59,226 bases of DNA from Oculatellaceae cyanobacterium bins.114 (lineage in GTDB: Bacteria > Cyanobacteriota > Cyanobacteriia > Elainellales > Elainellaceae), in assembly GCA_033764315.1 (NCBI GenBank), contig JANRJA010000249.1, forward strand, positions 1-59,226, written 5' to 3'. Made by a program: the position numbers and the translations under genes. The notes below the pieces were generated by a model, which did not search any database, was not told the origin of the DNA, and worked only from the letters and a program-made list of their open reading frames with translations. Shown in pieces: positions 1 to 59,226 of the stretch. Numbering within the stretch: the stretch's first letter is position 1; every line of letters begins with the position of its first letter.

Positions 1-8
1 TGTTTTTT

Positions 9-140
9 TATAGCTCAACACACCCTACTATTTTCTGATTTTGATTAAAAGCTATGGAAAACCCCATTCGGTGGTTTTCGGCGCCCCCGGGCGGGGTGCG
101 CCTCTCTACTAATCTCACAAATGATTTAGGACTGCTATAT
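9..140. repeat. MITE-like dispersed element ending in TGATTTAGGACTGCTATA
   Basis: The same terminus CTAATCTCACxAATGATTTAGGACTGCTATA occurs at ~24193-24222, and its reverse complement at ~59172. Confidence 0.5.
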
Positions 141-170
141 AGGGATGATGTGCTTATTTTGGAGTGAAGA

Positions 171-239
171 GCGATCGCACTTTACCCTTCAGTGAGATGA
201 GGGGCGATGCGAAGCAAATCTCCACTTTGGGGCGATCGC
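171..239. repeat. HIP1-bounded ~69-bp repeat, copy 1
   Basis: GCGATCGC-ACTTTA...GGGGCGATGCGAAGCAAATCTCC...TTTGGG-GCGATCGC; near-identical copies at 1343-1411 and 3000-3068. Confidence 0.85.
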
Positions 240-278
240 TCTTTAGTTCAGAGCCAAGCTGCGCCATCTGGTACGAAT

Positions 279-380
279 TCAGATAGACTCTCTCAACAAC
301 TTTTCTAGCAGTGGGTAAATGTCTTTTTTGTCCCCATCCTTGCGCCTACCGATTCCAACTACAACAACAAGAACACTCAC
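279..380 (-). pseudogene. Internally deleted copy of the RelE-family toxin at 1451-1780
   Basis: Nucleotide duplicate with a ~228-bp in-frame deletion, leaving (V)[32 protein letters not shown]. Confidence 0.85.
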
Positions 381-563
381 AGGTTTAGCTGTGCTTTGGC
401 GTTTTCCCAGGAGATGGTGTTGCTTTGCTGAGCTTGAAGCATGCTTTGGCGCAGTTTGGTGACAAACTCGGTATCGGTAAGGATATCGAGGGTTTCAAAT
501 AGTTCAGTCAAATGTTTATAGCTAAGAGCCGCTATGACGGGAACCCCATTTTAAGTAATGATG
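377..563 (-). pseudogene. 5'-truncated copy of the Phd/YefM antitoxin at 1777-2040
   Basis: Duplicate of ~1777-1963 with a CAA->TAA nonsense change near 552; 5' end missing. Confidence 0.8.
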
Positions 564-571
564 AAGTAGAC

Positions 572-916
572 CTAGAAGTGTAATGCCTTTCGCAATGCAG
601 TGTAAACAAGGCTCACCATATCGTTGGGTAGAGTGCCAAGTTGTTTTTGAAAAACAGATTCATGGACTGTTGCAATTTTGTCGGCTCTGAGCAACGATGA
701 CTTCTTTAAACCCGTGGGGCTAAATTCAGGATGACTATCTTCTACCAAAACCCAAGAATCAGCGAGATTTCCAGCCGGGATTTTTGAGAAAATCCCCAGG
801 ATAATCACATCTTGTCGATGAGTGGCTAAGACGAAGGCAGGTCTAACTTTTGTGGAAGTCAGATCGCTAAAGGGGAAATTGACTAACCAAATTTCTCCAG
901 AATTAGGATTCGACAT
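572..916 (-). CDS. PemK/MazF-family endoribonuclease toxin
   Basis: GEIWLVNFPFSD..TKVRPAFVL, TGLKKSSLLRADKIATV; likely start ATG 916 overlaps the upstream gene. Confidence 0.85.
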   Translation of the reverse strand: MSNPNSGEIWLVNFPFSDLTSTKVRPAFVLATHRQDVIILGIFSKIPAGNLADSWVLVEDSHPEFSPTGLKKSSLLRADKIATVHESVFQKQLGTLPNDMVSLVYTALRKALHF

Positions 917-1097
917 CGTAGATATCTTCCTCGTTGTCGTTCCACTCTTGGAATCCACTCTCTGACAAATGCATCATACTCAGAGTCTGGAGTCTTTCTT
1001 CAATCTCCCCAAATAGTTTGATTAACTCTTGAGGAGAGAGTTGGAATATCGCTTTTCGGAGGGTTTCGAGGTCTATGTTGAATGAGCTTTGAAGCAT
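903..1097 (-). CDS. Putative antitoxin of the MazF toxin
   Basis: 64 aa with acidic C-terminus WNDNEEDIYD; overlaps the toxin start. Confidence 0.7.
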   Translation of the reverse strand: MLQSSFNIDLETLRKAIFQLSPQELIKLFGEIEERLQTLSMMHLSESGFQEWNDNEEDIYDVES

Positions 1098-1342
1098 TGG
1101 GAGTTTCTCCTATCGTCTAGCCTCTCTAAATATTCTATCTGTTGGACTCATCACAGCAACTATCCTGCTCTTGCCTCATGCCCGATCGCTTTTTGATTTC
1201 CTGTTCTATTAGGAGGGCAATGCAAAGCAATTCTCTCCAAAGGAGAGAATTGCTTATTACCTCTGGCGATCGCCCGATTGCTCTCATTAGTCCTTAATCT
1301 TAGGAAATATGAGCGATCGCAAAGGGGCATGGTTTTAAAGGG

Positions 1343-1411
1343 GCGATCGCACTTTAACCTTTAGTGAGATGAGGGGCGATGCGAAGCAAATCTCCCTTTT
1401 GGGGAGATCGC
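1343..1411. repeat. HIP1-bounded ~69-bp repeat, copy 2
   Basis: Near-identical to 171-239. Confidence 0.85.
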
Positions 1412-1450
1412 TCTTTAGTTCAGAGCCAAGCTGCGCCATCTGGTATGAAT

Positions 1451-1780
1451 TCAGATAGACTCTCTCAACAACTTTTCTAGCAGTGTGTAAATGTCTTTTT
1501 TGTCCCCATCCTTGCGCCTACCCATTCCAACCACTACAACAAGAACTTGCTCTTGCTCAACTTTATAGACGATGCGATAACGCTGACCCACTGCCCGAAC
1601 ACTACGAAACCCTGAAAGGTTGTCTACCAGTGCTTTACCTTGCTTTTCAGGGTCATTCTTGAGTTGGTCAATACGCTCACTTAATTTCTCTTGTTCTCTC
1701 CTATCCTTAACCGCCGCTAGCATGTCTAGAGCAAGAGGTGTCAGCCGAATCTCGTATTCAATTGCATTGCCATCACTCAT
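1451..1780 (-). CDS. RelE/ParE-family toxin
   Basis: [35 protein letters not shown]. Confidence 0.85.
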
Positions 1781-2040
1781 AGTCCTAGCTGTGCTTTGGC
1801 GTTTTCCCAGGAGATGGTGTTGCTTTGCTGAGCTTGAAGAATGCTTTGGCGCAGTTTAGTGACAAACTCGGTATCGGTAAGGATGTCGAGAGTTTCAAAC
1901 AGTTCAATCAAATGTTTATAGCTAAGAGCCGCCATGACGGGAACCCCATCTTGAGTGATGATAATGGGTTCATCTGTGAGTTCGTTGGGCAAGTTGGGGA
2001 GTTGTTGTTGAGCCTGAGCCATCGTGAGTCGTTTGGGCAT
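1777..2040 (-). CDS. Phd/YefM-family antitoxin
   Basis: [31 protein letters not shown]; 4-bp overlap with the toxin; start at ATG 2040. Confidence 0.85.
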
Positions 2041-2253
2041 GGTGTCAAAGCCTATCAAAACTAAATTCACTCTAACATTCCTGATTGAGGAAGTCGGCTG
2101 CTGTTACTTTGTCTCTCGTCGGCAGTATGATAGCGATGCAAGGCAGTTCTCCCTTCGGGGAGACCGCTCATCGTGTTTCAACCTGGTAGTGGGCGATCGC
2201 AGCCCTACCTGGGTAATAGATATACTAGAGTCACACCTCGCTTGCGCCCTACT

Positions 2254-2499
2254 ATGAGTCTCATTATTTCTAATGAACTGGTTCAAGCTTCTGGGCTTTC
2301 TGAGTCGGAGCTTTTACAGGAATTAGTGCTGCTATTGTTCCAACAAGAGAAAATCACGCTGGGCAGTGCCAGTCGTTTTTTGGGGATGACTCAACTGGAG
2401 TTTCAAGCTCTTCTGGCGGAGAAAGATCTCTATGTTCACTATGATGTGGATGAGTTATATGAGGATGTGAAAAATTTGCAGGAACTAGGTTTGTTGTGA
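2254..2499 (+). CDS. UPF0175-family protein (putative antitoxin)
   Basis: LFQQEKITLGSASRFLGMTQLEFQALL..HYDVDEL; start at ATG 2254. Confidence 0.85.
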   Translation: MSLIISNELVQASGLSESELLQELVLLLFQQEKITLGSASRFLGMTQLEFQALLAEKDLYVHYDVDELYEDVKNLQELGLL

Positions 2500-2999
2500 T
2501 TATTGTGAGTGACACGTCGCCGGTCGCCAATTTGATTGTGATTGGCTATGCGAATTTGCTGCCTCAACTGTTTGAAACCGTTGTGATTCCAGATGTGGTT
2601 TATCAGGAACTCCTGGCAAATGGCGAAAATCACCCTGTCACTCAGGCTGTCATGACGGTTGATTGGTTAGATGTTCGATCAGTGAGCGACCAATCCCTAG
2701 TGACGGTATTAGAACGCGATCGCAGTCTTGATCCAGGGGAAGCAAATGCGATTGTTCTGGCAATTGAGCTGAAAGCAACACAACTTCTCATTGATGAACG
2801 TTTGGGACGAACAGAAGCAAAGCGTCAAGGCTTGAGAATTACTGGAGTTTTGGGTGTACTATTGGCTGCAAAACGTCGAGGTTTGATTCCTGTTATCCGT
2901 CCGATTCTAGATCGGTTGATTGATGAAGCAAATTTTCGGATTAGCGATCGCTTGTACAATGAAACACTTGCTCTCGCGGAAGAAGCTACAGCAGACTGA
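2496..2999 (+). CDS. DUF3368 PIN-domain protein (putative toxin)
   Basis: IVSDTSP, LDPGEANAIVLA, LLIDERLGR, ITGVLGVL. Confidence 0.85.
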   Translation: MIIVSDTSPVANLIVIGYANLLPQLFETVVIPDVVYQELLANGENHPVTQAVMTVDWLDVRSVSDQSLVTVLERDRSLDPGEANAIVLAIELKATQLLIDERLGRTEAKRQGLRITGVLGVLLAAKRRGLIPVIRPILDRLIDEANFRISDRLYNETLALAEEATAD

Positions 3000-3068
3000 G
3001 CGATCGCACTTTACGCTTTGGTTGAGGAGGGGCGATGCGAAGCAAATCTCCCCCTTTGGGGCGATCGC
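3000..3068. repeat. HIP1-bounded ~69-bp repeat, copy 3
   Basis: Similar to 171-239 and 1343-1411. Confidence 0.8.
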
Positions 3069-3092
3069 TCATTAACGTATCACGATAAGAAC

Positions 3093-6000
3093 TCAACTTA
3101 AATTCGCAGCGGCTTTGATCTTCTTGCAAATCTCGACCCAGGCTTTGTTGCGTTCTGCGGTCTTGAGACTCTCTAACGGCTCACTCGGAGAATGTGCTGC
3201 CTGATAGTCATTCATCTTAGTTTCCTCGTAACCACTGTATTTCAACGGAATCCAAATGATTCTAAGCCCTTCTGTCTCTGCTGCCTCAAGCAACGGAGGC
3301 AACTCGTTTTTATCAATAAAATCTGAGTTTAAGAAATCAGGACTAACGAGCAAGACGGCAACCTTTGCAGTGGCGAGAGCCGTTTCAATTTCTTCTCGCC
3401 ATTTTGCTCCTGGTTTAATTTGGGTATCATCCCACGGCACCACTGACTCGTTGCGAATCATGGGTTTGAGATGGGTTTGCAACTGAGTTAGCCACTTCTT
3501 ATCTTTGTGACTGTAGCTGATAAATACTTGATTTCGGGGCATGGTTTTAGGTTGGGGTTGAGCAGAACGAGCAAGGATGGCTTCTCTTTCGCGATCGAGG
3601 TCTTGTTGCATCGGATTGCTCCCTCTAGCTCTTTGGAAAGCCGACTCACCAAAGTCCCCTTTTTCAAGAGGGATGCCGTAGGCAGGAGGATCAACGCTTA
3701 GGGAGCCATTGAGATCTAACGGCAACAACACATCATCAATTAATTGTCGGATCTCAACATCCTGACCACTCTCGTAGCACATGATTTGATATTGCCGTCG
3801 ATCGAGAAATTGCTTGAGTCGTTCAAAGTCATAACAGAAAGGTTTTGGATTACCTTTGCAAACATCGCAATTACAAGGAATCAGTTTGCGGGACTTAAGC
3901 CGTTCAAACGACTGGTGAATCTTGTCGATCTCATGGGTGACAACCGCCAATAACTCCTTCTTGCGACTACCCGCCACCTTCACCCGAATCTCGCGTTGAC
4001 CGTGATGCTCGCTCACCTCCGCACGAGTTTGATCCTTAAACAGCACTACTCCACCCCGCCAGACGAGCTTTTGCTGCTCAATCCAGGGGTGCATCTCAAC
4101 AATCAACCGAGTCAAAATGCCCTTGGGCATAAACTCATACTCATAGCGCAGAGTCAGGTTTTGGGAGTCATCCCAGTCATACTCCGGTTGATCAATGGTG
4201 AGCAGTTGTGGGGCGATGTAGGTGTTAGAACGACCGGGGATCTCGTAGCAAAGCTTGAAGCGCATCATCAACCGCAGCAACTCATCTCGTTTGTCGGCAT
4301 ACTTCGAGTCTTGCCAGATATCCTTTAGGTCATCTTGCGTGAAGCAACCCAGATTCTTAATCACCGTGTCATTGTCCAATACCTTATAAACCGCGGTCGT
4401 GCCCCACTCCGGTTTGAGGATGACGGTGTATTTCAACACGGGGTCATCTTGAAAGTGGAGACATACGCCCAGATCATGTAGATAGCGACTGAGCCGCAAC
4501 ATATCGGTCTGGTCGGTGAGGCGATTGATGCGGCATAGCTCGTAATATTCTGGCAGACTCAACGTGTTGCGTGAGTCATTCTCGATCGCTAGACGGACTC
4601 GCACCCACAACTTGGGGAGAGGTGTGCCGACGTGGGGCAGTTTGCTGATGTATTGCTGAATGGTATCTTTGATTTCGGGTAATCCTCGTTTGGTAGCTAA
4701 GTTAGTGGCTAACACCTCTTTCAAGTTGGTAAACTCGCCCCGCAACTGTCGCTCATTCACCACACACTGACGGTCTTGCTTTTCATTTTTGATGATGAAA
4801 ACAGGGCTATTCTCGCTCAATAGCTCAATGATTTTGAGCCAGTAGTAAAAGTCGGTGTTGTCTTGGCGAGTGTCGGCAACCAGCGCATAGAGCGAACGCT
4901 CGGTGAGGAAAAATTGATGGGTCTGGTGATAGATCTCCTGCCCGCCAAAATCCCAAATGTTGACGCGAAACTCGTGCCCACTGGGTAAGGGAAAATTCCA
5001 GCGAATCACCTCGATGCCCTCAGTAGATTTCTCCTCCGGTTTCAGCTCATAGCTCTCGCTCTCAATCTTCTTTGCCAGCGAGGTCTTGCCTGCTCCGCCT
5101 TCCCCCACAATCAAAAACTTTGCCTCATGCAGTAACTCTGATTCATTAGGATCTTGCACCCGAAAGTAAAACTCTAAAATTTCACCAGCTTTACTTGAAT
5201 TTAAAATCTCTGGTGGAATAGGTAAAGGATTTCCACGAAGGTCGAGCGTTTGCAGATTAGTCAGTTGAGAGATTTCAATGGGCAGTTGACACAACTGGTT
5301 GCTATTGAGGTAGAGCGATCGCAGATTAGTCAGTTGCGTAATTTCAATCGGTAGTTGACTCAACTGGTTGCTATTGAGGTTGAGCGTTTGCAGATTAGTC
5401 AGTTGAGAGATTTCAATGGGCAGTTGACTCAACTGGTTGCTATCGAGGTCGAGCGTTTGCAGATTAGTCAGTTGAGAGATTTCAATGGGCAGTTGACTTA
5501 ACTGGTTGCTATTGAGGTTGAGCGATCGCAGATTAGTCAGTTGAGAGATTTCAATCGGTAGTTGACTTAACTGGTTGCTATTGAGGGAGAGCGTTTGCAG
5601 ATTAGTCAGTTGAGTAATTTCAATGGGCAGTTGACTTAACTGGTTGCTACTGAGGTCGAGCGTTTGCAGATTAGTCAGTTGAGTAATTTCAATGGGCAGT
5701 TGACTTAACTGGTTGCTACTGAGGTAGAGCATTTGCAGGTTAGTCAGTTGAGAGATTTCAATAGGCAGTTGACTCAACTGGTTTCTATCGAGGTCGAGCG
5801 TTTGCAGGTTAGTCAGTTGAGAGATTTCAATAGGCAGTTGACTCAACTGGTTTCTATCGAGGTAGAGCGTTTGCAGGTTATGCAGTTGACTGATTTCAAT
5901 GGGCAGTTGACTCAACTGGTTGGAACGGAGGGAGAGCGATCGCAAATTTTGCAACTGACTGATTTCAATGGGCAGTTGACTCAACTGGTTGAAACTGAGG

Positions 6001-6515
6001 TCGAGCGATCGCAAATTTTGCAACTGACTGATTTCACTGGGCAACTGACTCAACGGGTTGGAACTGAGGTCGAGCGATCGCAGATTTACCAGTTGCGAGA
6101 ATTGTGGGGGAAGTTCGGTTAATCCGTTGTCATTGAGGTCGAGCGATCGCAGGTTGACCAGTTGTCCAATTTCGGGAGGCAGTTCCGTTAATTCGTTGTT
6201 ACTAAGATCAAGCCATTTCAGGTTTTGCAGTTGCCCAATTTCGGGAGGGAGAGCTTTGAGGCGATTGTTCCAGATTTTCAGTCGCTCTAGTTGAGTTAAA
6301 TTGCCAATCTCAGGGGGCAAAGTGGTGAGGTTATTGGTCAAGATTTCGGAGCGACTGCCTTCGTCGTAGCCTCGTCGTCCCAAAATTAGAGTTTTAAGCT
6401 GGGTGAGTTTGCCAATCTCTGGGGGCAACTCGGTCAGGTTCATGCCAGAGAGGTCGAGGGTGGTGGCGTGGGTGGTGACGGCGCGATCAATGATCTCTAG
6501 CAGGGAGGGGGGCAT
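3093..6515 (-). CDS. Roco protein: LRR-Roc GTPase-COR-TIR
   Basis: 23-aa LRRs; P-loop GEGGAGKTS; WDFGGQEIY; NEKQD; COR region; C-terminal TIR VFISYSHKD...NELPPLL. Confidence 0.92.
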   Translation of the reverse strand: MPPSLLEIIDRAVTTHATTLDLSGMNLTELPPEIGKLTQLKTLILGRRGYDEGSRSEILTNNLTTLPPEIGNLTQLERLKIWNNRLKALPPEIGQLQNLKWLDLSNNELTELPPEIGQLVNLRSLDLNDNGLTELPPQFSQLVNLRSLDLSSNPLSQLPSEISQLQNLRSLDLSFNQLSQLPIEISQLQNLRSLSLRSNQLSQLPIEISQLHNLQTLYLDRNQLSQLPIEISQLTNLQTLDLDRNQLSQLPIEISQLTNLQMLYLSSNQLSQLPIEITQLTNLQTLDLSSNQLSQLPIEITQLTNLQTLSLNSNQLSQLPIEISQLTNLRSLNLNSNQLSQLPIEISQLTNLQTLDLDSNQLSQLPIEISQLTNLQTLNLNSNQLSQLPIEITQLTNLRSLYLNSNQLCQLPIEISQLTNLQTLDLRGNPLPIPPEILNSSKAGEILEFYFRVQDPNESELLHEAKFLIVGEGGAGKTSLAKKIESESYELKPEEKSTEGIEVIRWNFPLPSGHEFRVNIWDFGGQEIYHQTHQFFLTERSLYALVADTRQDNTDFYYWLKIIELLSENSPVFIIKNEKQDRQCVVNERQLRGEFTNLKEVLATNLATKRGLPEIKDTIQQYISKLPHVGTPLPKLWVRVRLAIENDSRNTLSLPEYYELCRINRLTDQTDMLRLSRYLHDLGVCLHFQDDPVLKYTVILKPEWGTTAVYKVLDNDTVIKNLGCFTQDDLKDIWQDSKYADKRDELLRLMMRFKLCYEIPGRSNTYIAPQLLTIDQPEYDWDDSQNLTLRYEYEFMPKGILTRLIVEMHPWIEQQKLVWRGGVVLFKDQTRAEVSEHHGQREIRVKVAGSRKKELLAVVTHEIDKIHQSFERLKSRKLIPCNCDVCKGNPKPFCYDFERLKQFLDRRQYQIMCYESGQDVEIRQLIDDVLLPLDLNGSLSVDPPAYGIPLEKGDFGESAFQRARGSNPMQQDLDREREAILARSAQPQPKTMPRNQVFISYSHKDKKWLTQLQTHLKPMIRNESVVPWDDTQIKPGAKWREEIETALATAKVAVLLVSPDFLNSDFIDKNELPPLLEAAETEGLRIIWIPLKYSGYEETKMNDYQAAHSPSEPLESLKTAERNKAWVEICKKIKAAANLS
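5225..6250 (-). repeat. Intragenic 69-bp tandem repeats encoding LRRs
   Basis: Near-identical units LSQLPIEISQLTNLQTLxLxSNQ, visible at the DNA level. Confidence 0.9.
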
Positions 6516-6523
6516 GAGGGAGT

Positions 6524-6720
6524 AGGGTGTGGGGTGTGGGGTGTGGGGTGTGGGGTGTGGGGAGGGGGAAAGGATAAAGGATAAAGGATAAGAAAGAAAA
6601 AAGAAAAAAGAAAAAAGAAAAGGATAAAGGGAAGAGGCGCGATTTATCGCGTCTGTACGAAGGATGAGGGATAAAAGGGGAGAGGCGCGATTTATCGCGT
6701 CTGTTTATCGCGTCCGTGCA
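6524..6720. repeat. Heptamer tandem repeats (GGGGTGT, GGATAAA, GAAAAAA) plus two REP-like palindromes AGAGGCGCGATTTATCGCGTCT
   Basis: Directly visible upstream of the Roco gene. Confidence 0.85.
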
Positions 6721-6859
6721 AAGGTTAGAGGGCGGTCAGTTTTTATTTTTGGTCTACATCTTAATCCAGAATTTGGGTGAGAGGGGCGAAAACTATGTAG
6801 ATCCTAAATTCCGTTCAAAAGGGATTTTGAGTCCGGTTCCCTCCTTTTTAAGGTCAACA

Positions 6860-7013
6860 TGTACACAGATCTCGACTCGGATACCAAAACCCTGCAAGAT
6901 TCCCCTAAATCCCCTCCCAAAAAGGGGACTTCCGATCCGGTTCCCTCCTTTTTAAGGAGGGCTAGGGAGGATCAAACCCAGTATTAGCGGGATTCAAAAG
7001 ACTTGTGTATACA
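6860..7013. repeat. Dispersed palindromic MITE-like element
   Basis: Ends TGTACACAGATCTC...AGACTTGTGTATAC; internal CCCCTAAATCCCC/AAGGAGGGCTAGGGAGGATC; copies at ~7975-8146 and ~22865-22940. Confidence 0.7.
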
Positions 7014-7086
7014 GGGAATTCAAACTCATTTAGCTGCGGTTAAAACTGCCAAAATCCTGATTCTGAACTTAAGTTATCGTTAAGAC

Positions 7087-7905
7087 ATGAAGGATTCAGT
7101 TTCCTATACTGCCTTAATCATGGCAGCTAAACGAGCGATCGAGAGCACCCAGCCCGATCGCCTGTTTGATGATCCCTTTGCGGCGCAACTTGCGGGTGAT
7201 GAGGTCAATATCTTGATCCAGCAATGGGCGAGTATGGGCAAAGAGCTAGAACATGCCAAAAAAGCTTATACCCACTTTGTTGCGATTCGCACCCGATTTT
7301 TTGACGATTTTGTCATGGCAGCAGCGGCAGAGGTGCAGCAACTCGTGATTTTAGGGGCAGGGATGGATACACGAGCCTTTCGGTTGCCTTGGGCAGCGGA
7401 GATGCAGATCTATGAAGTCGATCGCCCCGAAATTATGGCGTACAAAGAATCCATTTTGAAAGATGTACCACTACTTTGTCAGCGACAGAGTATTGCGCTC
7501 GATCTTACCGACGGGTGGGTTGATGAGTTGCGTCGTCGAGGATATCAGGGCGATCGCCCCTCTATTTGGTTGTTAGAGGGCTTGTTGATGTATCTTCCAG
7601 AAGCCGTTGTGCATGATCTATTGCAAACGGTTACGACCTTAAGCCCTCCAGGAAGTCGGTTAGGGGCTGATTTGATTAGTTTGCGATCGCTGGAGAATGC
7701 GTTGCGGAGTCAAGGCAGAGTTAGACGACATTGGCAATTTGCCACTGATGAGCCAGAGCATTTGTTGGCAAGGCATGGTTGGACAGCAACTGTTGTGGAA
7801 CCTGGAGATCCAGCGGCCAACTTTGGTCGTTGCCCCAAACCTCCGTTTCCCCGTCACATTCCAGGAAAACGGCGATCGTTTTTAGCTACTGCTCAAAAGC
7901 TGTAG
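7087..7905 (+). CDS. SAM-dependent methyltransferase (leucine carboxyl methyltransferase-like family)
   Basis: LFDDPFA, RTRFFDD, QLVILGAGMDTRAFRL, LEGLLMYL. Confidence 0.9.
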   Translation: MKDSVSYTALIMAAKRAIESTQPDRLFDDPFAAQLAGDEVNILIQQWASMGKELEHAKKAYTHFVAIRTRFFDDFVMAAAAEVQQLVILGAGMDTRAFRLPWAAEMQIYEVDRPEIMAYKESILKDVPLLCQRQSIALDLTDGWVDELRRRGYQGDRPSIWLLEGLLMYLPEAVVHDLLQTVTTLSPPGSRLGADLISLRSLENALRSQGRVRRHWQFATDEPEHLLARHGWTATVVEPGDPAANFGRCPKPPFPRHIPGKRRSFLATAQKL

Positions 7906-7916
7906 AGGCTTGCTGA

Positions 7917-8165
7917 TACCCATTTGATTTGAAAACAGGGCAAATGTAACCCCTCCAACTTCTCCTTGGCAAAGCTACGGTGTATACAGATCTCGATTCA
8001 TTCCAAAAATCTGGCTAGATCCCCCTAAATCCCCCTTGAAAAAAAGGGGGACTTCAATCCCCAAAGGCTCGGTTCCCTCCTTGTTAAGGAGGGTTAGGGA
8101 GGATCAAACCACGCGAATTTTGAAGTAAAAGAATTGTGTGTATACCTCCCCTTGTCAAGAGGAAG
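7917..8165. repeat. Composite/nested dispersed palindromic element
   Basis: The 6860-7013-type element is embedded in an ATACC..CCTTGGCAA / CCCCTTGTCAAG-type element. Confidence 0.6.
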
Positions 8166-8171
8166 GATCGA

Positions 8172-10520
8172 TCACCGCTTTTTGCCAAACTTAGCTTTCA
8201 AATCTTCTAGGGTTGCAGGTTTAGACTCTGGGGGATTTGCGTCAGATTTAGAACGATCTCCTTTCTGCTGAGATTTTGGCTGAGATTTTGGTTGAACAGC
8301 ATTTTTACTCTGAGGCTTGTCTTTTGGGGTAGGAGCCGTAGTTCTTCCGCTTCTGCCATCGTTAGCATCAGGCGATCGCATGGAGAGGCTAATCCGCTTC
8401 AGTTGTTCGTTGACTTCTAACACGCGCACGGTCACGACCTGTCCCACTTTGACAATCTGCTTGGGGTCGCTAACAAATCGATCTGCCAACTGAGAAACAT
8501 GGACCAATCCATCCTGGTGCACCCCAATATCCACAAAGGCACCAAAGTTCGCCACGTTGGTGACAATGCCTTCTAACTCCATACCGATCTGGAGATCGGA
8601 GAGTTCCTTAACTCCTTCCTTAAAGGTGGCATACTTGAACTCTGCACGAGGGTCGCGTCCGGGCTTTTCTAGCTCGGCCAAGATATCACGCAAGGTGGGT
8701 TCACCCACCGTTTCAGTGGTGTATTTTTTTAGATCGCTGGTTTTGACCCGTTCAGGAATCTGGGTAATTTGGGTCAGCGGCACGTTGAGGTCAGTGGCGA
8801 TCGCCTCGACGACTCCATAGCTTTCGGGGTGAACAGCGGTGTTGTCTAAGGGATTTTTGCCATCCCGAATCCGCAAAAACCCTGCCGCTTGTTCAAAGGC
8901 TTTGGGACCCAATTTAGAGACCTTTAGCAGATGGCGGCGATCGCGAAATGCCCCGTTCTCATTGCGATAGGCGACGATGTTATTGGCGATTGAGGGGCTA
9001 ATGCCCGACACAAAAGTGAGTAGTTCTTTAGAAGCCGTGTTGAGATCGATGCCAACGTAGTTAACGCAACTCTCGACCACTTCATCTAGCTTTTTCTTTA
9101 ACAGTTTTTGATCGACATCGTGTTGATATTGCCCCACCCCAATGGACTTAGGATCAATCTTAACTAGCTCGGCTAAGGGGTCTTGCAAACGACGACCAAT
9201 GCTGACGGCTCCCCGCACTGTAATGTCAAAATCAGGAAACTCTGCGATCGCCACCTCACTAGCAGAGTAAATCGAAGCTCCCGATTCGTTGACCATCACC
9301 TTAACGGGTTTGCGATCTAGCGATTGCAACAGTTCCGTGACAAATTCATCGGTTTCTCGTCCGGCGGTGCCATTGCCGATCGCGATCAACTCAATGTGAT
9401 GTTGCTCAATCAGCCGAGTCAGAGTCTGGGCGGCTTGCAGGCGTTGTCCGGCGGCCTGGTGCGGAAAGATTGTTTGATATTCCAAAAACTTCCCAGTCTG
9501 GTCTAATGCAACCACTTTGCACCCTGTGCGAAAGCCCGGATCGATGGCTAGTGTGGGTTTCATGCCTGCGGGAGCCGACAGCAATAATTCTCGCAGGTTG
9601 GTTTCAAAGGTTCTGATCGATTCAATGTCTGCCTCAAGTTTCTTGGCGGCTCGCACTTCATTGATCAGCGAAGTTTTCATCAAGCGGTTAAAGGCATCTT
9701 GCAGCATGGTGCGGTAGAAACTGCGAACCTCAGGTTGGCGAGTGCGAATCTCCTCAGACTCCAGATGAGCCAACACGCTGTCTTCTTCAAAGGTCAGGTC
9801 AAAATTCAATACTCCCTCGGCTTCCCCCCGATAGAGTGCCAGCAGGTTGTGAGCGGCGATCGCCTTGACCTTTGCTTGAAAGTTGCGATACATCTCAAAT
9901 TTGGTGCTGCCCTCTGGGAAGTCAGCCTTGATGGTCGAAGTAAACACCCCCGACTCCATCAAGTAGTCACGCAGATAAGCCCGCAGTTCTGCCCGTTCAG
10001 CGACTTCTTCTGCAAGAATGTCAGATGCCCCTTGCAGAGCTTCGCCAGCCGTTTTAACTCCCTTGTCTTCAGAGCAATATTGGAGGGCTTCCTGTTCTAA
10101 AGAGGCAGCCACCGCTTTGGGTTGATTTAGCGTTTTAATGAATTCTGCTAACGGCTCTAACCCTTTTTCTCGCGCCATCGTGGCTCGTGTGCGGCGTTTG
10201 GGGCGATAGGGCAGATAGAGGTCTTCTAGTTCATTTTTTTGCAAGCAGGCGTCGATTTTTGCCTTCAACTCATCGGTTAGTTTTCCCTGTTGAGCGATCG
10301 CCGAGAGAATGGCTTCCTTGCGCTCCTCTAGCTCAGTCAGGTAGGTGTAGCGATCTGCCAAATCCCGCAATTGAATTTCATTCATTTCACCCGTTCGCTC
10401 TTTGCGATAACGGGCAATAAATGGCACTGTTGCACCTTCTGCAAACAGCTCTAGAGCGTTTTTGACTTGAGCAGGTCTGAGTGCAAGCTCGTCTGCCAGC
10501 AGTTGAGGAATGTTCAACAT
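8172..10520 (-). CDS. tex: Tex-family transcriptional accessory protein (S1 domain)
   Basis: ATVPFIARYRKERTG, IDPGFRTGCK, SIGVGQYQHDV, C-terminal S1 domain. Confidence 0.95.
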   Translation of the reverse strand: MLNIPQLLADELALRPAQVKNALELFAEGATVPFIARYRKERTGEMNEIQLRDLADRYTYLTELEERKEAILSAIAQQGKLTDELKAKIDACLQKNELEDLYLPYRPKRRTRATMAREKGLEPLAEFIKTLNQPKAVAASLEQEALQYCSEDKGVKTAGEALQGASDILAEEVAERAELRAYLRDYLMESGVFTSTIKADFPEGSTKFEMYRNFQAKVKAIAAHNLLALYRGEAEGVLNFDLTFEEDSVLAHLESEEIRTRQPEVRSFYRTMLQDAFNRLMKTSLINEVRAAKKLEADIESIRTFETNLRELLLSAPAGMKPTLAIDPGFRTGCKVVALDQTGKFLEYQTIFPHQAAGQRLQAAQTLTRLIEQHHIELIAIGNGTAGRETDEFVTELLQSLDRKPVKVMVNESGASIYSASEVAIAEFPDFDITVRGAVSIGRRLQDPLAELVKIDPKSIGVGQYQHDVDQKLLKKKLDEVVESCVNYVGIDLNTASKELLTFVSGISPSIANNIVAYRNENGAFRDRRHLLKVSKLGPKAFEQAAGFLRIRDGKNPLDNTAVHPESYGVVEAIATDLNVPLTQITQIPERVKTSDLKKYTTETVGEPTLRDILAELEKPGRDPRAEFKYATFKEGVKELSDLQIGMELEGIVTNVANFGAFVDIGVHQDGLVHVSQLADRFVSDPKQIVKVGQVVTVRVLEVNEQLKRISLSMRSPDANDGRSGRTTAPTPKDKPQSKNAVQPKSQPKSQQKGDRSKSDANPPESKPATLEDLKAKFGKKR

Positions 10521-10584
10521 GAGACTTGGATTCGTTCGTTAGACTGCCCTCTAACTTAACAGATTCGTCAAAATCTGGGATCGC

Positions 10585-10791
10585 TTAGGTCAAAATCACC
10601 GCAATAATGATGGCAGCGATCGCCGCAATAACGGCTCCCACAATGACTCCTGCCGCTACATTGCCCTTGCGAATCTCTTCTCTATAATCAATGGGATCAA
10701 GCAAGTCAAATAGACGCACTCCGCCATATAGCAGAATCACTCCCACAAATGCCCAACCCGCGGTTTCAGCAACTAACTGTAAGATTATCAA
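10585..10791 (-). CDS. DUF350 membrane protein
   Basis: Two TM segments; FDLLDPIDYREEIRKGNVAAG. Confidence 0.8.
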   Translation of the reverse strand: MIILQLVAETAGWAFVGVILLYGGVRLFDLLDPIDYREEIRKGNVAAGVIVGAVIAAIAAIIIAVILT

Positions 10792-11340
10792 AGCAATTTA
10801 CTCTCCCAATCTTTTACTAACGATTCTTTGTCACCCATATTGTTAGAGCTGATTTATCAACCACGGTTTCGATCTTCCCACATCCCTCTGCAAAAAGGAG
10901 ACTTCAGCTTTTTGTTTGGGTTCTTCCTTTTTTAGAGGGCAGAGGGGATCAAGCAATAGTGACCGTGTCAAGGTTTATGATTGACTTCATACATTCGCTC
11001 TAATGACCAACACCGTAAACTCAAGGGCTATTCCTCTGATCCATCAAATTATCTAGCAAAAGATCTGTGATCCGGAGTAGATCTTAATCTTTTGTAAGTA
11101 GCCCGGTGTGATTAAGAGCAAGCCCTTTAGCATAAGATCCTTGATAAAGGCTAAAGGCTCAAAGTCTCCCAAGGTAGCCTTAAAAAGGCGGAGTTAGTCA
11201 GGAGGCGTTAGTTGAATGGGAGTCGAAATGTGTTTACCCATCATTTCGTTGGGTTACTTTAGCGACTTGTTTAGTAACGCCAATTTAACTAATTGTTATA
11301 GGGTCACGCGAGTGTGCAGTGAATAGGTTAAAACTGACTG

Positions 11341-12336
11341 ATGAGAGTGAGCATACAATCGCAAACGACGCATCGCTTTATTGACAGGTGGTACTACATT
11401 ACTGGAGCTATTGCTTTAGTGGTGTTTGTCACTCTGATCGGTTCTGCATTTTTAGGAAAACTGGTAGTCTACACTCAAGTTCAGGTGGAAGAAGGCGAGC
11501 CAGAAGAATTGCCGCCTATCCAGATTCAACCCGAATCAATGGGTGCTCTGAGAGTTGATGTTAGAGCGATCATCGCGCAAAACCGCTGGGTCACTTACGA
11601 GATTCAACTGCAAGATCAACAAGACCAGATTATCGCCAGTGCGATTAAAGATGCCTGGGCTGAGTCGGGCACCTGGTATGAAGAGGGAGAATCGGGCACC
11701 TGGCAAGAACAGGATCTCTTATCAGGGTTGGATATTAAAGCAACGCAACCTGAATTATTGACGATCTCGATTGATGTGTTAGGATACGCCACCTCAACCG
11801 GGGAAGAATTGGATGAACCTGTCACCTTTGAGGTTCAGGTGCGCAATGGGGTGGTGGATACCCGTTATCTCTGGGCAGGCTTTTTGGGAACGGTTGGTAT
11901 GACCCTGTTGGCGGTGATCTCCATTCCATCGATAGGCGATCGCGTCATTTCTAAATGGATTGGAGACAGTGATGTGGGCGATCGCGCTCTGATGGGAGGC
12001 TCTGATCGGTTAGTGCGAGTCGTCGTCAAAATTAAGTCAGATGAGACTTCGCCGCAACAATTAACGGTCAAATTATTGATCAAAGATGCGGATGGAGAAC
12101 AAATTTATGCGCGTGACTATCCCGTTAAACTTCACTTTAGTCGCAGCAAACAACGAGAAGTAACTGGAGCAACCGCCAGTCTATGCCAGTTTTTCATACT
12201 AGAACCTCGCAGTTCCTATGGGTTCTATGTTGAAGTTGTGCCAGATGCTCCGGTTGACAGCACTCACTTGATTGTGCGCGATCGCGCTAAAACCCTGACG
12301 GGTGTTGATGTCATTCACCTCCGGGGAGCGTCATGA
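11341..12336 (+). CDS. Hypothetical membrane protein (2 TM)
   Basis: 331-aa ORF at the head of the operon; WYEEGESGTWQE motif. Confidence 0.7.
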   Translation: MRVSIQSQTTHRFIDRWYYITGAIALVVFVTLIGSAFLGKLVVYTQVQVEEGEPEELPPIQIQPESMGALRVDVRAIIAQNRWVTYEIQLQDQQDQIIASAIKDAWAESGTWYEEGESGTWQEQDLLSGLDIKATQPELLTISIDVLGYATSTGEELDEPVTFEVQVRNGVVDTRYLWAGFLGTVGMTLLAVISIPSIGDRVISKWIGDSDVGDRALMGGSDRLVRVVVKIKSDETSPQQLTVKLLIKDADGEQIYARDYPVKLHFSRSKQREVTGATASLCQFFILEPRSSYGFYVEVVPDAPVDSTHLIVRDRAKTLTGVDVIHLRGAS

Positions 12337-12397
12337 TGACACACAATATGATTCAGAACATCGATAAACTCAAGTGTAGTCTTCTGGATCAGGAGAT

Positions 12398-12634
12398 ATG
12401 CCAATGCTGACTAAATTACTCGCTGCTGCTGCTTTTTTTATTGCATTTAGCACTGTTGTGTTTGCGTTTACACAGCGATCGGCGTTGGTGTTGCGCCAAG
12501 AGCAACAGCCCCACTATTGGGGCAGACATGGCACTGAGTTGTCGGGGCGTTATTACGGCAACAGTTGGCAACCCAGTCCTTTGCGATCGACCTATGGGGC
12601 ATTTCGGGGGGGCGGCCCTGGGACTGGAAAGTGA
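12398..12634 (+). CDS. Small membrane/secreted protein with Gly-rich tail (GGGPGTGK)
   Basis: RBS AGGAG; N-terminal hydrophobic helix; lies within the operon. Confidence 0.7.
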   Translation: MPMLTKLLAAAAFFIAFSTVVFAFTQRSALVLRQEQQPHYWGRHGTELSGRYYGNSWQPSPLRSTYGAFRGGGPGTGK

Positions 12635-12654
12635 TGTCATTATTGGAATAAATC

Positions 12655-14214
12655 ATGGCACTTAACAAACGGCGGGAGCGACACTTGCTGTTGCTGGCGG
12701 CGGCAACCTCCTCAGCCTGTGGATTGGCCGTTGAACTGTTGTTAGGCACCCTCGCCAGCTATCTCGTGGGCAATCAAGCACTCGCCTATGGAGTCGCTGT
12801 AGGGGGGTTCTTAGCCGCTATGGGGATTGGAGCCTACCTGAGCCGCTTTGTCGCTGTTGAAGCCAATCATCCCAATCAACATCACCGTTTACAAACGGCA
12901 TTTGTGCAAATTGAGCTATTGATTGCGCCGTTGAGTGCCTTGTTGCCGTTGGCTCTATTTGCCCTCTTCGTCATGGATGGCCCTTTTTGGATAGGGTTAT
13001 TTTTGGCAACGATCGTGTTAGGCATATTAGCGGGCATGGAAGTGCCTCTGCTCACTCGCCTATTGGAACCCGATGAAGGGATGCGCGAAGCCCTGGCAGG
13101 GGTGCTGGCACTGGATTATTTAGGAGCATTGTTCGGTTCACTCCTGTTTCCGATCGCCCTATTGCCGTTTTTGGGGTTGTTTCCATCGGCGGCACTCATC
13201 GGGGCTTTGCCCGCTTTTGTTGTTTTTATATTTGGACGAGTTGTACCCAGATTGCGCTATTGGGGACGCTGGGGATTGGCGATCGCCCTTGCCTTGTGTG
13301 TGTTTGCGCCTCTGACGTTGCCCTTGAGCGATCGCCTCGAAAATTCTCTTTATGACGCTCCTGTGATCACCCGCATTCAATCCCCCTATCAGCGCATTGT
13401 GCTGACTCGTCAGGGACTCGATGTACGGTTGTTTTTAGATGGAGATTTGCAGTTCTCGACGCTCGATGAATATCGCTATCACGAGGCATTGGTACACCCT
13501 GCGATGAGCATCAACCAGCGTGAACGGAGTCAGGGTAATCCGGGTAAACGTCATGTATTGCTGATGGGCGCAGGGGATGGGATGGCCTTGCGAGAAGTGC
13601 TGAAATGGCAGGATGTAGAGCGGGTGTTGCTGATCGATTTAGACCCTGCTGTTGTCAATCTGGCACGTCGGCATCCATTTTTGGTGAGAGCCAATGCTGC
13701 GGCGTTTGCCGATCCACGGGTCGAGGTGCGCCATGCCGATGCCTTTACCGCCATCCCCGACCTTAACGAAACCTTTGATGTCATCATTGCTGACTTTCCT
13801 GACCCCGATCGCGATGTCATTGCAAAACTCTATGCTCAGGGGTTTTATCGTCAGGTTTTGGCTCATCTCAATCTCACGGGAGTTTTGGTGACTCAAGCCT
13901 CCAGTCCTTTCTTTGCACCTCGTGCCTTTGCTTGTGTTGCGGCTACGTTGGAGTCTCTGCCAATGGTGATCCGTCCTTACACGGTCGATGTTCCGAGTTT
14001 TGGGCCGTGGGGGTTTGTATTGGCAACTCGCACTCCTGTGGCGATCGCCTCTCTCACATTGCCTGTGGCAACTCATTTTTTGACCACAGCTATGTTGCCT
14101 AACCTGTTTCAACTTCCAGGGGATATTCAACTAGGGGGTGTAGAGATTAATCGGCTCTCTCGTCCTGTGATCTTGCGCTATCAAAATGACCCTCGCTGGG
14201 AAGCCTATGACTAA
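12655..14214 (+). CDS. speE: Membrane-fused polyamine aminopropyltransferase (spermidine synthase-like)
   Basis: N-terminal TM helices; LFLDGDLQFS..DEYRYHEALVHPA, GAGDG, DVIIADFPDP, VPSFGPWGF. Confidence 0.88.
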   Translation: MALNKRRERHLLLLAAATSSACGLAVELLLGTLASYLVGNQALAYGVAVGGFLAAMGIGAYLSRFVAVEANHPNQHHRLQTAFVQIELLIAPLSALLPLALFALFVMDGPFWIGLFLATIVLGILAGMEVPLLTRLLEPDEGMREALAGVLALDYLGALFGSLLFPIALLPFLGLFPSAALIGALPAFVVFIFGRVVPRLRYWGRWGLAIALALCVFAPLTLPLSDRLENSLYDAPVITRIQSPYQRIVLTRQGLDVRLFLDGDLQFSTLDEYRYHEALVHPAMSINQRERSQGNPGKRHVLLMGAGDGMALREVLKWQDVERVLLIDLDPAVVNLARRHPFLVRANAAAFADPRVEVRHADAFTAIPDLNETFDVIIADFPDPDRDVIAKLYAQGFYRQVLAHLNLTGVLVTQASSPFFAPRAFACVAATLESLPMVIRPYTVDVPSFGPWGFVLATRTPVAIASLTLPVATHFLTTAMLPNLFQLPGDIQLGGVEINRLSRPVILRYQNDPRWEAYD

Positions 14215-14319
14215 ATTTTTAGGGTGATTCGTCAATCGTTATTTATCCATCGTGATTCATCAATTGTCATTTGATACTTTCACCGTCTTGCCCTCTCACC
14301 TTCTCTATTTTTTATTCTT

Positions 14320-14916
14320 ATGCTGGCACTTGTTTGGATTGGAATTATAGCGATCGCTGTCGTCGCGATTATTTTATTGGTTCGTCAGTCACAAGGAAAA
14401 TCTCTCATCCCCAGTTCGTCTCAAACAGGGTTGCCGTCTCTGCAACGTACTGTGTTTACACTGCAAGCGGGAGATATCGTGCAGTATGAGGGAGCCGATT
14501 GGGTGGTCGAAGGGCAGTTGACTTATAACAGTCATGGCTTTGTTTGGATGGAATATTTATTGCAAGATGCCGATCAGATTCGTTGGTTGTCGGTCGAAGA
14601 GGATGATCAAGTAGAGGTTTGCTGGCTAAAACCTGTCAAAGGGCTGGAAATCAGCCACACTCCGCCGCAACAAATCACCGTTGCCGATGTTGTGTTTCAG
14701 TTAGAGGAATCAGACACCGCTCAGATGACACACCTGGGTGCAACGCTAAATCGACAAGCTCAACAGTGTCGTTACTTTGATTACAGCAGTGCAGATGGGC
14801 AAGTTTTGTCAGTCGAACATTGGGATGGAGAAACTGAAATCACGATGGGACACCAAATTCGTCCCAGTGCTTTGATTCTGCTGCCGGGTGATGGTCGTCA
14901 CGTTTATGACGGGTAA
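14320..14916 (+). CDS. DUF4178-domain protein
   Basis: LQAGDIVQY..W.EYLL..WLSVEEDD; neighbourhood typical of DUF350/SpeE clusters. Confidence 0.8.
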   Translation: MLALVWIGIIAIAVVAIILLVRQSQGKSLIPSSSQTGLPSLQRTVFTLQAGDIVQYEGADWVVEGQLTYNSHGFVWMEYLLQDADQIRWLSVEEDDQVEVCWLKPVKGLEISHTPPQQITVADVVFQLEESDTAQMTHLGATLNRQAQQCRYFDYSSADGQVLSVEHWDGETEITMGHQIRPSALILLPGDGRHVYDG

Positions 14917-14924
14917 TCGGATCC

Positions 14925-16982
14925 TCAGGGAATTACAGGTTTTAAAGCAAGAGTATCGCTATGGGATTTTCCTAAAAGGGCGATCGCCGGATCGTAATAT
15001 TTGCCTTGTTGATGGGTAATGCGAACCGCGTCTGCCAACTGTTGAATCGGAGCATCTTTTAAGCAAAAGGCATCCATGCCAACGGCAAGAGCATCAGCTA
15101 ATAAAGATTGTTGTTCCGGTGTCACCAGCACCAAAATCTTGGAGGGAATGACATAAGAATTGGATTGGATCTTGCGAGCCGAGCGAATGAACTTGACCAG
15201 ATCCATATCAGGCAACGTGCCATCAACGACAGCTACATCTACATCAATGGATTCCAACAACACCAAGCCTGTCTCAGCATTCGTTGCTTCACTAGCCACC
15301 TCAATATCGGGTTGCGATCGCAAACTCACCCGCAAACTAAGTCGAGTTTGTTCATCGGCTTCAACCACGGCCACCTGAATCACATCATGAGAATGATGTT
15401 CTTTAACATAACCATCACCCATCGATAAGTCACTGGGGGCACCACACGCAGAAATCGTACCGATAAAATCGACATCGGCTGAGCTTTGTTTTTTCAGGTG
15501 CGCCATCTGCTCAGGGGTCAAAATTCTAGATTCGTCAAACCCAAACTCGATTTCGGTGTGCAATCCTTTTTGCTTGATCCGACTCAAGTTATAGAAGCGT
15601 TTGTTAAACGTTGTTTTGACGAATGCCCAGAGACACCCCAATAAATAGCGGCGTTTGAAGGGGTCTTTTTCAAACCAGTACTCCAAGAATTTCCAGGAGT
15701 AAAAGCGAGCATAGTTGCGAAGGACTCCTTTTAACACGTCTTCGCGTGTCATGTTGTCGGGTTTGATGATGGGTGTGACGAAGTTGTAGTGAGAATAATC
15801 GCGAATTTCAACTTTGTCTTGTAAATCCTGGAACAATTCAGCAAAGGGCCACGGTGTATACATGTTCCAGTTGGTCATGTCTGCTTGCCAATCCCGCGCC
15901 ATGCGATAGGTTTCCTCAATGGTTTCGGGGGTTTCACTGGGCAGTCCCATGATGAATTGCACTTCTGCTAAAATGCCATTTCCCCGTAGTAATTGAACTG
16001 CTTTTTTGTTGTCAGCGATCGTTGTTTCTTTACGGAAAAGATTCAAGTTAAGCTGTGCAGCTGCTTCTGTTCCCAGAGAAACGTGGACGAGTCCTGCTTG
16101 ACGATACAATGGCAATTCTTTCTCATCGCGTAAAATGTCGGTGACTCGTGTATTAATGCCCCAATGTACACCCAGGTTACGCTCAACCAACTCATGACAC
16201 AGTGCAACAAATCGAGATTTATTAATCGTCGGTTCTTCATCGGCTAAAATAAAGAATCCAATTTTATAGTCTTTGACCAGTTTTTCAATTTCATCGACAA
16301 AGTGTTTGGGCGATCGCGATCGATACTTACGCCAAAACTTCCATTGTGAGCAAAAACGACACCGAAAGGGACATCCTCGTGAGTAATTGGGAACGGCAAC
16401 TCTAGTATTTAAGGGAGTATAAATATATCGATCCCACTCTAATAAACTCCAGTCGGGGGTGAGGGTATTTAAATCTTTGATCGGCGGATGGGCAGGAGTT
16501 GCAACTACTTTTCCGTCGTCTAGAAATGCGATTCCTAAAATGGTGTGGCGATCGCGCTGATCAGTATCATTGGCGATCGCTTGCAGCAAATTTACTGTGA
16601 TTTCTTCCCCTTCTCCCCGAATGATGTAATCGACCCAGGGAGCCTCTCGCAACACGTCTCGATACATATAGGTGGGGTGAATTCCTCCCATGATCGCGAT
16701 CGCATGAGGACACACGGCTTTAACGATTTTTAAGGTCGCTTGTGACTTATAAATCATTGGCGTGATGGCTGTCGCTAACACCACATCGGGTTGATAGGCT
16801 TTGATTTGTGCTGCTAACTCAACATCATTGATATGGTTGCTCATAGCATCAATAAAGCGAACCTCATTGAAGCCTGCTGTTTTTAACGCACCACCGACAT
16901 ACGGTACCCAACTGGGAGGCCAATTTCCTGCAATTTCTGCTCCGCCAGAGTGATAGTTGGGCTGAATCATCAGGATACGCAT
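14925..16982 (-). CDS. bchE: Oxygen-independent Mg-protoporphyrin IX monomethyl ester cyclase (BchE/ChlE) with C-terminal receiver domain
   Basis: MRILMIQPNYHSGGAEIAGNWPP, B12-binding region, CPFRCRFC, ILADEEPT, SLGTEAAAQL; REC-like tail. Confidence 0.9.
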   Translation of the reverse strand: MRILMIQPNYHSGGAEIAGNWPPSWVPYVGGALKTAGFNEVRFIDAMSNHINDVELAAQIKAYQPDVVLATAITPMIYKSQATLKIVKAVCPHAIAIMGGIHPTYMYRDVLREAPWVDYIIRGEGEEITVNLLQAIANDTDQRDRHTILGIAFLDDGKVVATPAHPPIKDLNTLTPDWSLLEWDRYIYTPLNTRVAVPNYSRGCPFRCRFCSQWKFWRKYRSRSPKHFVDEIEKLVKDYKIGFFILADEEPTINKSRFVALCHELVERNLGVHWGINTRVTDILRDEKELPLYRQAGLVHVSLGTEAAAQLNLNLFRKETTIADNKKAVQLLRGNGILAEVQFIMGLPSETPETIEETYRMARDWQADMTNWNMYTPWPFAELFQDLQDKVEIRDYSHYNFVTPIIKPDNMTREDVLKGVLRNYARFYSWKFLEYWFEKDPFKRRYLLGCLWAFVKTTFNKRFYNLSRIKQKGLHTEIEFGFDESRILTPEQMAHLKKQSSADVDFIGTISACGAPSDLSMGDGYVKEHHSHDVIQVAVVEADEQTRLSLRVSLRSQPDIEVASEATNAETGLVLLESIDVDVAVVDGTLPDMDLVKFIRSARKIQSNSYVIPSKILVLVTPEQQSLLADALAVGMDAFCLKDAPIQQLADAVRITHQQGKYYDPAIALLGKSHSDTLALKPVIP

Positions 16983-17399
16983 TGTTTACCTTTCTCCTTT
17001 CCATGCGGTTTGGGTTCAGTGGGCGATCGCACTGATAACATTTATCACCATATAGCGATCAAGCAATAATACAAATAAAATTTCGTTTTCCTTAACAAAA
17101 GGAATCTGAGAGAGTGGAGCTTCAGAGAACAAGTGGAATCGTTTGTGGTAGTACCCTGAAGGAAAGGATCAAGAGTGCAAAATGTTTGCCTTGGCTCTCT
17201 TACCTGTTCGACACTAAAGGCATTTTGTAAAATGTCCTCACGGGGATATTCAATGTGTAATCTAAATTGCTAGAAATGGTATTACTATCGATCTTTTACG
17301 TCTTTGTCATGATAGATTTTTATATTGAGAGATACATAGCTATAGAGTTATGTGATAACATGCGAGATTTTTTTGTTTTTATGTCACCTATGTTTGACC

Positions 17400-17658
17400 T
17401 TTTGAAGTTGCGCGGGTGGATGGCTGTTTTATTGGTGGCTCTTGTTTTTAAGGCGCAAAACCTGATGGGGTAAGGGATAGAGCTTAGTTTATTAAAAATG
17501 CGATCCGCGCGATCGCTCAAAAGCTGATGAGATAGAGGTTTGATGGATATGGAAATGGGCGATCGCTGGATCAAATGTGGCTGGAGGTGCTATACTATTC
17601 GGCATCCGCGCAATCGCACCTTGAAAACTAAATATAGGAAGAGTTTCATACGGTTGCC
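17400..17658 (+). promoter_or_regulatory. CRISPR leader
   Basis: Non-coding; TTGCGCGGGTG/CATCCGCGCAA inverted motifs; CCTTGAAAAC; -10-like TATACT at 17591. Confidence 0.7.
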
Positions 17659-20021
17659 ATCGCAACCAAACACTTCCCCGCAAGGGGATTGAAACATGCT
17701 GCCATCAACAAAACCAAACTTGGCAAGTCCATCGCAACCAAACACTTCCCCGCAAGGGGATTGAAACGAATCGACGCTAACCAGCATTCTTGGTTCTGTT
17801 GAATCGCAACCAAACACTTCCCCGCAAGGGGATTGAAACTAAAAGTTATAGGGTCAAGCGATCGCCTTGCCTCATCGCAACCAAACACTTCCCCGCAAGG
17901 GGATTGAAACACTCAGTTAGTTATGGCGGCAGTGGATCGGGGGGATCGCAACCAAACACTTCCCCGCAAGGGGATTGAAACTTCGTCCGGTTTCTGCGTT
18001 CCCACCTGTAGCCATTATCGCAACCAAACACTTCCCCGCAAGGGGATTGAAACACATCAGAGGAGGTTAGAGGATGGGGCAGTCCATTATCGCAACCAAA
18101 CACTTCCCCGCAAGGGGATTGAAACAGTAGTGCTCTCAGTGGTTCTGATATCGAGAGCAAGTTATGGGAATCGCAACCAAACACTTCCCCGCAAGGGGAT
18201 TGAAACGTCTGGCGATCGCTCTAGTCCACAGAAATTTTTATATCGCAACCAAACACTTCCCCGCAAGGGGATTGAAACCAACAAGCTGAGAATTATGGAC
18301 TGGTGAGCTATCATCGCAACCAAACACTTCCCCGCAAGGGGATTGAAACAAGCTCATTTTTGATGCTCCTTATTCAAGGTTCAAATCGCAACCAAACACT
18401 TCCCCGCAAGGGGATTGAAACCCGTAGATCGTCCCCCAGAACTCAAAGTTGCCAAATCGCAACCAAACACTTCCCCGCAAGGGGATTGAAACTTGATCCA
18501 ACCTGGTGGCATTGCGGTCGGACTGGCATCGCAACCAAACACTTCCCCGCAAGGGGATTGAAACTGACGAGTCAATGCTTGGCGGTTAAGCATGAATCAT
18601 CGCAACCAAACACTTCCCCGCAAGGGGATTGAAACTACCCTACAGTCCAAATGAGTTTAGCGAGATCATCATCGCAACCAAACACTTCCCCGCAAGGGGA
18701 TTGAAACCCCCAAGTAAAAGGTTTTTCCCGTCTGGGCTAATACATCGCAACCAAACACTTCCCCGCAAGGGGATTGAAACAAAAGATTCCTACTTTGAAA
18801 TTGGTCAGGTAAAACATCGCAACCAAACACTTCCCCGCAAGGGGATTGAAACTTCAAGAATATCGGCAGCAAACTTAGTTACGAAAGATCGCAACCAAAC
18901 ACTTCCCCGCAAGGGGATTGAAACTTCAATGTCAAACTCTGTATTGTGTTTATCACAATAGGATCGCAACCAAACACTTCCCCGCAAGGGGATTGAAACT
19001 GAGGGGTTGAGATGGCGTGGGGCATGGAGCAACATCGCAACCAAACACTTCCCCGCAAGGGGATTGAAACTCAGCGATCGCTACTGGCACCAAATAACCA
19101 ATGGGATATCGCAACCAAACACTTCCCCGCAAGGGGATTGAAACTAGCAGTCTTTACGATTTCAGATACCCCAACACCTTCAGTCGCAACCAAACACTTC
19201 CCCGCAAGGGGATTGAAACACACCAGCCGAAGCCGACACAGTAGCCCCGGCCTTAGTCCGGTCGCAACCAAACACTTCCCCGCAAGGGGATTGAAACAGC
19301 TAAGAGGCAGGCTGTTGCTCGTGCTGCTTCTGGTCGCAACCAAACACTTCCCCGCAAGGGGATTGAAACAGTTCTGGGGGAAGTGAGGAATTAACGGCAG
19401 GACTGGCAAGTCGCAACCAAACACTTCCCCGCAAGGGGATTGAAACTGAAAATTATGCAGCATGGCCAACCCACAAACACAGTCGCAACCAAACACTTCC
19501 CCGCAAGGGGATTGAAACCCATTGCTTTAGCTAAAATGCCATCTAAGTGAAGGTCGCAACCAAACACTTCCCCGCAAGGGGATTGAAACTTAGGCGGCAT
19601 TAAAGGACGATTAACCCAACGACATCGCAACCAAACACTTCCCCGCAAGGGGATTGAAACAGTGGCACTGCAAGAGGAGTTGATCGCCTCGGTGAGTCGC
19701 AACCAAACACTTCCCCGCAAGGGGATTGAAACCCAAAACGGGAATTGCTGCTCCCACTCGGAATAGCGTCGCAACCAAACACTTCCCCGCAAGGGGATTG
19801 AAACCTGATGAGTTGGAAGCTTTTGTAGAGTCTTTAAGTGTCGCAACCAAACACTTCCCCGCAAGGGGATTGAAACATCTGGGTGAGTGCTTTTCAGTTG
19901 GAATTGGAGCAGTCGCAACCAAACACTTCCCCGCAAGGGGATTGAAACCAATTTTATTGGCAATGTCATCAATACCGCATTCGCGTCGCAACCAAACACT
20001 TCCCCGCAAGGGGATTGAAAC
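17659..20021 (+). CRISPR. CRISPR array, 33 repeats and 32 spacers; repeat RTCGCAACCAAACACTTCCCCGCAAGGGGATTGAAAC (37 bp)
   Basis: Repeats counted directly; spacers 34-44 bp; CCCC-GCAA-GGGG hairpin and GAAAC end resemble cyanobacterial type III repeats; no cas genes in the window. Confidence 0.99.
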
Positions 20022-20060
20022 CTCGGTTTGATGGATATGCCAGAGCCATTACAGATTCCC

Positions 20061-20150
20061 GGTAGTGTGGGCACTGCCCACATTTGCCAAAACTGCCCAC
20101 ATTTCCCAAAAGCCTTGACTATGGAGTTTTGTGGGCGATGCCCACCCTAC
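20061..20150. repeat. GTAG-type REP doublet in inverted orientation
   Basis: GTAGTGTGGGCACTGCCCACA ... TGTGGGCGATGCCCACCCTAC. Confidence 0.75.
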
Positions 20151-20229
20151 AATTTATGGTTTATCCAAGTGGCAACCGCTGTAAGATTTAAGGAGGGTTG
20201 GGGAGGATCGAAGGGCTTTAAAACACTAC

Positions 20230-21018
20230 CTAAGCATTTGACTGCACAAAGCGGCGTTCTGCCTCAGCCCAATTCACAACATTCCACCAATTGCTGAGAT
20301 ATTCAGGACGACGGTTTTGATACTTGAGATAATAGGCGTGTTCCCACACATCATTTCCCAAAATTGGATATATCCCTTCATGAATCGGATTATTTTGATT
20401 TTGAGTGGTCATAATTTGCAATTCCCCTTGAGGGTTTCGCACGAGCCAAACCCAACCACTACCAAAGCGATTGGCTCCTGCCTGATTAAATTGCTGCTTA
20501 AAGGTGTCAAAACTGCCAAAGGTGTTGTTGATTGCTTCTGCTAGAGTGCCTGTTGGTTCACCCCCTGCATTAGGAGCCATAATTTGCCAAAAGATGGTGT
20601 GGTTGAGATGACCACCACCATTATTTCGCACGATCGGACGAACATTTTCTGGCACGCCATCGATATCTCGCAGCAGAGCTTCAACGCTTTTGCCTTTTAA
20701 CTCAGGAGACTGTTCTATGGCTTGGTTGAGCTTCTCGACATAGGCAGCGTGGTGCTTATCATGATGCAAACGCATGGTTTCAGCATCAATATGGGGTTCT
20801 AGGGCTGCGTAGTCATAGGGCAGGGGTGGTAGCTGAGCGGGTGTAGCCAGTTCAGTCCCTGGTGATGCAACTGGCAGTGCTGACTGAGTTGGGGTCGAGG
20901 TGGCAGGCGTTGAAGGTGAGGCTTCTGACTCTGTTGCTGGGGCTTGGCAGGAGATAACCAGAATTAACAACAAAATCCCAATTAATACAAAACTAAAATG
21001 TCGAAGAAATTTTTTCAT
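20230..21018 (-). CDS. sodA: Superoxide dismutase (probably Mn) with N-terminal membrane/lipoprotein anchor
   Basis: [27 protein letters not shown]; hydrophobic N-terminus ending LVISC; Pro/Thr/Ser linker. Confidence 0.9.
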
Positions 21019-21235
21019 GAGTCACGTTTTCAAACTAACACTACAGTTTTGCAGAAAACGGAACTCCTGTTTTGCAATGGCTCGTATCCATGTTGACTAG
21101 AGAGTGTTAATTTTTGGGGTAATACCAATTTAAGGGACACGCCATTGTTTAGCGATGTAGGTAAAATCTTGCAGATGTACTGTCCATTTTAGAGACTCTC
21201 TCAGGGACTCTCGCAGGGACGCGATCGCCTCAAAA

Positions 21236-21676
21236 TCATCCCTCCGCAATCATCACATTGTTAGATTTAATCACTGCAAAGACCTCTTTGCCTTTCTTTA
21301 AGCCCAGTTTGTCAGCCGAGGTGCGAGTAACAATGGCTACTAGATCAATCCCAGGGGCGATCGCCAGAGTGACTTCTGCATTCACGGTTCCTTTGATAAT
21401 TTGTTTGACTTTGGCTTTTAAGATGTTGCGAGCACTAATTTTGACGGCTTGTAGCGTGGCTGTTTTAATGGGGTCGGTCGCTTCGTCTTCCTCTAGATCC
21501 TCTGAGAAATCGGCTGCATCAACGTCTACAGGAGCAGTGGACTGCCCCATTTGCCGAATCATTTCACGCAAAATCTCTGTTTTAGTACGCTGGGTCTGCT
21601 GACATATGGCGTCTAAAATGCGTCGTTCTTCATCTGAGGATTGGAAAGTGATCCAGCCTTGCTCTTTTCTTGGCAT
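21236..21676 (-). CDS. Ribbon-helix-helix + TOBE molybdate-responsive regulator
   Basis: MPRKEQGWITFQ..RTKTEILRE; ISARNILKAKV TOBE/Mop domain; true start probably ATG 21676. Confidence 0.85.
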   Translation of the reverse strand: MPRKEQGWITFQSSDEERRILDAICQQTQRTKTEILREMIRQMGQSTAPVDVDAADFSEDLEEDEATDPIKTATLQAVKISARNILKAKVKQIIKGTVNAEVTLAIAPGIDLVAIVTRTSADKLGLKKGKEVFAVIKSNNVMIAEG

Positions 21677-21682
21677 CGTAGA

Positions 21683-21711
21683 ATACCAAATAAGTTGGTA
21701 TAAAGTTGGTA
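21683..21711. promoter_or_regulatory. Candidate operator ATACCAA-N5-TTGGTAT plus direct repeat AAGTTGGTA
   Basis: Perfect dyad immediately upstream of the regulator start. Confidence 0.5.
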
Positions 21712-21920
21712 CAATATCGTTCAAATACAATTCTAACGGTAAATCAAAACCCCTTGGATGAATTGAGCGATCGCTCTGAGGAGTATGGATTAAATAATCC
21801 ACACAATTAGCCTCATGGCAAGGTTTTGCATGCCTAAGTTCCTCCTTAGAAATTACATCTGGTTCAAGTTGCGTTCCTAAGTACCTCCTTACCAACCTTA
21901 CTTTCTCAACCCTAAGTCTC

Positions 21921-22718
21921 ATGAAACGAAGACGTATTTCTCTCTGGGTCAGTGCATTTTTAGCAACGCTATTGCTGGCAATCGGCCTTAGGGCGATCGC
22001 GCCTGTTCCTGCTAACGCTCAATCGGCAACGCTGTTAATTGCTGCTGCTGCTAGTTTGCAAGATGCCCTTGAAGAACTCGATCCACTGTTTGAATCTGCC
22101 AATCGAGGTATCACCGTTAACTACAACTTTGCGGCATCAGGTCCTCTGCAACAGCAAATTGAGCAAGGCGCGCCTGTTGACCTGTTTATCTCTGCTGCTG
22201 CTCGACAAATGAATGCCTTGCAAGAGGCAAATCTCATTGTCACCAATACTCGTCGCAACCTTCTCACAAATAGCCTGGTGTTAGTAGTGCCGCGTAATTC
22301 TACGCTGGGACTGACAGGTTTTCGGCAGTTGACCAATGCTAATGTCAGACGCATCTCGCTCGGAGAGCCTCGTAGCGTTCCGGCAGGTCAATATGCTGAG
22401 GAAGTTTTTAGAAACTTGGGTATTTGGAGTCAATTGCAATCCAAATTTGTGTTTGGTAACTCAGTCCGCAATGTTTTAGGAACTGTTGAGAGTGGTAACG
22501 CTGATGCTGGCGTTGTCTATACTACAGATGCTCGTATTTCAGATCAGGTCAGGCAAGTAGCAACCGCTCCCGATAACTTGCATTCTCCAATTGTGTATCC
22601 GATGGCAGTTGTGAGTGCCAGTCGAAATCAACAAGCGGCTCGTACCTATGCGCAGTTTTTAACTAGTAGACAGGCTCAAGCGGTTTTTAGACGCTATGGG
22701 TTTGGGATTGCTTCTTGA
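21921..22718 (+). CDS. modA: Molybdate ABC transporter substrate-binding protein
   Basis: Signal peptide; AAAASL, NFAASG.L.QQIEQGAPVDLFISAA, VPAGQYA, VYTTDA. Confidence 0.95.
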   Translation: MKRRRISLWVSAFLATLLLAIGLRAIAPVPANAQSATLLIAAAASLQDALEELDPLFESANRGITVNYNFAASGPLQQQIEQGAPVDLFISAAARQMNALQEANLIVTNTRRNLLTNSLVLVVPRNSTLGLTGFRQLTNANVRRISLGEPRSVPAGQYAEEVFRNLGIWSQLQSKFVFGNSVRNVLGTVESGNADAGVVYTTDARISDQVRQVATAPDNLHSPIVYPMAVVSASRNQQAARTYAQFLTSRQAQAVFRRYGFGIAS

Positions 22719-22754
22719 AGAGAAGTCTGAAAGTTGTTGAATGTAAGTATGATT

Positions 22755-22960
22755 TCCCTCATCCCCAACCCTTCTCCCCAAGGAGAAGGGAGCTAGAATC
22801 TGGTTCCCTCGCCCTTTGGGAGAGGGTGAGGGTGGCTTGGCGATTCATATCTCTATTCAGCAATACCGCCTTTTTAAGGAGGGTTAGGGGGATCAACCCT
22901 AGCATCGGCTAGGTTAGAAGACTTGTGTATACACCGTAGCCTTGACAAGGGGGACTCCAG
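22755..22960. repeat. Dispersed palindromic elements
   Basis: CCCTCATCCCCAACCCTTCTCCC..GGGAGAGGG and TTTTTAAGGAGGGTTAGGGGGATC..AGACTTGTGTATACACCGTAG. Confidence 0.65.
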
Positions 22961-22995
22961 AGGGTTGTTGATTTAGCGCAGCTTCACAGGTCAGA

Positions 22996-23871
22996 TCATC
23001 CAGGCGATCGCTTGACATTACTCAGTGCTTCTAACAAATGCATGTGCACCGTAGGAGAAGCAGCAATGACCAGACCCGGACGTGTGTAATCATTGCAGGT
23101 ATACAACGGGGGCAACGAGTTTCCATCATGGGTTGTGACGATATAACCTGACTCCTGGGCAATAAAGGCTAATGCTGCCCCGTCAATAAACTTGCCTGCA
23201 CGCAACACAACACCCGCCAAATCACCATTTAAAATACCATTCACATTGGGAATCTGAGTCTCTTTAGAGTAACTCGTCTCCACATCTAAGACTTGATAGC
23301 GATGGGTCAGGTAGGGAGCTAACAAATTCATGCCCCATCCCAGCAAAATAGTCGAACTGGTCTTATTCACATGCAGTGGTTTACAGGTTGGCAAATCGTC
23401 CATGAATGTTCCTTGCCATGTTCCTTCACCCCGCAAAGCATAGTAGTAACTGTCTTGTGCAGGCGTAAGGGCGATCGCCGCTTCAAACTCGTCCCAATTT
23501 AAGACCCCTAAGATAATTTGATAGTTAGAGTGTCCATCTAAATAAAATTGCGTGCCATCAATTGGGTCAAGCGTTACCAGGTAGTCGTTTTTGTCTCCTA
23601 AATCGATCGCCCGAAAATATTTAGTGTTATAAGACTGTTCATATTCTTCGCCATAAAAGCGAATATTTGGGAAATTGCCTAATAATGCTACTTCTATCAG
23701 GGTTTGAATTGACAGATCAGCATCACTTAAAGCAGCACCAAAAAAACTATCAGCATCTTTTGCAGGACGAGCTGCGATTCGACTTTGAATGGTTCGAGCA
23801 TAATTAGATGCAACTCTAAGGTGAGGCAATAGTGTTTCTAGAATAAGCCGAGGAGTGATTCGTTGTGACAT
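22996..23871 (-). CDS. Inositol monophosphatase family protein
   Basis: SDADL, FYGEE, LDPIDGT, D.AA..FIA.ESG. Confidence 0.85.
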   Translation of the reverse strand: MSQRITPRLILETLLPHLRVASNYARTIQSRIAARPAKDADSFFGAALSDADLSIQTLIEVALLGNFPNIRFYGEEYEQSYNTKYFRAIDLGDKNDYLVTLDPIDGTQFYLDGHSNYQIILGVLNWDEFEAAIALTPAQDSYYYALRGEGTWQGTFMDDLPTCKPLHVNKTSSTILLGWGMNLLAPYLTHRYQVLDVETSYSKETQIPNVNGILNGDLAGVVLRAGKFIDGAALAFIAQESGYIVTTHDGNSLPPLYTCNDYTRPGLVIAASPTVHMHLLEALSNVKRSPG

Positions 23872-24128
23872 AGGTAATTAGTTCTAGCAGTAAACTGAAT
23901 AAATTTAGAAACAAACCAGAGAGCCGATGGATATTGTACTCAAAATCGAGTGTTATAGAATTCAGCTATGATTTCCAAACATGCATTTTCACAACAGTTT
24001 TTATAACGGTTTTTATAACAGTCCTTACAACAGAACGTTTTGTAAAACGCTCTTACAGCAGTCCTATATTCAATCAGCGATACCCTAAAACCATTTGCAA
24101 TACAGTTTATCAAGCTAATTTACATAAA

Positions 24129-24222
24129 ATATAGCCATTCCAAATGGGTTGTGAGAGGCACATCTCTCAGGGGTGTACCTCTCACAACCTGCTAATCTCA
24201 CCAATGATTTAGGACTGCTATA
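24129..24222. repeat. MITE-like element (TATAGC...GCTATA)
   Basis: Internal GTTGTGAGAGG..CCTCTCACAAC hairpin; terminus shared with 112-140 and 59172+. Confidence 0.55.
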
Positions 24223-24239
24223 TATAAGTCTCATATCAA

Positions 24240-25757
24240 TCAAGGTAGCCATAAATGAGGTAAAAACTGATCTGTCCAACTTCTAACGGTGCGATTTAAA
24301 TCACGAGCGATTTGAATGTGAGGTTCATCTACTTCAACTGGAATGATGTTGGTAAAAGCTCCTTTGTTGAAGCGATCGATGACTTGATTAGCAGCTTCTA
24401 AACCCGTGACATAGGCTTTTTCCTGCGACCATGACCCATGACGGGTGATCACCCAATCGCCACTCATCAACACATTGTCAATAGCAGTTGTGACAGGCAG
24501 CATGGATTGATAACTACCTGGTGAAAAGTGAGTAACAGCTTTAGATAAACGCACAATGCTGTGATCAACAACAGTTGCAGAGTGAAACGCTGGAACACAC
24601 GTTGTTAAATCTCGATGCACCTTTGCCACAATCTGTTCATCTTCTAGCGGTAGCAATTGGTTGGCATGATAAAAGTCTGTTTCGATCACACTCCCTTCTG
24701 CATCTTGCCATTCATCATGCAATGCGTTTAAGTCAAAGAAAGTCCACCCAGTTGTGGTGTCAAATCCAAAACAGGCATTAGAAGGGTGAGGAATAGAGAC
24801 CTTGCGATCGAACCACAACCGGGTTGCCAAAACATCGATCGCCCCTAAATTCATCAACTGACAAAACTCAGGTAACTGTCGCAGATTGGGGCTGGCACTG
24901 ACTATCTTTTGCATGCCCGTCACACCCACGGCAAAGATCACTGCATCCGCCTCAAATACTTCGTTTTCACATACCACTCCAGTTGCCGTCAGAGTTCCAT
25001 CGCGTGTCTCCAAACAAACATCCGTGACCCGACGTTGAGTGAGCACTCGCCCACCCGCTGCTTCAATCTGCTCAACCCAGGGTCGAAAGATCAACTCTCC
25101 GACCGTTCCGCGACACCACACCACATCAAAATTAGGCTGATGCGCCAGGATAAAGTAATAGAGCATGCCCAACGCCGCCGCCGCAGAACACTGCTCTCCA
25201 GGGGCAAACAGACCCACTAATAACATTGGCTCAAAAGCATCCCGGTAGAGTCGCGCTGAAACGCCAAACTGCTTAAACAGTTCACGGGCTGTCACCGAGT
25301 CATAGCGTCGCCATGCTTCATCTGAATGATCAAAATCAATCACCGCATAGAGCAACGGCAAAGCAGAGAGGCGATCGCTCAATGGAAGCCGCTGAAACCG
25401 AGTGTAGAGAAACGTTCCTAACGGAGTTGGCAACCGTGGCTCATTTTGAAAGATAGGAGACTCAACCTCTAAGCCAGCCGGAGAGTATTGGGATGAACGA
25501 GTCCAGGGGGTAAACGGCTTCAAGCCCAACTCATCCACTAACGAAAAGATATTGCGATAGGGATACCAGAACCCATGAATCCCTGCTTCAATCGATCGCC
25601 CCTGAGCCGTTTTCCACCCAGCAACCAAGCCTCCAGGGTAAGCCCCAGCTTCTAATAACGTGACCTCGTATCCCTGTTTTGCTAGATGATAGGTTGCTCC
25701 CAACCCGGCCCATCCTGCTCCGATAACGACAATTTTTGGACGTTCTGCTTGAGACAT
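24240..25757 (-). CDS. FAD-dependent oxidoreductase (amine oxidase/phytoene desaturase-like)
   Basis: VVIGAGWAG, EAG.HGFW, SGDWV..SWSQEKAYVTG. Confidence 0.85.
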   Translation of the reverse strand: MSQAERPKIVVIGAGWAGLGATYHLAKQGYEVTLLEAGAYPGGLVAGWKTAQGRSIEAGIHGFWYPYRNIFSLVDELGLKPFTPWTRSSQYSPAGLEVESPIFQNEPRLPTPLGTFLYTRFQRLPLSDRLSALPLLYAVIDFDHSDEAWRRYDSVTARELFKQFGVSARLYRDAFEPMLLVGLFAPGEQCSAAAALGMLYYFILAHQPNFDVVWCRGTVGELIFRPWVEQIEAAGGRVLTQRRVTDVCLETRDGTLTATGVVCENEVFEADAVIFAVGVTGMQKIVSASPNLRQLPEFCQLMNLGAIDVLATRLWFDRKVSIPHPSNACFGFDTTTGWTFFDLNALHDEWQDAEGSVIETDFYHANQLLPLEDEQIVAKVHRDLTTCVPAFHSATVVDHSIVRLSKAVTHFSPGSYQSMLPVTTAIDNVLMSGDWVITRHGSWSQEKAYVTGLEAANQVIDRFNKGAFTNIIPVEVDEPHIQIARDLNRTVRSWTDQFLPHLWLP

Positions 25758-25781
25758 GAAATTTGATTAAATAGGGTGAAG

Positions 25782-26030
25782 TCAGGTAATTGCTTGACAG
25801 CCCTCTGGCTTGTAAACCCGCTCAGTTGAGGCAGGGTACTTTAGCAGCAAATCAGCTGAACGGTTAGGACGCTCTACTAACAAACCGTTACAGTTAGGAC
25901 AGCGACCCTGCAAAATGGTAGAGGCGCAGTTACGACAAAAGGTACATTCAAACGAGCAAATCACGGCATCGGTTGAAGCCGGAGGAAGAGCCCGATCACA
26001 ACACTCACAGTTAGGGCGTAGTTGAAGCAT
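25782..26030 (-). CDS. DUF1272-family zinc-binding protein
   Basis: MLQLRPNCECCD..ICSFECTFC..CPNCNG. Confidence 0.9.
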   Translation of the reverse strand: MLQLRPNCECCDRALPPASTDAVICSFECTFCRNCASTILQGRCPNCNGLLVERPNRSADLLLKYPASTERVYKPEGCQAIT

Positions 26031-26564
26031 AGGGCATTTTGTGAGGGTACAGAATTCTTTCTACAATACAACGTCCACTACCCAGAAATAGGGTGTAGCA
26101 CAACACCTGATGGCTCTAAACCCTAAGTTTGGATGACTTGAAGAGGCTGGTGAACAATTTGTGTGTGCCTACTAGGGGGATGTCTAGATTTCCCCTAAAT
26201 TGCACATCGCGTACACTTGCAACAACCCTGCACCTAAATTGACACACCCAAGATTTAGGGTAATACCAATTTAAACAGTGAACCTTGCACTTGACCCCAC
26301 CGCCTATGGCACCTCCCCTTGCCAAGGGGAGGGCGGGAGGGGTACTTTCAAATCAAATTGGTATAAGGGCAAGAGAGAGCATTGCAGTAGAGTTGCAGTC
26401 TTGCCCTCCACCACAAGGTCAATCGAACCGAGGCAAAGCTCCAACTTCTGTTAGAGGAATTCTTTAGTGTTTACAGATAGCCTTAACTCGTGTTGAAAAG
26501 AGCAAATTGGCTTGAGCAAAACAGATCTTGATAGGTCAACTGTCAAAACAGTTGTTACAGGTTT

Positions 26565-26635
26565 CATAGTCACTGTGTTTTTTCATAGTCACCATGTTTT
26601 TTCCATAGTCACTATGTTTTTTCACAGTCACTATG
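26565..26635. repeat. Four tandem ~19-20-bp units, each with palindrome CATAGT-C-ACTATG
   Basis: Directly visible. Confidence 0.85.
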
Positions 26636-26699
26636 CCTGCTCAAGCCATCTCATCTCTAGACAACACAATGTTTGAGCATAAAAAATGGAGTTTGATCA

Positions 26700-27064
26700 T
26701 GATAAACCTGATCTCTAATGCGATCGCCACAGTCAGTTCTTTTTTGAAAAAGCTTCAAGTTAAGCAATTTTTGGCGGTTGCTCTGCTTGGAGTCGTATTT
26801 TTAACCGTGAGTGCTGAGCCAAGCCGGGGTGAACGCGCGTTGGGTAAGCGAGTCAACGATACGGCTCACCAAATTGACTCTGAACGACCCAAAACCACCC
26901 GTGAGTGGAATCAGGAAGCCCGCCAAACCGACGATGATTTGGGCGATCGCGTCGGCAACATCGTAGAAGAATCAGGACAAGCTCTCAAAGAGTGGGGCGG
27001 GTTGTATTCTGACACGGCCAAGAGAAGTGGTCGTGAATTAAGAGATCAAACTGCCCGTGACTAA
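26700..27064 (+). CDS. Hypothetical membrane-anchored cyanobacterial protein
   Basis: TM helix then ERPKTTREW..EAR; start codon uncertain (26633, 26669 or 26700). Confidence 0.6.
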
Positions 27065-27337
27065 GAGGGTGTCTTAAAAGGCTAGATTTATGTAGCATTG
27101 GCGACTCAAGTCGCAGCTACATGAACAAAACCTGCCTTCGCAGGTTACAAAAAGCCTAGATTGGCTTGAGTCCGCGACGGCGGACTTTGTTTTTGTAGTC
27201 GCGGTTTTAACCGCCAAAAACTTCTCAGACTGTTTCTTTGCGTCTAGACTCATCCATCAACATATCAATCTGTCAATCGGGGTGGTTTACAGACTGCCTC
27301 GATTGTCTGCGTTGCTGTACTACTACGGGCTGTGCTG

Positions 27338-28516
27338 TTATTGGCTGGATTGCCTTGAAGCAGATTTAGCAAACTGCCGAAAAGCAACGATACTCAGTCC
27401 GCTGCCTAACCCTCCTAACAGGGTAAACAGCGATCGCAATGAGAACCAATGCGTCAAGGGTTGTAAACCGGCTCCACCTAACATCATGCCGCCATCAAAC
27501 CCAGCTAAAAAGAAGCTATACACTCGACCTCTCACCTCAACAGGGGCAGACAGAGAGACGATCGCTGACAGCACTGGAAACAAGGTGCCAAAACCTACGC
27601 CATACAAGATCGACCAAAACACCAGATATTGAGGCAAGAGTGACAACCCCAATAACGCGGTTCCTTCACAAAACAGGGCACCACTGACTAACCAGGGTTG
27701 GGGCAAAATTCGCTCCCACCGACCTAACCCAAACCGAACAAATACTGCAATAAACGCATTCAAACTATAAAACAAGGCTGAGTTGTCCATCAGCAGCGGC
27801 AAAAAGGTAACAACCCCCCCGTGTAAAAACGAGCCAATAAAAAAGAAAAACGTGGCATCCCGCACAGGAAACTTCAAAATATAGTTCCAGGGGAAACCGG
27901 TTAACGGCTCCAGTGTTGTTTGAAGCGATCGCCCCTGACTAACAACCCAGGGCAACGGCAGGCTTATAACCAAACCCAAAAGCGTAATGCCCAACATCGT
28001 TAACACCACTCCAGAGAACCCAACTACGCCAAATAGCACTGATCCCAAGAGGGGGCCTAACGAAAAACCAATCGTGTTTGACATGGCCAAGTAGCCCATC
28101 ATGGCAGTGCGACGCTCAGCAGGCACCAAATCGGCTAACAGAGTTTGAGAGGTGGTAGCAAACGCGGCTTGACTGATGCCGTGAAAAACCCGTATTCCCA
28201 TCAACCAAAAAGGATTGGGTGCCCAGGCATAAAGCGGCAAAATGCCAAGCATAATCAGCAACCCCATCCATAAAACAGGCTTGCGACCCCAGCGATCGAT
28301 TAACAGTCCAATTCCAGGGCGAAAGAACAACAGTCCCATTGCCATTGCCCCCACCACCAACCCTACAGGAGCCTTCTCTCCCCATTGTTGAGTGACATAC
28401 AGGGGCAACACTGGAAACAGCATTGTGACCTGGGTAAAAAATAGAAGCATCCCAGCACAGATGCAAAACAGCCAAAAACGGTGTGGCTTAGTGGGTTCTG
28501 AGAGGGTTGAAATCAA
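27338..28516 (-). CDS. MFS transporter
   Basis: About 12 TM segments; motif A G.LIDRWGRK. Confidence 0.9.
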   Translation of the reverse strand: MISTLSEPTKPHRFWLFCICAGMLLFFTQVTMLFPVLPLYVTQQWGEKAPVGLVVGAMAMGLLFFRPGIGLLIDRWGRKPVLWMGLLIMLGILPLYAWAPNPFWLMGIRVFHGISQAAFATTSQTLLADLVPAERRTAMMGYLAMSNTIGFSLGPLLGSVLFGVVGFSGVVLTMLGITLLGLVISLPLPWVVSQGRSLQTTLEPLTGFPWNYILKFPVRDATFFFFIGSFLHGGVVTFLPLLMDNSALFYSLNAFIAVFVRFGLGRWERILPQPWLVSGALFCEGTALLGLSLLPQYLVFWSILYGVGFGTLFPVLSAIVSLSAPVEVRGRVYSFFLAGFDGGMMLGGAGLQPLTHWFSLRSLFTLLGGLGSGLSIVAFRQFAKSASRQSSQ

Positions 28517-28678
28517 GGGGCGATCGCCATTAAGAGTGTGAGCAGTAAGTGTTTGAGGTGTATTGATGGTAGCAGTTAGAGGTGCGATCGCGGTTTGGAT
28601 GTCTCATCACTAAGGCTTGAATAATTAGTTCAAATATACTAGTATTGCCTTGATTTGAGAACAAGGTGAAGATCAATC

Positions 28679-29044
28679 ATGAAAAACCCTGTGGGCTACT
28701 TTGAAATTCCTGTTAACGATCTTGATCGTGCCATCCGCTTTTATGAAGCCGTATTTGGCTATGATTTTGAGCGAGCAACGGTGGATGGTAATGAGATGGC
28801 ATGGTTTCCCCTGGCTGAAGATGCACCGGGCATTAGTGGGGCTTTAGCCAAGGGAGAAAGCTACACTCCCACAACTCAGGGTTCGTTAGTCTACTTCAGC
28901 ACAGACAACATTGATGATACGTTGTCTAAGGCAAATTCAAATGGGGGCAAAACCTTGTATCCCAAAACATCGATTGGAGATCTGGGTTGGGTTGCCGAGT
29001 TTGAAGACAGCGAAGGAAATCGCATTGCTCTACATTCCCGGTGA
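28679..29044 (+). CDS. VOC/glyoxalase family protein
   Basis: YFEIPVNDLDRAIRFY..FEDSEGNRIALHS. Confidence 0.9.
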   Translation: MKNPVGYFEIPVNDLDRAIRFYEAVFGYDFERATVDGNEMAWFPLAEDAPGISGALAKGESYTPTTQGSLVYFSTDNIDDTLSKANSNGGKTLYPKTSIGDLGWVAEFEDSEGNRIALHSR

Positions 29045-29168
29045 ACTGTGAAAAGCTGCGGACAACCGTGACGATCTTCCTAACATAACGCTGAAGCCGA
29101 ACATGATGCTGAAGCCGAACAGTGAAGGATCTCTGGTTGGGTGAGTGGAACAAAAGATGGCAAAAAAC

Positions 29169-30224
29169 CTATTGATGGGTGGGTGTTTCTGTTTGAGTTG
29201 TGGCTTCTACTGAGAGCATATCGCCTTCTACCGGGACGGGTTCTAACCGAGTTGTCAAGGTAGCAATTTTTTGAGCGATCGCCTCTCGTTGAATCACTAA
29301 CACCACACTAATCAGTGTCAACACAACTCCAATCCATTGCAGCGAACTCAACGTCTCTGACAAAAACAGATAGCTGAATAACATGGCAAAAATAGGGGTC
29401 AGAAAAATTAAGGCACTCACACTGGTCAAGTTGCCCACAGAAGCCAGATAGAAAAAGATGCCGTAGGTCAACGCTGTTCCAAACAGAGTGGCATAGCCTA
29501 ATGCTGTCCATCCGGTCACATCCAGGTGAGTCCACTGATCCGTTTCCCCTAAACCCGACAAGACAAATAGCGGAATGCCGCCTAAAAGCATGTGCCAACC
29601 CGTTGCCACAACCGCATCGGCATGTTGGCGCACATAGCGAATAATAATAGTGCCAAACGACATCGATAGAGCCGCCAATAACATTAGCAATTCACCGCTG
29701 TGTAATAGCGTTTCTACTGTCAGAGGCGTACTGCTATGTAGAAAACTAAAGTTGCCATGCAGTGCACTGAGAACCCAATCGTTGGGCAATCCGCAGAGGC
29801 TAATGCCCACTAGCCCAATACTCAAGCCTAACCATCCCCATAACCCAATCACATCCCCAAACAAAAACCTTGACAAGACGGCAACAACCAGGGGTTGGGC
29901 ATCAATCAACACAGCACCCAGACCCGCTCCGGTGCTGACTAATCCCTCTGTTAAAAAGCCCTGAAACATCGCGCCGTCAATCAATGAAAATAGCGCAATC
30001 CAACCCCACGCTTTCCAGGTTTTTGGCTGAGGCAGTTTGAGGATCAGCGTCAACGTTAGAATCAAAATTCCAGCAGGCACCAGACGAAAACCAGCTAAAA
30101 ACAGGGGAGTTGTGTTGGGAATGATAGCCTTCATCGCCACCATAGATGTTCCCAAAAAGAAAAAGGGAGCAATCAGAAAAATAGGTGACTTTGATAGATC
30201 TGATTTAGGAGGATTGAGTGACAT
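29169..30224 (-). CDS. DMT/EamA-family transporter
   Basis: 10 TM segments in two EamA repeats. Confidence 0.9.
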   Translation of the reverse strand: MSLNPPKSDLSKSPIFLIAPFFFLGTSMVAMKAIIPNTTPLFLAGFRLVPAGILILTLTLILKLPQPKTWKAWGWIALFSLIDGAMFQGFLTEGLVSTGAGLGAVLIDAQPLVVAVLSRFLFGDVIGLWGWLGLSIGLVGISLCGLPNDWVLSALHGNFSFLHSSTPLTVETLLHSGELLMLLAALSMSFGTIIIRYVRQHADAVVATGWHMLLGGIPLFVLSGLGETDQWTHLDVTGWTALGYATLFGTALTYGIFFYLASVGNLTSVSALIFLTPIFAMLFSYLFLSETLSSLQWIGVVLTLISVVLVIQREAIAQKIATLTTRLEPVPVEGDMLSVEATTQTETPTHQ

Positions 30225-30647
30225 GGCAGATTTATAAGCTTAAACAGGTACTCTATCCAACTTCCTAAAATACGTAGTAGTCGAGAATACAAAGGATTGG
30301 GTTATGACCCAATTTTTATGTAAAGAATGAAAACAAAAGTGTGGATAGGATTCGTTGCAGATCAGGAGCGGACTGCTATTGAAGTAAACTAAATGCGGGT
30401 TTTGGCGGCGATCGCCCCTGCTTTAACAACGCTTGTGAGCGTGGAGCGGCTTGTTTTGAGCGAGTCGAGTGGGAGTCAAAATGCGATTGGTTTCTCTCGT
30501 AGGATGGATCAGGTATCAGCCGTCACCTATCACAGCCGAGATCGATGCCTTAATGAGACTCCAAAAGCCAACCTGCGAGCATCGCTTGTCAGTACTTAAA
30601 CTGGGTTTAAACGGGCGGTACGGCAGCCAAAATGGGTCTAATGTTGA

Positions 30648-32222
30648 GTGTCGTGGTGCTACTCCTTGCTTATGCATGTTCTTCGTTGTTTTTCCCGGTT
30701 TGCCCATTGTTTGTGTGTATTGCTGCTGGTTTTACTGAATGGGTATGCGCCTGCTAGTGCCGCTTTGCCCCAACCTTCCCAAACTGTTTTGGTCACAACC
30801 TTGATAGATGAGGGATCAGGCTCTTTACGAGCGGCTCTGGAACTAGCAAACCAGTCGGCAAACGAAACAATCATCGATTTGAGTGGGGTGCAAGGAACGA
30901 TCGCCCTTACCCACCCTCTACCTACTCTGCATCGTTCTCTCACTGTTTTGGGGGATGGAAATGACACGATTAGTGGACAAAATGCCCTGCGGGTTTTTGC
31001 GATCGCGGGTGGCAACGTTACCCTTTCTCATCTCACAATTGCGCATGGTCTGGCGCGAGGAGAAGATGGCAACTCTGGTGGGGGCGGCGCAGCAGGGATG
31101 GGAGGTGGACTGTTTTTAAATGGAGGAATCGTCACGCTCGATCAGGTCGCCTTTGTCCAAAATCAGGCGATCGGAGGCAATGGCAGTGCCTTAATCTCAC
31201 CCTCAGCGCAAATCGTCGCGGCCAAAGATCAGGTCGAGGTAAACCGGGGGGCGATCGCCGCTATCAATGGCATCAGTTTTGCAGACCTGGCTCCTCAGTT
31301 GGCAGAGGCAGGAGTCAACGTTGAAACGAGTAGTAACCGCTTTCAAGCCAATCGAGGGGCGATCGCCGGTGTTAATGGCGTTGGCATCAACGGCATTGGC
31401 AGTATTGCTTTTGGGGGAGGGGGTGGCTTTGGCGGTTTTGGCAACGCAGGCAATGGCGGCAACGGCGGCAATGCAGGATCAGAGGGTGGCAATGGCGGTA
31501 ATGGCGGCAATGGCGGTAATGGCGGAGTGGGTATCTTTGGCAGCTTTGGCAAACCAGATCGGTCTGATGAGCAGCCCAACCTTCAGCGCAATAGTGAGAC
31601 CGTTGCTTCACAGTTTCCGGCTGGGGTCATCGCCTTTGGAGGAGGGGGTGGCTTTGGCGGGTTTGGCAACGCAGGCAATGGTGGCAACGGGGGCAATTCT
31701 CCTGCGACAGGTGAGTCCGTAACAGGTGAGTCCATCGATCCAGTTCTTTGTCGTCAGGCAGGCAACGGGGGCAATGGCGGTAACGGGGGTAAAGGTGGCT
31801 TTGGCGGTGGTGGCGGCAGCGGCGGCTTGGGAGGTCAGGGAGGTCAAGTTGGTATGCCGGGACAGGATGGGGCGGCGGGGTTAGGTGGCTTTGGTGCTGG
31901 AGATGGCAGCTTGGGCTTTGGGGGAGGTGGCGCAGGACTGGGAGGAGCGATCTTTGTGCGGGCTGGAACATTGAATCTTAAGGATGTGACGTTTAGCCAG
32001 AATCGGGCGATCGCAGGCGAGGGAGCCAGTCCAGGACAGGGAAAGGGAGGTGCTCTCTTTGTCGTGACACAGGCACTAAACACCCAGGCTGGAATTCATA
32101 CTCCACCCCAAGTAAAGGTGACAGGGGCGATCGCCTTTGACAAAAACCAGGCATCTGATGCTGGAGGCACGGCAACCGATAACGATAATGTTTATGGAGC
32201 CACGATCTTAAAATCGATTTAA
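30648..32222 (+). CDS. Secreted glycine-rich protein with beta-helix-like regions
   Basis: Signal peptide; DEGSGSLRAAL motif; GGN repeats; GGAIFV/N.A.GG units; start probably 30675. Confidence 0.75.
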   Translation: MSWCYSLLMHVLRCFSRFAHCLCVLLLVLLNGYAPASAALPQPSQTVLVTTLIDEGSGSLRAALELANQSANETIIDLSGVQGTIALTHPLPTLHRSLTVLGDGNDTISGQNALRVFAIAGGNVTLSHLTIAHGLARGEDGNSGGGGAAGMGGGLFLNGGIVTLDQVAFVQNQAIGGNGSALISPSAQIVAAKDQVEVNRGAIAAINGISFADLAPQLAEAGVNVETSSNRFQANRGAIAGVNGVGINGIGSIAFGGGGGFGGFGNAGNGGNGGNAGSEGGNGGNGGNGGNGGVGIFGSFGKPDRSDEQPNLQRNSETVASQFPAGVIAFGGGGGFGGFGNAGNGGNGGNSPATGESVTGESIDPVLCRQAGNGGNGGNGGKGGFGGGGGSGGLGGQGGQVGMPGQDGAAGLGGFGAGDGSLGFGGGGAGLGGAIFVRAGTLNLKDVTFSQNRAIAGEGASPGQGKGGALFVVTQALNTQAGIHTPPQVKVTGAIAFDKNQASDAGGTATDNDNVYGATILKSI

Positions 32223-32277
32223 CTTGAAAACACCATAGATCTTTTTGTGTGGGCTGGGTCGTGCTAAGTCTCTCCTA

Positions 32278-32550
32278 ATAACAAACGAGACCTCGGAAGT
32301 TATAAACGAGACCTCGGAAGTTATAAACGAGACCTCGGAAGTTATAAACGCGATCTCAGAAGTTATAAACGCGATCTCAGAAGTTACAAACGAGACCTCG
32401 GAAGTTACAAACGCGATCTCAGAAGTTACAAACGAGACCTCGGAAGTTACAAACGAGACCTCAGAAGTTATAAACGAGACCTCAGAAGTTACAAACGAGA
32501 CCTCGGAAGTTATAAACGCGACCTCAAAAGTTATAAACGCGATCGCAGAA
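32278..32550. repeat. 13 x 21-bp minisatellite GTTAYAAACGMGAYCTCRGAA
   Basis: Units counted directly. Confidence 0.97.
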
Positions 32551-32818
32551 CCTATATAAGGTAAAACTTGTCTGTTATCCTTTTCACCCGCCTCAATGTC
32601 AACAGCAAACTAGTTTACATCCACTTTACGAGAAACTGATAAACCCCTCAGCTGCACATCCCCTAGCGTCTCACCTCTACAGCCATCCGTGAGAACACAG
32701 ATAAACTGCCAACCTGTCCTTTAAGCGTTTATAAAATCCCAAAAACTACTCAACCCAACCGTATGGGTACTTCACTATCTTAAAAAAATCTTCATCCATC
32801 CTAGCAAGGAGCATCTCT

Positions 32819-33256
32819 ATGCCCGTTAAAACTCGCGGTTCTAAGGCTCTTGACAAAGCCCAACGTCGTCTTGCTCTGCTCAAAGCCATTGATGAGAACC
32901 TGGATCTCGGACATGGACTAACCGTTGCAGCGTATCTTCAGATGATCGAAACCATTCGCGCCACCCTCGAAGCTCACAACACCCTATTGTCTAACCTGGA
33001 CGAATCTCGCAAAACACTCACCCAAATGGATAGCAATCTCACCGCATTCTCAGAACGTATGCTCAGTGGAGTTGCCTCCATTTATGGCAGAAGTAGCATT
33101 GAGTATGCCAAAGCAGGGGGTTCCAGACGTAAGAGCAGTCGATCAACGACAACTTCCGTTAAAACAACGTTTACTCTTCAATCGACTCAACCCACTCAAC
33201 CCACCACAACGACTGAGTCGAGCAATGGCAACGGCAAAGTCACATCCCTGCCCTAA
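32819..33256 (+). CDS. Conserved-type cyanobacterial coiled-coil hypothetical protein
   Basis: RBS AAGGAG; ID.NLDLG.GLT...SERMLSGVA.IYG..S.EY..AGG; terminator follows. Confidence 0.8.
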   Translation: MPVKTRGSKALDKAQRRLALLKAIDENLDLGHGLTVAAYLQMIETIRATLEAHNTLLSNLDESRKTLTQMDSNLTAFSERMLSGVASIYGRSSIEYAKAGGSRRKSSRSTTTSVKTTFTLQSTQPTQPTTTTESSNGNGKVTSLP

Positions 33257-33294
33257 TTCATCTCCATCGATTGAGCCAAACTGATAAACACTAG

Positions 33295-33320
33295 AAAGCA
33301 CAGCAATAGCTGTGCTTTTT
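33295..33320 (+). terminator. Rho-independent terminator, possibly bidirectional
   Basis: AAAGCACAGC-AATA-GCTGTGCTTTTT. Confidence 0.75.
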
Positions 33321-33331
33321 GATGGGTTGAT

Positions 33332-33451
33332 TTAACACTGCACCCAATACACGTAACTCTCTTGGGTGTCATCAGAATAATGTTTGAGGCGAATCGCATC
33401 TCGCACTTGGTCAAGCAGTTTGGGCGATCGCAGTTCGGTAGATGAGATCAT
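33332..33451 (-). pseudogene. intI: Truncated integron integrase (N-terminal 39 aa only)
   Basis: Translates as MISSTELRSPKLLDQVRDAIRLKHYSDDTQESYVYWVQC*, matching the IntI N-terminal LLDQVR..IR.KHYS..T...YV.W motif; divergent from the cassette array. Confidence 0.88.
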
Positions 33452-33558
33452 AGGGAAAACTTCAGTACTTATGCACCAAATGATACGGCATTAGTTTACG
33501 TACCCCTTGTAAAGATTTGCTGAAGTCTTACCACTATTTTCTCGATCTGAGAATAAAA

Positions 33559-33744
33559 TCCGTCTAACTCCGCATTTGGCAAGATAGACAGAATCTCATC
33601 TATCCTAATTGCCATTTAGAGTGATTAGACAGACACAATTCTGTCTAATTCCCTGCATAAAGGTAGATAGACAGACGTAATTCTATCTAATTACCCCTAC
33701 AAGGGTAGTTAGACAGATCAGATCAGTCTACTTAATTGTTAGCC
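33559..33744 (+). other. attI region; crossover core GTTAGCC at 33738-33744
   Basis: GTTAGCCCG is the reverse complement of the first attC inverse core CGGGCTAAC (35274-35282); preceded by four TAGACAGA dyads. Confidence 0.75.
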
Positions 33745-33803
33745 CGCAAGTTACGAAGTATGGCAGTAGTTTGAAGCTTGCTTGTTGGTGTCCCAAATTT
33801 TGG

Positions 33804-34211
33804 TTAACCCTTGCGCGATCGCGGAATGGCAGACACTTCCGATCCCCTTGATTCTTCCGTAATTCGATCGCGCTTTGCAGTCAGGTAAAGCTTAATTTTC
33901 TCAAGTTGCCGCATTTTTTCACCAATCTCCTCAAGTTTGCGATCAATGATTTTTAACTTTTCAGTGATTGGCACTGATCCGTTTCCCCACGTATCAATCA
34001 GATGCTTAATCTCATTCAGTGTGAACCCTAAAGATTTGCCTTGTGTGATGAGAACGACACGTTCCAGCATCTCTGGACTAAATTCCATATAGCTTCTTGT
34101 TCCGGCTTGTCGTGCCTTTGCTTCAATCAGTCCCATTTTTTCGTAGAAGCGGATTGTGTCCTTTGACAAGCCTGTCTTTTGTGCTAGTTCGCCGATCAAC
34201 ATCACTGCCAC
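33804..34211 (-). CDS. MerR-family transcriptional regulator (cassette 1)
   Basis: IGELAQKTGLSKDTIRFYEKMGLI, LGFTLNEIK. Confidence 0.92.
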   Translation of the reverse strand: MAVMLIGELAQKTGLSKDTIRFYEKMGLIEAKARQAGTRSYMEFSPEMLERVVLITQGKSLGFTLNEIKHLIDTWGNGSVPITEKLKIIDRKLEEIGEKMRQLEKIKLYLTAKRDRITEESRGSEVSAIPRSRKG

Positions 34212-34234
34212 CTAAATTCTGAAGAAATTAATGC

Positions 34235-34266
34235 TTGACTGTGGAGTATACTCCATAGCTTACGCT
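34235..34266 (+). promoter_or_regulatory. MerR-type promoter/operator
   Basis: TTGACT-20 bp-TACGCT with dyad TGGAGTA/TACTCCA in the long spacer. Confidence 0.8.
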
Positions 34267-34300
34267 AGAGCCGAAACCAATGAACACTCTGGAAATTTCT

Positions 34301-35272
34301 ATGAAAACCTTTGTTACGGGTGGTTCCGGGTTTGTCGGTCGCCACATGATTCAGATGTTGCGCGATCGTGGCTACGAGGTGATTGCGTTAGCAAGATCCG
34401 AACAAGCTGCAAAGCAAGTAGCTCAACTCGGTGCTAAGGCAGTTCGCGGCGATTTGCTAGATAGACAAGCGATGATTCAAGGAATGCAAGACTGCGATGT
34501 TGTGTTCCATATTGCAGGCTTTTTGAGCATTTGGGGTGAGTACAAAGCATTCTATGAAACCAATGTTGTTGGGACTGAGTGTACGTTGATTGCTGCACAA
34601 ACGGCAAATGTCCCTTGCTTTGTTCAGATTGGTGCGGCGGCTTCTGTATTCAATCGTCAGTCTGTATCTGAGATTGATGAATCTTATCCGCTCAAGCAAC
34701 CTGAATTTTCTCCTTACATTGCCACTAAAAGCCTTGCAGAACAAAGAGTCATCGCAGCAAACCGACCTGGGTTTAGAACCGCCGTAGTCCGTCCGTCTTG
34801 GATTTGGGGCAATGGGGATCACGTATTGCCTCAACTCATAACAGCAGTAAAAACAGGACGATTTATTTGGATTGATCAGGGCAAGTATTCATACATGACA
34901 ACTCATGTGGTGAATGTCTGTCATGGGGCAATTTTAGCGGCAGAACAGAGTCCCGGTGGACAGGCGTACTTCCTGAGCGATGGCGATGTCGTACAGTTTC
35001 GCAAGTGGGTTACAACATTGCTACAGATTGCTGGAGTCAAGCCGGGGCGCTTGAGTATTCCGAGATGGGTTGCTTGGAATGTCGCTGGATTTATGGAAGC
35101 AATTTGGAGAATCACGAGGCGTAAAGACATTCCGCCGATTACTCGGACAATGGTTCGGCTAATCGGGCAGGAATTGACTTTTACAGACCTTAAAGCGCGA
35201 GAAGAACTGGGTTACACTCCGATTGTGACTCGTGATTTTGGACTGGCGGAACTTGCCGATCTCTATCGATAA
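34301..35272 (+). CDS. NAD-dependent epimerase/dehydratase (3-beta-HSD-like; cassette 1)
   Basis: FVTGGSGFVG, YIATK catalytic motif, RPSWIWG; start 34280 or 34301. Confidence 0.9.
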   Translation: MKTFVTGGSGFVGRHMIQMLRDRGYEVIALARSEQAAKQVAQLGAKAVRGDLLDRQAMIQGMQDCDVVFHIAGFLSIWGEYKAFYETNVVGTECTLIAAQTANVPCFVQIGAAASVFNRQSVSEIDESYPLKQPEFSPYIATKSLAEQRVIAANRPGFRTAVVRPSWIWGNGDHVLPQLITAVKTGRFIWIDQGKYSYMTTHVVNVCHGAILAAEQSPGGQAYFLSDGDVVQFRKWVTTLLQIAGVKPGRLSIPRWVAWNVAGFMEAIWRITRRKDIPPITRTMVRLIGQELTFTDLKAREELGYTPIVTRDFGLAELADLYR

Positions 35273-35275
35273 ACG

Positions 35276-35364
35276 GGCTAACAATCCCGTTGCACACCGA
35301 CCGTCCAGAGTTTCTTCATTTAGTTCGAGAGGTTATTAGCGGCGGGTGAACGGGGTCGTTAGAC
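35276..35364 (+). other. attC site 1
   Basis: GGCTAAC..GTTGCAC ... GTGAAC..GTTAGAC; imperfect palindrome with extra G; 89 bp. Confidence 0.88.
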
Positions 35365-35545
35365 GGCACCACAGCATTCTGTTTGCTCTACCGCTGAAAA
35401 CCTTGGATAACAGAATTACCCTCATGGGTACTGTCGATAAAGAAATATGTCACTTACGCTGAAATTCGATCAAGTAAGTTGAATTTCTTTGCTGAATGCT
35501 TCCTAGAACTTGTTCTTATCGTATGAAGCCCCTGGGAGAACTGCT

Positions 35546-38500
35546 ATGTATAAAGTTCGTGGTAAGGTTTTGGTAAAAGAAACTGTCATTGGCATTCCAA
35601 ACCTGCAAGTTGTACTCTACGACCTTGACAATCCTGAGCAATTTCAAGGCAGCAAAACCCCCGGCGAATTCTTTACAGATCCTAAAAATCCTGACCCAAG
35701 GTTATTCTGGCAGCTTTTTCCGGGCGATCGACTAGGATCAGTTTTAACAGATGGACAAGGTGAGTTTGAGCTAACCTTTGATGAACAGGCATTTCAGGCG
35801 CGTGAGCAAACGAAGAAACCAGATTTGGTGTTGTTTGTAATAGCTCCAGAAGATACGCTGATTGACGACAAGGGCAATGCACTTCCATTCCCGGATTTAA
35901 CCAGAAATCGTATCCTACACTACTCCTACGACATTGCTGTTAATGCAGGGAAGAGTGAGCAGTACATCATTCGACTCTCCAAAGCTTTTCTCGATCGTTT
36001 CCAAATTACCTATTCAAGCCCACTGGTTGACTTAACTGCTCCAACAGTTGAGTCTGTGACAAAGGATCTACAGGAATCCTTTAAATTCGAGCAGGGTATC
36101 CAGGCAGTCTTCAGAACACAGACTCGAACGCGATTAGAGCCTGCGCTTGAATCTAAAAAGAAAGCAGATCAAGCATTTCAAAACTTTACCCTCTCTAAAG
36201 TTTCTCCAGAAGTTCGAGCAAGCAACACGTATTTTACTCCTGGTGAAAATATTCTTGGTAAACTGCTTGAGTTATTCGGTGACCGACTGGCTAATTTACC
36301 AATGCTTGACCGTGGTGCTAGGCGCAAGCTGGTGCTTCACCTGACTGAAGAGCAACTTGAGTCATGGGGGCTTGCGATTAACGACGGAATCGTCAATGGT
36401 GAAGTCGCTCTTTCAGAGATTGTGACGTACATTCAAGATATGACGGGGGGTGGAATTCTAGAGTATTCTCGACCTGTTGTTGAGAATTGTCTGAAGGAAA
36501 AGGAAGCAGAACAACTGTTTGAAGCGGCTTTGGCAAGATGCAGAGCAGACTCAAATGAAGAAGGCGAAAATCCTCAACCTGATACAGAACCTGCGGAGCC
36601 ATCGGCTGACTTGACAACAAGCAGTCTTCTCCGTGAACAACTCACCCGCCAGATGAAGCATACGACCTCGCCAGAGCAAGAGTTGAAGTATGGGGTTGAG
36701 CGGGATGGAGAAATCATCGCCACAATCACTAAACCTAGTCCTGCTGATGTGACAGCCTATCACGATTTTCATGAACTTCAAATTGCCTTTGAGCATGTTT
36801 GGACGGAGGTATTTGACAAGTCGATGCCAACTTTCCTCCGAAGTATTTACTCAGAGATGGTGAGGTACAAGAATCGTGTATCCGGTGTAGAAGAACTACC
36901 ACCCATGCGAACTGTTCAAGATATGCGTAGCTTGTATGCAGACTTTGTAGAGTTGCAAGAAACTATCGAGAGCGTCAATCTAGCTCCACCTGAGGAAATC
37001 GAGTCAGTTCCGCGTTCTGTTAAAACGGTACTTCCTGAAATTATTGATGAGGATTGGTCAAACATGACTGATTCTGAGCAAACTGCATTACTTCGCCTTG
37101 GCACAGAAGAAGAGGCTGAATATGCTGCATGGAATCGCTATAACAATGAGAGTTCTATTCAAGTTGATTCCAGTGAAGTACCTCTATTTGGTCGTAATGG
37201 TTACAATGCCAGGAGATCTCAATATACGATAGGTCGGGATCGAAGAAGGGCAGATGCGCTGAGGATTCTTCAAGCAGCCCAAGCTCGTCCACGTCGCGCT
37301 ACTCAACCTACGACACCTCCACGCACTCGTAGTCATTCAACAAACACCAGGTTGCAGCGGCTCATGCAAGAACTAGATCAGCGTCTTGCTGAAACGTATC
37401 AGTTTGACATTTTTGCGCCGAATTCAGCTAACTATGGTTTGATGCTGACCTATCGGCAAAAGTGGGTTCCTGGTAATTACCAAGTTGGCGATTTGGTATC
37501 TACAATTCCGTTGGCTCCCAAGGAGATTCGGAAATACTCGACTAAGCAAGTCATCAAGAAGAGTCGCTCTCAAAAGGAAATTGAGGATGCTCAAAGCACG
37601 CGCAGTGCAGAATCTTCTTCGACTTCACGAGCAGATACAGAAATAGCAAAGCAGGCAAGGGAAAAAACTGCATTTGAAGCGAATGCCAGCGGGACGATTA
37701 GTGTTGGTGTATTCCAAGGACAGTTTGGCACAAGATTTGGTGTTGAAGCCGAAAAGACATCTTCGAGTACTAAAAAGAATTTCCGAGAAGCTGTCTTAAA
37801 AGCCTCTGAAGAGTACAAGCAGCAACGTCGATTAGAAATTGAAACTTCTTTATCTGAAGAGATAGAGGTAACAAGTTCGGGCGAGATTATGAACCCGAAT
37901 GATGAAATTACCGTGACCTATCTCTTTTATGAATTGCAACGCCAATTTGAGATTAGTGAAAGAATTCATCGTTTAACCCCGGTAATTCTCGTAGCGAATG
38001 ATGTGCCTTATCCAGATGAAATTGATGAGGACTGGCTGATTGCTCATGATTGGATTCTACGCCGAGTAATTCTGGATGATTCCTTTTTACCAGCCCTATC
38101 CTATGTAACAACTAGTATTGCAGGGGATGAACTGACTTTACAGACCTTGCATGATAATGTTAACCGTCAGGTTAATTTGGTGGAAGAACTGACAAAGCAA
38201 GTGCAAGCTAAAACTAGGCTCGCAAATGATGCTTTTGAACAACTGCGACGTTTGATGGATGTACCGATCAATAATGCTGATGATGCTGCGAAGCTGAAAG
38301 ATATTGGCATGGCAATGGTTTTTGGTCCATTTTCGCTTGCAGCTGGTAGCGGAGATGATGAAGCTGCTGAGAAACGGGAAGAGATTGCCAAGATGGCGAT
38401 TGAGCGATCAGATAAAGCTGCTCAAGAAGTAAGTGCCAAGCTTTCCCGTGAGGTTACTGCTTTGCAAGAAGCGATCGATAAATACACGAGAGCATTACAG

Positions 38501-39331
38501 GAACACTTCGATCGCCAAACTGCTATAGCCCGTCTCAGAATTCACATTAAAGAAAATATTTTCTACTACATGCAAGCAATATGGGATTATGAACCGCCCG
38601 ATCAAAGATTTTTTAGGCTCTACAACATTGAAGTCCCTTGGATTGAGTTGCAGGAAACAACAGCTAGGGTCCGAGCATCAGGCAGGCGGGTAGGAGATCG
38701 CAATGGGTTGAGATTTGCACCTGTTGACAACCCTCTATACGAAGTTGAATTGTCTATCCCAATTGCCTACTTTACTCAAACGCCTAAAAAGCTATCCCAG
38801 GTTGCCGACTTAGATAACTTGCTTGGCTACAAAGGAAACTACATGATTTTCCCAGCAATTCAGGCGAACTATTTGCATACCTACATGATGCAGGATTATA
38901 TCGACCCACAAACAGGCGGGCTACGAGATCCTGATGAGTTCAGCAACTACACTACTGAAGAACTCTTAGAGTATGCTTGTTGCTTACAAAAAGATGATCC
39001 AGAAATTTTTGCGGAATATCGAGAGTATCTCCTGAACCTGGTCAAAAAGCGTGTGGCCACACCGAGAAAAGAAAGCGAACTAGTTGTGGTGCCTACTGGA
39101 TCAGCTTATATCGAAGCATTACCAGGTAAGCATCCCATTCTGGAAGACTTCAAGCTTGTTCATCGTGCTTTGGATGTGAAGAAAGTTCAGGCAGAAGTTC
39201 GTAATGCTGAACTGGAAAATGTGCGTCTGGCTGCTCGTTTACTGGAAGGTGAACGGGAAGATCCTGATATCGATAAACGAATCATTATCGAGGGAAATAG
39301 TGAAGACATCATTATTCCTCCAGAAGCATAG
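35546..39331 (+). CDS. Large hypothetical protein, putative pore-forming/translocator (cassette 2)
   Basis: 1261 aa from ATG 35546 (GGAG RBS); beta-sandwich-like N-terminus; Ser/Thr-rich region with alternating hairpin; coiled coils; function is inferred. Confidence 0.75.
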   Translation: MYKVRGKVLVKETVIGIPNLQVVLYDLDNPEQFQGSKTPGEFFTDPKNPDPRLFWQLFPGDRLGSVLTDGQGEFELTFDEQAFQAREQTKKPDLVLFVIAPEDTLIDDKGNALPFPDLTRNRILHYSYDIAVNAGKSEQYIIRLSKAFLDRFQITYSSPLVDLTAPTVESVTKDLQESFKFEQGIQAVFRTQTRTRLEPALESKKKADQAFQNFTLSKVSPEVRASNTYFTPGENILGKLLELFGDRLANLPMLDRGARRKLVLHLTEEQLESWGLAINDGIVNGEVALSEIVTYIQDMTGGGILEYSRPVVENCLKEKEAEQLFEAALARCRADSNEEGENPQPDTEPAEPSADLTTSSLLREQLTRQMKHTTSPEQELKYGVERDGEIIATITKPSPADVTAYHDFHELQIAFEHVWTEVFDKSMPTFLRSIYSEMVRYKNRVSGVEELPPMRTVQDMRSLYADFVELQETIESVNLAPPEEIESVPRSVKTVLPEIIDEDWSNMTDSEQTALLRLGTEEEAEYAAWNRYNNESSIQVDSSEVPLFGRNGYNARRSQYTIGRDRRRADALRILQAAQARPRRATQPTTPPRTRSHSTNTRLQRLMQELDQRLAETYQFDIFAPNSANYGLMLTYRQKWVPGNYQVGDLVSTIPLAPKEIRKYSTKQVIKKSRSQKEIEDAQSTRSAESSSTSRADTEIAKQAREKTAFEANASGTISVGVFQGQFGTRFGVEAEKTSSSTKKNFREAVLKASEEYKQQRRLEIETSLSEEIEVTSSGEIMNPNDEITVTYLFYELQRQFEISERIHRLTPVILVANDVPYPDEIDEDWLIAHDWILRRVILDDSFLPALSYVTTSIAGDELTLQTLHDNVNRQVNLVEELTKQVQAKTRLANDAFEQLRRLMDVPINNADDAAKLKDIGMAMVFGPFSLAAGSGDDEAAEKREEIAKMAIERSDKAAQEVSAKLSREVTALQEAIDKYTRALQEHFDRQTAIARLRIHIKENIFYYMQAIWDYEPPDQRFFRLYNIEVPWIELQETTARVRASGRRVGDRNGLRFAPVDNPLYEVELSIPIAYFTQTPKKLSQVADLDNLLGYKGNYMIFPAIQANYLHTYMMQDYIDPQTGGLRDPDEFSNYTTEELLEYACCLQKDDPEIFAEYREYLLNLVKKRVATPRKESELVVVPTGSAYIEALPGKHPILEDFKLVHRALDVKKVQAEVRNAELENVRLAARLLEGEREDPDIDKRIIIEGNSEDIIIPPEA

Positions 39332-39354
39332 ATGAAATAACAAAATGGAGGTGG

Positions 39355-41481
39355 ATGATGAGTTGGACTGTGAGCTTCCAAGTTATTTCTGGTGCTTTTG
39401 GTAGTCGTCCCAGTGATGATCGAAATCAAATCTGGGTAGGGGAAACTGTACGTTTTACTCTAAGTCCAGATCCCAGTTTGCCCAATTCATACGCAATGTT
39501 GCAAGATGCCCGACGCACACGGAATTGGGCGCGTTTACCTCAAATGACTGTAACAGGTACACGTAGTGTGGTCGTAACAGCAAATGCGAGAGATCCGCTT
39601 CAAATAGAATATACGTTTCGGTGGGAAGGACAGAAGCAATTGCACTTCACTGGAACACCAGGAGAAATTGTGCTACCAACTGCTACTCGCGCAAGAAGAG
39701 TTTCTGCTACAACCCTATTTCCGCCCCTAGACTACGAACTGGATTTAAGAGTTGTTCCTCCGCCAGAGAGAGGAAGAGATGCAGCATCAATGGCAGGAGC
39801 GGCAAGCCGAGAATATCAACGAGGGGAGCGAGAACGAGAACAAGAACAAGATCGATATCGGGGATTGGAGAGAGAGCGACAACAAGCAGAGCAACGTGAT
39901 AGGGCTGCTAGGAGAGATGTAGCAGAAGAGGAAAGAAGCGAAATATTATCTGGTGCAAGAGGTTCTAGGCGAAGGGCATTAAGAAATGGGTTGCTTAACG
40001 TTCGCTTGAGGACTGAAACAGAGCTTCTCCGTATGAGTATTAGTCAAGTAGAGGATTATCTCAGAGATCTGCAAGCAGCAATCAATGTTACGCCACCACT
40101 CGACTTAGCTAATTATGGCTGGAGATCTCAAGGTTCTGAGTTGCAATATGCTGATGCTTGGGAAACAGAACGGTTGCAGGATGGGCGAATTAAGTTCTAT
40201 CAAGTACGCCGATTTAGAGCAACAAGACCAGCAGCAACGGCTCGTGGTTTTGAGATTAGATCCGTTCCTGAAAGCTATCGCCATAACGAAATTATTTTTC
40301 CTGGTAATGCCTGGATTGTTGCTCAAGTAACAGGGCGAAGCGAAAAAGCGCTTTTTCCAGTTGCCGATTTGTCTAGCCAACTTGAAGCGGAACAGTGGGC
40401 AAGATTATTTGGCAGTTTAGTCAGCTTGGCATTTTTTGTTGCAGAAGCTGCTGTTGCTCCAGAAGCTGCTGTTTTTGAGCTTTTGCTGGAGATGGTTCTT
40501 CCACCTGAAGTGTTGCTAGCAGTCGCAGGAGTATCTATTGTACGAGGATTGGTTTCTGGTCTGAGACTTGTCATTACACGAGGTCTCCGAGGTTCTGCGA
40601 GAAGTGCGGTTAGGAGTTTAACATCTACTGTAGATGATGCTGTAGGTCAAGGCAGACGCACTATTACTTCACCAAGATCTCCTTCTCCTTCTGCGACTGG
40701 TGGTACTGGAAGTCGGGCAGCAGGTGAAATATTGGATGAAGGTGGCGATATTGCACGACGAGGAGAAAGAGGAACAGAAGCCGCAACACGACCTGATAGT
40801 GAAGCACGAGGTACAACCTCTGCTAGCCGTGGAACTTTGTCAGTACCAGATACGGATGATATTGACATAATCCTAGATCGATCCTTTGAAGCAACATTTG
40901 GTGGGCAGTTAGTTGATATGAATGCTACCCCCTATCGCCCTCCCTCGGCTCCATTTTCTGTATCTGCTCGTGCAAGACAAATCTTCAGAGCAGCGCGAGA
41001 AAGGTTTCGGAGTCTTCAACCTGGATATGCGAGTCAACTTGGTGTTGGTCGAGGAGGGCAGGTTCATCATGCAATTGAATTACAAGTTATTCAAAGATAT
41101 GGATCGGTGTTTATTGAACGAGAGTTAAATTCATTTGTGAATATGCGAGGTATACCTCCTGAAAGAACAGCAAGTGGTATTATGGATGCTGTGAGGGGTA
41201 GACGGCAGTTACATAACTCTTATATTCGACAACAGTGGGATCGTCAGTATGCAATTCTCGATCAACGAATTAGGGAATTAGGACTACGGCGAGGTTCTCC
41301 TGAGTATCGTCAGTTTGTGCGGCAATCTCTTGAAGAAGGCAGACGTGAAATTGACAATAGTGTTGGTCAGTTCTTTAGCGAGGTTCGCATGGGAGAAACT
41401 TGGACTCGTCGAATGTTGCCTCAAGATATGGCATCTCTTCCTGATGCAGATGGTGTAGTTAGAAGAGCAATTTCTCAGTAG
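39355..41481 (+). CDS. Putative polymorphic toxin with C-terminal HNH/AHH-like nuclease (cassette 2)
   Basis: RBS GGAGG; hydrophobic central segment; low-complexity linker; tip QVHHAIE..RY..N.RGIP..LH..IR..W. Confidence 0.7.
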   Translation: MMSWTVSFQVISGAFGSRPSDDRNQIWVGETVRFTLSPDPSLPNSYAMLQDARRTRNWARLPQMTVTGTRSVVVTANARDPLQIEYTFRWEGQKQLHFTGTPGEIVLPTATRARRVSATTLFPPLDYELDLRVVPPPERGRDAASMAGAASREYQRGEREREQEQDRYRGLERERQQAEQRDRAARRDVAEEERSEILSGARGSRRRALRNGLLNVRLRTETELLRMSISQVEDYLRDLQAAINVTPPLDLANYGWRSQGSELQYADAWETERLQDGRIKFYQVRRFRATRPAATARGFEIRSVPESYRHNEIIFPGNAWIVAQVTGRSEKALFPVADLSSQLEAEQWARLFGSLVSLAFFVAEAAVAPEAAVFELLLEMVLPPEVLLAVAGVSIVRGLVSGLRLVITRGLRGSARSAVRSLTSTVDDAVGQGRRTITSPRSPSPSATGGTGSRAAGEILDEGGDIARRGERGTEAATRPDSEARGTTSASRGTLSVPDTDDIDIILDRSFEATFGGQLVDMNATPYRPPSAPFSVSARARQIFRAARERFRSLQPGYASQLGVGRGGQVHHAIELQVIQRYGSVFIERELNSFVNMRGIPPERTASGIMDAVRGRRQLHNSYIRQQWDRQYAILDQRIRELGLRRGSPEYRQFVRQSLEEGRREIDNSVGQFFSEVRMGETWTRRMLPQDMASLPDADGVVRRAISQ

Positions 41482-41556
41482 TGTCATTTATCCCTTGACC
41501 AGATCTTATTGAATTAAGCCAACTTATTACTGCTGCTTACCCCGAAAAGCTCTGCC

Positions 41557-41643
41557 GTCTAACAACCGTGTTGCAGCGGACGGTATCTAGATCTTGGTGT
41601 TGATACAAAGGTTATTCGCCGCCGCTGAACACGACCGTTATGC
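41557..41643 (+). other. attC site 2
   Basis: GTCTAAC..GTTGCAGCGG ... CCGCTGAAC..GTTATGC; TGCCGTCTAAC is complementary to the cassette start GTTAGACGGCA. Confidence 0.9.
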
Positions 41644-41696
41644 CGCTTAGTTCTCGGTTGAAACAGTACAGCAGGGTTATTTGTGGGAGATTGAGT

Positions 41697-42011
41697 TCAA
41701 CCTACTTGTGCAATCACTTGACCAATTTCTTGAGGGGTTGCACCTGTTGCCAGCATTGCCCGAATCAGCAGTTCAATAGAAACAGACGCATCACCATTTT
41801 CAGCTTTGGCAACACGGGGTTGGCTGGAGTGCAATTTATCTGCCAGTTCTGTTTGAGTCATTGATTTTTGCCGTCGTTCCTTCAGGTTACGGCTCAATGC
41901 CAGCTTAATTTCAATGAGTGCTGTTTCTTCTGGCGTGAGGTCTAGAAATTCTGAAACTGTTCCAACTTTCCAGCCTTTGTCCTCTAATTTTTTTCTCTTA
42001 GCTTCGTCCAT
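41697..42011 (-). CDS. XRE/HigA-like HTH antitoxin (cassette 3)
   Basis: MTQTELADKLHSSQPRVAKAENG; start probably 42011. Confidence 0.85.
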   Translation of the reverse strand: MDEAKRKKLEDKGWKVGTVSEFLDLTPEETALIEIKLALSRNLKERRQKSMTQTELADKLHSSQPRVAKAENGDASVSIELLIRAMLATGATPQEIGQVIAQVG

Positions 42012-42015
42012 AATC

Positions 42016-42357
42016 CTAATCCTCCTGATCGTTGTCATACTTGCTCAAGCGTTTTTGGCAGGTATCAATAATGCTGGCGGGAGTTGTTCTTGTTGTTTTG
42101 TGAAATACCTCAAGAATGAGAATTGCATCGTCATCAATACGGTAGATGATTCTCCAATTCTTACCTGCATCTCGAACTCGCAGTTCATGGCAGTGTGCCC
42201 CAATACTCGGCATTGGTCTTGAGTGGGGCAATCCTAAACTTTCGCCCTGTTGCAATCTCCTCAACAAAACACCTGTTTCTATGCGTGCTTCTTGGCTAAA
42301 GGGTGGGGTTTTTACCTCCCCATGTAACCACACCAATGGTTTATCTGTTTTGTCCAT
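42016..42357 (-). CDS. RelE/HigB (Gp49-like) toxin (cassette 3)
   Basis: LGLPHSRPMPSIG..CHELRV..WRIIY..F.KTT..TP. Confidence 0.88.
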   Translation of the reverse strand: MDKTDKPLVWLHGEVKTPPFSQEARIETGVLLRRLQQGESLGLPHSRPMPSIGAHCHELRVRDAGKNWRIIYRIDDDAILILEVFHKTTRTTPASIIDTCQKRLSKYDNDQED

Positions 42358-42365
42358 ACACCTTT

Positions 42366-42383
42366 TATATCATATCTGATATA
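42366..42383. promoter_or_regulatory. Candidate TA operator TATATCA-N4-TGATATA
   Basis: Perfect dyad just upstream of the toxin start. Confidence 0.55.
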
Positions 42384-42401
42384 CTTGCATTAGTTGTCGC
42401 A

Positions 42402-42487
42402 CTCCAACAATTGCGGTGCAGCGGATTGACGAAGCCGCTTGGGTAGGATGCAAAGGTATCGGCAACCGCTGACCGCAAGCGTTGTGC
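42402..42487 (+). other. attC site 3
   Basis: CTCCAAC..TTGCGGTGCAGCGG ... CCGCTGACCGCAA..GTTGTGC. Confidence 0.85.
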
Positions 42488-42589
42488 TGCGGAAGCTCTT
42501 GGTGGGGACATCTCTGTAAGGTTATTTGTGAGGCACTTGGTTTAAGTTTTTGTAGAATAGATAGCAAAGCCAGTCCGCAATCACCAACC

Positions 42590-42853
42590 ATGCCGCAAGC
42601 ACTTCTCAACCAAATTATTAATCAGTTGCAGTCGCTAGAACCATCTGAGTTACAGCAGCTTAGTCAGGTAATCCAAAGATATTTAAGAGATGACGAAGTG
42701 CCTGCAAAGCGAGCAGCATTCCATCAAGCATTAGTAGGATCTGGGTTGGTTCGGCAGATTAAGAACCCAAATTTTGAAGAGAGGACGCATCAACGTCTTA
42801 TCCAGGTTCAAGGTGAACCAATTTCCCAAACAATTGTTGGGGAACGCCGCTAG
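42590..42853 (+). CDS. Putative antitoxin (cassette 4)
   Basis: C-terminal I.VQGEPISQTIV.ERR; abuts the VapC gene; start ATG 42590. Confidence 0.75.
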   Translation: MPQALLNQIINQLQSLEPSELQQLSQVIQRYLRDDEVPAKRAAFHQALVGSGLVRQIKNPNFEERTHQRLIQVQGEPISQTIVGERR

Positions 42854-43318
42854 ATGGCAATCTATTTTCTAGATAGTAGTGCGCTGGTCAAGCGATATAT
42901 CAACGAAACTGGTTCAGCGTGGGTGTTAGGCTTGTTTACTCCAACGTTAAGCAACGAATTTTTTGATGCAGCGATAACAGGGGTTGAAATTGTTGCCGCA
43001 ATTACACGAAGGGCACGTAACAGTAGTATTACCGCAGCAGATGCAGCGTTAGTTTGTAATCAGTTGAGGAGTGATTTACAAACTGATTATCAGGTTATTG
43101 AAATTACAGAAGGGATTATTAATTCCGCTATGGCACTAGCTGAGACACAAGGGTTACGTGGTTACGATGCTGTTCAGCTAGCGGCGGGGTTTGCAATCAA
43201 TCAGCTTTGTATGGCTAACGGGTTATCGCCAATCATTTTTGTTTCCGCAGATGAGGAATTAAACCTGGCTGCTGTTAACGAAGGGCTATTGATTGAGAAT
43301 CCAAATCACTATCCATAG
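42854..43318 (+). CDS. VapC PIN-domain toxin (cassette 4)
   Basis: YFLDSSALVKRY.NE.GS, LRGYDAVQLA, FVSADEEL. Confidence 0.9.
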   Translation: MAIYFLDSSALVKRYINETGSAWVLGLFTPTLSNEFFDAAITGVEIVAAITRRARNSSITAADAALVCNQLRSDLQTDYQVIEITEGIINSAMALAETQGLRGYDAVQLAAGFAINQLCMANGLSPIIFVSADEELNLAAVNEGLLIENPNHYP

Positions 43319-43322
43319 CGCA

Positions 43323-43407
43323 GCACAACAACCCCAATGCAGCGGACAATTGAGAGCGACTGGTGCTGAGCATTAGGCTATAGTTGCCACTGATTGGAAC
43401 GTTAGGC
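43323..43407 (+). other. attC site 4
   Basis: GCACAAC..CCAATGCAG ... CTGATTGG..GTTAGGC; CGCAGCACAAC is complementary to the cassette start GTTGTGCTGCG. Confidence 0.87.
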
Positions 43408-43527
43408 TGCATGTCGTATTCGTGAGGACTGCATATTCAGGTTACTTTCAAAGTATTAAATGCTTGATCACAGATAAACCTTCAATACTATGAGTGAGCC
43501 GATATTTTTGGGAGATTGGTTTCCCTT

Positions 43528-43612
43528 CCAACCTCTCCCAACCTCTCCTTGCCAAGGGGAGGTGCCGTAGGCGGTGGGGTCAAGTACAAGGTTCGCTGCT
43601 TAAATGGGTATT
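43528..43612. repeat. Dispersed palindromic element
   Basis: CTCCTTGCCAAGGGGAGGTGCCGTAGGCGGTGGGGT; relatives at ~26262-26365 and ~49985-50070. Confidence 0.65.
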
Positions 43613-43658
43613 AGATAAATACCCTGGACTAGTATTGTTATTTTTCAACGCTTAAAGT

Positions 43659-46370
43659 TCACTTTGCGACAGTGGTTAAGGGGTGCCTCTTCAACAACTC
43701 AGGAATCTGATTTTGCACACCATAAATACCATTGAGGTGAATCAGTTTGGCAATCACGCCTGCCCACCCCGTTTGATGACTGGCACCCAGTCCAGCACCA
43801 TTATCACCGTTGTAATATTCATGGAAGAGAATATGATCACGCCAATGCGGATCAGTCTGAAATTTTGACTGTTTACCAAACACAGGTCGGTGTCCCAATT
43901 CATTACGGGTAAAGATTTTAATCAGTCGTTGAGAGAGGTCGATCGCCACTTCTCCCAATGTCATTTCCTGCCCTGATCCGGTTGGGCACTCAACTTTAAA
44001 ATCATCACCCAAATAGGTATAAAACTCCTGTAACGATTCAATGATCAGGAGATTCATTTGTAGCCAGATGGGTCCGCGCCAATTAGAGTTACCGCCAAAC
44101 AAACTGCTTCCTGATTCGGCTGGCTCATATTTCACCTCATACCGCTGACCCTCAACTTCAAACCCATAGGGATGCTCTGCATGGTATTTAGAGACAGAGC
44201 GAATGCCGTAGGGACTGAGGAATTCATTCTCATCAAGCATTCGATGTAGGATTCGTTGGAGGCGATCGCGATTCACAATTGCCAGTAGCCTGCGATCGCC
44301 TTTTCCGTGTTGCTGCATACAAGCAATTCCTGATGTTAAATCACGTCGATGTTCAATGAACCACTCGGTTCTACGTTTGAAATCTGGAAACTGCTCCAGG
44401 GTTTCTAACTCCATTGGTTGAACTGCAAATAGTGGCACTAACCCGACCATTGATCGTACTTTCAGCAGCATTTGCTTGTCACAATTAGGAAAATGCAAGG
44501 CATCGTAGTAGAACCCATCTTCCTCATCCCACAAAGGCATTTCAGTTTCACCGATACCATTCATGGCATTTGAGATTCGCAAGAAATGCTCAAAGAATTT
44601 GCTGGCAATATCTTCGTAAACTGAGTTTTCTTTGGCTAGTTCGAGGGCAATGGTGAGCATATTCAAAGCATACATTGCCATCCAACTGGTACCGTCAGAC
44701 TGAGTCAGAGAACCACCTCCAGGTAGTTGGGCGTTGCGATCGAACACGCCAATGTTGTCCATACCCAGGAAACCACCCTGGAAGACATTTTTACCTTCCG
44801 TATCGATACGATTCGTCCACCAGGTAAAGTTGAGCAGCAACTTTTGAAAAACCCGTTCCAGGAAGTGGCGATCGCGGCGTCCATAAATCTCTTGCTCTAT
44901 TTGATAGACTCGCATGGCAGACCAGGCAAACAGGGGTGGATTGCCATCACTAAACGACCATTCATAGGCAGGAAGTTGCCCATTTGGGTGCATGTACCAT
45001 TCTCGTGTCAGTCGTTGCAACTGGCGTTTGGCAAAGTCCGGATCGAGCATGGCTAATGGTAGTACATGAAATGCCATATCCCAAACGGCATACCACGGAA
45101 ACTCCCATTTATCGGGCATCGAAAGAATGTCGTTATTGAAGAGATGTAGCCACTCCCCATTGCGGAGCGATCGCCGCTCTGGGGGTGGGGTGGGTCCTGC
45201 TGGATCACCTTTGATCCAGTCTTCTAAAACAAAATAGTAGAATTGCTTTGTCCACAACATACCTGCAAACGCCTGTCGTTGTATGTGGCGTTCATCGTCA
45301 GTCAGGTCACAAGGCTTTGTAATTCGGGCGTAAAATTCGTCTGCTTCTTGCTGTCGGGTATGAAAGATAGATTCAAAGTTACCCAAGGGAGCATTACTAT
45401 CGCTGTCGGGTGAAACATCAGTCAGGCGTAACTTCACCGATTGAGTTTCTCCCGGTTGAATCGTCAGCACATAATGAACCGCTGCTTTTGTTCCAACCTG
45501 CTCTGGATTGACCGCATCCTGCTGCCCTTGAATCAGGTAATTATGAATTCCATCTTTGACATAAGGTGATTGATTAGGTGTGTTAAACAATCGCTCAACA
45601 TTGGTCTCATTTTCGGTAAACAACACCTCTAGCGATTCTTCAAAATGAAGCCAGTGTTGTTTTAGAAGTGGATGAGACGCTTCAACAATATTGAGAGTGG
45701 ATAATCTTTTTAAGCTCGGTTTTTCAAAGTCATAGCCCCATGACCAGTAGTTGCGAAACCAGAGGGTGGGCAACAGATGCAGCGTTTTTGTCTCGGCTCC
45801 TCGATTGGTTACATGAATCCAAATCAAAATATCTTCTGATGAGTTCTTGGCGTATTCAATGTAGACATCAAAGTAACGGTTCTCATCAAAAATTCCGGTA
45901 TCTAGAAGTTCATATTCTGGATCTTCATACCCACGTTTTTGATTCTCTTCAACTAATTCATGATAAGGAAATGCTTGTTGTGGATACTTATACAAACACT
46001 TCATATAGGAGTGTGTGGGCGTATTATCCAGGTAGAAATAATACTCCTTAACATCTTCTCCGTGATTACCTTCGGTGCTATTTAAGCCAAACATTCGCTC
46101 TTTTAGAATTGAGTCTTCTCCATTCCACAAGGCAATGGCAAAACACAATCGCTGATGATTATCTGACAGTCCTGCAATACCGTCTTCGCCCCAACGATAT
46201 GCCCGCGATCGCGCCTGATCGTGAGGGAAATAGTCCCAGGCACTCCCATCAGCAGAGTAATCTTCTCGCACCGTACCCCACTGCCGCTCTGAGAGATAAG
46301 GACCCCAACGACTCCAATAAGCAGTGCGATCGCGTTCTTCTTGTAATCGTTGTTCTTCTGCGGTCATCAT
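43659..46370 (-). CDS. MGH1-like/GH63 glycoside hydrolase (glucosidase)
   Basis: [49 protein letters not shown]. Confidence 0.9.
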
Positions 46371-46890
46371 ATTCCTTCGTCACATGTCAGAATTACTGGT
46401 AACTTGATTCATGCCCACTGAATCGTTTTTTCTGTAGGCAAAAAGCTCTGTTGTAGATGGATGAAAGCGGATAGAAGTAACTAGTTCGGTTTTAGTTGCG
46501 ATCGGTGGATGCAATAGCTCTCAGTGTCACTGGTTTTCTATCACTGCACTTGTAATGATTCAATGCTTCTAGAATAAAGGCTGAATCAAGGTTCTAGATA
46601 TTGAGTAAGTCGTGTCTTATACTCGCAAACGTTTTTCAATCATCAAACATAAAGTAATTTGAGTAAGGTAATCTGAGTAATTTACTGACTCGTTATGACT
46701 CTTTATTGTTAGTAATTTACAAAATCACTGGCTCATCCAAAAGTTAGAAATGTATTGTCTTTTTATATCAACTTCTTATATTCATTCGAGATTTGCAACC
46801 TGCTTTTCCTCAAGTGGTCTTGGCAATTCACCCATCAAAAAACCGCTCATCACCCTTGGTGCAAGCGGTTCTACAAATTGTTCAAGACGT

Positions 46891-47119
46891 TTAGAATTTC
46901 TCTACAGCAGGTCGTAAATCAAGTTCCAATGTCCATGCAGTTGGGTCTTGGCTGTGAAGTTGCCAGTACATCTCAAGCGATCGCCTCAGGTTTCAGCATT
47001 GTGTGCTCCTCACGCTCTAGTGCCATTGAACGCACTCTAGCCGTGTTAATTATTCCATCTACGACAATATGAGCAATATGAATTCCTTGAGGACCGAACT
47101 CTCGTGCCAAGGATTGTGC
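46891..47119 (-). pseudogene. Frameshifted C-terminal fragment of an SDR oxidoreductase
   Basis: AQSLAREFGPQGIHIAHIVVDG..LKPEAIA, then after a frameshift EMYWQLHSQDPTAWTLELDLRPAVEKF*. Confidence 0.82.
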
Positions 47120-47272
47120 ACATCAGGTTTGCAGTCAATGATTTTGAGATGAGTAAAGCGTTCACAATGGAGTTTTCAGAGTAAACGTCTCAGAAAACTG
47201 TTCAATGAGTTTGCCACAATTGCCGCTGCTAACAACTACTGGAAGAATTAGGATGTTACTCTTGCAAGCTCT

Positions 47273-47806
47273 GTGAAAGTGATGCATATCATCGTTCAAG
47301 GTCAATCGATGCGGTTGGTCGGCTTACCACTGAAGGAGGGCGATCGCGCTCGTAATGTGCGGGTGATGGGCAATGACCTGTCACCCGTGCTACCTCTGGC
47401 GCAATCACACGGAAAAATACGGCTTTTCCTAACGGTTCCTTCTGTCGATCTTTCACCCTGTAGTGCGGTTATCAGAACGTTCAGCGAAATGCTGGCGACT
47501 CTGAATGGTTCCGTTGCCAGTTTCCTGATCTCTGCGGATCTTCCCTTTGCCCAAGTTCGCTGGCAAACAGCGGCAGACATTGACAACATAACGTTACTCT
47601 CTGACTACCGAGATATGGATTTTGCCCGCAATTGGGGGCTGTTGATTCAAGACCTGGGACTGTTAGCCTGTGCTGTCTTTGTGGTCAATTCCAGCGGTAT
47701 TGTGACTTATCGAGAAATTGTCTCTGAGCTAACCGCTGAACCCGATTACAACACAGCGATCGCTGCTCTTGCAGCCGAAATCACCAGATCCAGCGCATCA
47801 TTGTAA
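47273..47806 (+). CDS. tpx: Thiol peroxidase (Tpx)-like protein, possibly degenerate
   Basis: VPSVD..PC, ISADLPFAQ.RW, LSDYR..F...WG, Y.EIV.EL..EPDY. Confidence 0.75.
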   Translation: MKVMHIIVQGQSMRLVGLPLKEGDRARNVRVMGNDLSPVLPLAQSHGKIRLFLTVPSVDLSPCSAVIRTFSEMLATLNGSVASFLISADLPFAQVRWQTAADIDNITLLSDYRDMDFARNWGLLIQDLGLLACAVFVVNSSGIVTYREIVSELTAEPDYNTAIAALAAEITRSSASL

Positions 47807-47809
47807 TGA

Positions 47810-47990
47810 CAGGTACTGTGTTACCTGCACTTTCTTTCGCCCTTATCAGCACAAAAGCCCTGAACGTCCTCATCATTATGCTCTGGTGAATGCTCCCTTT
47901 GGCGATCGCAACCTGCGCTTGAATTGCCCTGAATATGTTGTGGCGGAATCGGAAATGGCAAATCGAAATTGGCAGCTTTATCTTTCACAG
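47810..47990 (+). pseudogene. Cys/His-rich C-terminal fragment resembling the tail of a MarR-type regulator
   Basis: CVTCTFFRPYQH..PHH.ALVNAPFGDRNLRLNCPE with no N-terminal part. Confidence 0.55.
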
Positions 47991-48194
47991 TGGAGTATTG
48001 ATGTCCTAAGTGGGGTTTGTGCAGTGAAACTTTATACTCATCTGGGTTTCTACAAGATTCATTTCAAAACGTTGCCAACTCCTGTCTAAAAACGTTTTAA
48101 CTTTAAAGGGGCTGCAATTTTTCTAATGTACGAATGATGGCATTAATCATGCGATCGCTGTTCTTTCAATAGACTCAATTCGTATTGAACCCAT

Positions 48195-49688
48195 ATGTCT
48201 CCTGCTGATACTCCCTCTCCTAATCCCTTGTTTGCGATTCCGCTGTTAAATCGTGCCAAAAACCAATATGCAAAAGGACACTATGAGTCGGCGATCGCAT
48301 CCTGTAACGAGGCTTTAGCATTCAATCCAAATTTGCAGAAGATTTATAGCTGTCGGGCAAGCTGTTATTTTGAGCTAAAAAATTATGATGCAGCATTAGC
48401 CGATCAGACTCGTGCGATCGAGTTGCAACCAGATTCCGCACAGGCATATTGCGATCGCGGACTCACTTACACCGCACTAGAGCAGCCACAAAATGCCCTA
48501 ATAGACTACAATCGAGCGTTAGAATTAAAGCCCAATTTGACAAAAGCTCGTGTCGGTCGTAGTTGGGCACAATTGCAACTCAAAGAGTATGAAAAAGCTT
48601 TTGCAGACTGCGATTATGTCTTAAAACGCAATCCAGAACTATTAGGCGTTTACGATTTTAGAGCTGCGGCTCGTCAGGGCATGAATGACATTCCTGGAAT
48701 GTTAAAGGACTTAAATTACAGCACGAACTTAAAACTGATTACAGACCGTCACAATGCTAAGGTCTGGATGTCTAAAGGTGCGCTGCTCTCTAACTCTGGC
48801 GATTACTCTGCGGCACTACAACATCTGGATCACTCGCTACAACTTGACCCAACACTGGCGGATGCCTGGATGTCTAGAGGCGTAGTAAACGCTGCACTGG
48901 AAAATTATTCCGCTGCATTAGAAGATTTAAATCATGCGCTGCAAATCGATGCGAATTTGGTAGATGCTTACTTAAATCGTGTGGCTATCTATTTGGATAT
49001 GAAATTGTATCAGGAGGCGATTCAAGATTGCGATCGCATCCTTCTCAATGAACATTCTGATGAACATTCTTTAACCGCTTATTCCCTTCGTAGCCATGCC
49101 AAACTGGAATTAGGCTTGCATCAGGAGGCCATTCAAGATTGTGATCGTGCTCTTCAAATCAATCCTGAATTAACTCTTTTCTATGCTATTAAAGGGACGG
49201 CTCTTTTGTATATGGGTAGATATCGTTCTGCTCTTCATGAGTTTTTAGAAAACTTGCGTTTGACACCTGAACCTACTGCCAAGCAATACTACAAAATTGC
49301 TCTCCTGCAATATTGGTTGGGAATGAATGATGATGCGATCGCCAACTTTGATCGCATGTTAGAAATGAACCCACAGTCAATTGTGGCGTACTATTACCGG
49401 GGCAACCTGCGGCTGAGAATGGGTGATTCTCCTGAAGCAAAACAGCATCAACGCGCTGCTGCCGTTCAAGATTTTCAACAGGCAAAATTGCTGGAAACGA
49501 CAGATGTCAATCAGTTATATCCTGAAGATGAATACGCCTATTACATTCGAGGTGTCGTCCGCGCTCGGATGGGTCAACGAGAAGACGCAATTGCAGATTT
49601 ACAACAAGCTCTCAAGTTTTGTCAAAGCCATTTTAGTCAAGCGTTTGAACAAGTTGTGAGAGATAGATTAGATCAGATCAGTGTATGA
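48195..49688 (+). CDS. Tetratricopeptide repeat protein
   Basis: Many 34-aa repeats, e.g. AY..RG......A..DY..AL. Confidence 0.92.
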   Translation: MSPADTPSPNPLFAIPLLNRAKNQYAKGHYESAIASCNEALAFNPNLQKIYSCRASCYFELKNYDAALADQTRAIELQPDSAQAYCDRGLTYTALEQPQNALIDYNRALELKPNLTKARVGRSWAQLQLKEYEKAFADCDYVLKRNPELLGVYDFRAAARQGMNDIPGMLKDLNYSTNLKLITDRHNAKVWMSKGALLSNSGDYSAALQHLDHSLQLDPTLADAWMSRGVVNAALENYSAALEDLNHALQIDANLVDAYLNRVAIYLDMKLYQEAIQDCDRILLNEHSDEHSLTAYSLRSHAKLELGLHQEAIQDCDRALQINPELTLFYAIKGTALLYMGRYRSALHEFLENLRLTPEPTAKQYYKIALLQYWLGMNDDAIANFDRMLEMNPQSIVAYYYRGNLRLRMGDSPEAKQHQRAAAVQDFQQAKLLETTDVNQLYPEDEYAYYIRGVVRARMGQREDAIADLQQALKFCQSHFSQAFEQVVRDRLDQISV

Positions 49689-50098
49689 AGAATGTTGCTT
49701 GATTGCTGCAACAGAAGAGACAGAAGAAACAAGAGATAGAACTCGATCAACATCACTCCAAATCGCTTCTGCGTAATCCGCAGAGAGTTTGCACTGCCAA
49801 TATATCTTGTTGTCGAGACAGGTAAGACAAAGGGGTAGAACTCCTGCACCCGTCCTAGCTAAACCTTTGCTTGCGATACAATCTTGTCTCGCGTGAAACT
49901 CAGTCGTCTTATAATGAGTCCATATAAGATACATTGAGTCTAATGTTAATACAATTATGTTCTCATCGTGAAATCAATGGTCTTATACCAATTTGATGTG
50001 AAAATATGGCAAATGCTACAAATGCAACCCCTCCCAATCTTCCCTTGGCAATGGGAGGTGCCGTAGGACGTTCGTGTCTTAATCGAACAGACTATAGC

Positions 50099-51853
50099 CT
50101 ACTCTGAAGCCTCGTTTAGAGAGTAAGCGGTAATGGGTAGCCAAACCGTAAAGCATAACGTTTCATTGCGGTTGTCTACTGTAATGCTTCCATCTAGTTG
50201 CTCTACCAATTTTTTGACCAGAGCTAGCCCTAATCCAGTGCCGCCATGTTTCCAGGGATCATTGTTGGGAATGCGGTAGAACTTATCAAAGAGGTGACCT
50301 AGTTCTTCTGAGGAAATTTCGACGCCAGTGTTAGAAATTTGGAGACAGAGTTTTTCTGCTTCTAGAGTGGCGGAAACCGTGATTATTTCGTTAGCTGGAG
50401 TATACTTACAAGCGTTATTTAGTAATTCTGTGACAACTCGACTTAATGCAGAAAAATCAACGGTGAAAAACGGAATATTGTCATCTAAATCCAGGTGCAG
50501 GACTTGTTGCTGTTCTTGAGTCTTGGCTTGAAAGGCGTCAATCATATGAGGCAACCAATCCAATAGATTGACTGCGATCGGTTCTGCAACATGAACTCCT
50601 GCTTCTAAATGCTGCAAGTCTAATAAATCGTTTACTAATTGGAGTTCGCGATCGCACTCTAGTTTAAGAATCTCAAAATACTGAACCGCTTTGTTAGTTA
50701 AAGTATCAGGTTGTGAAATTTTTTCTAACAGATTTTGTCCGTATTGAGTTAGCAGATCTAACATTTGCAATGCCAGATTCATGTTAGATAACGGACTTCT
50801 TAATTCATGAGAAATAGTGCTTAAAAAGTCATCTTTGAGTTGATTGAGCCGTTCTAATTCTGTGACTTGTCGCTGAGCTGATGTATAGAGTCTTGCCTGA
50901 CGTAGGGCGATCGCACATTGATTGGCTACTTGCTCGACCAAATGCACTTCTCGCTCACTAAAGCTAGATGGGGTAGATTTAAACACCCATAGGTCTCCTA
51001 AAATTCCTTTTTTTTCGACCTGGTCGTCAAAGATGGGGCAAGCCAAAATAGCAGACTGATCGGGAGTGGACGTGGGTTGAAGCTGGCAAAAGGCAAAACA
51101 ATATCTTTGATGTAATTGGTCGTAGATTTCGGGAGCATCTGCTATTAAGAGGGTTTGCCCTTGGGTCACTGGATAGTTGGGTTGGACATATTGGTAACGA
51201 ATCGTAGAGGTGAGGCGATCGGGGCTATATAGAGCCGCGTCACAACAAAATCCTCCAAGGGCACTTGTCAGTTCTTCGACCGCTGTCCGCAAAATTTGGT
51301 GTTGGTCTAAGGTGTCGCGCATCTGATCAGAGATACGTTTTAAGGTTCTTTCAAAGGTCAAAGCTTGCTCTAACTCTAACGTACGAGCCTTGACCTGACG
51401 TTCTAAGTCAGAGTTGAGATATTGCAGTTGTTGCGTTAAGTTGAGCAGTTGCTGATACTGCGATTGAATGATCAGTTGATGCTGAATTCGAGACAAGACT
51501 TCTTGAGATCGAAATGGTTTGGTGATGTAGTCGGCTCCACCTACCTCAAACGCTTTGACCTTGTCGTCTACTTCATTGGAGGCACTAATGAAAAGGATGG
51601 GAATTTTGCAGGTTTGGGGCGATCGCTTGAGGGCAGCACAAACCTCAAATCCATCCATTATGGGCATCCGAATATCTAGCAGAATCAAATCGGGGATCTG
51701 CGTATAAATTGTTTCCAGTGCCATTGCGCCGCTGGTTGCTTTCCTGACCTTATATCCTTCGGCTTGCAAAATGAGAGAAAGAGTTCGCAGATTATCAGGA
51801 TGATCATCAACGACTAAAAGATTTGCTTTAATGCTAGTTTCGCTGTTTGACAT
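50099..51853 (-). CDS. Hybrid response regulator/histidine kinase (REC-GAF-HisKA-HATPase)
   Basis: LVVDD..DIRMP..KP; ISHELRSPL; NNACKY; GGTGLGL. Confidence 0.93.
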   Translation of the reverse strand: MSNSETSIKANLLVVDDHPDNLRTLSLILQAEGYKVRKATSGAMALETIYTQIPDLILLDIRMPIMDGFEVCAALKRSPQTCKIPILFISASNEVDDKVKAFEVGGADYITKPFRSQEVLSRIQHQLIIQSQYQQLLNLTQQLQYLNSDLERQVKARTLELEQALTFERTLKRISDQMRDTLDQHQILRTAVEELTSALGGFCCDAALYSPDRLTSTIRYQYVQPNYPVTQGQTLLIADAPEIYDQLHQRYCFAFCQLQPTSTPDQSAILACPIFDDQVEKKGILGDLWVFKSTPSSFSEREVHLVEQVANQCAIALRQARLYTSAQRQVTELERLNQLKDDFLSTISHELRSPLSNMNLALQMLDLLTQYGQNLLEKISQPDTLTNKAVQYFEILKLECDRELQLVNDLLDLQHLEAGVHVAEPIAVNLLDWLPHMIDAFQAKTQEQQQVLHLDLDDNIPFFTVDFSALSRVVTELLNNACKYTPANEIITVSATLEAEKLCLQISNTGVEISSEELGHLFDKFYRIPNNDPWKHGGTGLGLALVKKLVEQLDGSITVDNRNETLCFTVWLPITAYSLNEASE

Positions 51854-51957
51854 ATGCTGTCCGCGATCGCGCGCTCAGGAAAGACTGTAATTCAATTCTC
51901 AATTTAACAACTGGCTTGTTTCAGATTCTCAATGCTTTTTAATGAATCAGGACTTGG

Positions 51958-54900
51958 TTAGTTGGATGGGGTGTCGGGTTGGGTCAGTTGTAGGATCACC
52001 TCAAACCTATAGTTTTGAAGTAAATGATTTAAGCCCCTAATCAACGTAGTATGCTCTGCTGGAACTTGTTTGATCAGTGAGAATGTTTCCTCTTCATCAC
52101 AATTGAGGGCAGCCTGATGGAGGGCGGCAATCCAATCGGGGGGCATACATTGAAGCGATGAAGGATGGGGGATAAAGGATGAGGGTGGAGTGAGTTCTGC
52201 GCCCTGGTCTCTATCTTCTTGATAGCGATACAAGATCCCTAGATGGTCTGCCATCTTACTTAAGATAATGTCTATTTGAATGGGTTTACTAACAAAGTCA
52301 TCAAAGCCTGAAGCAAGGGCGAGGGTGCGATCGCTAGCCGATACCTGGACGGTGAAGGCAATGATTTTTGTGGGGACTGGAGAATCGGCGGATCGGGTGG
52401 ATGCGGTCTCATTAACTCTCTCACTTTCATGCTCAGGTGCTTGTGTTCTCAAACGCTCTAATTCTCGAATTCTCTGCGTCGTTTCACACCCATCCATCTC
52501 TGGCATGCGAATGTCCATCCAGATCAGGTGAGGGTGCCAGTGTTGCCAACAGGCGATCGCTTCTGCACCACTAGCCACATCTCGTACTTCTAACCCGATG
52601 CGAGTTAGGAGCTTGACCATCAATTGACGGTTGCTAGGTTGGTCATCGACCACCAAGATGCGATAGGTGGGCTGACCCAGAGCCACGCCAATTACCCGAT
52701 ATTTGTTAGCCGTCAGGGGCACATGAGTTATGTTGGTGGAGCACAATGGAATAGAGAAATTAAACGTGCTGCCTTGTGCCAGGGTGCTGCGAACGCTCAA
52801 GTCACCCCCCAATACAGTTGCAATTTGACGACTAATTGCCAGTCCCAGTCCGGTTCCCTCTAATGAAACTCTGCCCGCTTCAGCTTGGGTAAAGGCGTCA
52901 AAGATAATCCCTATTTCTTCGGGGGCAATGCCCACTCCTGTGTCTTCGACCTCAAAAGTTAGCATGACGAGCGGATCGGCAGATCGGGATTCGTCTGTAG
53001 CCTCATCTAAGACGGAGTTGTCGCGATCGACAAGATCTCTCTCTACCTCATTGCCAACCTCTGCGGAATCCTGCTCGACTTGAGGATGGTCAGCTGAGAC
53101 CCGCAGTTCTACACTCCCTTGATCAGTAAACTTAATCGCATTATTCAACAGATTAATGAGGACTTGGCGGAGCTTGTTAATATCAGTGATGACAAATTGG
53201 GGAGTATTGGGATTAATTTCAAGATTGAACTGTAACCCTTTATTGGCTGCTCGTTCTTGAAACATGCCTCGCAAATCGTATAACAGCCCATACAAATCAA
53301 TAGGGGTGTTTTCTAACGTGGTGCGTCCAGCTTCGATTTTAGATAAATCTAAAATTTCGTTAATGAGATGCAATAGGTGATCACCACTGCGATGCATGAT
53401 GCGGATGCAGTCTTGCTGTTCTAGATTTAAAGAGGAGTCGCGACGCAAGAGTTGAGTAAAGCCAAGAATGACATTCAGGGGAGTTCGCAGTTCATGGCTC
53501 ATGTTGGCTAGAAAAAGGCTTTTTGCTCGGTTTGCTGCATCAGCCGCTTCTACAGCTTGCTGGAGATCGACGGTGCGCTCTTGAATTCGTTGCTCTAGTT
53601 CTAAATTGATCTGTTGCAACGCAGCTTCGGCTTGTTTGAGATTGGTAATGTCATCATAGCAACCGAGCACACCGAGCACTTCGCCTTGGCTGCTGGTCAA
53701 GGGAATTTTGCTGCTACGGATCCAGATTTCTTCCCCATTTAAGTTGTTGGTTGGTTCCTCGTAGTTGAGCTTGGGCGTACGAGTATTCATCACCATGACA
53801 TCATCGGCCCGATAGAGGTGTGCCCAGTCTGCCCAGGGCAATTCCAGATCTGTTTTGCCAACAATTTCGTCAATGGTCAGTTGATAGTCTTGAGCAAAGG
53901 CAGAGTTGCAGCCCAGAAATCTAGATTGGCGATCTTTCCAAAACACTCGCTGAGGAATGGTGTCTAGAACGAGTTTCAACATGTTGCGAGATTCTTGCAG
54001 GTCTCGTTCGGCTTGTTTGCGATCGCCAATATCGGTGTGAATTCCCAGCATTCGCAGCGGTTGCCCTGCCTCATCCCAGGCGACGATTTTGCCAACCGAG
54101 AGAATCCATTTCCAATCTCCGGTTTGGGTGCGCTGACGAAATTCCACGGTGTAATCAGGACTTTCTCCAGCAATGTAAGACCGATAGGCGGCGGCGACTG
54201 ATTCTCGATCATCGGGATGCAATCGTTGAAGCCAGGCTGCATTTGTCTCTTGAAAAGTGGCTGGCTCGTATCCCAGCATAGTGGCATATTCTGGGCTGAC
54301 GATCGTCTCTCCAGTTTGAATGTTGAGGTCATAGAGACCTTGGCTAGTAGACCTAAGAGCTAATCGCAAGCGTTCTTCGCTGTCCCGCAGCAATTGTTCA
54401 GCTTGTTTGCGATCAGTGATATCGCGAGCCAGACCGATCAGACCGATGACATTGTTTTGATTATCGTACCAGGGACTTTTTGTGGTGAGATAGGTGCGGG
54501 TGCCGTCAGGGTGGGGAACCCATTCTTCAAAGGTTTCGGCAATGCCTGTTTGCATGATGCGGCGATCGATGGTTTGAATATGCTGCACCTTTTCAGGGGG
54601 CCAAAGTTCCGTGTCGTCTTTGCCAATTAATTGGTCGATCGGTTGACCAAAGAAACTGGCAAAGGTTGAGTTGGCCGTGATAATGCGTCCCTCTAGGTCT
54701 TTCACGAAGATGACATCGGGTGTGCTTTCAATCACCGACTGCAAGATCAGGTTCTTTTCGGCAAGGGTCGCTGAAGCCGCTTTTTGATCGGTGATATCTG
54801 CGACTACCCCAATCAGTTGTGCGGCGGCAGCATGTAAATGTCGAGGAATCATGCCCCAAACAGCGAGCCAACGAAGTTCACCATCTAAACGATGAATGCG

Positions 54901-57900
54901 GTATTCAATGTTGTAAGGTGCTCCGGTTTCAAAGGTATGGGCGATCGCTTCTATGACACGATCAGTGTCTTCTGGGTGCACCATTGCCAAAAAGGTTTCG
55001 CGATCGCCCGGAAAGGTGCCAGGTACATATCCAAAGATTTCTTGTGCTCGGTCAGACCAATTCAACTGCCCGGTTGACAGGCTACAACTCCAGGCACCCA
55101 TGTTGGCGGCATCTAGCGCGAGTTGAAGGCGCAATTGCTCAGCTCGCAAATCTTGAGTACGTCGCTGAATCCGCTCTTCCAGTTCGGTGTTAAGTTGTTG
55201 GATCGCCTCCATTGCCTGCAACCGTTCTATTTCAGCAGCGGCTCTGGCTCCAAATATTCTGAGCAATGCTTCTGCCCGTTGAGGATTCACAATCGCAGTG
55301 CGGTTGAGAATGCAAAGAACCCCGATCACCTCCCTGTTGTTGTTTTGTAAGGCAATGCCTAAATAGCTATCACTCTCAAATGCCACCAGATCTGGATCAA
55401 GGGGAAACTCTCTCTGCACATGGCTAGAGCAGTAATAGAATCCGTTTTGCAAAGTCCGCTCACAGGGAGTATGGAGGAAGAGATAGGAACTGTTCTCCTG
55501 GTTTTGACCATCAGCGCAAAATGCGAGGGATTGTAAGCGATCGCCCAGAAGTTGAGAAACAATCACATGGGACACATTGAGTGCTACTGCAATTTGTTGA
55601 GTTAACACTGGGAAGAAGTCTTCACCTGTGACAGACGCTGTTCCTTCGACTAGACTTTGCAGCACGAGTTCGGCTTGTTTGCGATCGCTGATATCTCGGC
55701 AAATGCAAAGCTGAACAGACTGTCCACTCCAATCAACTGGGTTTGAGCTAACTTCTACATCATAAATTGATCCATCTTTGCGGCGATGGCAGGTTTCAAA
55801 GGTGTTGTCACAAAAGGCAAACTCGTTAATCTTTTGCTCTAGTTCGGAACGTGTCCAATGGGCATCAAAATCAACTAAATTGAGAGTGATGACTTCTTCT
55901 AGAGAATAGCCCAGCATGTGGGCAAAACTAGCATTGGCTTCGATGACATGGCCTGCTTGATCTAAAATGACAATGCCGTCAATCGAGGTATCAAAGAGGG
56001 TTCTGCGGTGGAAAATTTCTTGAGCTAGGGCAATTTCGCTAATTTTGCGATCGGTAATATCATCGGCCAGACCAATAAAACGGAGCGGATAACCTCCAGC
56101 ATCTTGAATGACTGCTACCTGGACTGAAATCCAACGAATTGATCCATCTGGTCGAATAATTCGGTAATCTAGTTGACCACTATTTCCCTGTACTTTTGAG
56201 GCTATAAATGCCTGAACGCGATCGCGGTCGTCTGGGTGAATTGCCTCCATCCAAACCGAAGGGTTTTCTAGCAGTTCATCGCGCGATCGCCCCCAAATCT
56301 TTTCGTAGGCAGGGCCGATATAAGCAAACTGATCGGGATTGAGCTCTCGCACAAAAAACGTTTGCGGGATCGTATTGGCGATTTCGCGGAAGCGTTCTTC
56401 GCTCTCTTGTAAGGCAAGCTCTGTTAGCTTGCGATCGCTGATGTCGATGAGCAATCCATCCCAAACAACGCCTTCAGGGGTAGACTCTGGGCGAGATTTT
56501 CCTTGAATCCATTTCAATCGACCAGAGGGGGTGGTTAATCGACCTTCCCAATTCCAATCGGCACAGTTTTGTACGGCTATGGCAACCGAAGATTGGAGAG
56601 AGGGGAAGTCGTCTGGATGAATTAAACTCCAGACCGAATTGGCATCTTGAAGAACGCGATCGGGGGTTAGCTCTAGGAGGTCATTAGAACCAGGACTAAC
56701 ATAGGTAAAAAAGCCAACTCCATCGTTGCCAGGGAAGTAACGATACATCATCCCTGGCACATTTTTGACCAAGATCTGGAATCGGGCTTCACTCTCTTTA
56801 AGGGCTGCTTCCGCTTGTTTGCGATCGCTGACATCACAGGCGAGTGACAAAATGGAAACTAAATTTCCCTGCTCATCTAACAAAATGGAGTTGTACCATT
56901 CGCAGTCGATGACAGAGCCATCCTTGCGATAATTACGGTTGTGACAAGTTGTGCTAGTGCCTTGCAATAATTGGGTGGCAGCCTGATTCACATACTCTAA
57001 ATCATCCTCAAAGATGAATTGCCACTCCAGCATGGTTTTCCCCATCACCTCGTCGGCTGTCCAGCCAAAGATGGTTTCTGCCTGGTTAGACCAGCTTTCA
57101 ACTCGAAACTCTCGATTCCAGCGAATGGTTGCCAAGGGAGAGGTTTCGATGTGATGGGTTAGGGTTTGCAGTGCTTCTTGTAGTGCTAGTTCTGCTAGTT
57201 TGCGATCGGTGATGTCACGGTTCATCCCGGCATACCGATAGATTTCTCCAGCTTGATTGCGAATGGGAAAACTACAATCCCAAATCCAGCGAATCGAGCC
57301 ATCGGGATGAACAATGCGGTATTCGTCGTTGAAGAATTCGGTGCCCTTTAGCTCTTGCTGAAGCTTTGTTGAAATGCGATCGCGGTCTTCTGGGTGAATT
57401 CTATCAATCCAACATTCAGGGTTTTGATAGGTTATCTCACGAGAGCATTGCAAAATCTGCTCATAGGCGGGGTTGAGATAGAGCAGTTCACCCGTCTCCA
57501 CAACTCTGAGAAAGAAGACATCGTTAATACTATCGACAATCTGTCGAAATTGTTCTTCGCTTTCGTATAAAGCAACTTCGACTTGTTTGCGATCGGTGAT
57601 ATCGGTCAGACTGCCAACATAACCGATTAACGCACCTGTTGCATCTAGTTCTCTGGCGACTTGAACGTAGTACCAATTGATGCTGCCATCGGGGCGGAGA
57701 TGTCTCCCTTCTCCCTGTTGGATAATGAAATTGTCCGTAATCTCTTGCAAAGAGATGTCATTCCATTGAGCTAACGCAAACTCACGCTCATCGGGGTGCA
57801 GGGCTTCAATCCATCCTTTACCTAAAGCAGATTCTTTAGGTCTGCCTGTCATTTCACTCCAGCGATCGTTGACATAGACACAGTTTAAAGAGGCATCAAA

Positions 57901-59097
57901 CCGGAAAATAGCCACGGGGCTGATTTCGGTGAGGGTGCGATATCGAGCTTCGCTGGCTTGAAGGGCAAGTTCAGCAGCTTTGCGATCGCTAATATCACGC
58001 ACCAACAACAACACTTCATCATCACTGTAGGGAAATACTCGAACCTCTTCGATTTGGATGTTGTTATCAATCGAGAGGTTTTGTTCATAGATTTGAATAG
58101 ACTGGGTTTGCAATGCCGTTTGAATAGCGGTCAAGCGTTGTTGAGCCGCATTAGGGGGAAGGCTTTCACTGACGTGGGTGCCAACCAACTCAGGCAAATT
58201 GCCGACCACTCGAAAGTTGGGCGTGTTGACAAATTCTAGATAAATCCCTGCTCGGTTGATCCGCATGAGCAGGTCAGGAAGAGCTTGAATCAAGGCTCGT
58301 TGATGCGCTTCGCTAATTTGCAGTGCCAGTTCAATGTCTTTGCGATCGCTAACATCAATAGCCAGACTGTAGTAGCCTCTGACCTGGGATTGAGCCGTTA
58401 CATCGGGAACTAGAATGACTGAGAAACATCGTTCTGATTCAGGTGCCTGCGGTATCGTTAACTCATGACTGACTAATTCTCCTGCCAGTGCTCGTTGAAT
58501 CCAGGGATAAGCGAGAGTATAGTTTGTCTCGCCAATAATGTCGCGGACATGGTGACCACAAATTTCCTCACGGCTCATGCCAAAGTGGGTTTCGTAAGCC
58601 TGATTAACAAACTGGTAGCGTTGTTCGCTATCGGTATAGGACATGAACACGGGCAAGGCATCGGTTAGCAACTGTAACTGTTCTTTGCTGTCTCGTTCAT
58701 GGCGATATTGTTCACGAAGTTGGTTAAAAGACTGAGTTAAAGTTTTGAGTTCGGCGATCGCGATGTCTTCTGATAATGGTTGCCCCTCTCCGTGAGCGAG
58801 TGCAGTGAAGGCTTGCTGGAGTCTTAAAATGGGTTGGGTAATCCAACGAGTTGTGATGACAGCGATCGCGGTTGTCATAACCAGCATAAACCCACCCAGA
58901 TAAAGAATTTGGGTGGGATCGGTGTGCATGTTAAATGAATACCCTACTAATGCTATGGCACTAGCTGTCTGCAACACAAAGGAAATAACGAGAACCCACC
59001 ACAGAGAAATGTTGGGAATGGGTTGACGGAATAGGTGGGGAAAGGAGAGGCGCATGAAACCATTAATACATAGAAAATTATATATATACGCAGACAA
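51958..59097 (-). CDS. Membrane multi-PAS/GAF hybrid histidine kinase (HAMP, about 10 PAS, GAF, HisKA, HATPase, REC)
   Basis: Repeated DISDRK/DITDRK PAC ends; MSHELRTPL; GTGLGL; WMDIRMP; start may be 59055. Confidence 0.93.
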   Translation of the reverse strand: MSAYIYNFLCINGFMRLSFPHLFRQPIPNISLWWVLVISFVLQTASAIALVGYSFNMHTDPTQILYLGGFMLVMTTAIAVITTRWITQPILRLQQAFTALAHGEGQPLSEDIAIAELKTLTQSFNQLREQYRHERDSKEQLQLLTDALPVFMSYTDSEQRYQFVNQAYETHFGMSREEICGHHVRDIIGETNYTLAYPWIQRALAGELVSHELTIPQAPESERCFSVILVPDVTAQSQVRGYYSLAIDVSDRKDIELALQISEAHQRALIQALPDLLMRINRAGIYLEFVNTPNFRVVGNLPELVGTHVSESLPPNAAQQRLTAIQTALQTQSIQIYEQNLSIDNNIQIEEVRVFPYSDDEVLLLVRDISDRKAAELALQASEARYRTLTEISPVAIFRFDASLNCVYVNDRWSEMTGRPKESALGKGWIEALHPDEREFALAQWNDISLQEITDNFIIQQGEGRHLRPDGSINWYYVQVARELDATGALIGYVGSLTDITDRKQVEVALYESEEQFRQIVDSINDVFFLRVVETGELLYLNPAYEQILQCSREITYQNPECWIDRIHPEDRDRISTKLQQELKGTEFFNDEYRIVHPDGSIRWIWDCSFPIRNQAGEIYRYAGMNRDITDRKLAELALQEALQTLTHHIETSPLATIRWNREFRVESWSNQAETIFGWTADEVMGKTMLEWQFIFEDDLEYVNQAATQLLQGTSTTCHNRNYRKDGSVIDCEWYNSILLDEQGNLVSILSLACDVSDRKQAEAALKESEARFQILVKNVPGMMYRYFPGNDGVGFFTYVSPGSNDLLELTPDRVLQDANSVWSLIHPDDFPSLQSSVAIAVQNCADWNWEGRLTTPSGRLKWIQGKSRPESTPEGVVWDGLLIDISDRKLTELALQESEERFREIANTIPQTFFVRELNPDQFAYIGPAYEKIWGRSRDELLENPSVWMEAIHPDDRDRVQAFIASKVQGNSGQLDYRIIRPDGSIRWISVQVAVIQDAGGYPLRFIGLADDITDRKISEIALAQEIFHRRTLFDTSIDGIVILDQAGHVIEANASFAHMLGYSLEEVITLNLVDFDAHWTRSELEQKINEFAFCDNTFETCHRRKDGSIYDVEVSSNPVDWSGQSVQLCICRDISDRKQAELVLQSLVEGTASVTGEDFFPVLTQQIAVALNVSHVIVSQLLGDRLQSLAFCADGQNQENSSYLFLHTPCERTLQNGFYYCSSHVQREFPLDPDLVAFESDSYLGIALQNNNREVIGVLCILNRTAIVNPQRAEALLRIFGARAAAEIERLQAMEAIQQLNTELEERIQRRTQDLRAEQLRLQLALDAANMGAWSCSLSTGQLNWSDRAQEIFGYVPGTFPGDRETFLAMVHPEDTDRVIEAIAHTFETGAPYNIEYRIHRLDGELRWLAVWGMIPRHLHAAAAQLIGVVADITDQKAASATLAEKNLILQSVIESTPDVIFVKDLEGRIITANSTFASFFGQPIDQLIGKDDTELWPPEKVQHIQTIDRRIMQTGIAETFEEWVPHPDGTRTYLTTKSPWYDNQNNVIGLIGLARDITDRKQAEQLLRDSEERLRLALRSTSQGLYDLNIQTGETIVSPEYATMLGYEPATFQETNAAWLQRLHPDDRESVAAAYRSYIAGESPDYTVEFRQRTQTGDWKWILSVGKIVAWDEAGQPLRMLGIHTDIGDRKQAERDLQESRNMLKLVLDTIPQRVFWKDRQSRFLGCNSAFAQDYQLTIDEIVGKTDLELPWADWAHLYRADDVMVMNTRTPKLNYEEPTNNLNGEEIWIRSSKIPLTSSQGEVLGVLGCYDDITNLKQAEAALQQINLELEQRIQERTVDLQQAVEAADAANRAKSLFLANMSHELRTPLNVILGFTQLLRRDSSLNLEQQDCIRIMHRSGDHLLHLINEILDLSKIEAGRTTLENTPIDLYGLLYDLRGMFQERAANKGLQFNLEINPNTPQFVITDINKLRQVLINLLNNAIKFTDQGSVELRVSADHPQVEQDSAEVGNEVERDLVDRDNSVLDEATDESRSADPLVMLTFEVEDTGVGIAPEEIGIIFDAFTQAEAGRVSLEGTGLGLAISRQIATVLGGDLSVRSTLAQGSTFNFSIPLCSTNITHVPLTANKYRVIGVALGQPTYRILVVDDQPSNRQLMVKLLTRIGLEVRDVASGAEAIACWQHWHPHLIWMDIRMPEMDGCETTQRIRELERLRTQAPEHESERVNETASTRSADSPVPTKIIAFTVQVSASDRTLALASGFDDFVSKPIQIDIILSKMADHLGILYRYQEDRDQGAELTPPSSFIPHPSSLQCMPPDWIAALHQAALNCDEEETFSLIKQVPAEHTTLIRGLNHLLQNYRFEVILQLTQPDTPSN

Positions 59098-59226
59098 TTA
59101 TGATTTCTATGGCGATCCTAACTTCAATTTACAAAAACATCTGTTTGCATCAGAAAAAACACACTTTTGCATATAGCAGTCCTAAATCAGTTGTGAAATG
59201 GGCGGGTTGTGAGAGGCGCACCCCGC

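Follow-up and report, generated by a model that had tools for sequence, protein, structure and literature searches.

Polymorphic toxins combine a conserved N-terminal part with a C-terminal tip that is exchanged by recombination (Zhang, Aravind and co-workers 2012, PMC3482391), and in a table of the same paper one such tip, Ntox5, is of the PVC type and has no immunity protein. According to Geller et al. 2021 (PMC8213781), DUF4157 marks eCIS toxins, many of which are not accompanied by immunity genes. In aerolysin-type toxins (BinAB, Cry35, Tpp49, Tpp80, Cry78), long β-strands surround an amphipathic hairpin with Ser/Thr-rich flanks, while the Tc (ABC) and AB-type binary toxins have a large conserved translocator and a hypervariable enzymatic cargo, without signal peptides. 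In CALIN arrays, described by Cury et al. (2016, PMC4889954), units bounded by attC sites follow one another on one strand and there is no integrase.

The locus described here has features of each of these systems. It lies in a contig (JANRJA010000249.1) of Oculatellaceae cyanobacterium bins.114, and the whole stretch of 59,226 nucleotides that was analysed is referred to as the window. An attC search and a covariance model identified four related attC sites in the window, all on the + strand, of which the first two bound a single intact integron cassette with two genes.

35276..35364, + strand: attC site 1, R'' box GGCTAAC, R' box GTTAGAC, 76 bits; the crossover point in R' is the cassette start
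35359..41637, + strand: gene cassette, 6,279 nt; it runs from TT in the attC1 R' box to G in the attC2 R' box
35365..35545, + strand: leader of gene 1, 181 nt, with GGGAG a few bases before the ATG
35546..39331, + strand: gene 1, 1,261 aa, conserved protein, putatively a carrier or translocator, from a large unnamed family
39355..41481, + strand: gene 2, 708 aa, putative modular cargo toxin
41557..41643, + strand: attC site 2, R'' box GTCTAAC, complementary to the cassette start, R' box GTTATGC, 101 bits
42401..42487, + strand: attC site 3, 93 bits, closing the next cassette (HigB/HigA-like pair on the minus strand)
43325..43407, + strand: attC site 4, 82.5 bits, closing a cassette that holds two ORFs of unknown family

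Both attC1 and attC2 carry R'' (..YTAAC) and R' (GTTRRRY) boxes and fold imperfectly into a hairpin with bulged bases, and the R'' box of the cassette complements the cassette start (GTTAGAC at 35358 versus GTCTAAC at 41557). The sequence GTTAGACGGCA occurred exactly at 35358-35368 on the + strand and as its reverse complement at 41553-41563; when one mismatch was allowed there were 6 matches, compared with 0.63 expected from shuffles. Of the 24 pairs predicted for the four aligned sites, 10 are preserved despite changes on both sides. The covariance model was built from these same four sites, which score 76-101 bits, and its best score across 35371-41550 was 7.8 bits (E = 9.2), so that there is no attC site inside the cassette to split it. 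Excision and integration of the cassette by an integrase are predicted. None of the 38 ORFs of the window was an integrase by Pfam, and the array is consequently of the CALIN type, with same-strand attC sites that enclose cassette ORFs and form R''-L''...L'-R' imperfect inverted repeats, rather than a complete integron (intI and attI). A 153-nt element at 33562-33714 was considered as a fifth attC site and rejected, as it pairs at its 8-nt ends only and received no score from the covariance model.

As in other integron cassettes, a toxin-antitoxin pair in the opposite orientation occupies the adjacent unit. However, 6.3 kb and two genes are unusually large for a cassette. Cury et al. (PMC4889954) give 4 kb as the default distance within which IntegronFinder clusters attC sites; the distance between attC1 and attC2 is 6.2 kb, so attC1 would remain a discarded singleton, and cassettes of the 6.3-kb class may be under-counted because they fall outside this default. 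The preliminary description, made from the letters of the DNA, had proposed one oversized cassette with two co-oriented genes 23 bp apart, and its account was accurate in these respects: the stop of gene 1 and the start of gene 2 are separated by 23 nt, with GGAGGTG immediately 5' of the gene 2 ATG, and the peptide motifs that it cited were all found in the two translations. An upstream TTG would extend gene 1 to 1,273 aa, and no consensus promoter was found in the 181-nt leader. The window also holds a CRISPR array and a TIR protein.

The gene 1 family is large. At least 1,492 matches were obtained at E <= 1e-3 when 8,000 candidates were scored; every named relative was labelled 'hypothetical', and the ESM Atlas gave 'hypothetical' clusters only. 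Neither gene 1 nor gene 2 had a match above noise in Pfam, NCBIfam, PADLOC or PHROGs, and sequence and profile searches of the PDB found no relatives of gene 1, gene 2 or the gene 2 tip. Pfam searches of 40 gene 1 relatives detected a carbohydrate-binding-type insert (CHB_HEX_C_1/Fn3_assoc) in one and nothing else of note. In the literature outside subscription-only papers and supplements, no description was found of the gene 1 family, of the R-G-[TIVL] tag discussed below or of such a cassette, in agreement with the earlier suggestion that the system is undescribed.

A survey of species genomes gave 250 pattern matches, 224 of which were confirmed as members of the gene 1 family, and 79 loci were kept, from many bacterial phyla and including five archaeal records. 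The expectation that gene 1 homologues would routinely be followed by a variable gene was borne out. A co-oriented ORF lay downstream of gene 1 in 72 of 78 loci. Its start was at a median distance of 14.5 nt, and within 60 nt in 56 of the 72 cases. Of the six loci in which it was missing, four had less than 800 nt of sequence left past gene 1. No other neighbour family was recurrent, the next commonest occurring in 8 of 78 loci without a fixed position. The 73 cargo proteins formed 46 BLAST components. Cargo was homologous in 4 of 9 locus pairs with a gene 1 identity of at least 70% and in 4 of 25 pairs at 60-70%. The cargo set was derived from mechanical ORF calls and includes a few ORFs with long gaps (L052, for example), so that some cargo starts and a few of the 'cargo' assignments may be wrong. 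On this comparative sequence evidence, the view that gene 1 and the variable downstream gene constitute a real recurrent unit is supported.

Pfam domains, mostly of polymorphic toxins, were matched in 16 of 72 cargo proteins: PT-TG (4), Peptidase_C70 (3), Ntox5 (2), Extensin-like_C (2, both below the cut-off) and, once each, CdiA_C, DUF4347, DUF6973, PKD and a hydrolase. The cargo of the relatives thus resembles that of polymorphic toxin systems in its PT-TG, Ntox5, CdiA_C and papain-like peptidase domains, and Ntox5 is also a tip of the PVC type. The other 56 had no match; linkage to gene 1, together with the tag, flags dozens of such domain-less families as candidate toxins. An N-terminal domain common to all cargo was considered and rejected, since the N-terminal domain of gene 2 was present in only 5 of the 73 proteins.

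A short motif was enriched instead. Two or more copies of R-G-[TIVL] were present within the first 70 aa of 23 of the 73 cargo proteins, as compared with 6 among the 775 remaining ORFs of these loci and with a mean of 0.68 and a maximum of 3 in 500 shuffles. Tandem copies occurred in 2 of 157 later same-strand ORFs and in 3 of 586 upstream or opposite-strand ORFs. The spacing between consecutive copies was exactly 5 residues in 16 of 41 cases. The motif was missing from these 70 aa in all but 38 of the 73 cargo proteins. It is also missing there in gene 2, whose copies lie inside the protein and immediately precede the tip. The repeats may be a tag that marks a protein as cargo for the carrier to recognise, load or process; if so, they would make cargo recognition directly accessible to experiment and might also serve for loading foreign proteins.

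The tag and the linkage bear on the possibility that the two genes are mere neighbours, gene 1 encoding a structural or other non-toxin protein beside which gene 2-like genes gather at a recombination hotspot. This would be in keeping with the lack of an annotated domain in gene 1 and in 56 of 72 cargo proteins, and with the conjectural nature of the carrier-cargo interaction. It does not account for 1) the co-orientation and median spacing of 14.5 nt that hold across phyla and domains, 2) a tag specific to the adjacent gene and 3) the presence of both genes in one cassette without an internal attC site, and is very improbable.

The predicted organisation of the gene 1 protein is as follows.

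35546..35950, + strand: residues 1-135, N-terminal domain, β-rich by eye, conserved in the alignment
35963..37405, + strand: residues 140-620, mostly helical, of variable sequence, with a conserved block at about 395-425
37418..38005, + strand: residues 625-820, aerolysin-like candidate pore module, the best-conserved part of the family
37661..37741, + strand: residues 706-732, amphipathic with alternating hydropathy, Ser/Thr-rich tracts on either side
38117..38554, + strand: residues 858-1003, long antiparallel coiled-coil hairpin (AF2)
38258..38362, + strand: residues 905-939, hydrophobic tip of the coiled-coil hairpin, low pLDDT
38630..39244, + strand: residues 1029-1233, C-terminal α/β domain and long helix, many invariant residues

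The AF2 model comprised 1,122 residues, with residues 1-135 left out, and had a mean pLDDT of 73.3 and a pTM of 0.60. In residues 625-820, β-strands 628-656, 661-672, 771-782 and 790-817 were predicted around an insertion, 674-761, that contains the amphipathic segment. The period-2 hydropathy of residues 708-732 was conserved in an alignment of 48 sequences, and the β-moment of the windows that start at residues 712 and 710 fell in the 98.6-98.8th percentile of the protein. Gene 1 thus has an amphipathic insertion hairpin with Ser/Thr-rich flanks. The model places the hairpin between very long β-strands, an arrangement that may recall the aerolysin-type toxins, and draws the region of the hairpin itself as helices of low confidence (pLDDT 28-57).

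The Foldseek query was the entire model of 1,122 residues. The top matches were the coiled-coil ATPases Rad50/SMC, a result attributable only to the long coiled coil of gene 1. Aerolysin-type toxins were also matched, with probabilities up to 0.98: Cry78Aa (E 1.4e-2, probability 0.98), Tpp80Aa1 (E 1.1e-2, probability 0.92), Tpp49Aa1, Cry35Ab1 and BinAB, the other aerolysin-type matches having E-values of 0.06-0.14. As a group these matches are weak, with E-values of about 0.01-0.14 and TM-scores of 0.05-0.23. Viral structures gave coiled-coil and tail-protein noise only. Unlike the aerolysin-type toxins, gene 1 matched no Pfam pore-former family (aerolysin/ETX-MTX2/Toxin_10) at E <= 1, and its protein is about four times larger, with the additional coiled-coil hairpin and domains; moreover, its partner is an enzyme-like cargo rather than a second pore-former subunit. 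The preliminary description had likened the hairpin to the stem of a β-pore-forming toxin. The conserved amphipathic hairpin and the aerolysin-type matches are in its favour and the lack of a Pfam pore-former family is not, so that a role for gene 1 as a β-pore former is, on the model, weakly supported. The coiled coils around a hydrophobic hairpin that it also noted correspond to the predicted hairpin 858-1003 and its tip, where the 15-residue window 920-934 has a hydropathy of 1.58.

A pair made up of a large conserved translocator and a hypervariable cargo, both without signal peptides, would resemble the Tc and AB-type binary toxins, and TcA chains were among the weak Foldseek matches of gene 1 (E 0.06-0.14). 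However, there is no RHS cocoon, no TcA-like size or domain and no Pfam match, and the analogy is a functional one only.

The gene 2 protein is modular.

39355..39759, + strand: residues 1-135, Ig-like β-sandwich, pLDDT about 90
39808..40359, + strand: residues 152-335, long charged helix followed by an α/β domain
40360..40587, + strand: residues 336-411, hydrophobic helices
40747..40854, + strand: residues 465-500, disordered linker with R-G-T motifs at 472, 485 and 492
40957..41409, + strand: residues 535-685, C-terminal putative toxin tip with invariant H, E, N, N, R and H

With the gene 2 model as query, Foldseek found Ig-like matches to the N-terminal domain only (filamin and others, E 3e-3 to 2e-2). 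This domain is common to the cargo of loci L004, L012, L032 and L037, and in the ESM Atlas the N-module obtained scores under 0.8 only. A library search with gene 2 gave 185 matches; among the 150 listed, about 130 covered the C-terminal part only, mostly residues 500-690, and 17 matched the N-module. The tip is therefore found on many other proteins. Among 63 carriers that were scanned, 42 had an N-terminal eCIS_core/DUF4157 domain and 3 had PT-TG. Conversely, protein P0124 is 84% identical to residues 2-464 of gene 2 and unrelated beyond, a tip-swapped relative; P0124 and the gene 1 relative P0003 (94% identity) each lie on a 15,432-nt contig. The swappable, polymorphic-toxin-like tip that had been proposed for gene 2 is in accord with these results. 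The proposal that the tip is a nuclease found no support: Pfam was blank for all 18 aligned members, no PDB profile matched, neither an HNH/EndoVII profile nor a ββα-metal fold was found, the invariant residues define no fold, and there was no nuclease among the 40 Foldseek matches listed for the whole model (ranks up to 48).

The architecture of gene 2, a conserved N-terminal part with a recombining tip, is that of a polymorphic toxin. In contrast to the described polymorphic toxin systems, gene 1 and gene 2 have no known trafficking domain or linked secretion system, the conserved partner is a separate protein of 1,200 aa from an unnamed family, and no immunity gene is present in the cassette or recognisable in the relatives. 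The 75 nt between the gene 2 stop and attC2 leave no room for one in the cassette. A third ORF was present in 39 of 72 relative loci, and none of the 39 matched a known immunity family. The absence of an immunity gene is unusual for toxins aimed at kin. In locus L039, the next gene encodes a STAND NTPase.

The eCIS and PVC effectors share with the pair the frequent absence of immunity genes, the lack of signal peptides, an occurrence in both bacteria and archaea and, in many DUF4157 proteins, the gene 2 tip as C-terminal domain. They differ in that gene 2 has no DUF4157 domain, the cargo having R-G-[TIVL] repeats in its place, and in that tail-like eCIS genes are neither present in the window nor recurrent beside gene 1 homologues. 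No export or lysis gene was linked to the pair among the window ORFs or the neighbours across 78 loci. As had been noted earlier, neither protein has an evident signal peptide; the hydropathy profiles show no N-terminal hydrophobic segment.

Several of these features would also be expected if the pair were an abortive-infection or defence module, with gene 1 an intracellular sensor or gasdermin-like pore former and the variable gene a suicide effector. A conserved sensor with a variable effector is a common defence layout. The pair fits it, and both the lack of signal peptide-like segments and the missing immunity gene, with none recognisable in the 39 third ORFs, are consistent with intracellular action, as are the toxin-antitoxin pair in the cassette array, the CRISPR array and TIR protein in the window and the STAND NTPase of L039 with a defence context. 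Nevertheless, neither protein matches the PADLOC models, no NTPase or nucleic-acid-binding domain could be recognised in gene 1 by Pfam or NCBIfam, and a tblastn search of 50,697 phage records with gene 1 found no homologue. The cargo domains (PT-TG, Ntox5, CdiA_C and the DUF4157-linked tip) are those of exported polymorphic and eCIS toxins, and the CHB_HEX_C_1/Fn3_assoc insert of one in 40 relatives and the Ig-like domain of gene 2 are typical of extracellular proteins. A defence module is therefore unlikely.

The preferred interpretation, which we put at an even level of probability, is that the cassette is a new, unnamed carrier-plus-cargo polymorphic toxin module. Gene 1 would be the conserved carrier, which may oligomerise like the B component of a binary toxin and insert its amphipathic β-hairpin, perhaps also the hydrophobic tip of the coiled coil, into a membrane. 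Gene 2 would be an exchangeable cargo in which the Ig-like domain, the hydrophobic helices and the R-G-T linker precede a C-terminal toxic tip. Release probably occurs through lysis of the producer cell, as proposed for eCIS particles, rather than by envelope-specific secretion, because N-terminal hydrophobic segments are absent and the family is found in diderms, monoderms and archaea.

The same observations could mean that gene 1 itself permeabilises the producer membrane from the cytoplasmic side, in the manner of a holin or colicin lysis protein, and plays no part in entry. The absence of signal peptides, the occurrence in all envelope types including archaea, the lack of linked lysis or export genes and the two candidate membrane-inserting elements of gene 1 are compatible with such a role. 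To our knowledge, known lysis proteins are far simpler than a multidomain protein of 1,200 aa; the conserved β-rich N-terminal domain and large C-terminal domain of gene 1 seem too elaborate for this purpose, and a cargo-specific tag confined to the adjacent gene would be left unexplained. Release of this kind as the sole function of gene 1 is quite unlikely.

If the carrier-plus-tagged-cargo reading is correct, polymorphic toxins would gain an envelope-independent delivery route, one that extends over many phyla as well as archaea and is annotated today just as 'hypothetical protein'. A more specific version, in which gene 1 is a self-contained bacterial and archaeal delivery machine, that is, a pore carrier of about 1,200 aa for R-G-[TIVL]-tagged cargo that draws on the eCIS tip pool, is put forward tentatively and is the less probable of the two. 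For integron biology, the cassette would indicate that a complete two-gene weapon can move as a single unit.

The attC model found one site in the 79 related loci, 6.5 kb upstream of the gene 1 homologue in L002, and the relatives sampled thus do not carry the pair on a cassette, or at any rate not on one with attC sites of this type. The cassette had no megablast match in plasmids, and a tblastn search of plasmids with gene 1 gave four full-length matches, all of them unannotated or labelled 'hypothetical'.

An exact match to the 11-mer quoted in the preliminary description was found at 35358 (+), with its reverse complement located at 41553-41563; both fall within sites of approximately 88 nt that have the anatomy of attC: an R'' box with a TAAC end, a GTTRRRY R' box, and a long hairpin that is imperfect, with bulges in each of its strands. 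Two further sites of the same kind lay downstream, giving the following arrangement:

35276-35364, attC1
35546-39331, gene 1, 1,261 aa
39355-41481, gene 2, 708 aa
41557-41643, attC2
41697-42357, (-), opposite to the array, Gp49/HigB-like toxin and HTH (HigA-like) antitoxin, the next cassette after the toxin pair
42401-42487, third attC-like site
43325-43407, fourth attC-like site

In an alignment of the four sites, 10 of the 24 predicted pairs stay paired despite changes on both sides. A covariance model built from these sites scored them at 76-101 bits and detected no internal attC in 35371-41550, where the best score was 7.8 bits (E = 9.2). Therefore, 35359-41637 is a single 6,279-nt cassette, as had been claimed. 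Pfam revealed no integrase in any of 38 window ORFs, which makes the array a CALIN, a cluster of attC sites without an integrase. A toxin-antitoxin pair on the strand opposite to the array is a layout familiar from chromosomal integrons; the cassette beyond it has two ORFs of no known Pfam family. According to the account of clustering given for IntegronFinder (PMC4889954), attC sites are clustered only if they are <4 kb apart and single sites are discarded. The attC1-attC2 spacing of 6.2 kb exceeds this default and would leave attC1 as an unclustered single site; at default settings the output would probably be limited to the three downstream sites, and the 6.3-kb cassette would go unnoticed.

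One attC-like site of the same type (26.5 bits) was found at 1453-1541 of L002, a locus from a Microcoleaceae genome, 6.5 kb upstream of a gene 1 homologue, and thus related integron arrays exist in relatives. A 153-nt element at 33562-33714, upstream of the genes for MerR and epimerase, which are followed by attC1, is bounded by GTCTAAC...GTTAGAC and contains three internal palindromes based on TAGACAGA. It obtained no score from the attC covariance model and may represent an operator region, or else the relic of a recombination site.

Gene 1 matched nothing beyond noise in Pfam, NCBIfam, PADLOC and PHROGs, had no PDB match in sequence or profile searches, and in the ESM Atlas fell only into clusters labelled hypothetical. 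At least 1,492 relatives were identified among 8,000 candidates scored, and 224 of 250 pattern matches in one-genome-per-species contigs were confirmed as relatives. The 79 loci kept include cyanobacteria, Bacteroidota, Acidobacteriota, Gemmatimonadota, Actinomycetota, Chloroflexota, Planctomycetota, Verrucomicrobiota, Pseudomonadota and Myxococcota, as well as five archaeal records (two haloarchaea and three methanogen-related). Homologues occurred on four megaplasmids and none was found in phage records. Conservation was highest from residue ~620 to the C-terminus and in a block at ~395-425. A 30-residue match to residues 996-1025 (77% identity) was present at 6001-6090 of L080, a record of Sinorhizobium medicae pSymA, and in 12 similar plasmid records; these matches fall inside short hypothetical or unannotated stretches that are probably gene remnants.

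Whether gene 1 homologues routinely precede variable genes could be answered in the affirmative. A co-oriented ORF followed gene 1 in 72 of 78 usable loci, at a gap of ≤60 nt in 56 of the 72 (median 14.5 nt), and four of the six remaining loci end <800 nt after gene 1. These cargo ORFs encode 84-1,140 aa, and BLAST grouped 73 proteins into 46 components. No other recurrent gene family was found near gene 1. The rival explanation, that gene 1 and gene 2 are merely neighbours, has to be weighed against this arrangement. Judged by sequence comparison, the cargo turns over faster than the carrier: homologous cargo was found in only 4 of the 9 locus pairs whose gene 1 identity was ≥70%, in 4 of the 25 at 60-70% and in 8 of the 87 at 50-60%. 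Pfam matches were obtained for 16 of 72 cargo proteins, namely PT-TG (4), Peptidase_C70 (3), Ntox5 (2), Extensin-like_C (2, both below the cut-off) and one each of CdiA_C, DUF4347, DUF6973, a PKD domain and a borderline hydrolase; the other 56 had no match. A mid-protein hydrophobic segment was present in 24 of 73.

Gene 2 itself had no family match in Pfam, NCBIfam or PADLOC. The AF2 model (mean pLDDT 74.4, pTM 0.49) predicted the following organization:

residues 1-135, Ig-like β-sandwich
then a long charged helix, followed by an α/β domain at 215-335
residues 336-411, hydrophobic helices
residues ~412-532, disordered linker
residues 538-680, tip, confident

A search of every protein of the representative library gave 185 matches. 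Among the 150 matches listed, 17 covered the N-terminal module (query start ≤ residue 120), and ~130, in proteins of 83-1,503 aa, covered the C-terminal part only, mostly residues 500-690. A domain scan of 63 tip carriers, mostly longer ones, found an N-terminal eCIS_core (DUF4157) in 42, PT-TG in 3 and nothing in 19. P0124, a relative of gene 2, is 84% identical over residues 2-464 and unrelated beyond, a pattern that is the signature of polymorphic-toxin tip replacement. The contig carrying P0124 equals in length the one with the gene 1 relative of 94% identity. Six residues of the tip are invariant: His, Glu, Asn, Asn, Arg and His. Foldseek recognized the Ig-like domain alone and the tip has no Pfam or PDB relative; the nuclease activity previously proposed for it therefore remains a guess.

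The N-termini of the cargo proteins (loci L001-L079) carried tandem copies of R-G-[TIVL], usually directly after an acidic or polar residue. Within the first 70 aa, 38 of 73 cargo proteins had at least one copy and 23 at least two, versus 78 and 6 among the N-termini of 775 other ORFs of these loci. In 500 shuffles of the cargo N-termini, a mean of 10.1 (maximum 18) had at least one copy and 0.68 (maximum 3) at least two. Two or more copies were found in 2 of 157 later same-strand ORFs and 3 of 586 upstream or opposite-strand ORFs. The spacing of consecutive copies was exactly five residues in 16 of 41 cases. One of the two later same-strand ORFs is in L059 (3005-4036), a Prochloraceae contig, where a second tagged ORF with three tandem copies follows the first cargo gene and looks like a second cargo gene, so some loci may carry cargo arrays. 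In gene 2 the motif is absent from the N-terminus and occurs three times in the linker, at residues 472, 485 and 492 (window 40747-40854), just past the end of the P0124 identity and just ahead of the tip. Similar clusters occupy the same place in relatives sharing the gene 2 N-module, and DUF4157 carriers of the tip mostly lack them (22 of 96 have one or more copies at a distance of 40-130 residues ahead of the tip anchor). We infer that the repeats mark cargo for the gene 1 carrier.

The fold of gene 1 was modelled for residues 140-1261 only, with 47 relatives (mean pLDDT 73.3, pTM 0.60). The model has helical domains up to residue ~620, four β-strands of which the positions are 628-656, 661-672, 771-782 and 790-817 and which are very long, a long coiled-coil hairpin at 858-1003 with a poorly modelled hydrophobic tip (905-939), and a confident C-terminal α/β domain. 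The Ser/Thr-rich tracts and alternating stretch noted previously were located in an insertion between the strands (674-761), for which the model gives helices of low confidence (pLDDT 28-57). The mean hydropathy of 48 family members alternated with a period of two over residues 708-732, and the windows starting at residues 712 and 710 reached the 98.6th and 98.8th percentile of gene 1 for β-type amphipathicity. With the whole model as query, the top Foldseek PDB matches were Rad50/SMC coiled coils (E 6e-4, TM-scores 0.1-0.2), which we read as an effect of the predicted coiled coil. Next came a series of aerolysin-type insecticidal toxins, Tpp80Aa1 (E 1.1e-2, prob 0.92), Cry78Aa (E 1.4e-2, prob 0.98) and, at E 0.06-0.14, Tpp49Aa1, Cry35Ab1 and BinAB; TcA chains, XaxB, IpaB and colicin E3 also matched at E 0.06-0.14. 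The matches fit a candidate β-pore-forming module, but constitute weak evidence for it. In a rival reading, gene 1 would serve to lyse the producer.

The observations are best fitted by a carrier-plus-cargo toxin, in which gene 1 would be the conserved component, containing one or two elements that insert into membranes, and the gene 2-type partner an exchangeable tagged toxin, its tips drawn from the eCIS/PVC pool. The rival explanation as an abortive-infection module has to be weighed against the same observations. In the carrier-plus-cargo reading, the proteins may be produced just before producer lysis, by the same logic as for eCIS toxins. This logic would explain why 1) the 75 nt from the gene 2 stop to attC2 leave no room for an immunity gene, 2) neither protein has an N-terminal hydrophobic segment, and 3) the gene 1 family spans all envelope types. 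The Ntox5 entry of Zhang et al. describes a PVC-type tip with no known immunity protein (PMC3482391), and passages of Geller et al. on eCIS toxins state that immunity genes are absent for many of them and suggest that the toxins are made shortly before producer lysis (PMC8213781).

The literature searched contains no account of the gene 1 family or of its constant association with hypervariable cargo, nor of the R-G-[TIVL] tag or of a carrier-cargo pair captured in one large cassette, and there is a fair chance that the system represents a new class of delivery. There are earlier descriptions of polymorphic toxins, of pores of the aerolysin type and of CALIN arrays.

The window looks like a cyanobacterial chromosome: GCGATCGC words are frequent, and there are a CRISPR array and large sensor kinases with PAS domains. 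Its other features were:

171-562 and 1343-1962, a 390-nt duplication, 93-95% identity
572-2999, toxin-antitoxin-like cluster of PemK/MazF, ParE and a UPF0175 and DUF3368 pair
3093-6515, (-), 1,140-aa protein with LRR, Roc, COR-A, COR-B and C-terminal TIR
17659-19950, CRISPR array, ~33 copies of a 37-nt repeat at a spacing of 71-81 nt
30648-32595, 524-aa glycine-rich repeat protein, then 12 copies of a 21-nt tandem repeat within a 104-aa ORF
51958-59097, (-), 2,379-aa hybrid sensor kinase with many PAS domains and GAF, HisKA, HATPase and receiver domains

The mechanical ORFs over the CRISPR array are artefacts, and no cas genes were seen among the window ORFs scanned. The glycine-rich protein had no family match. 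The protein at 3093-6515 is ROCO-type and STAND-like with a candidate defence effector, and its gene contains 13 copies of a 69-nt repeat. Several repeat families in the window arise because of the internal repeats of the kinase, which are spaced ~380-390 nt apart.
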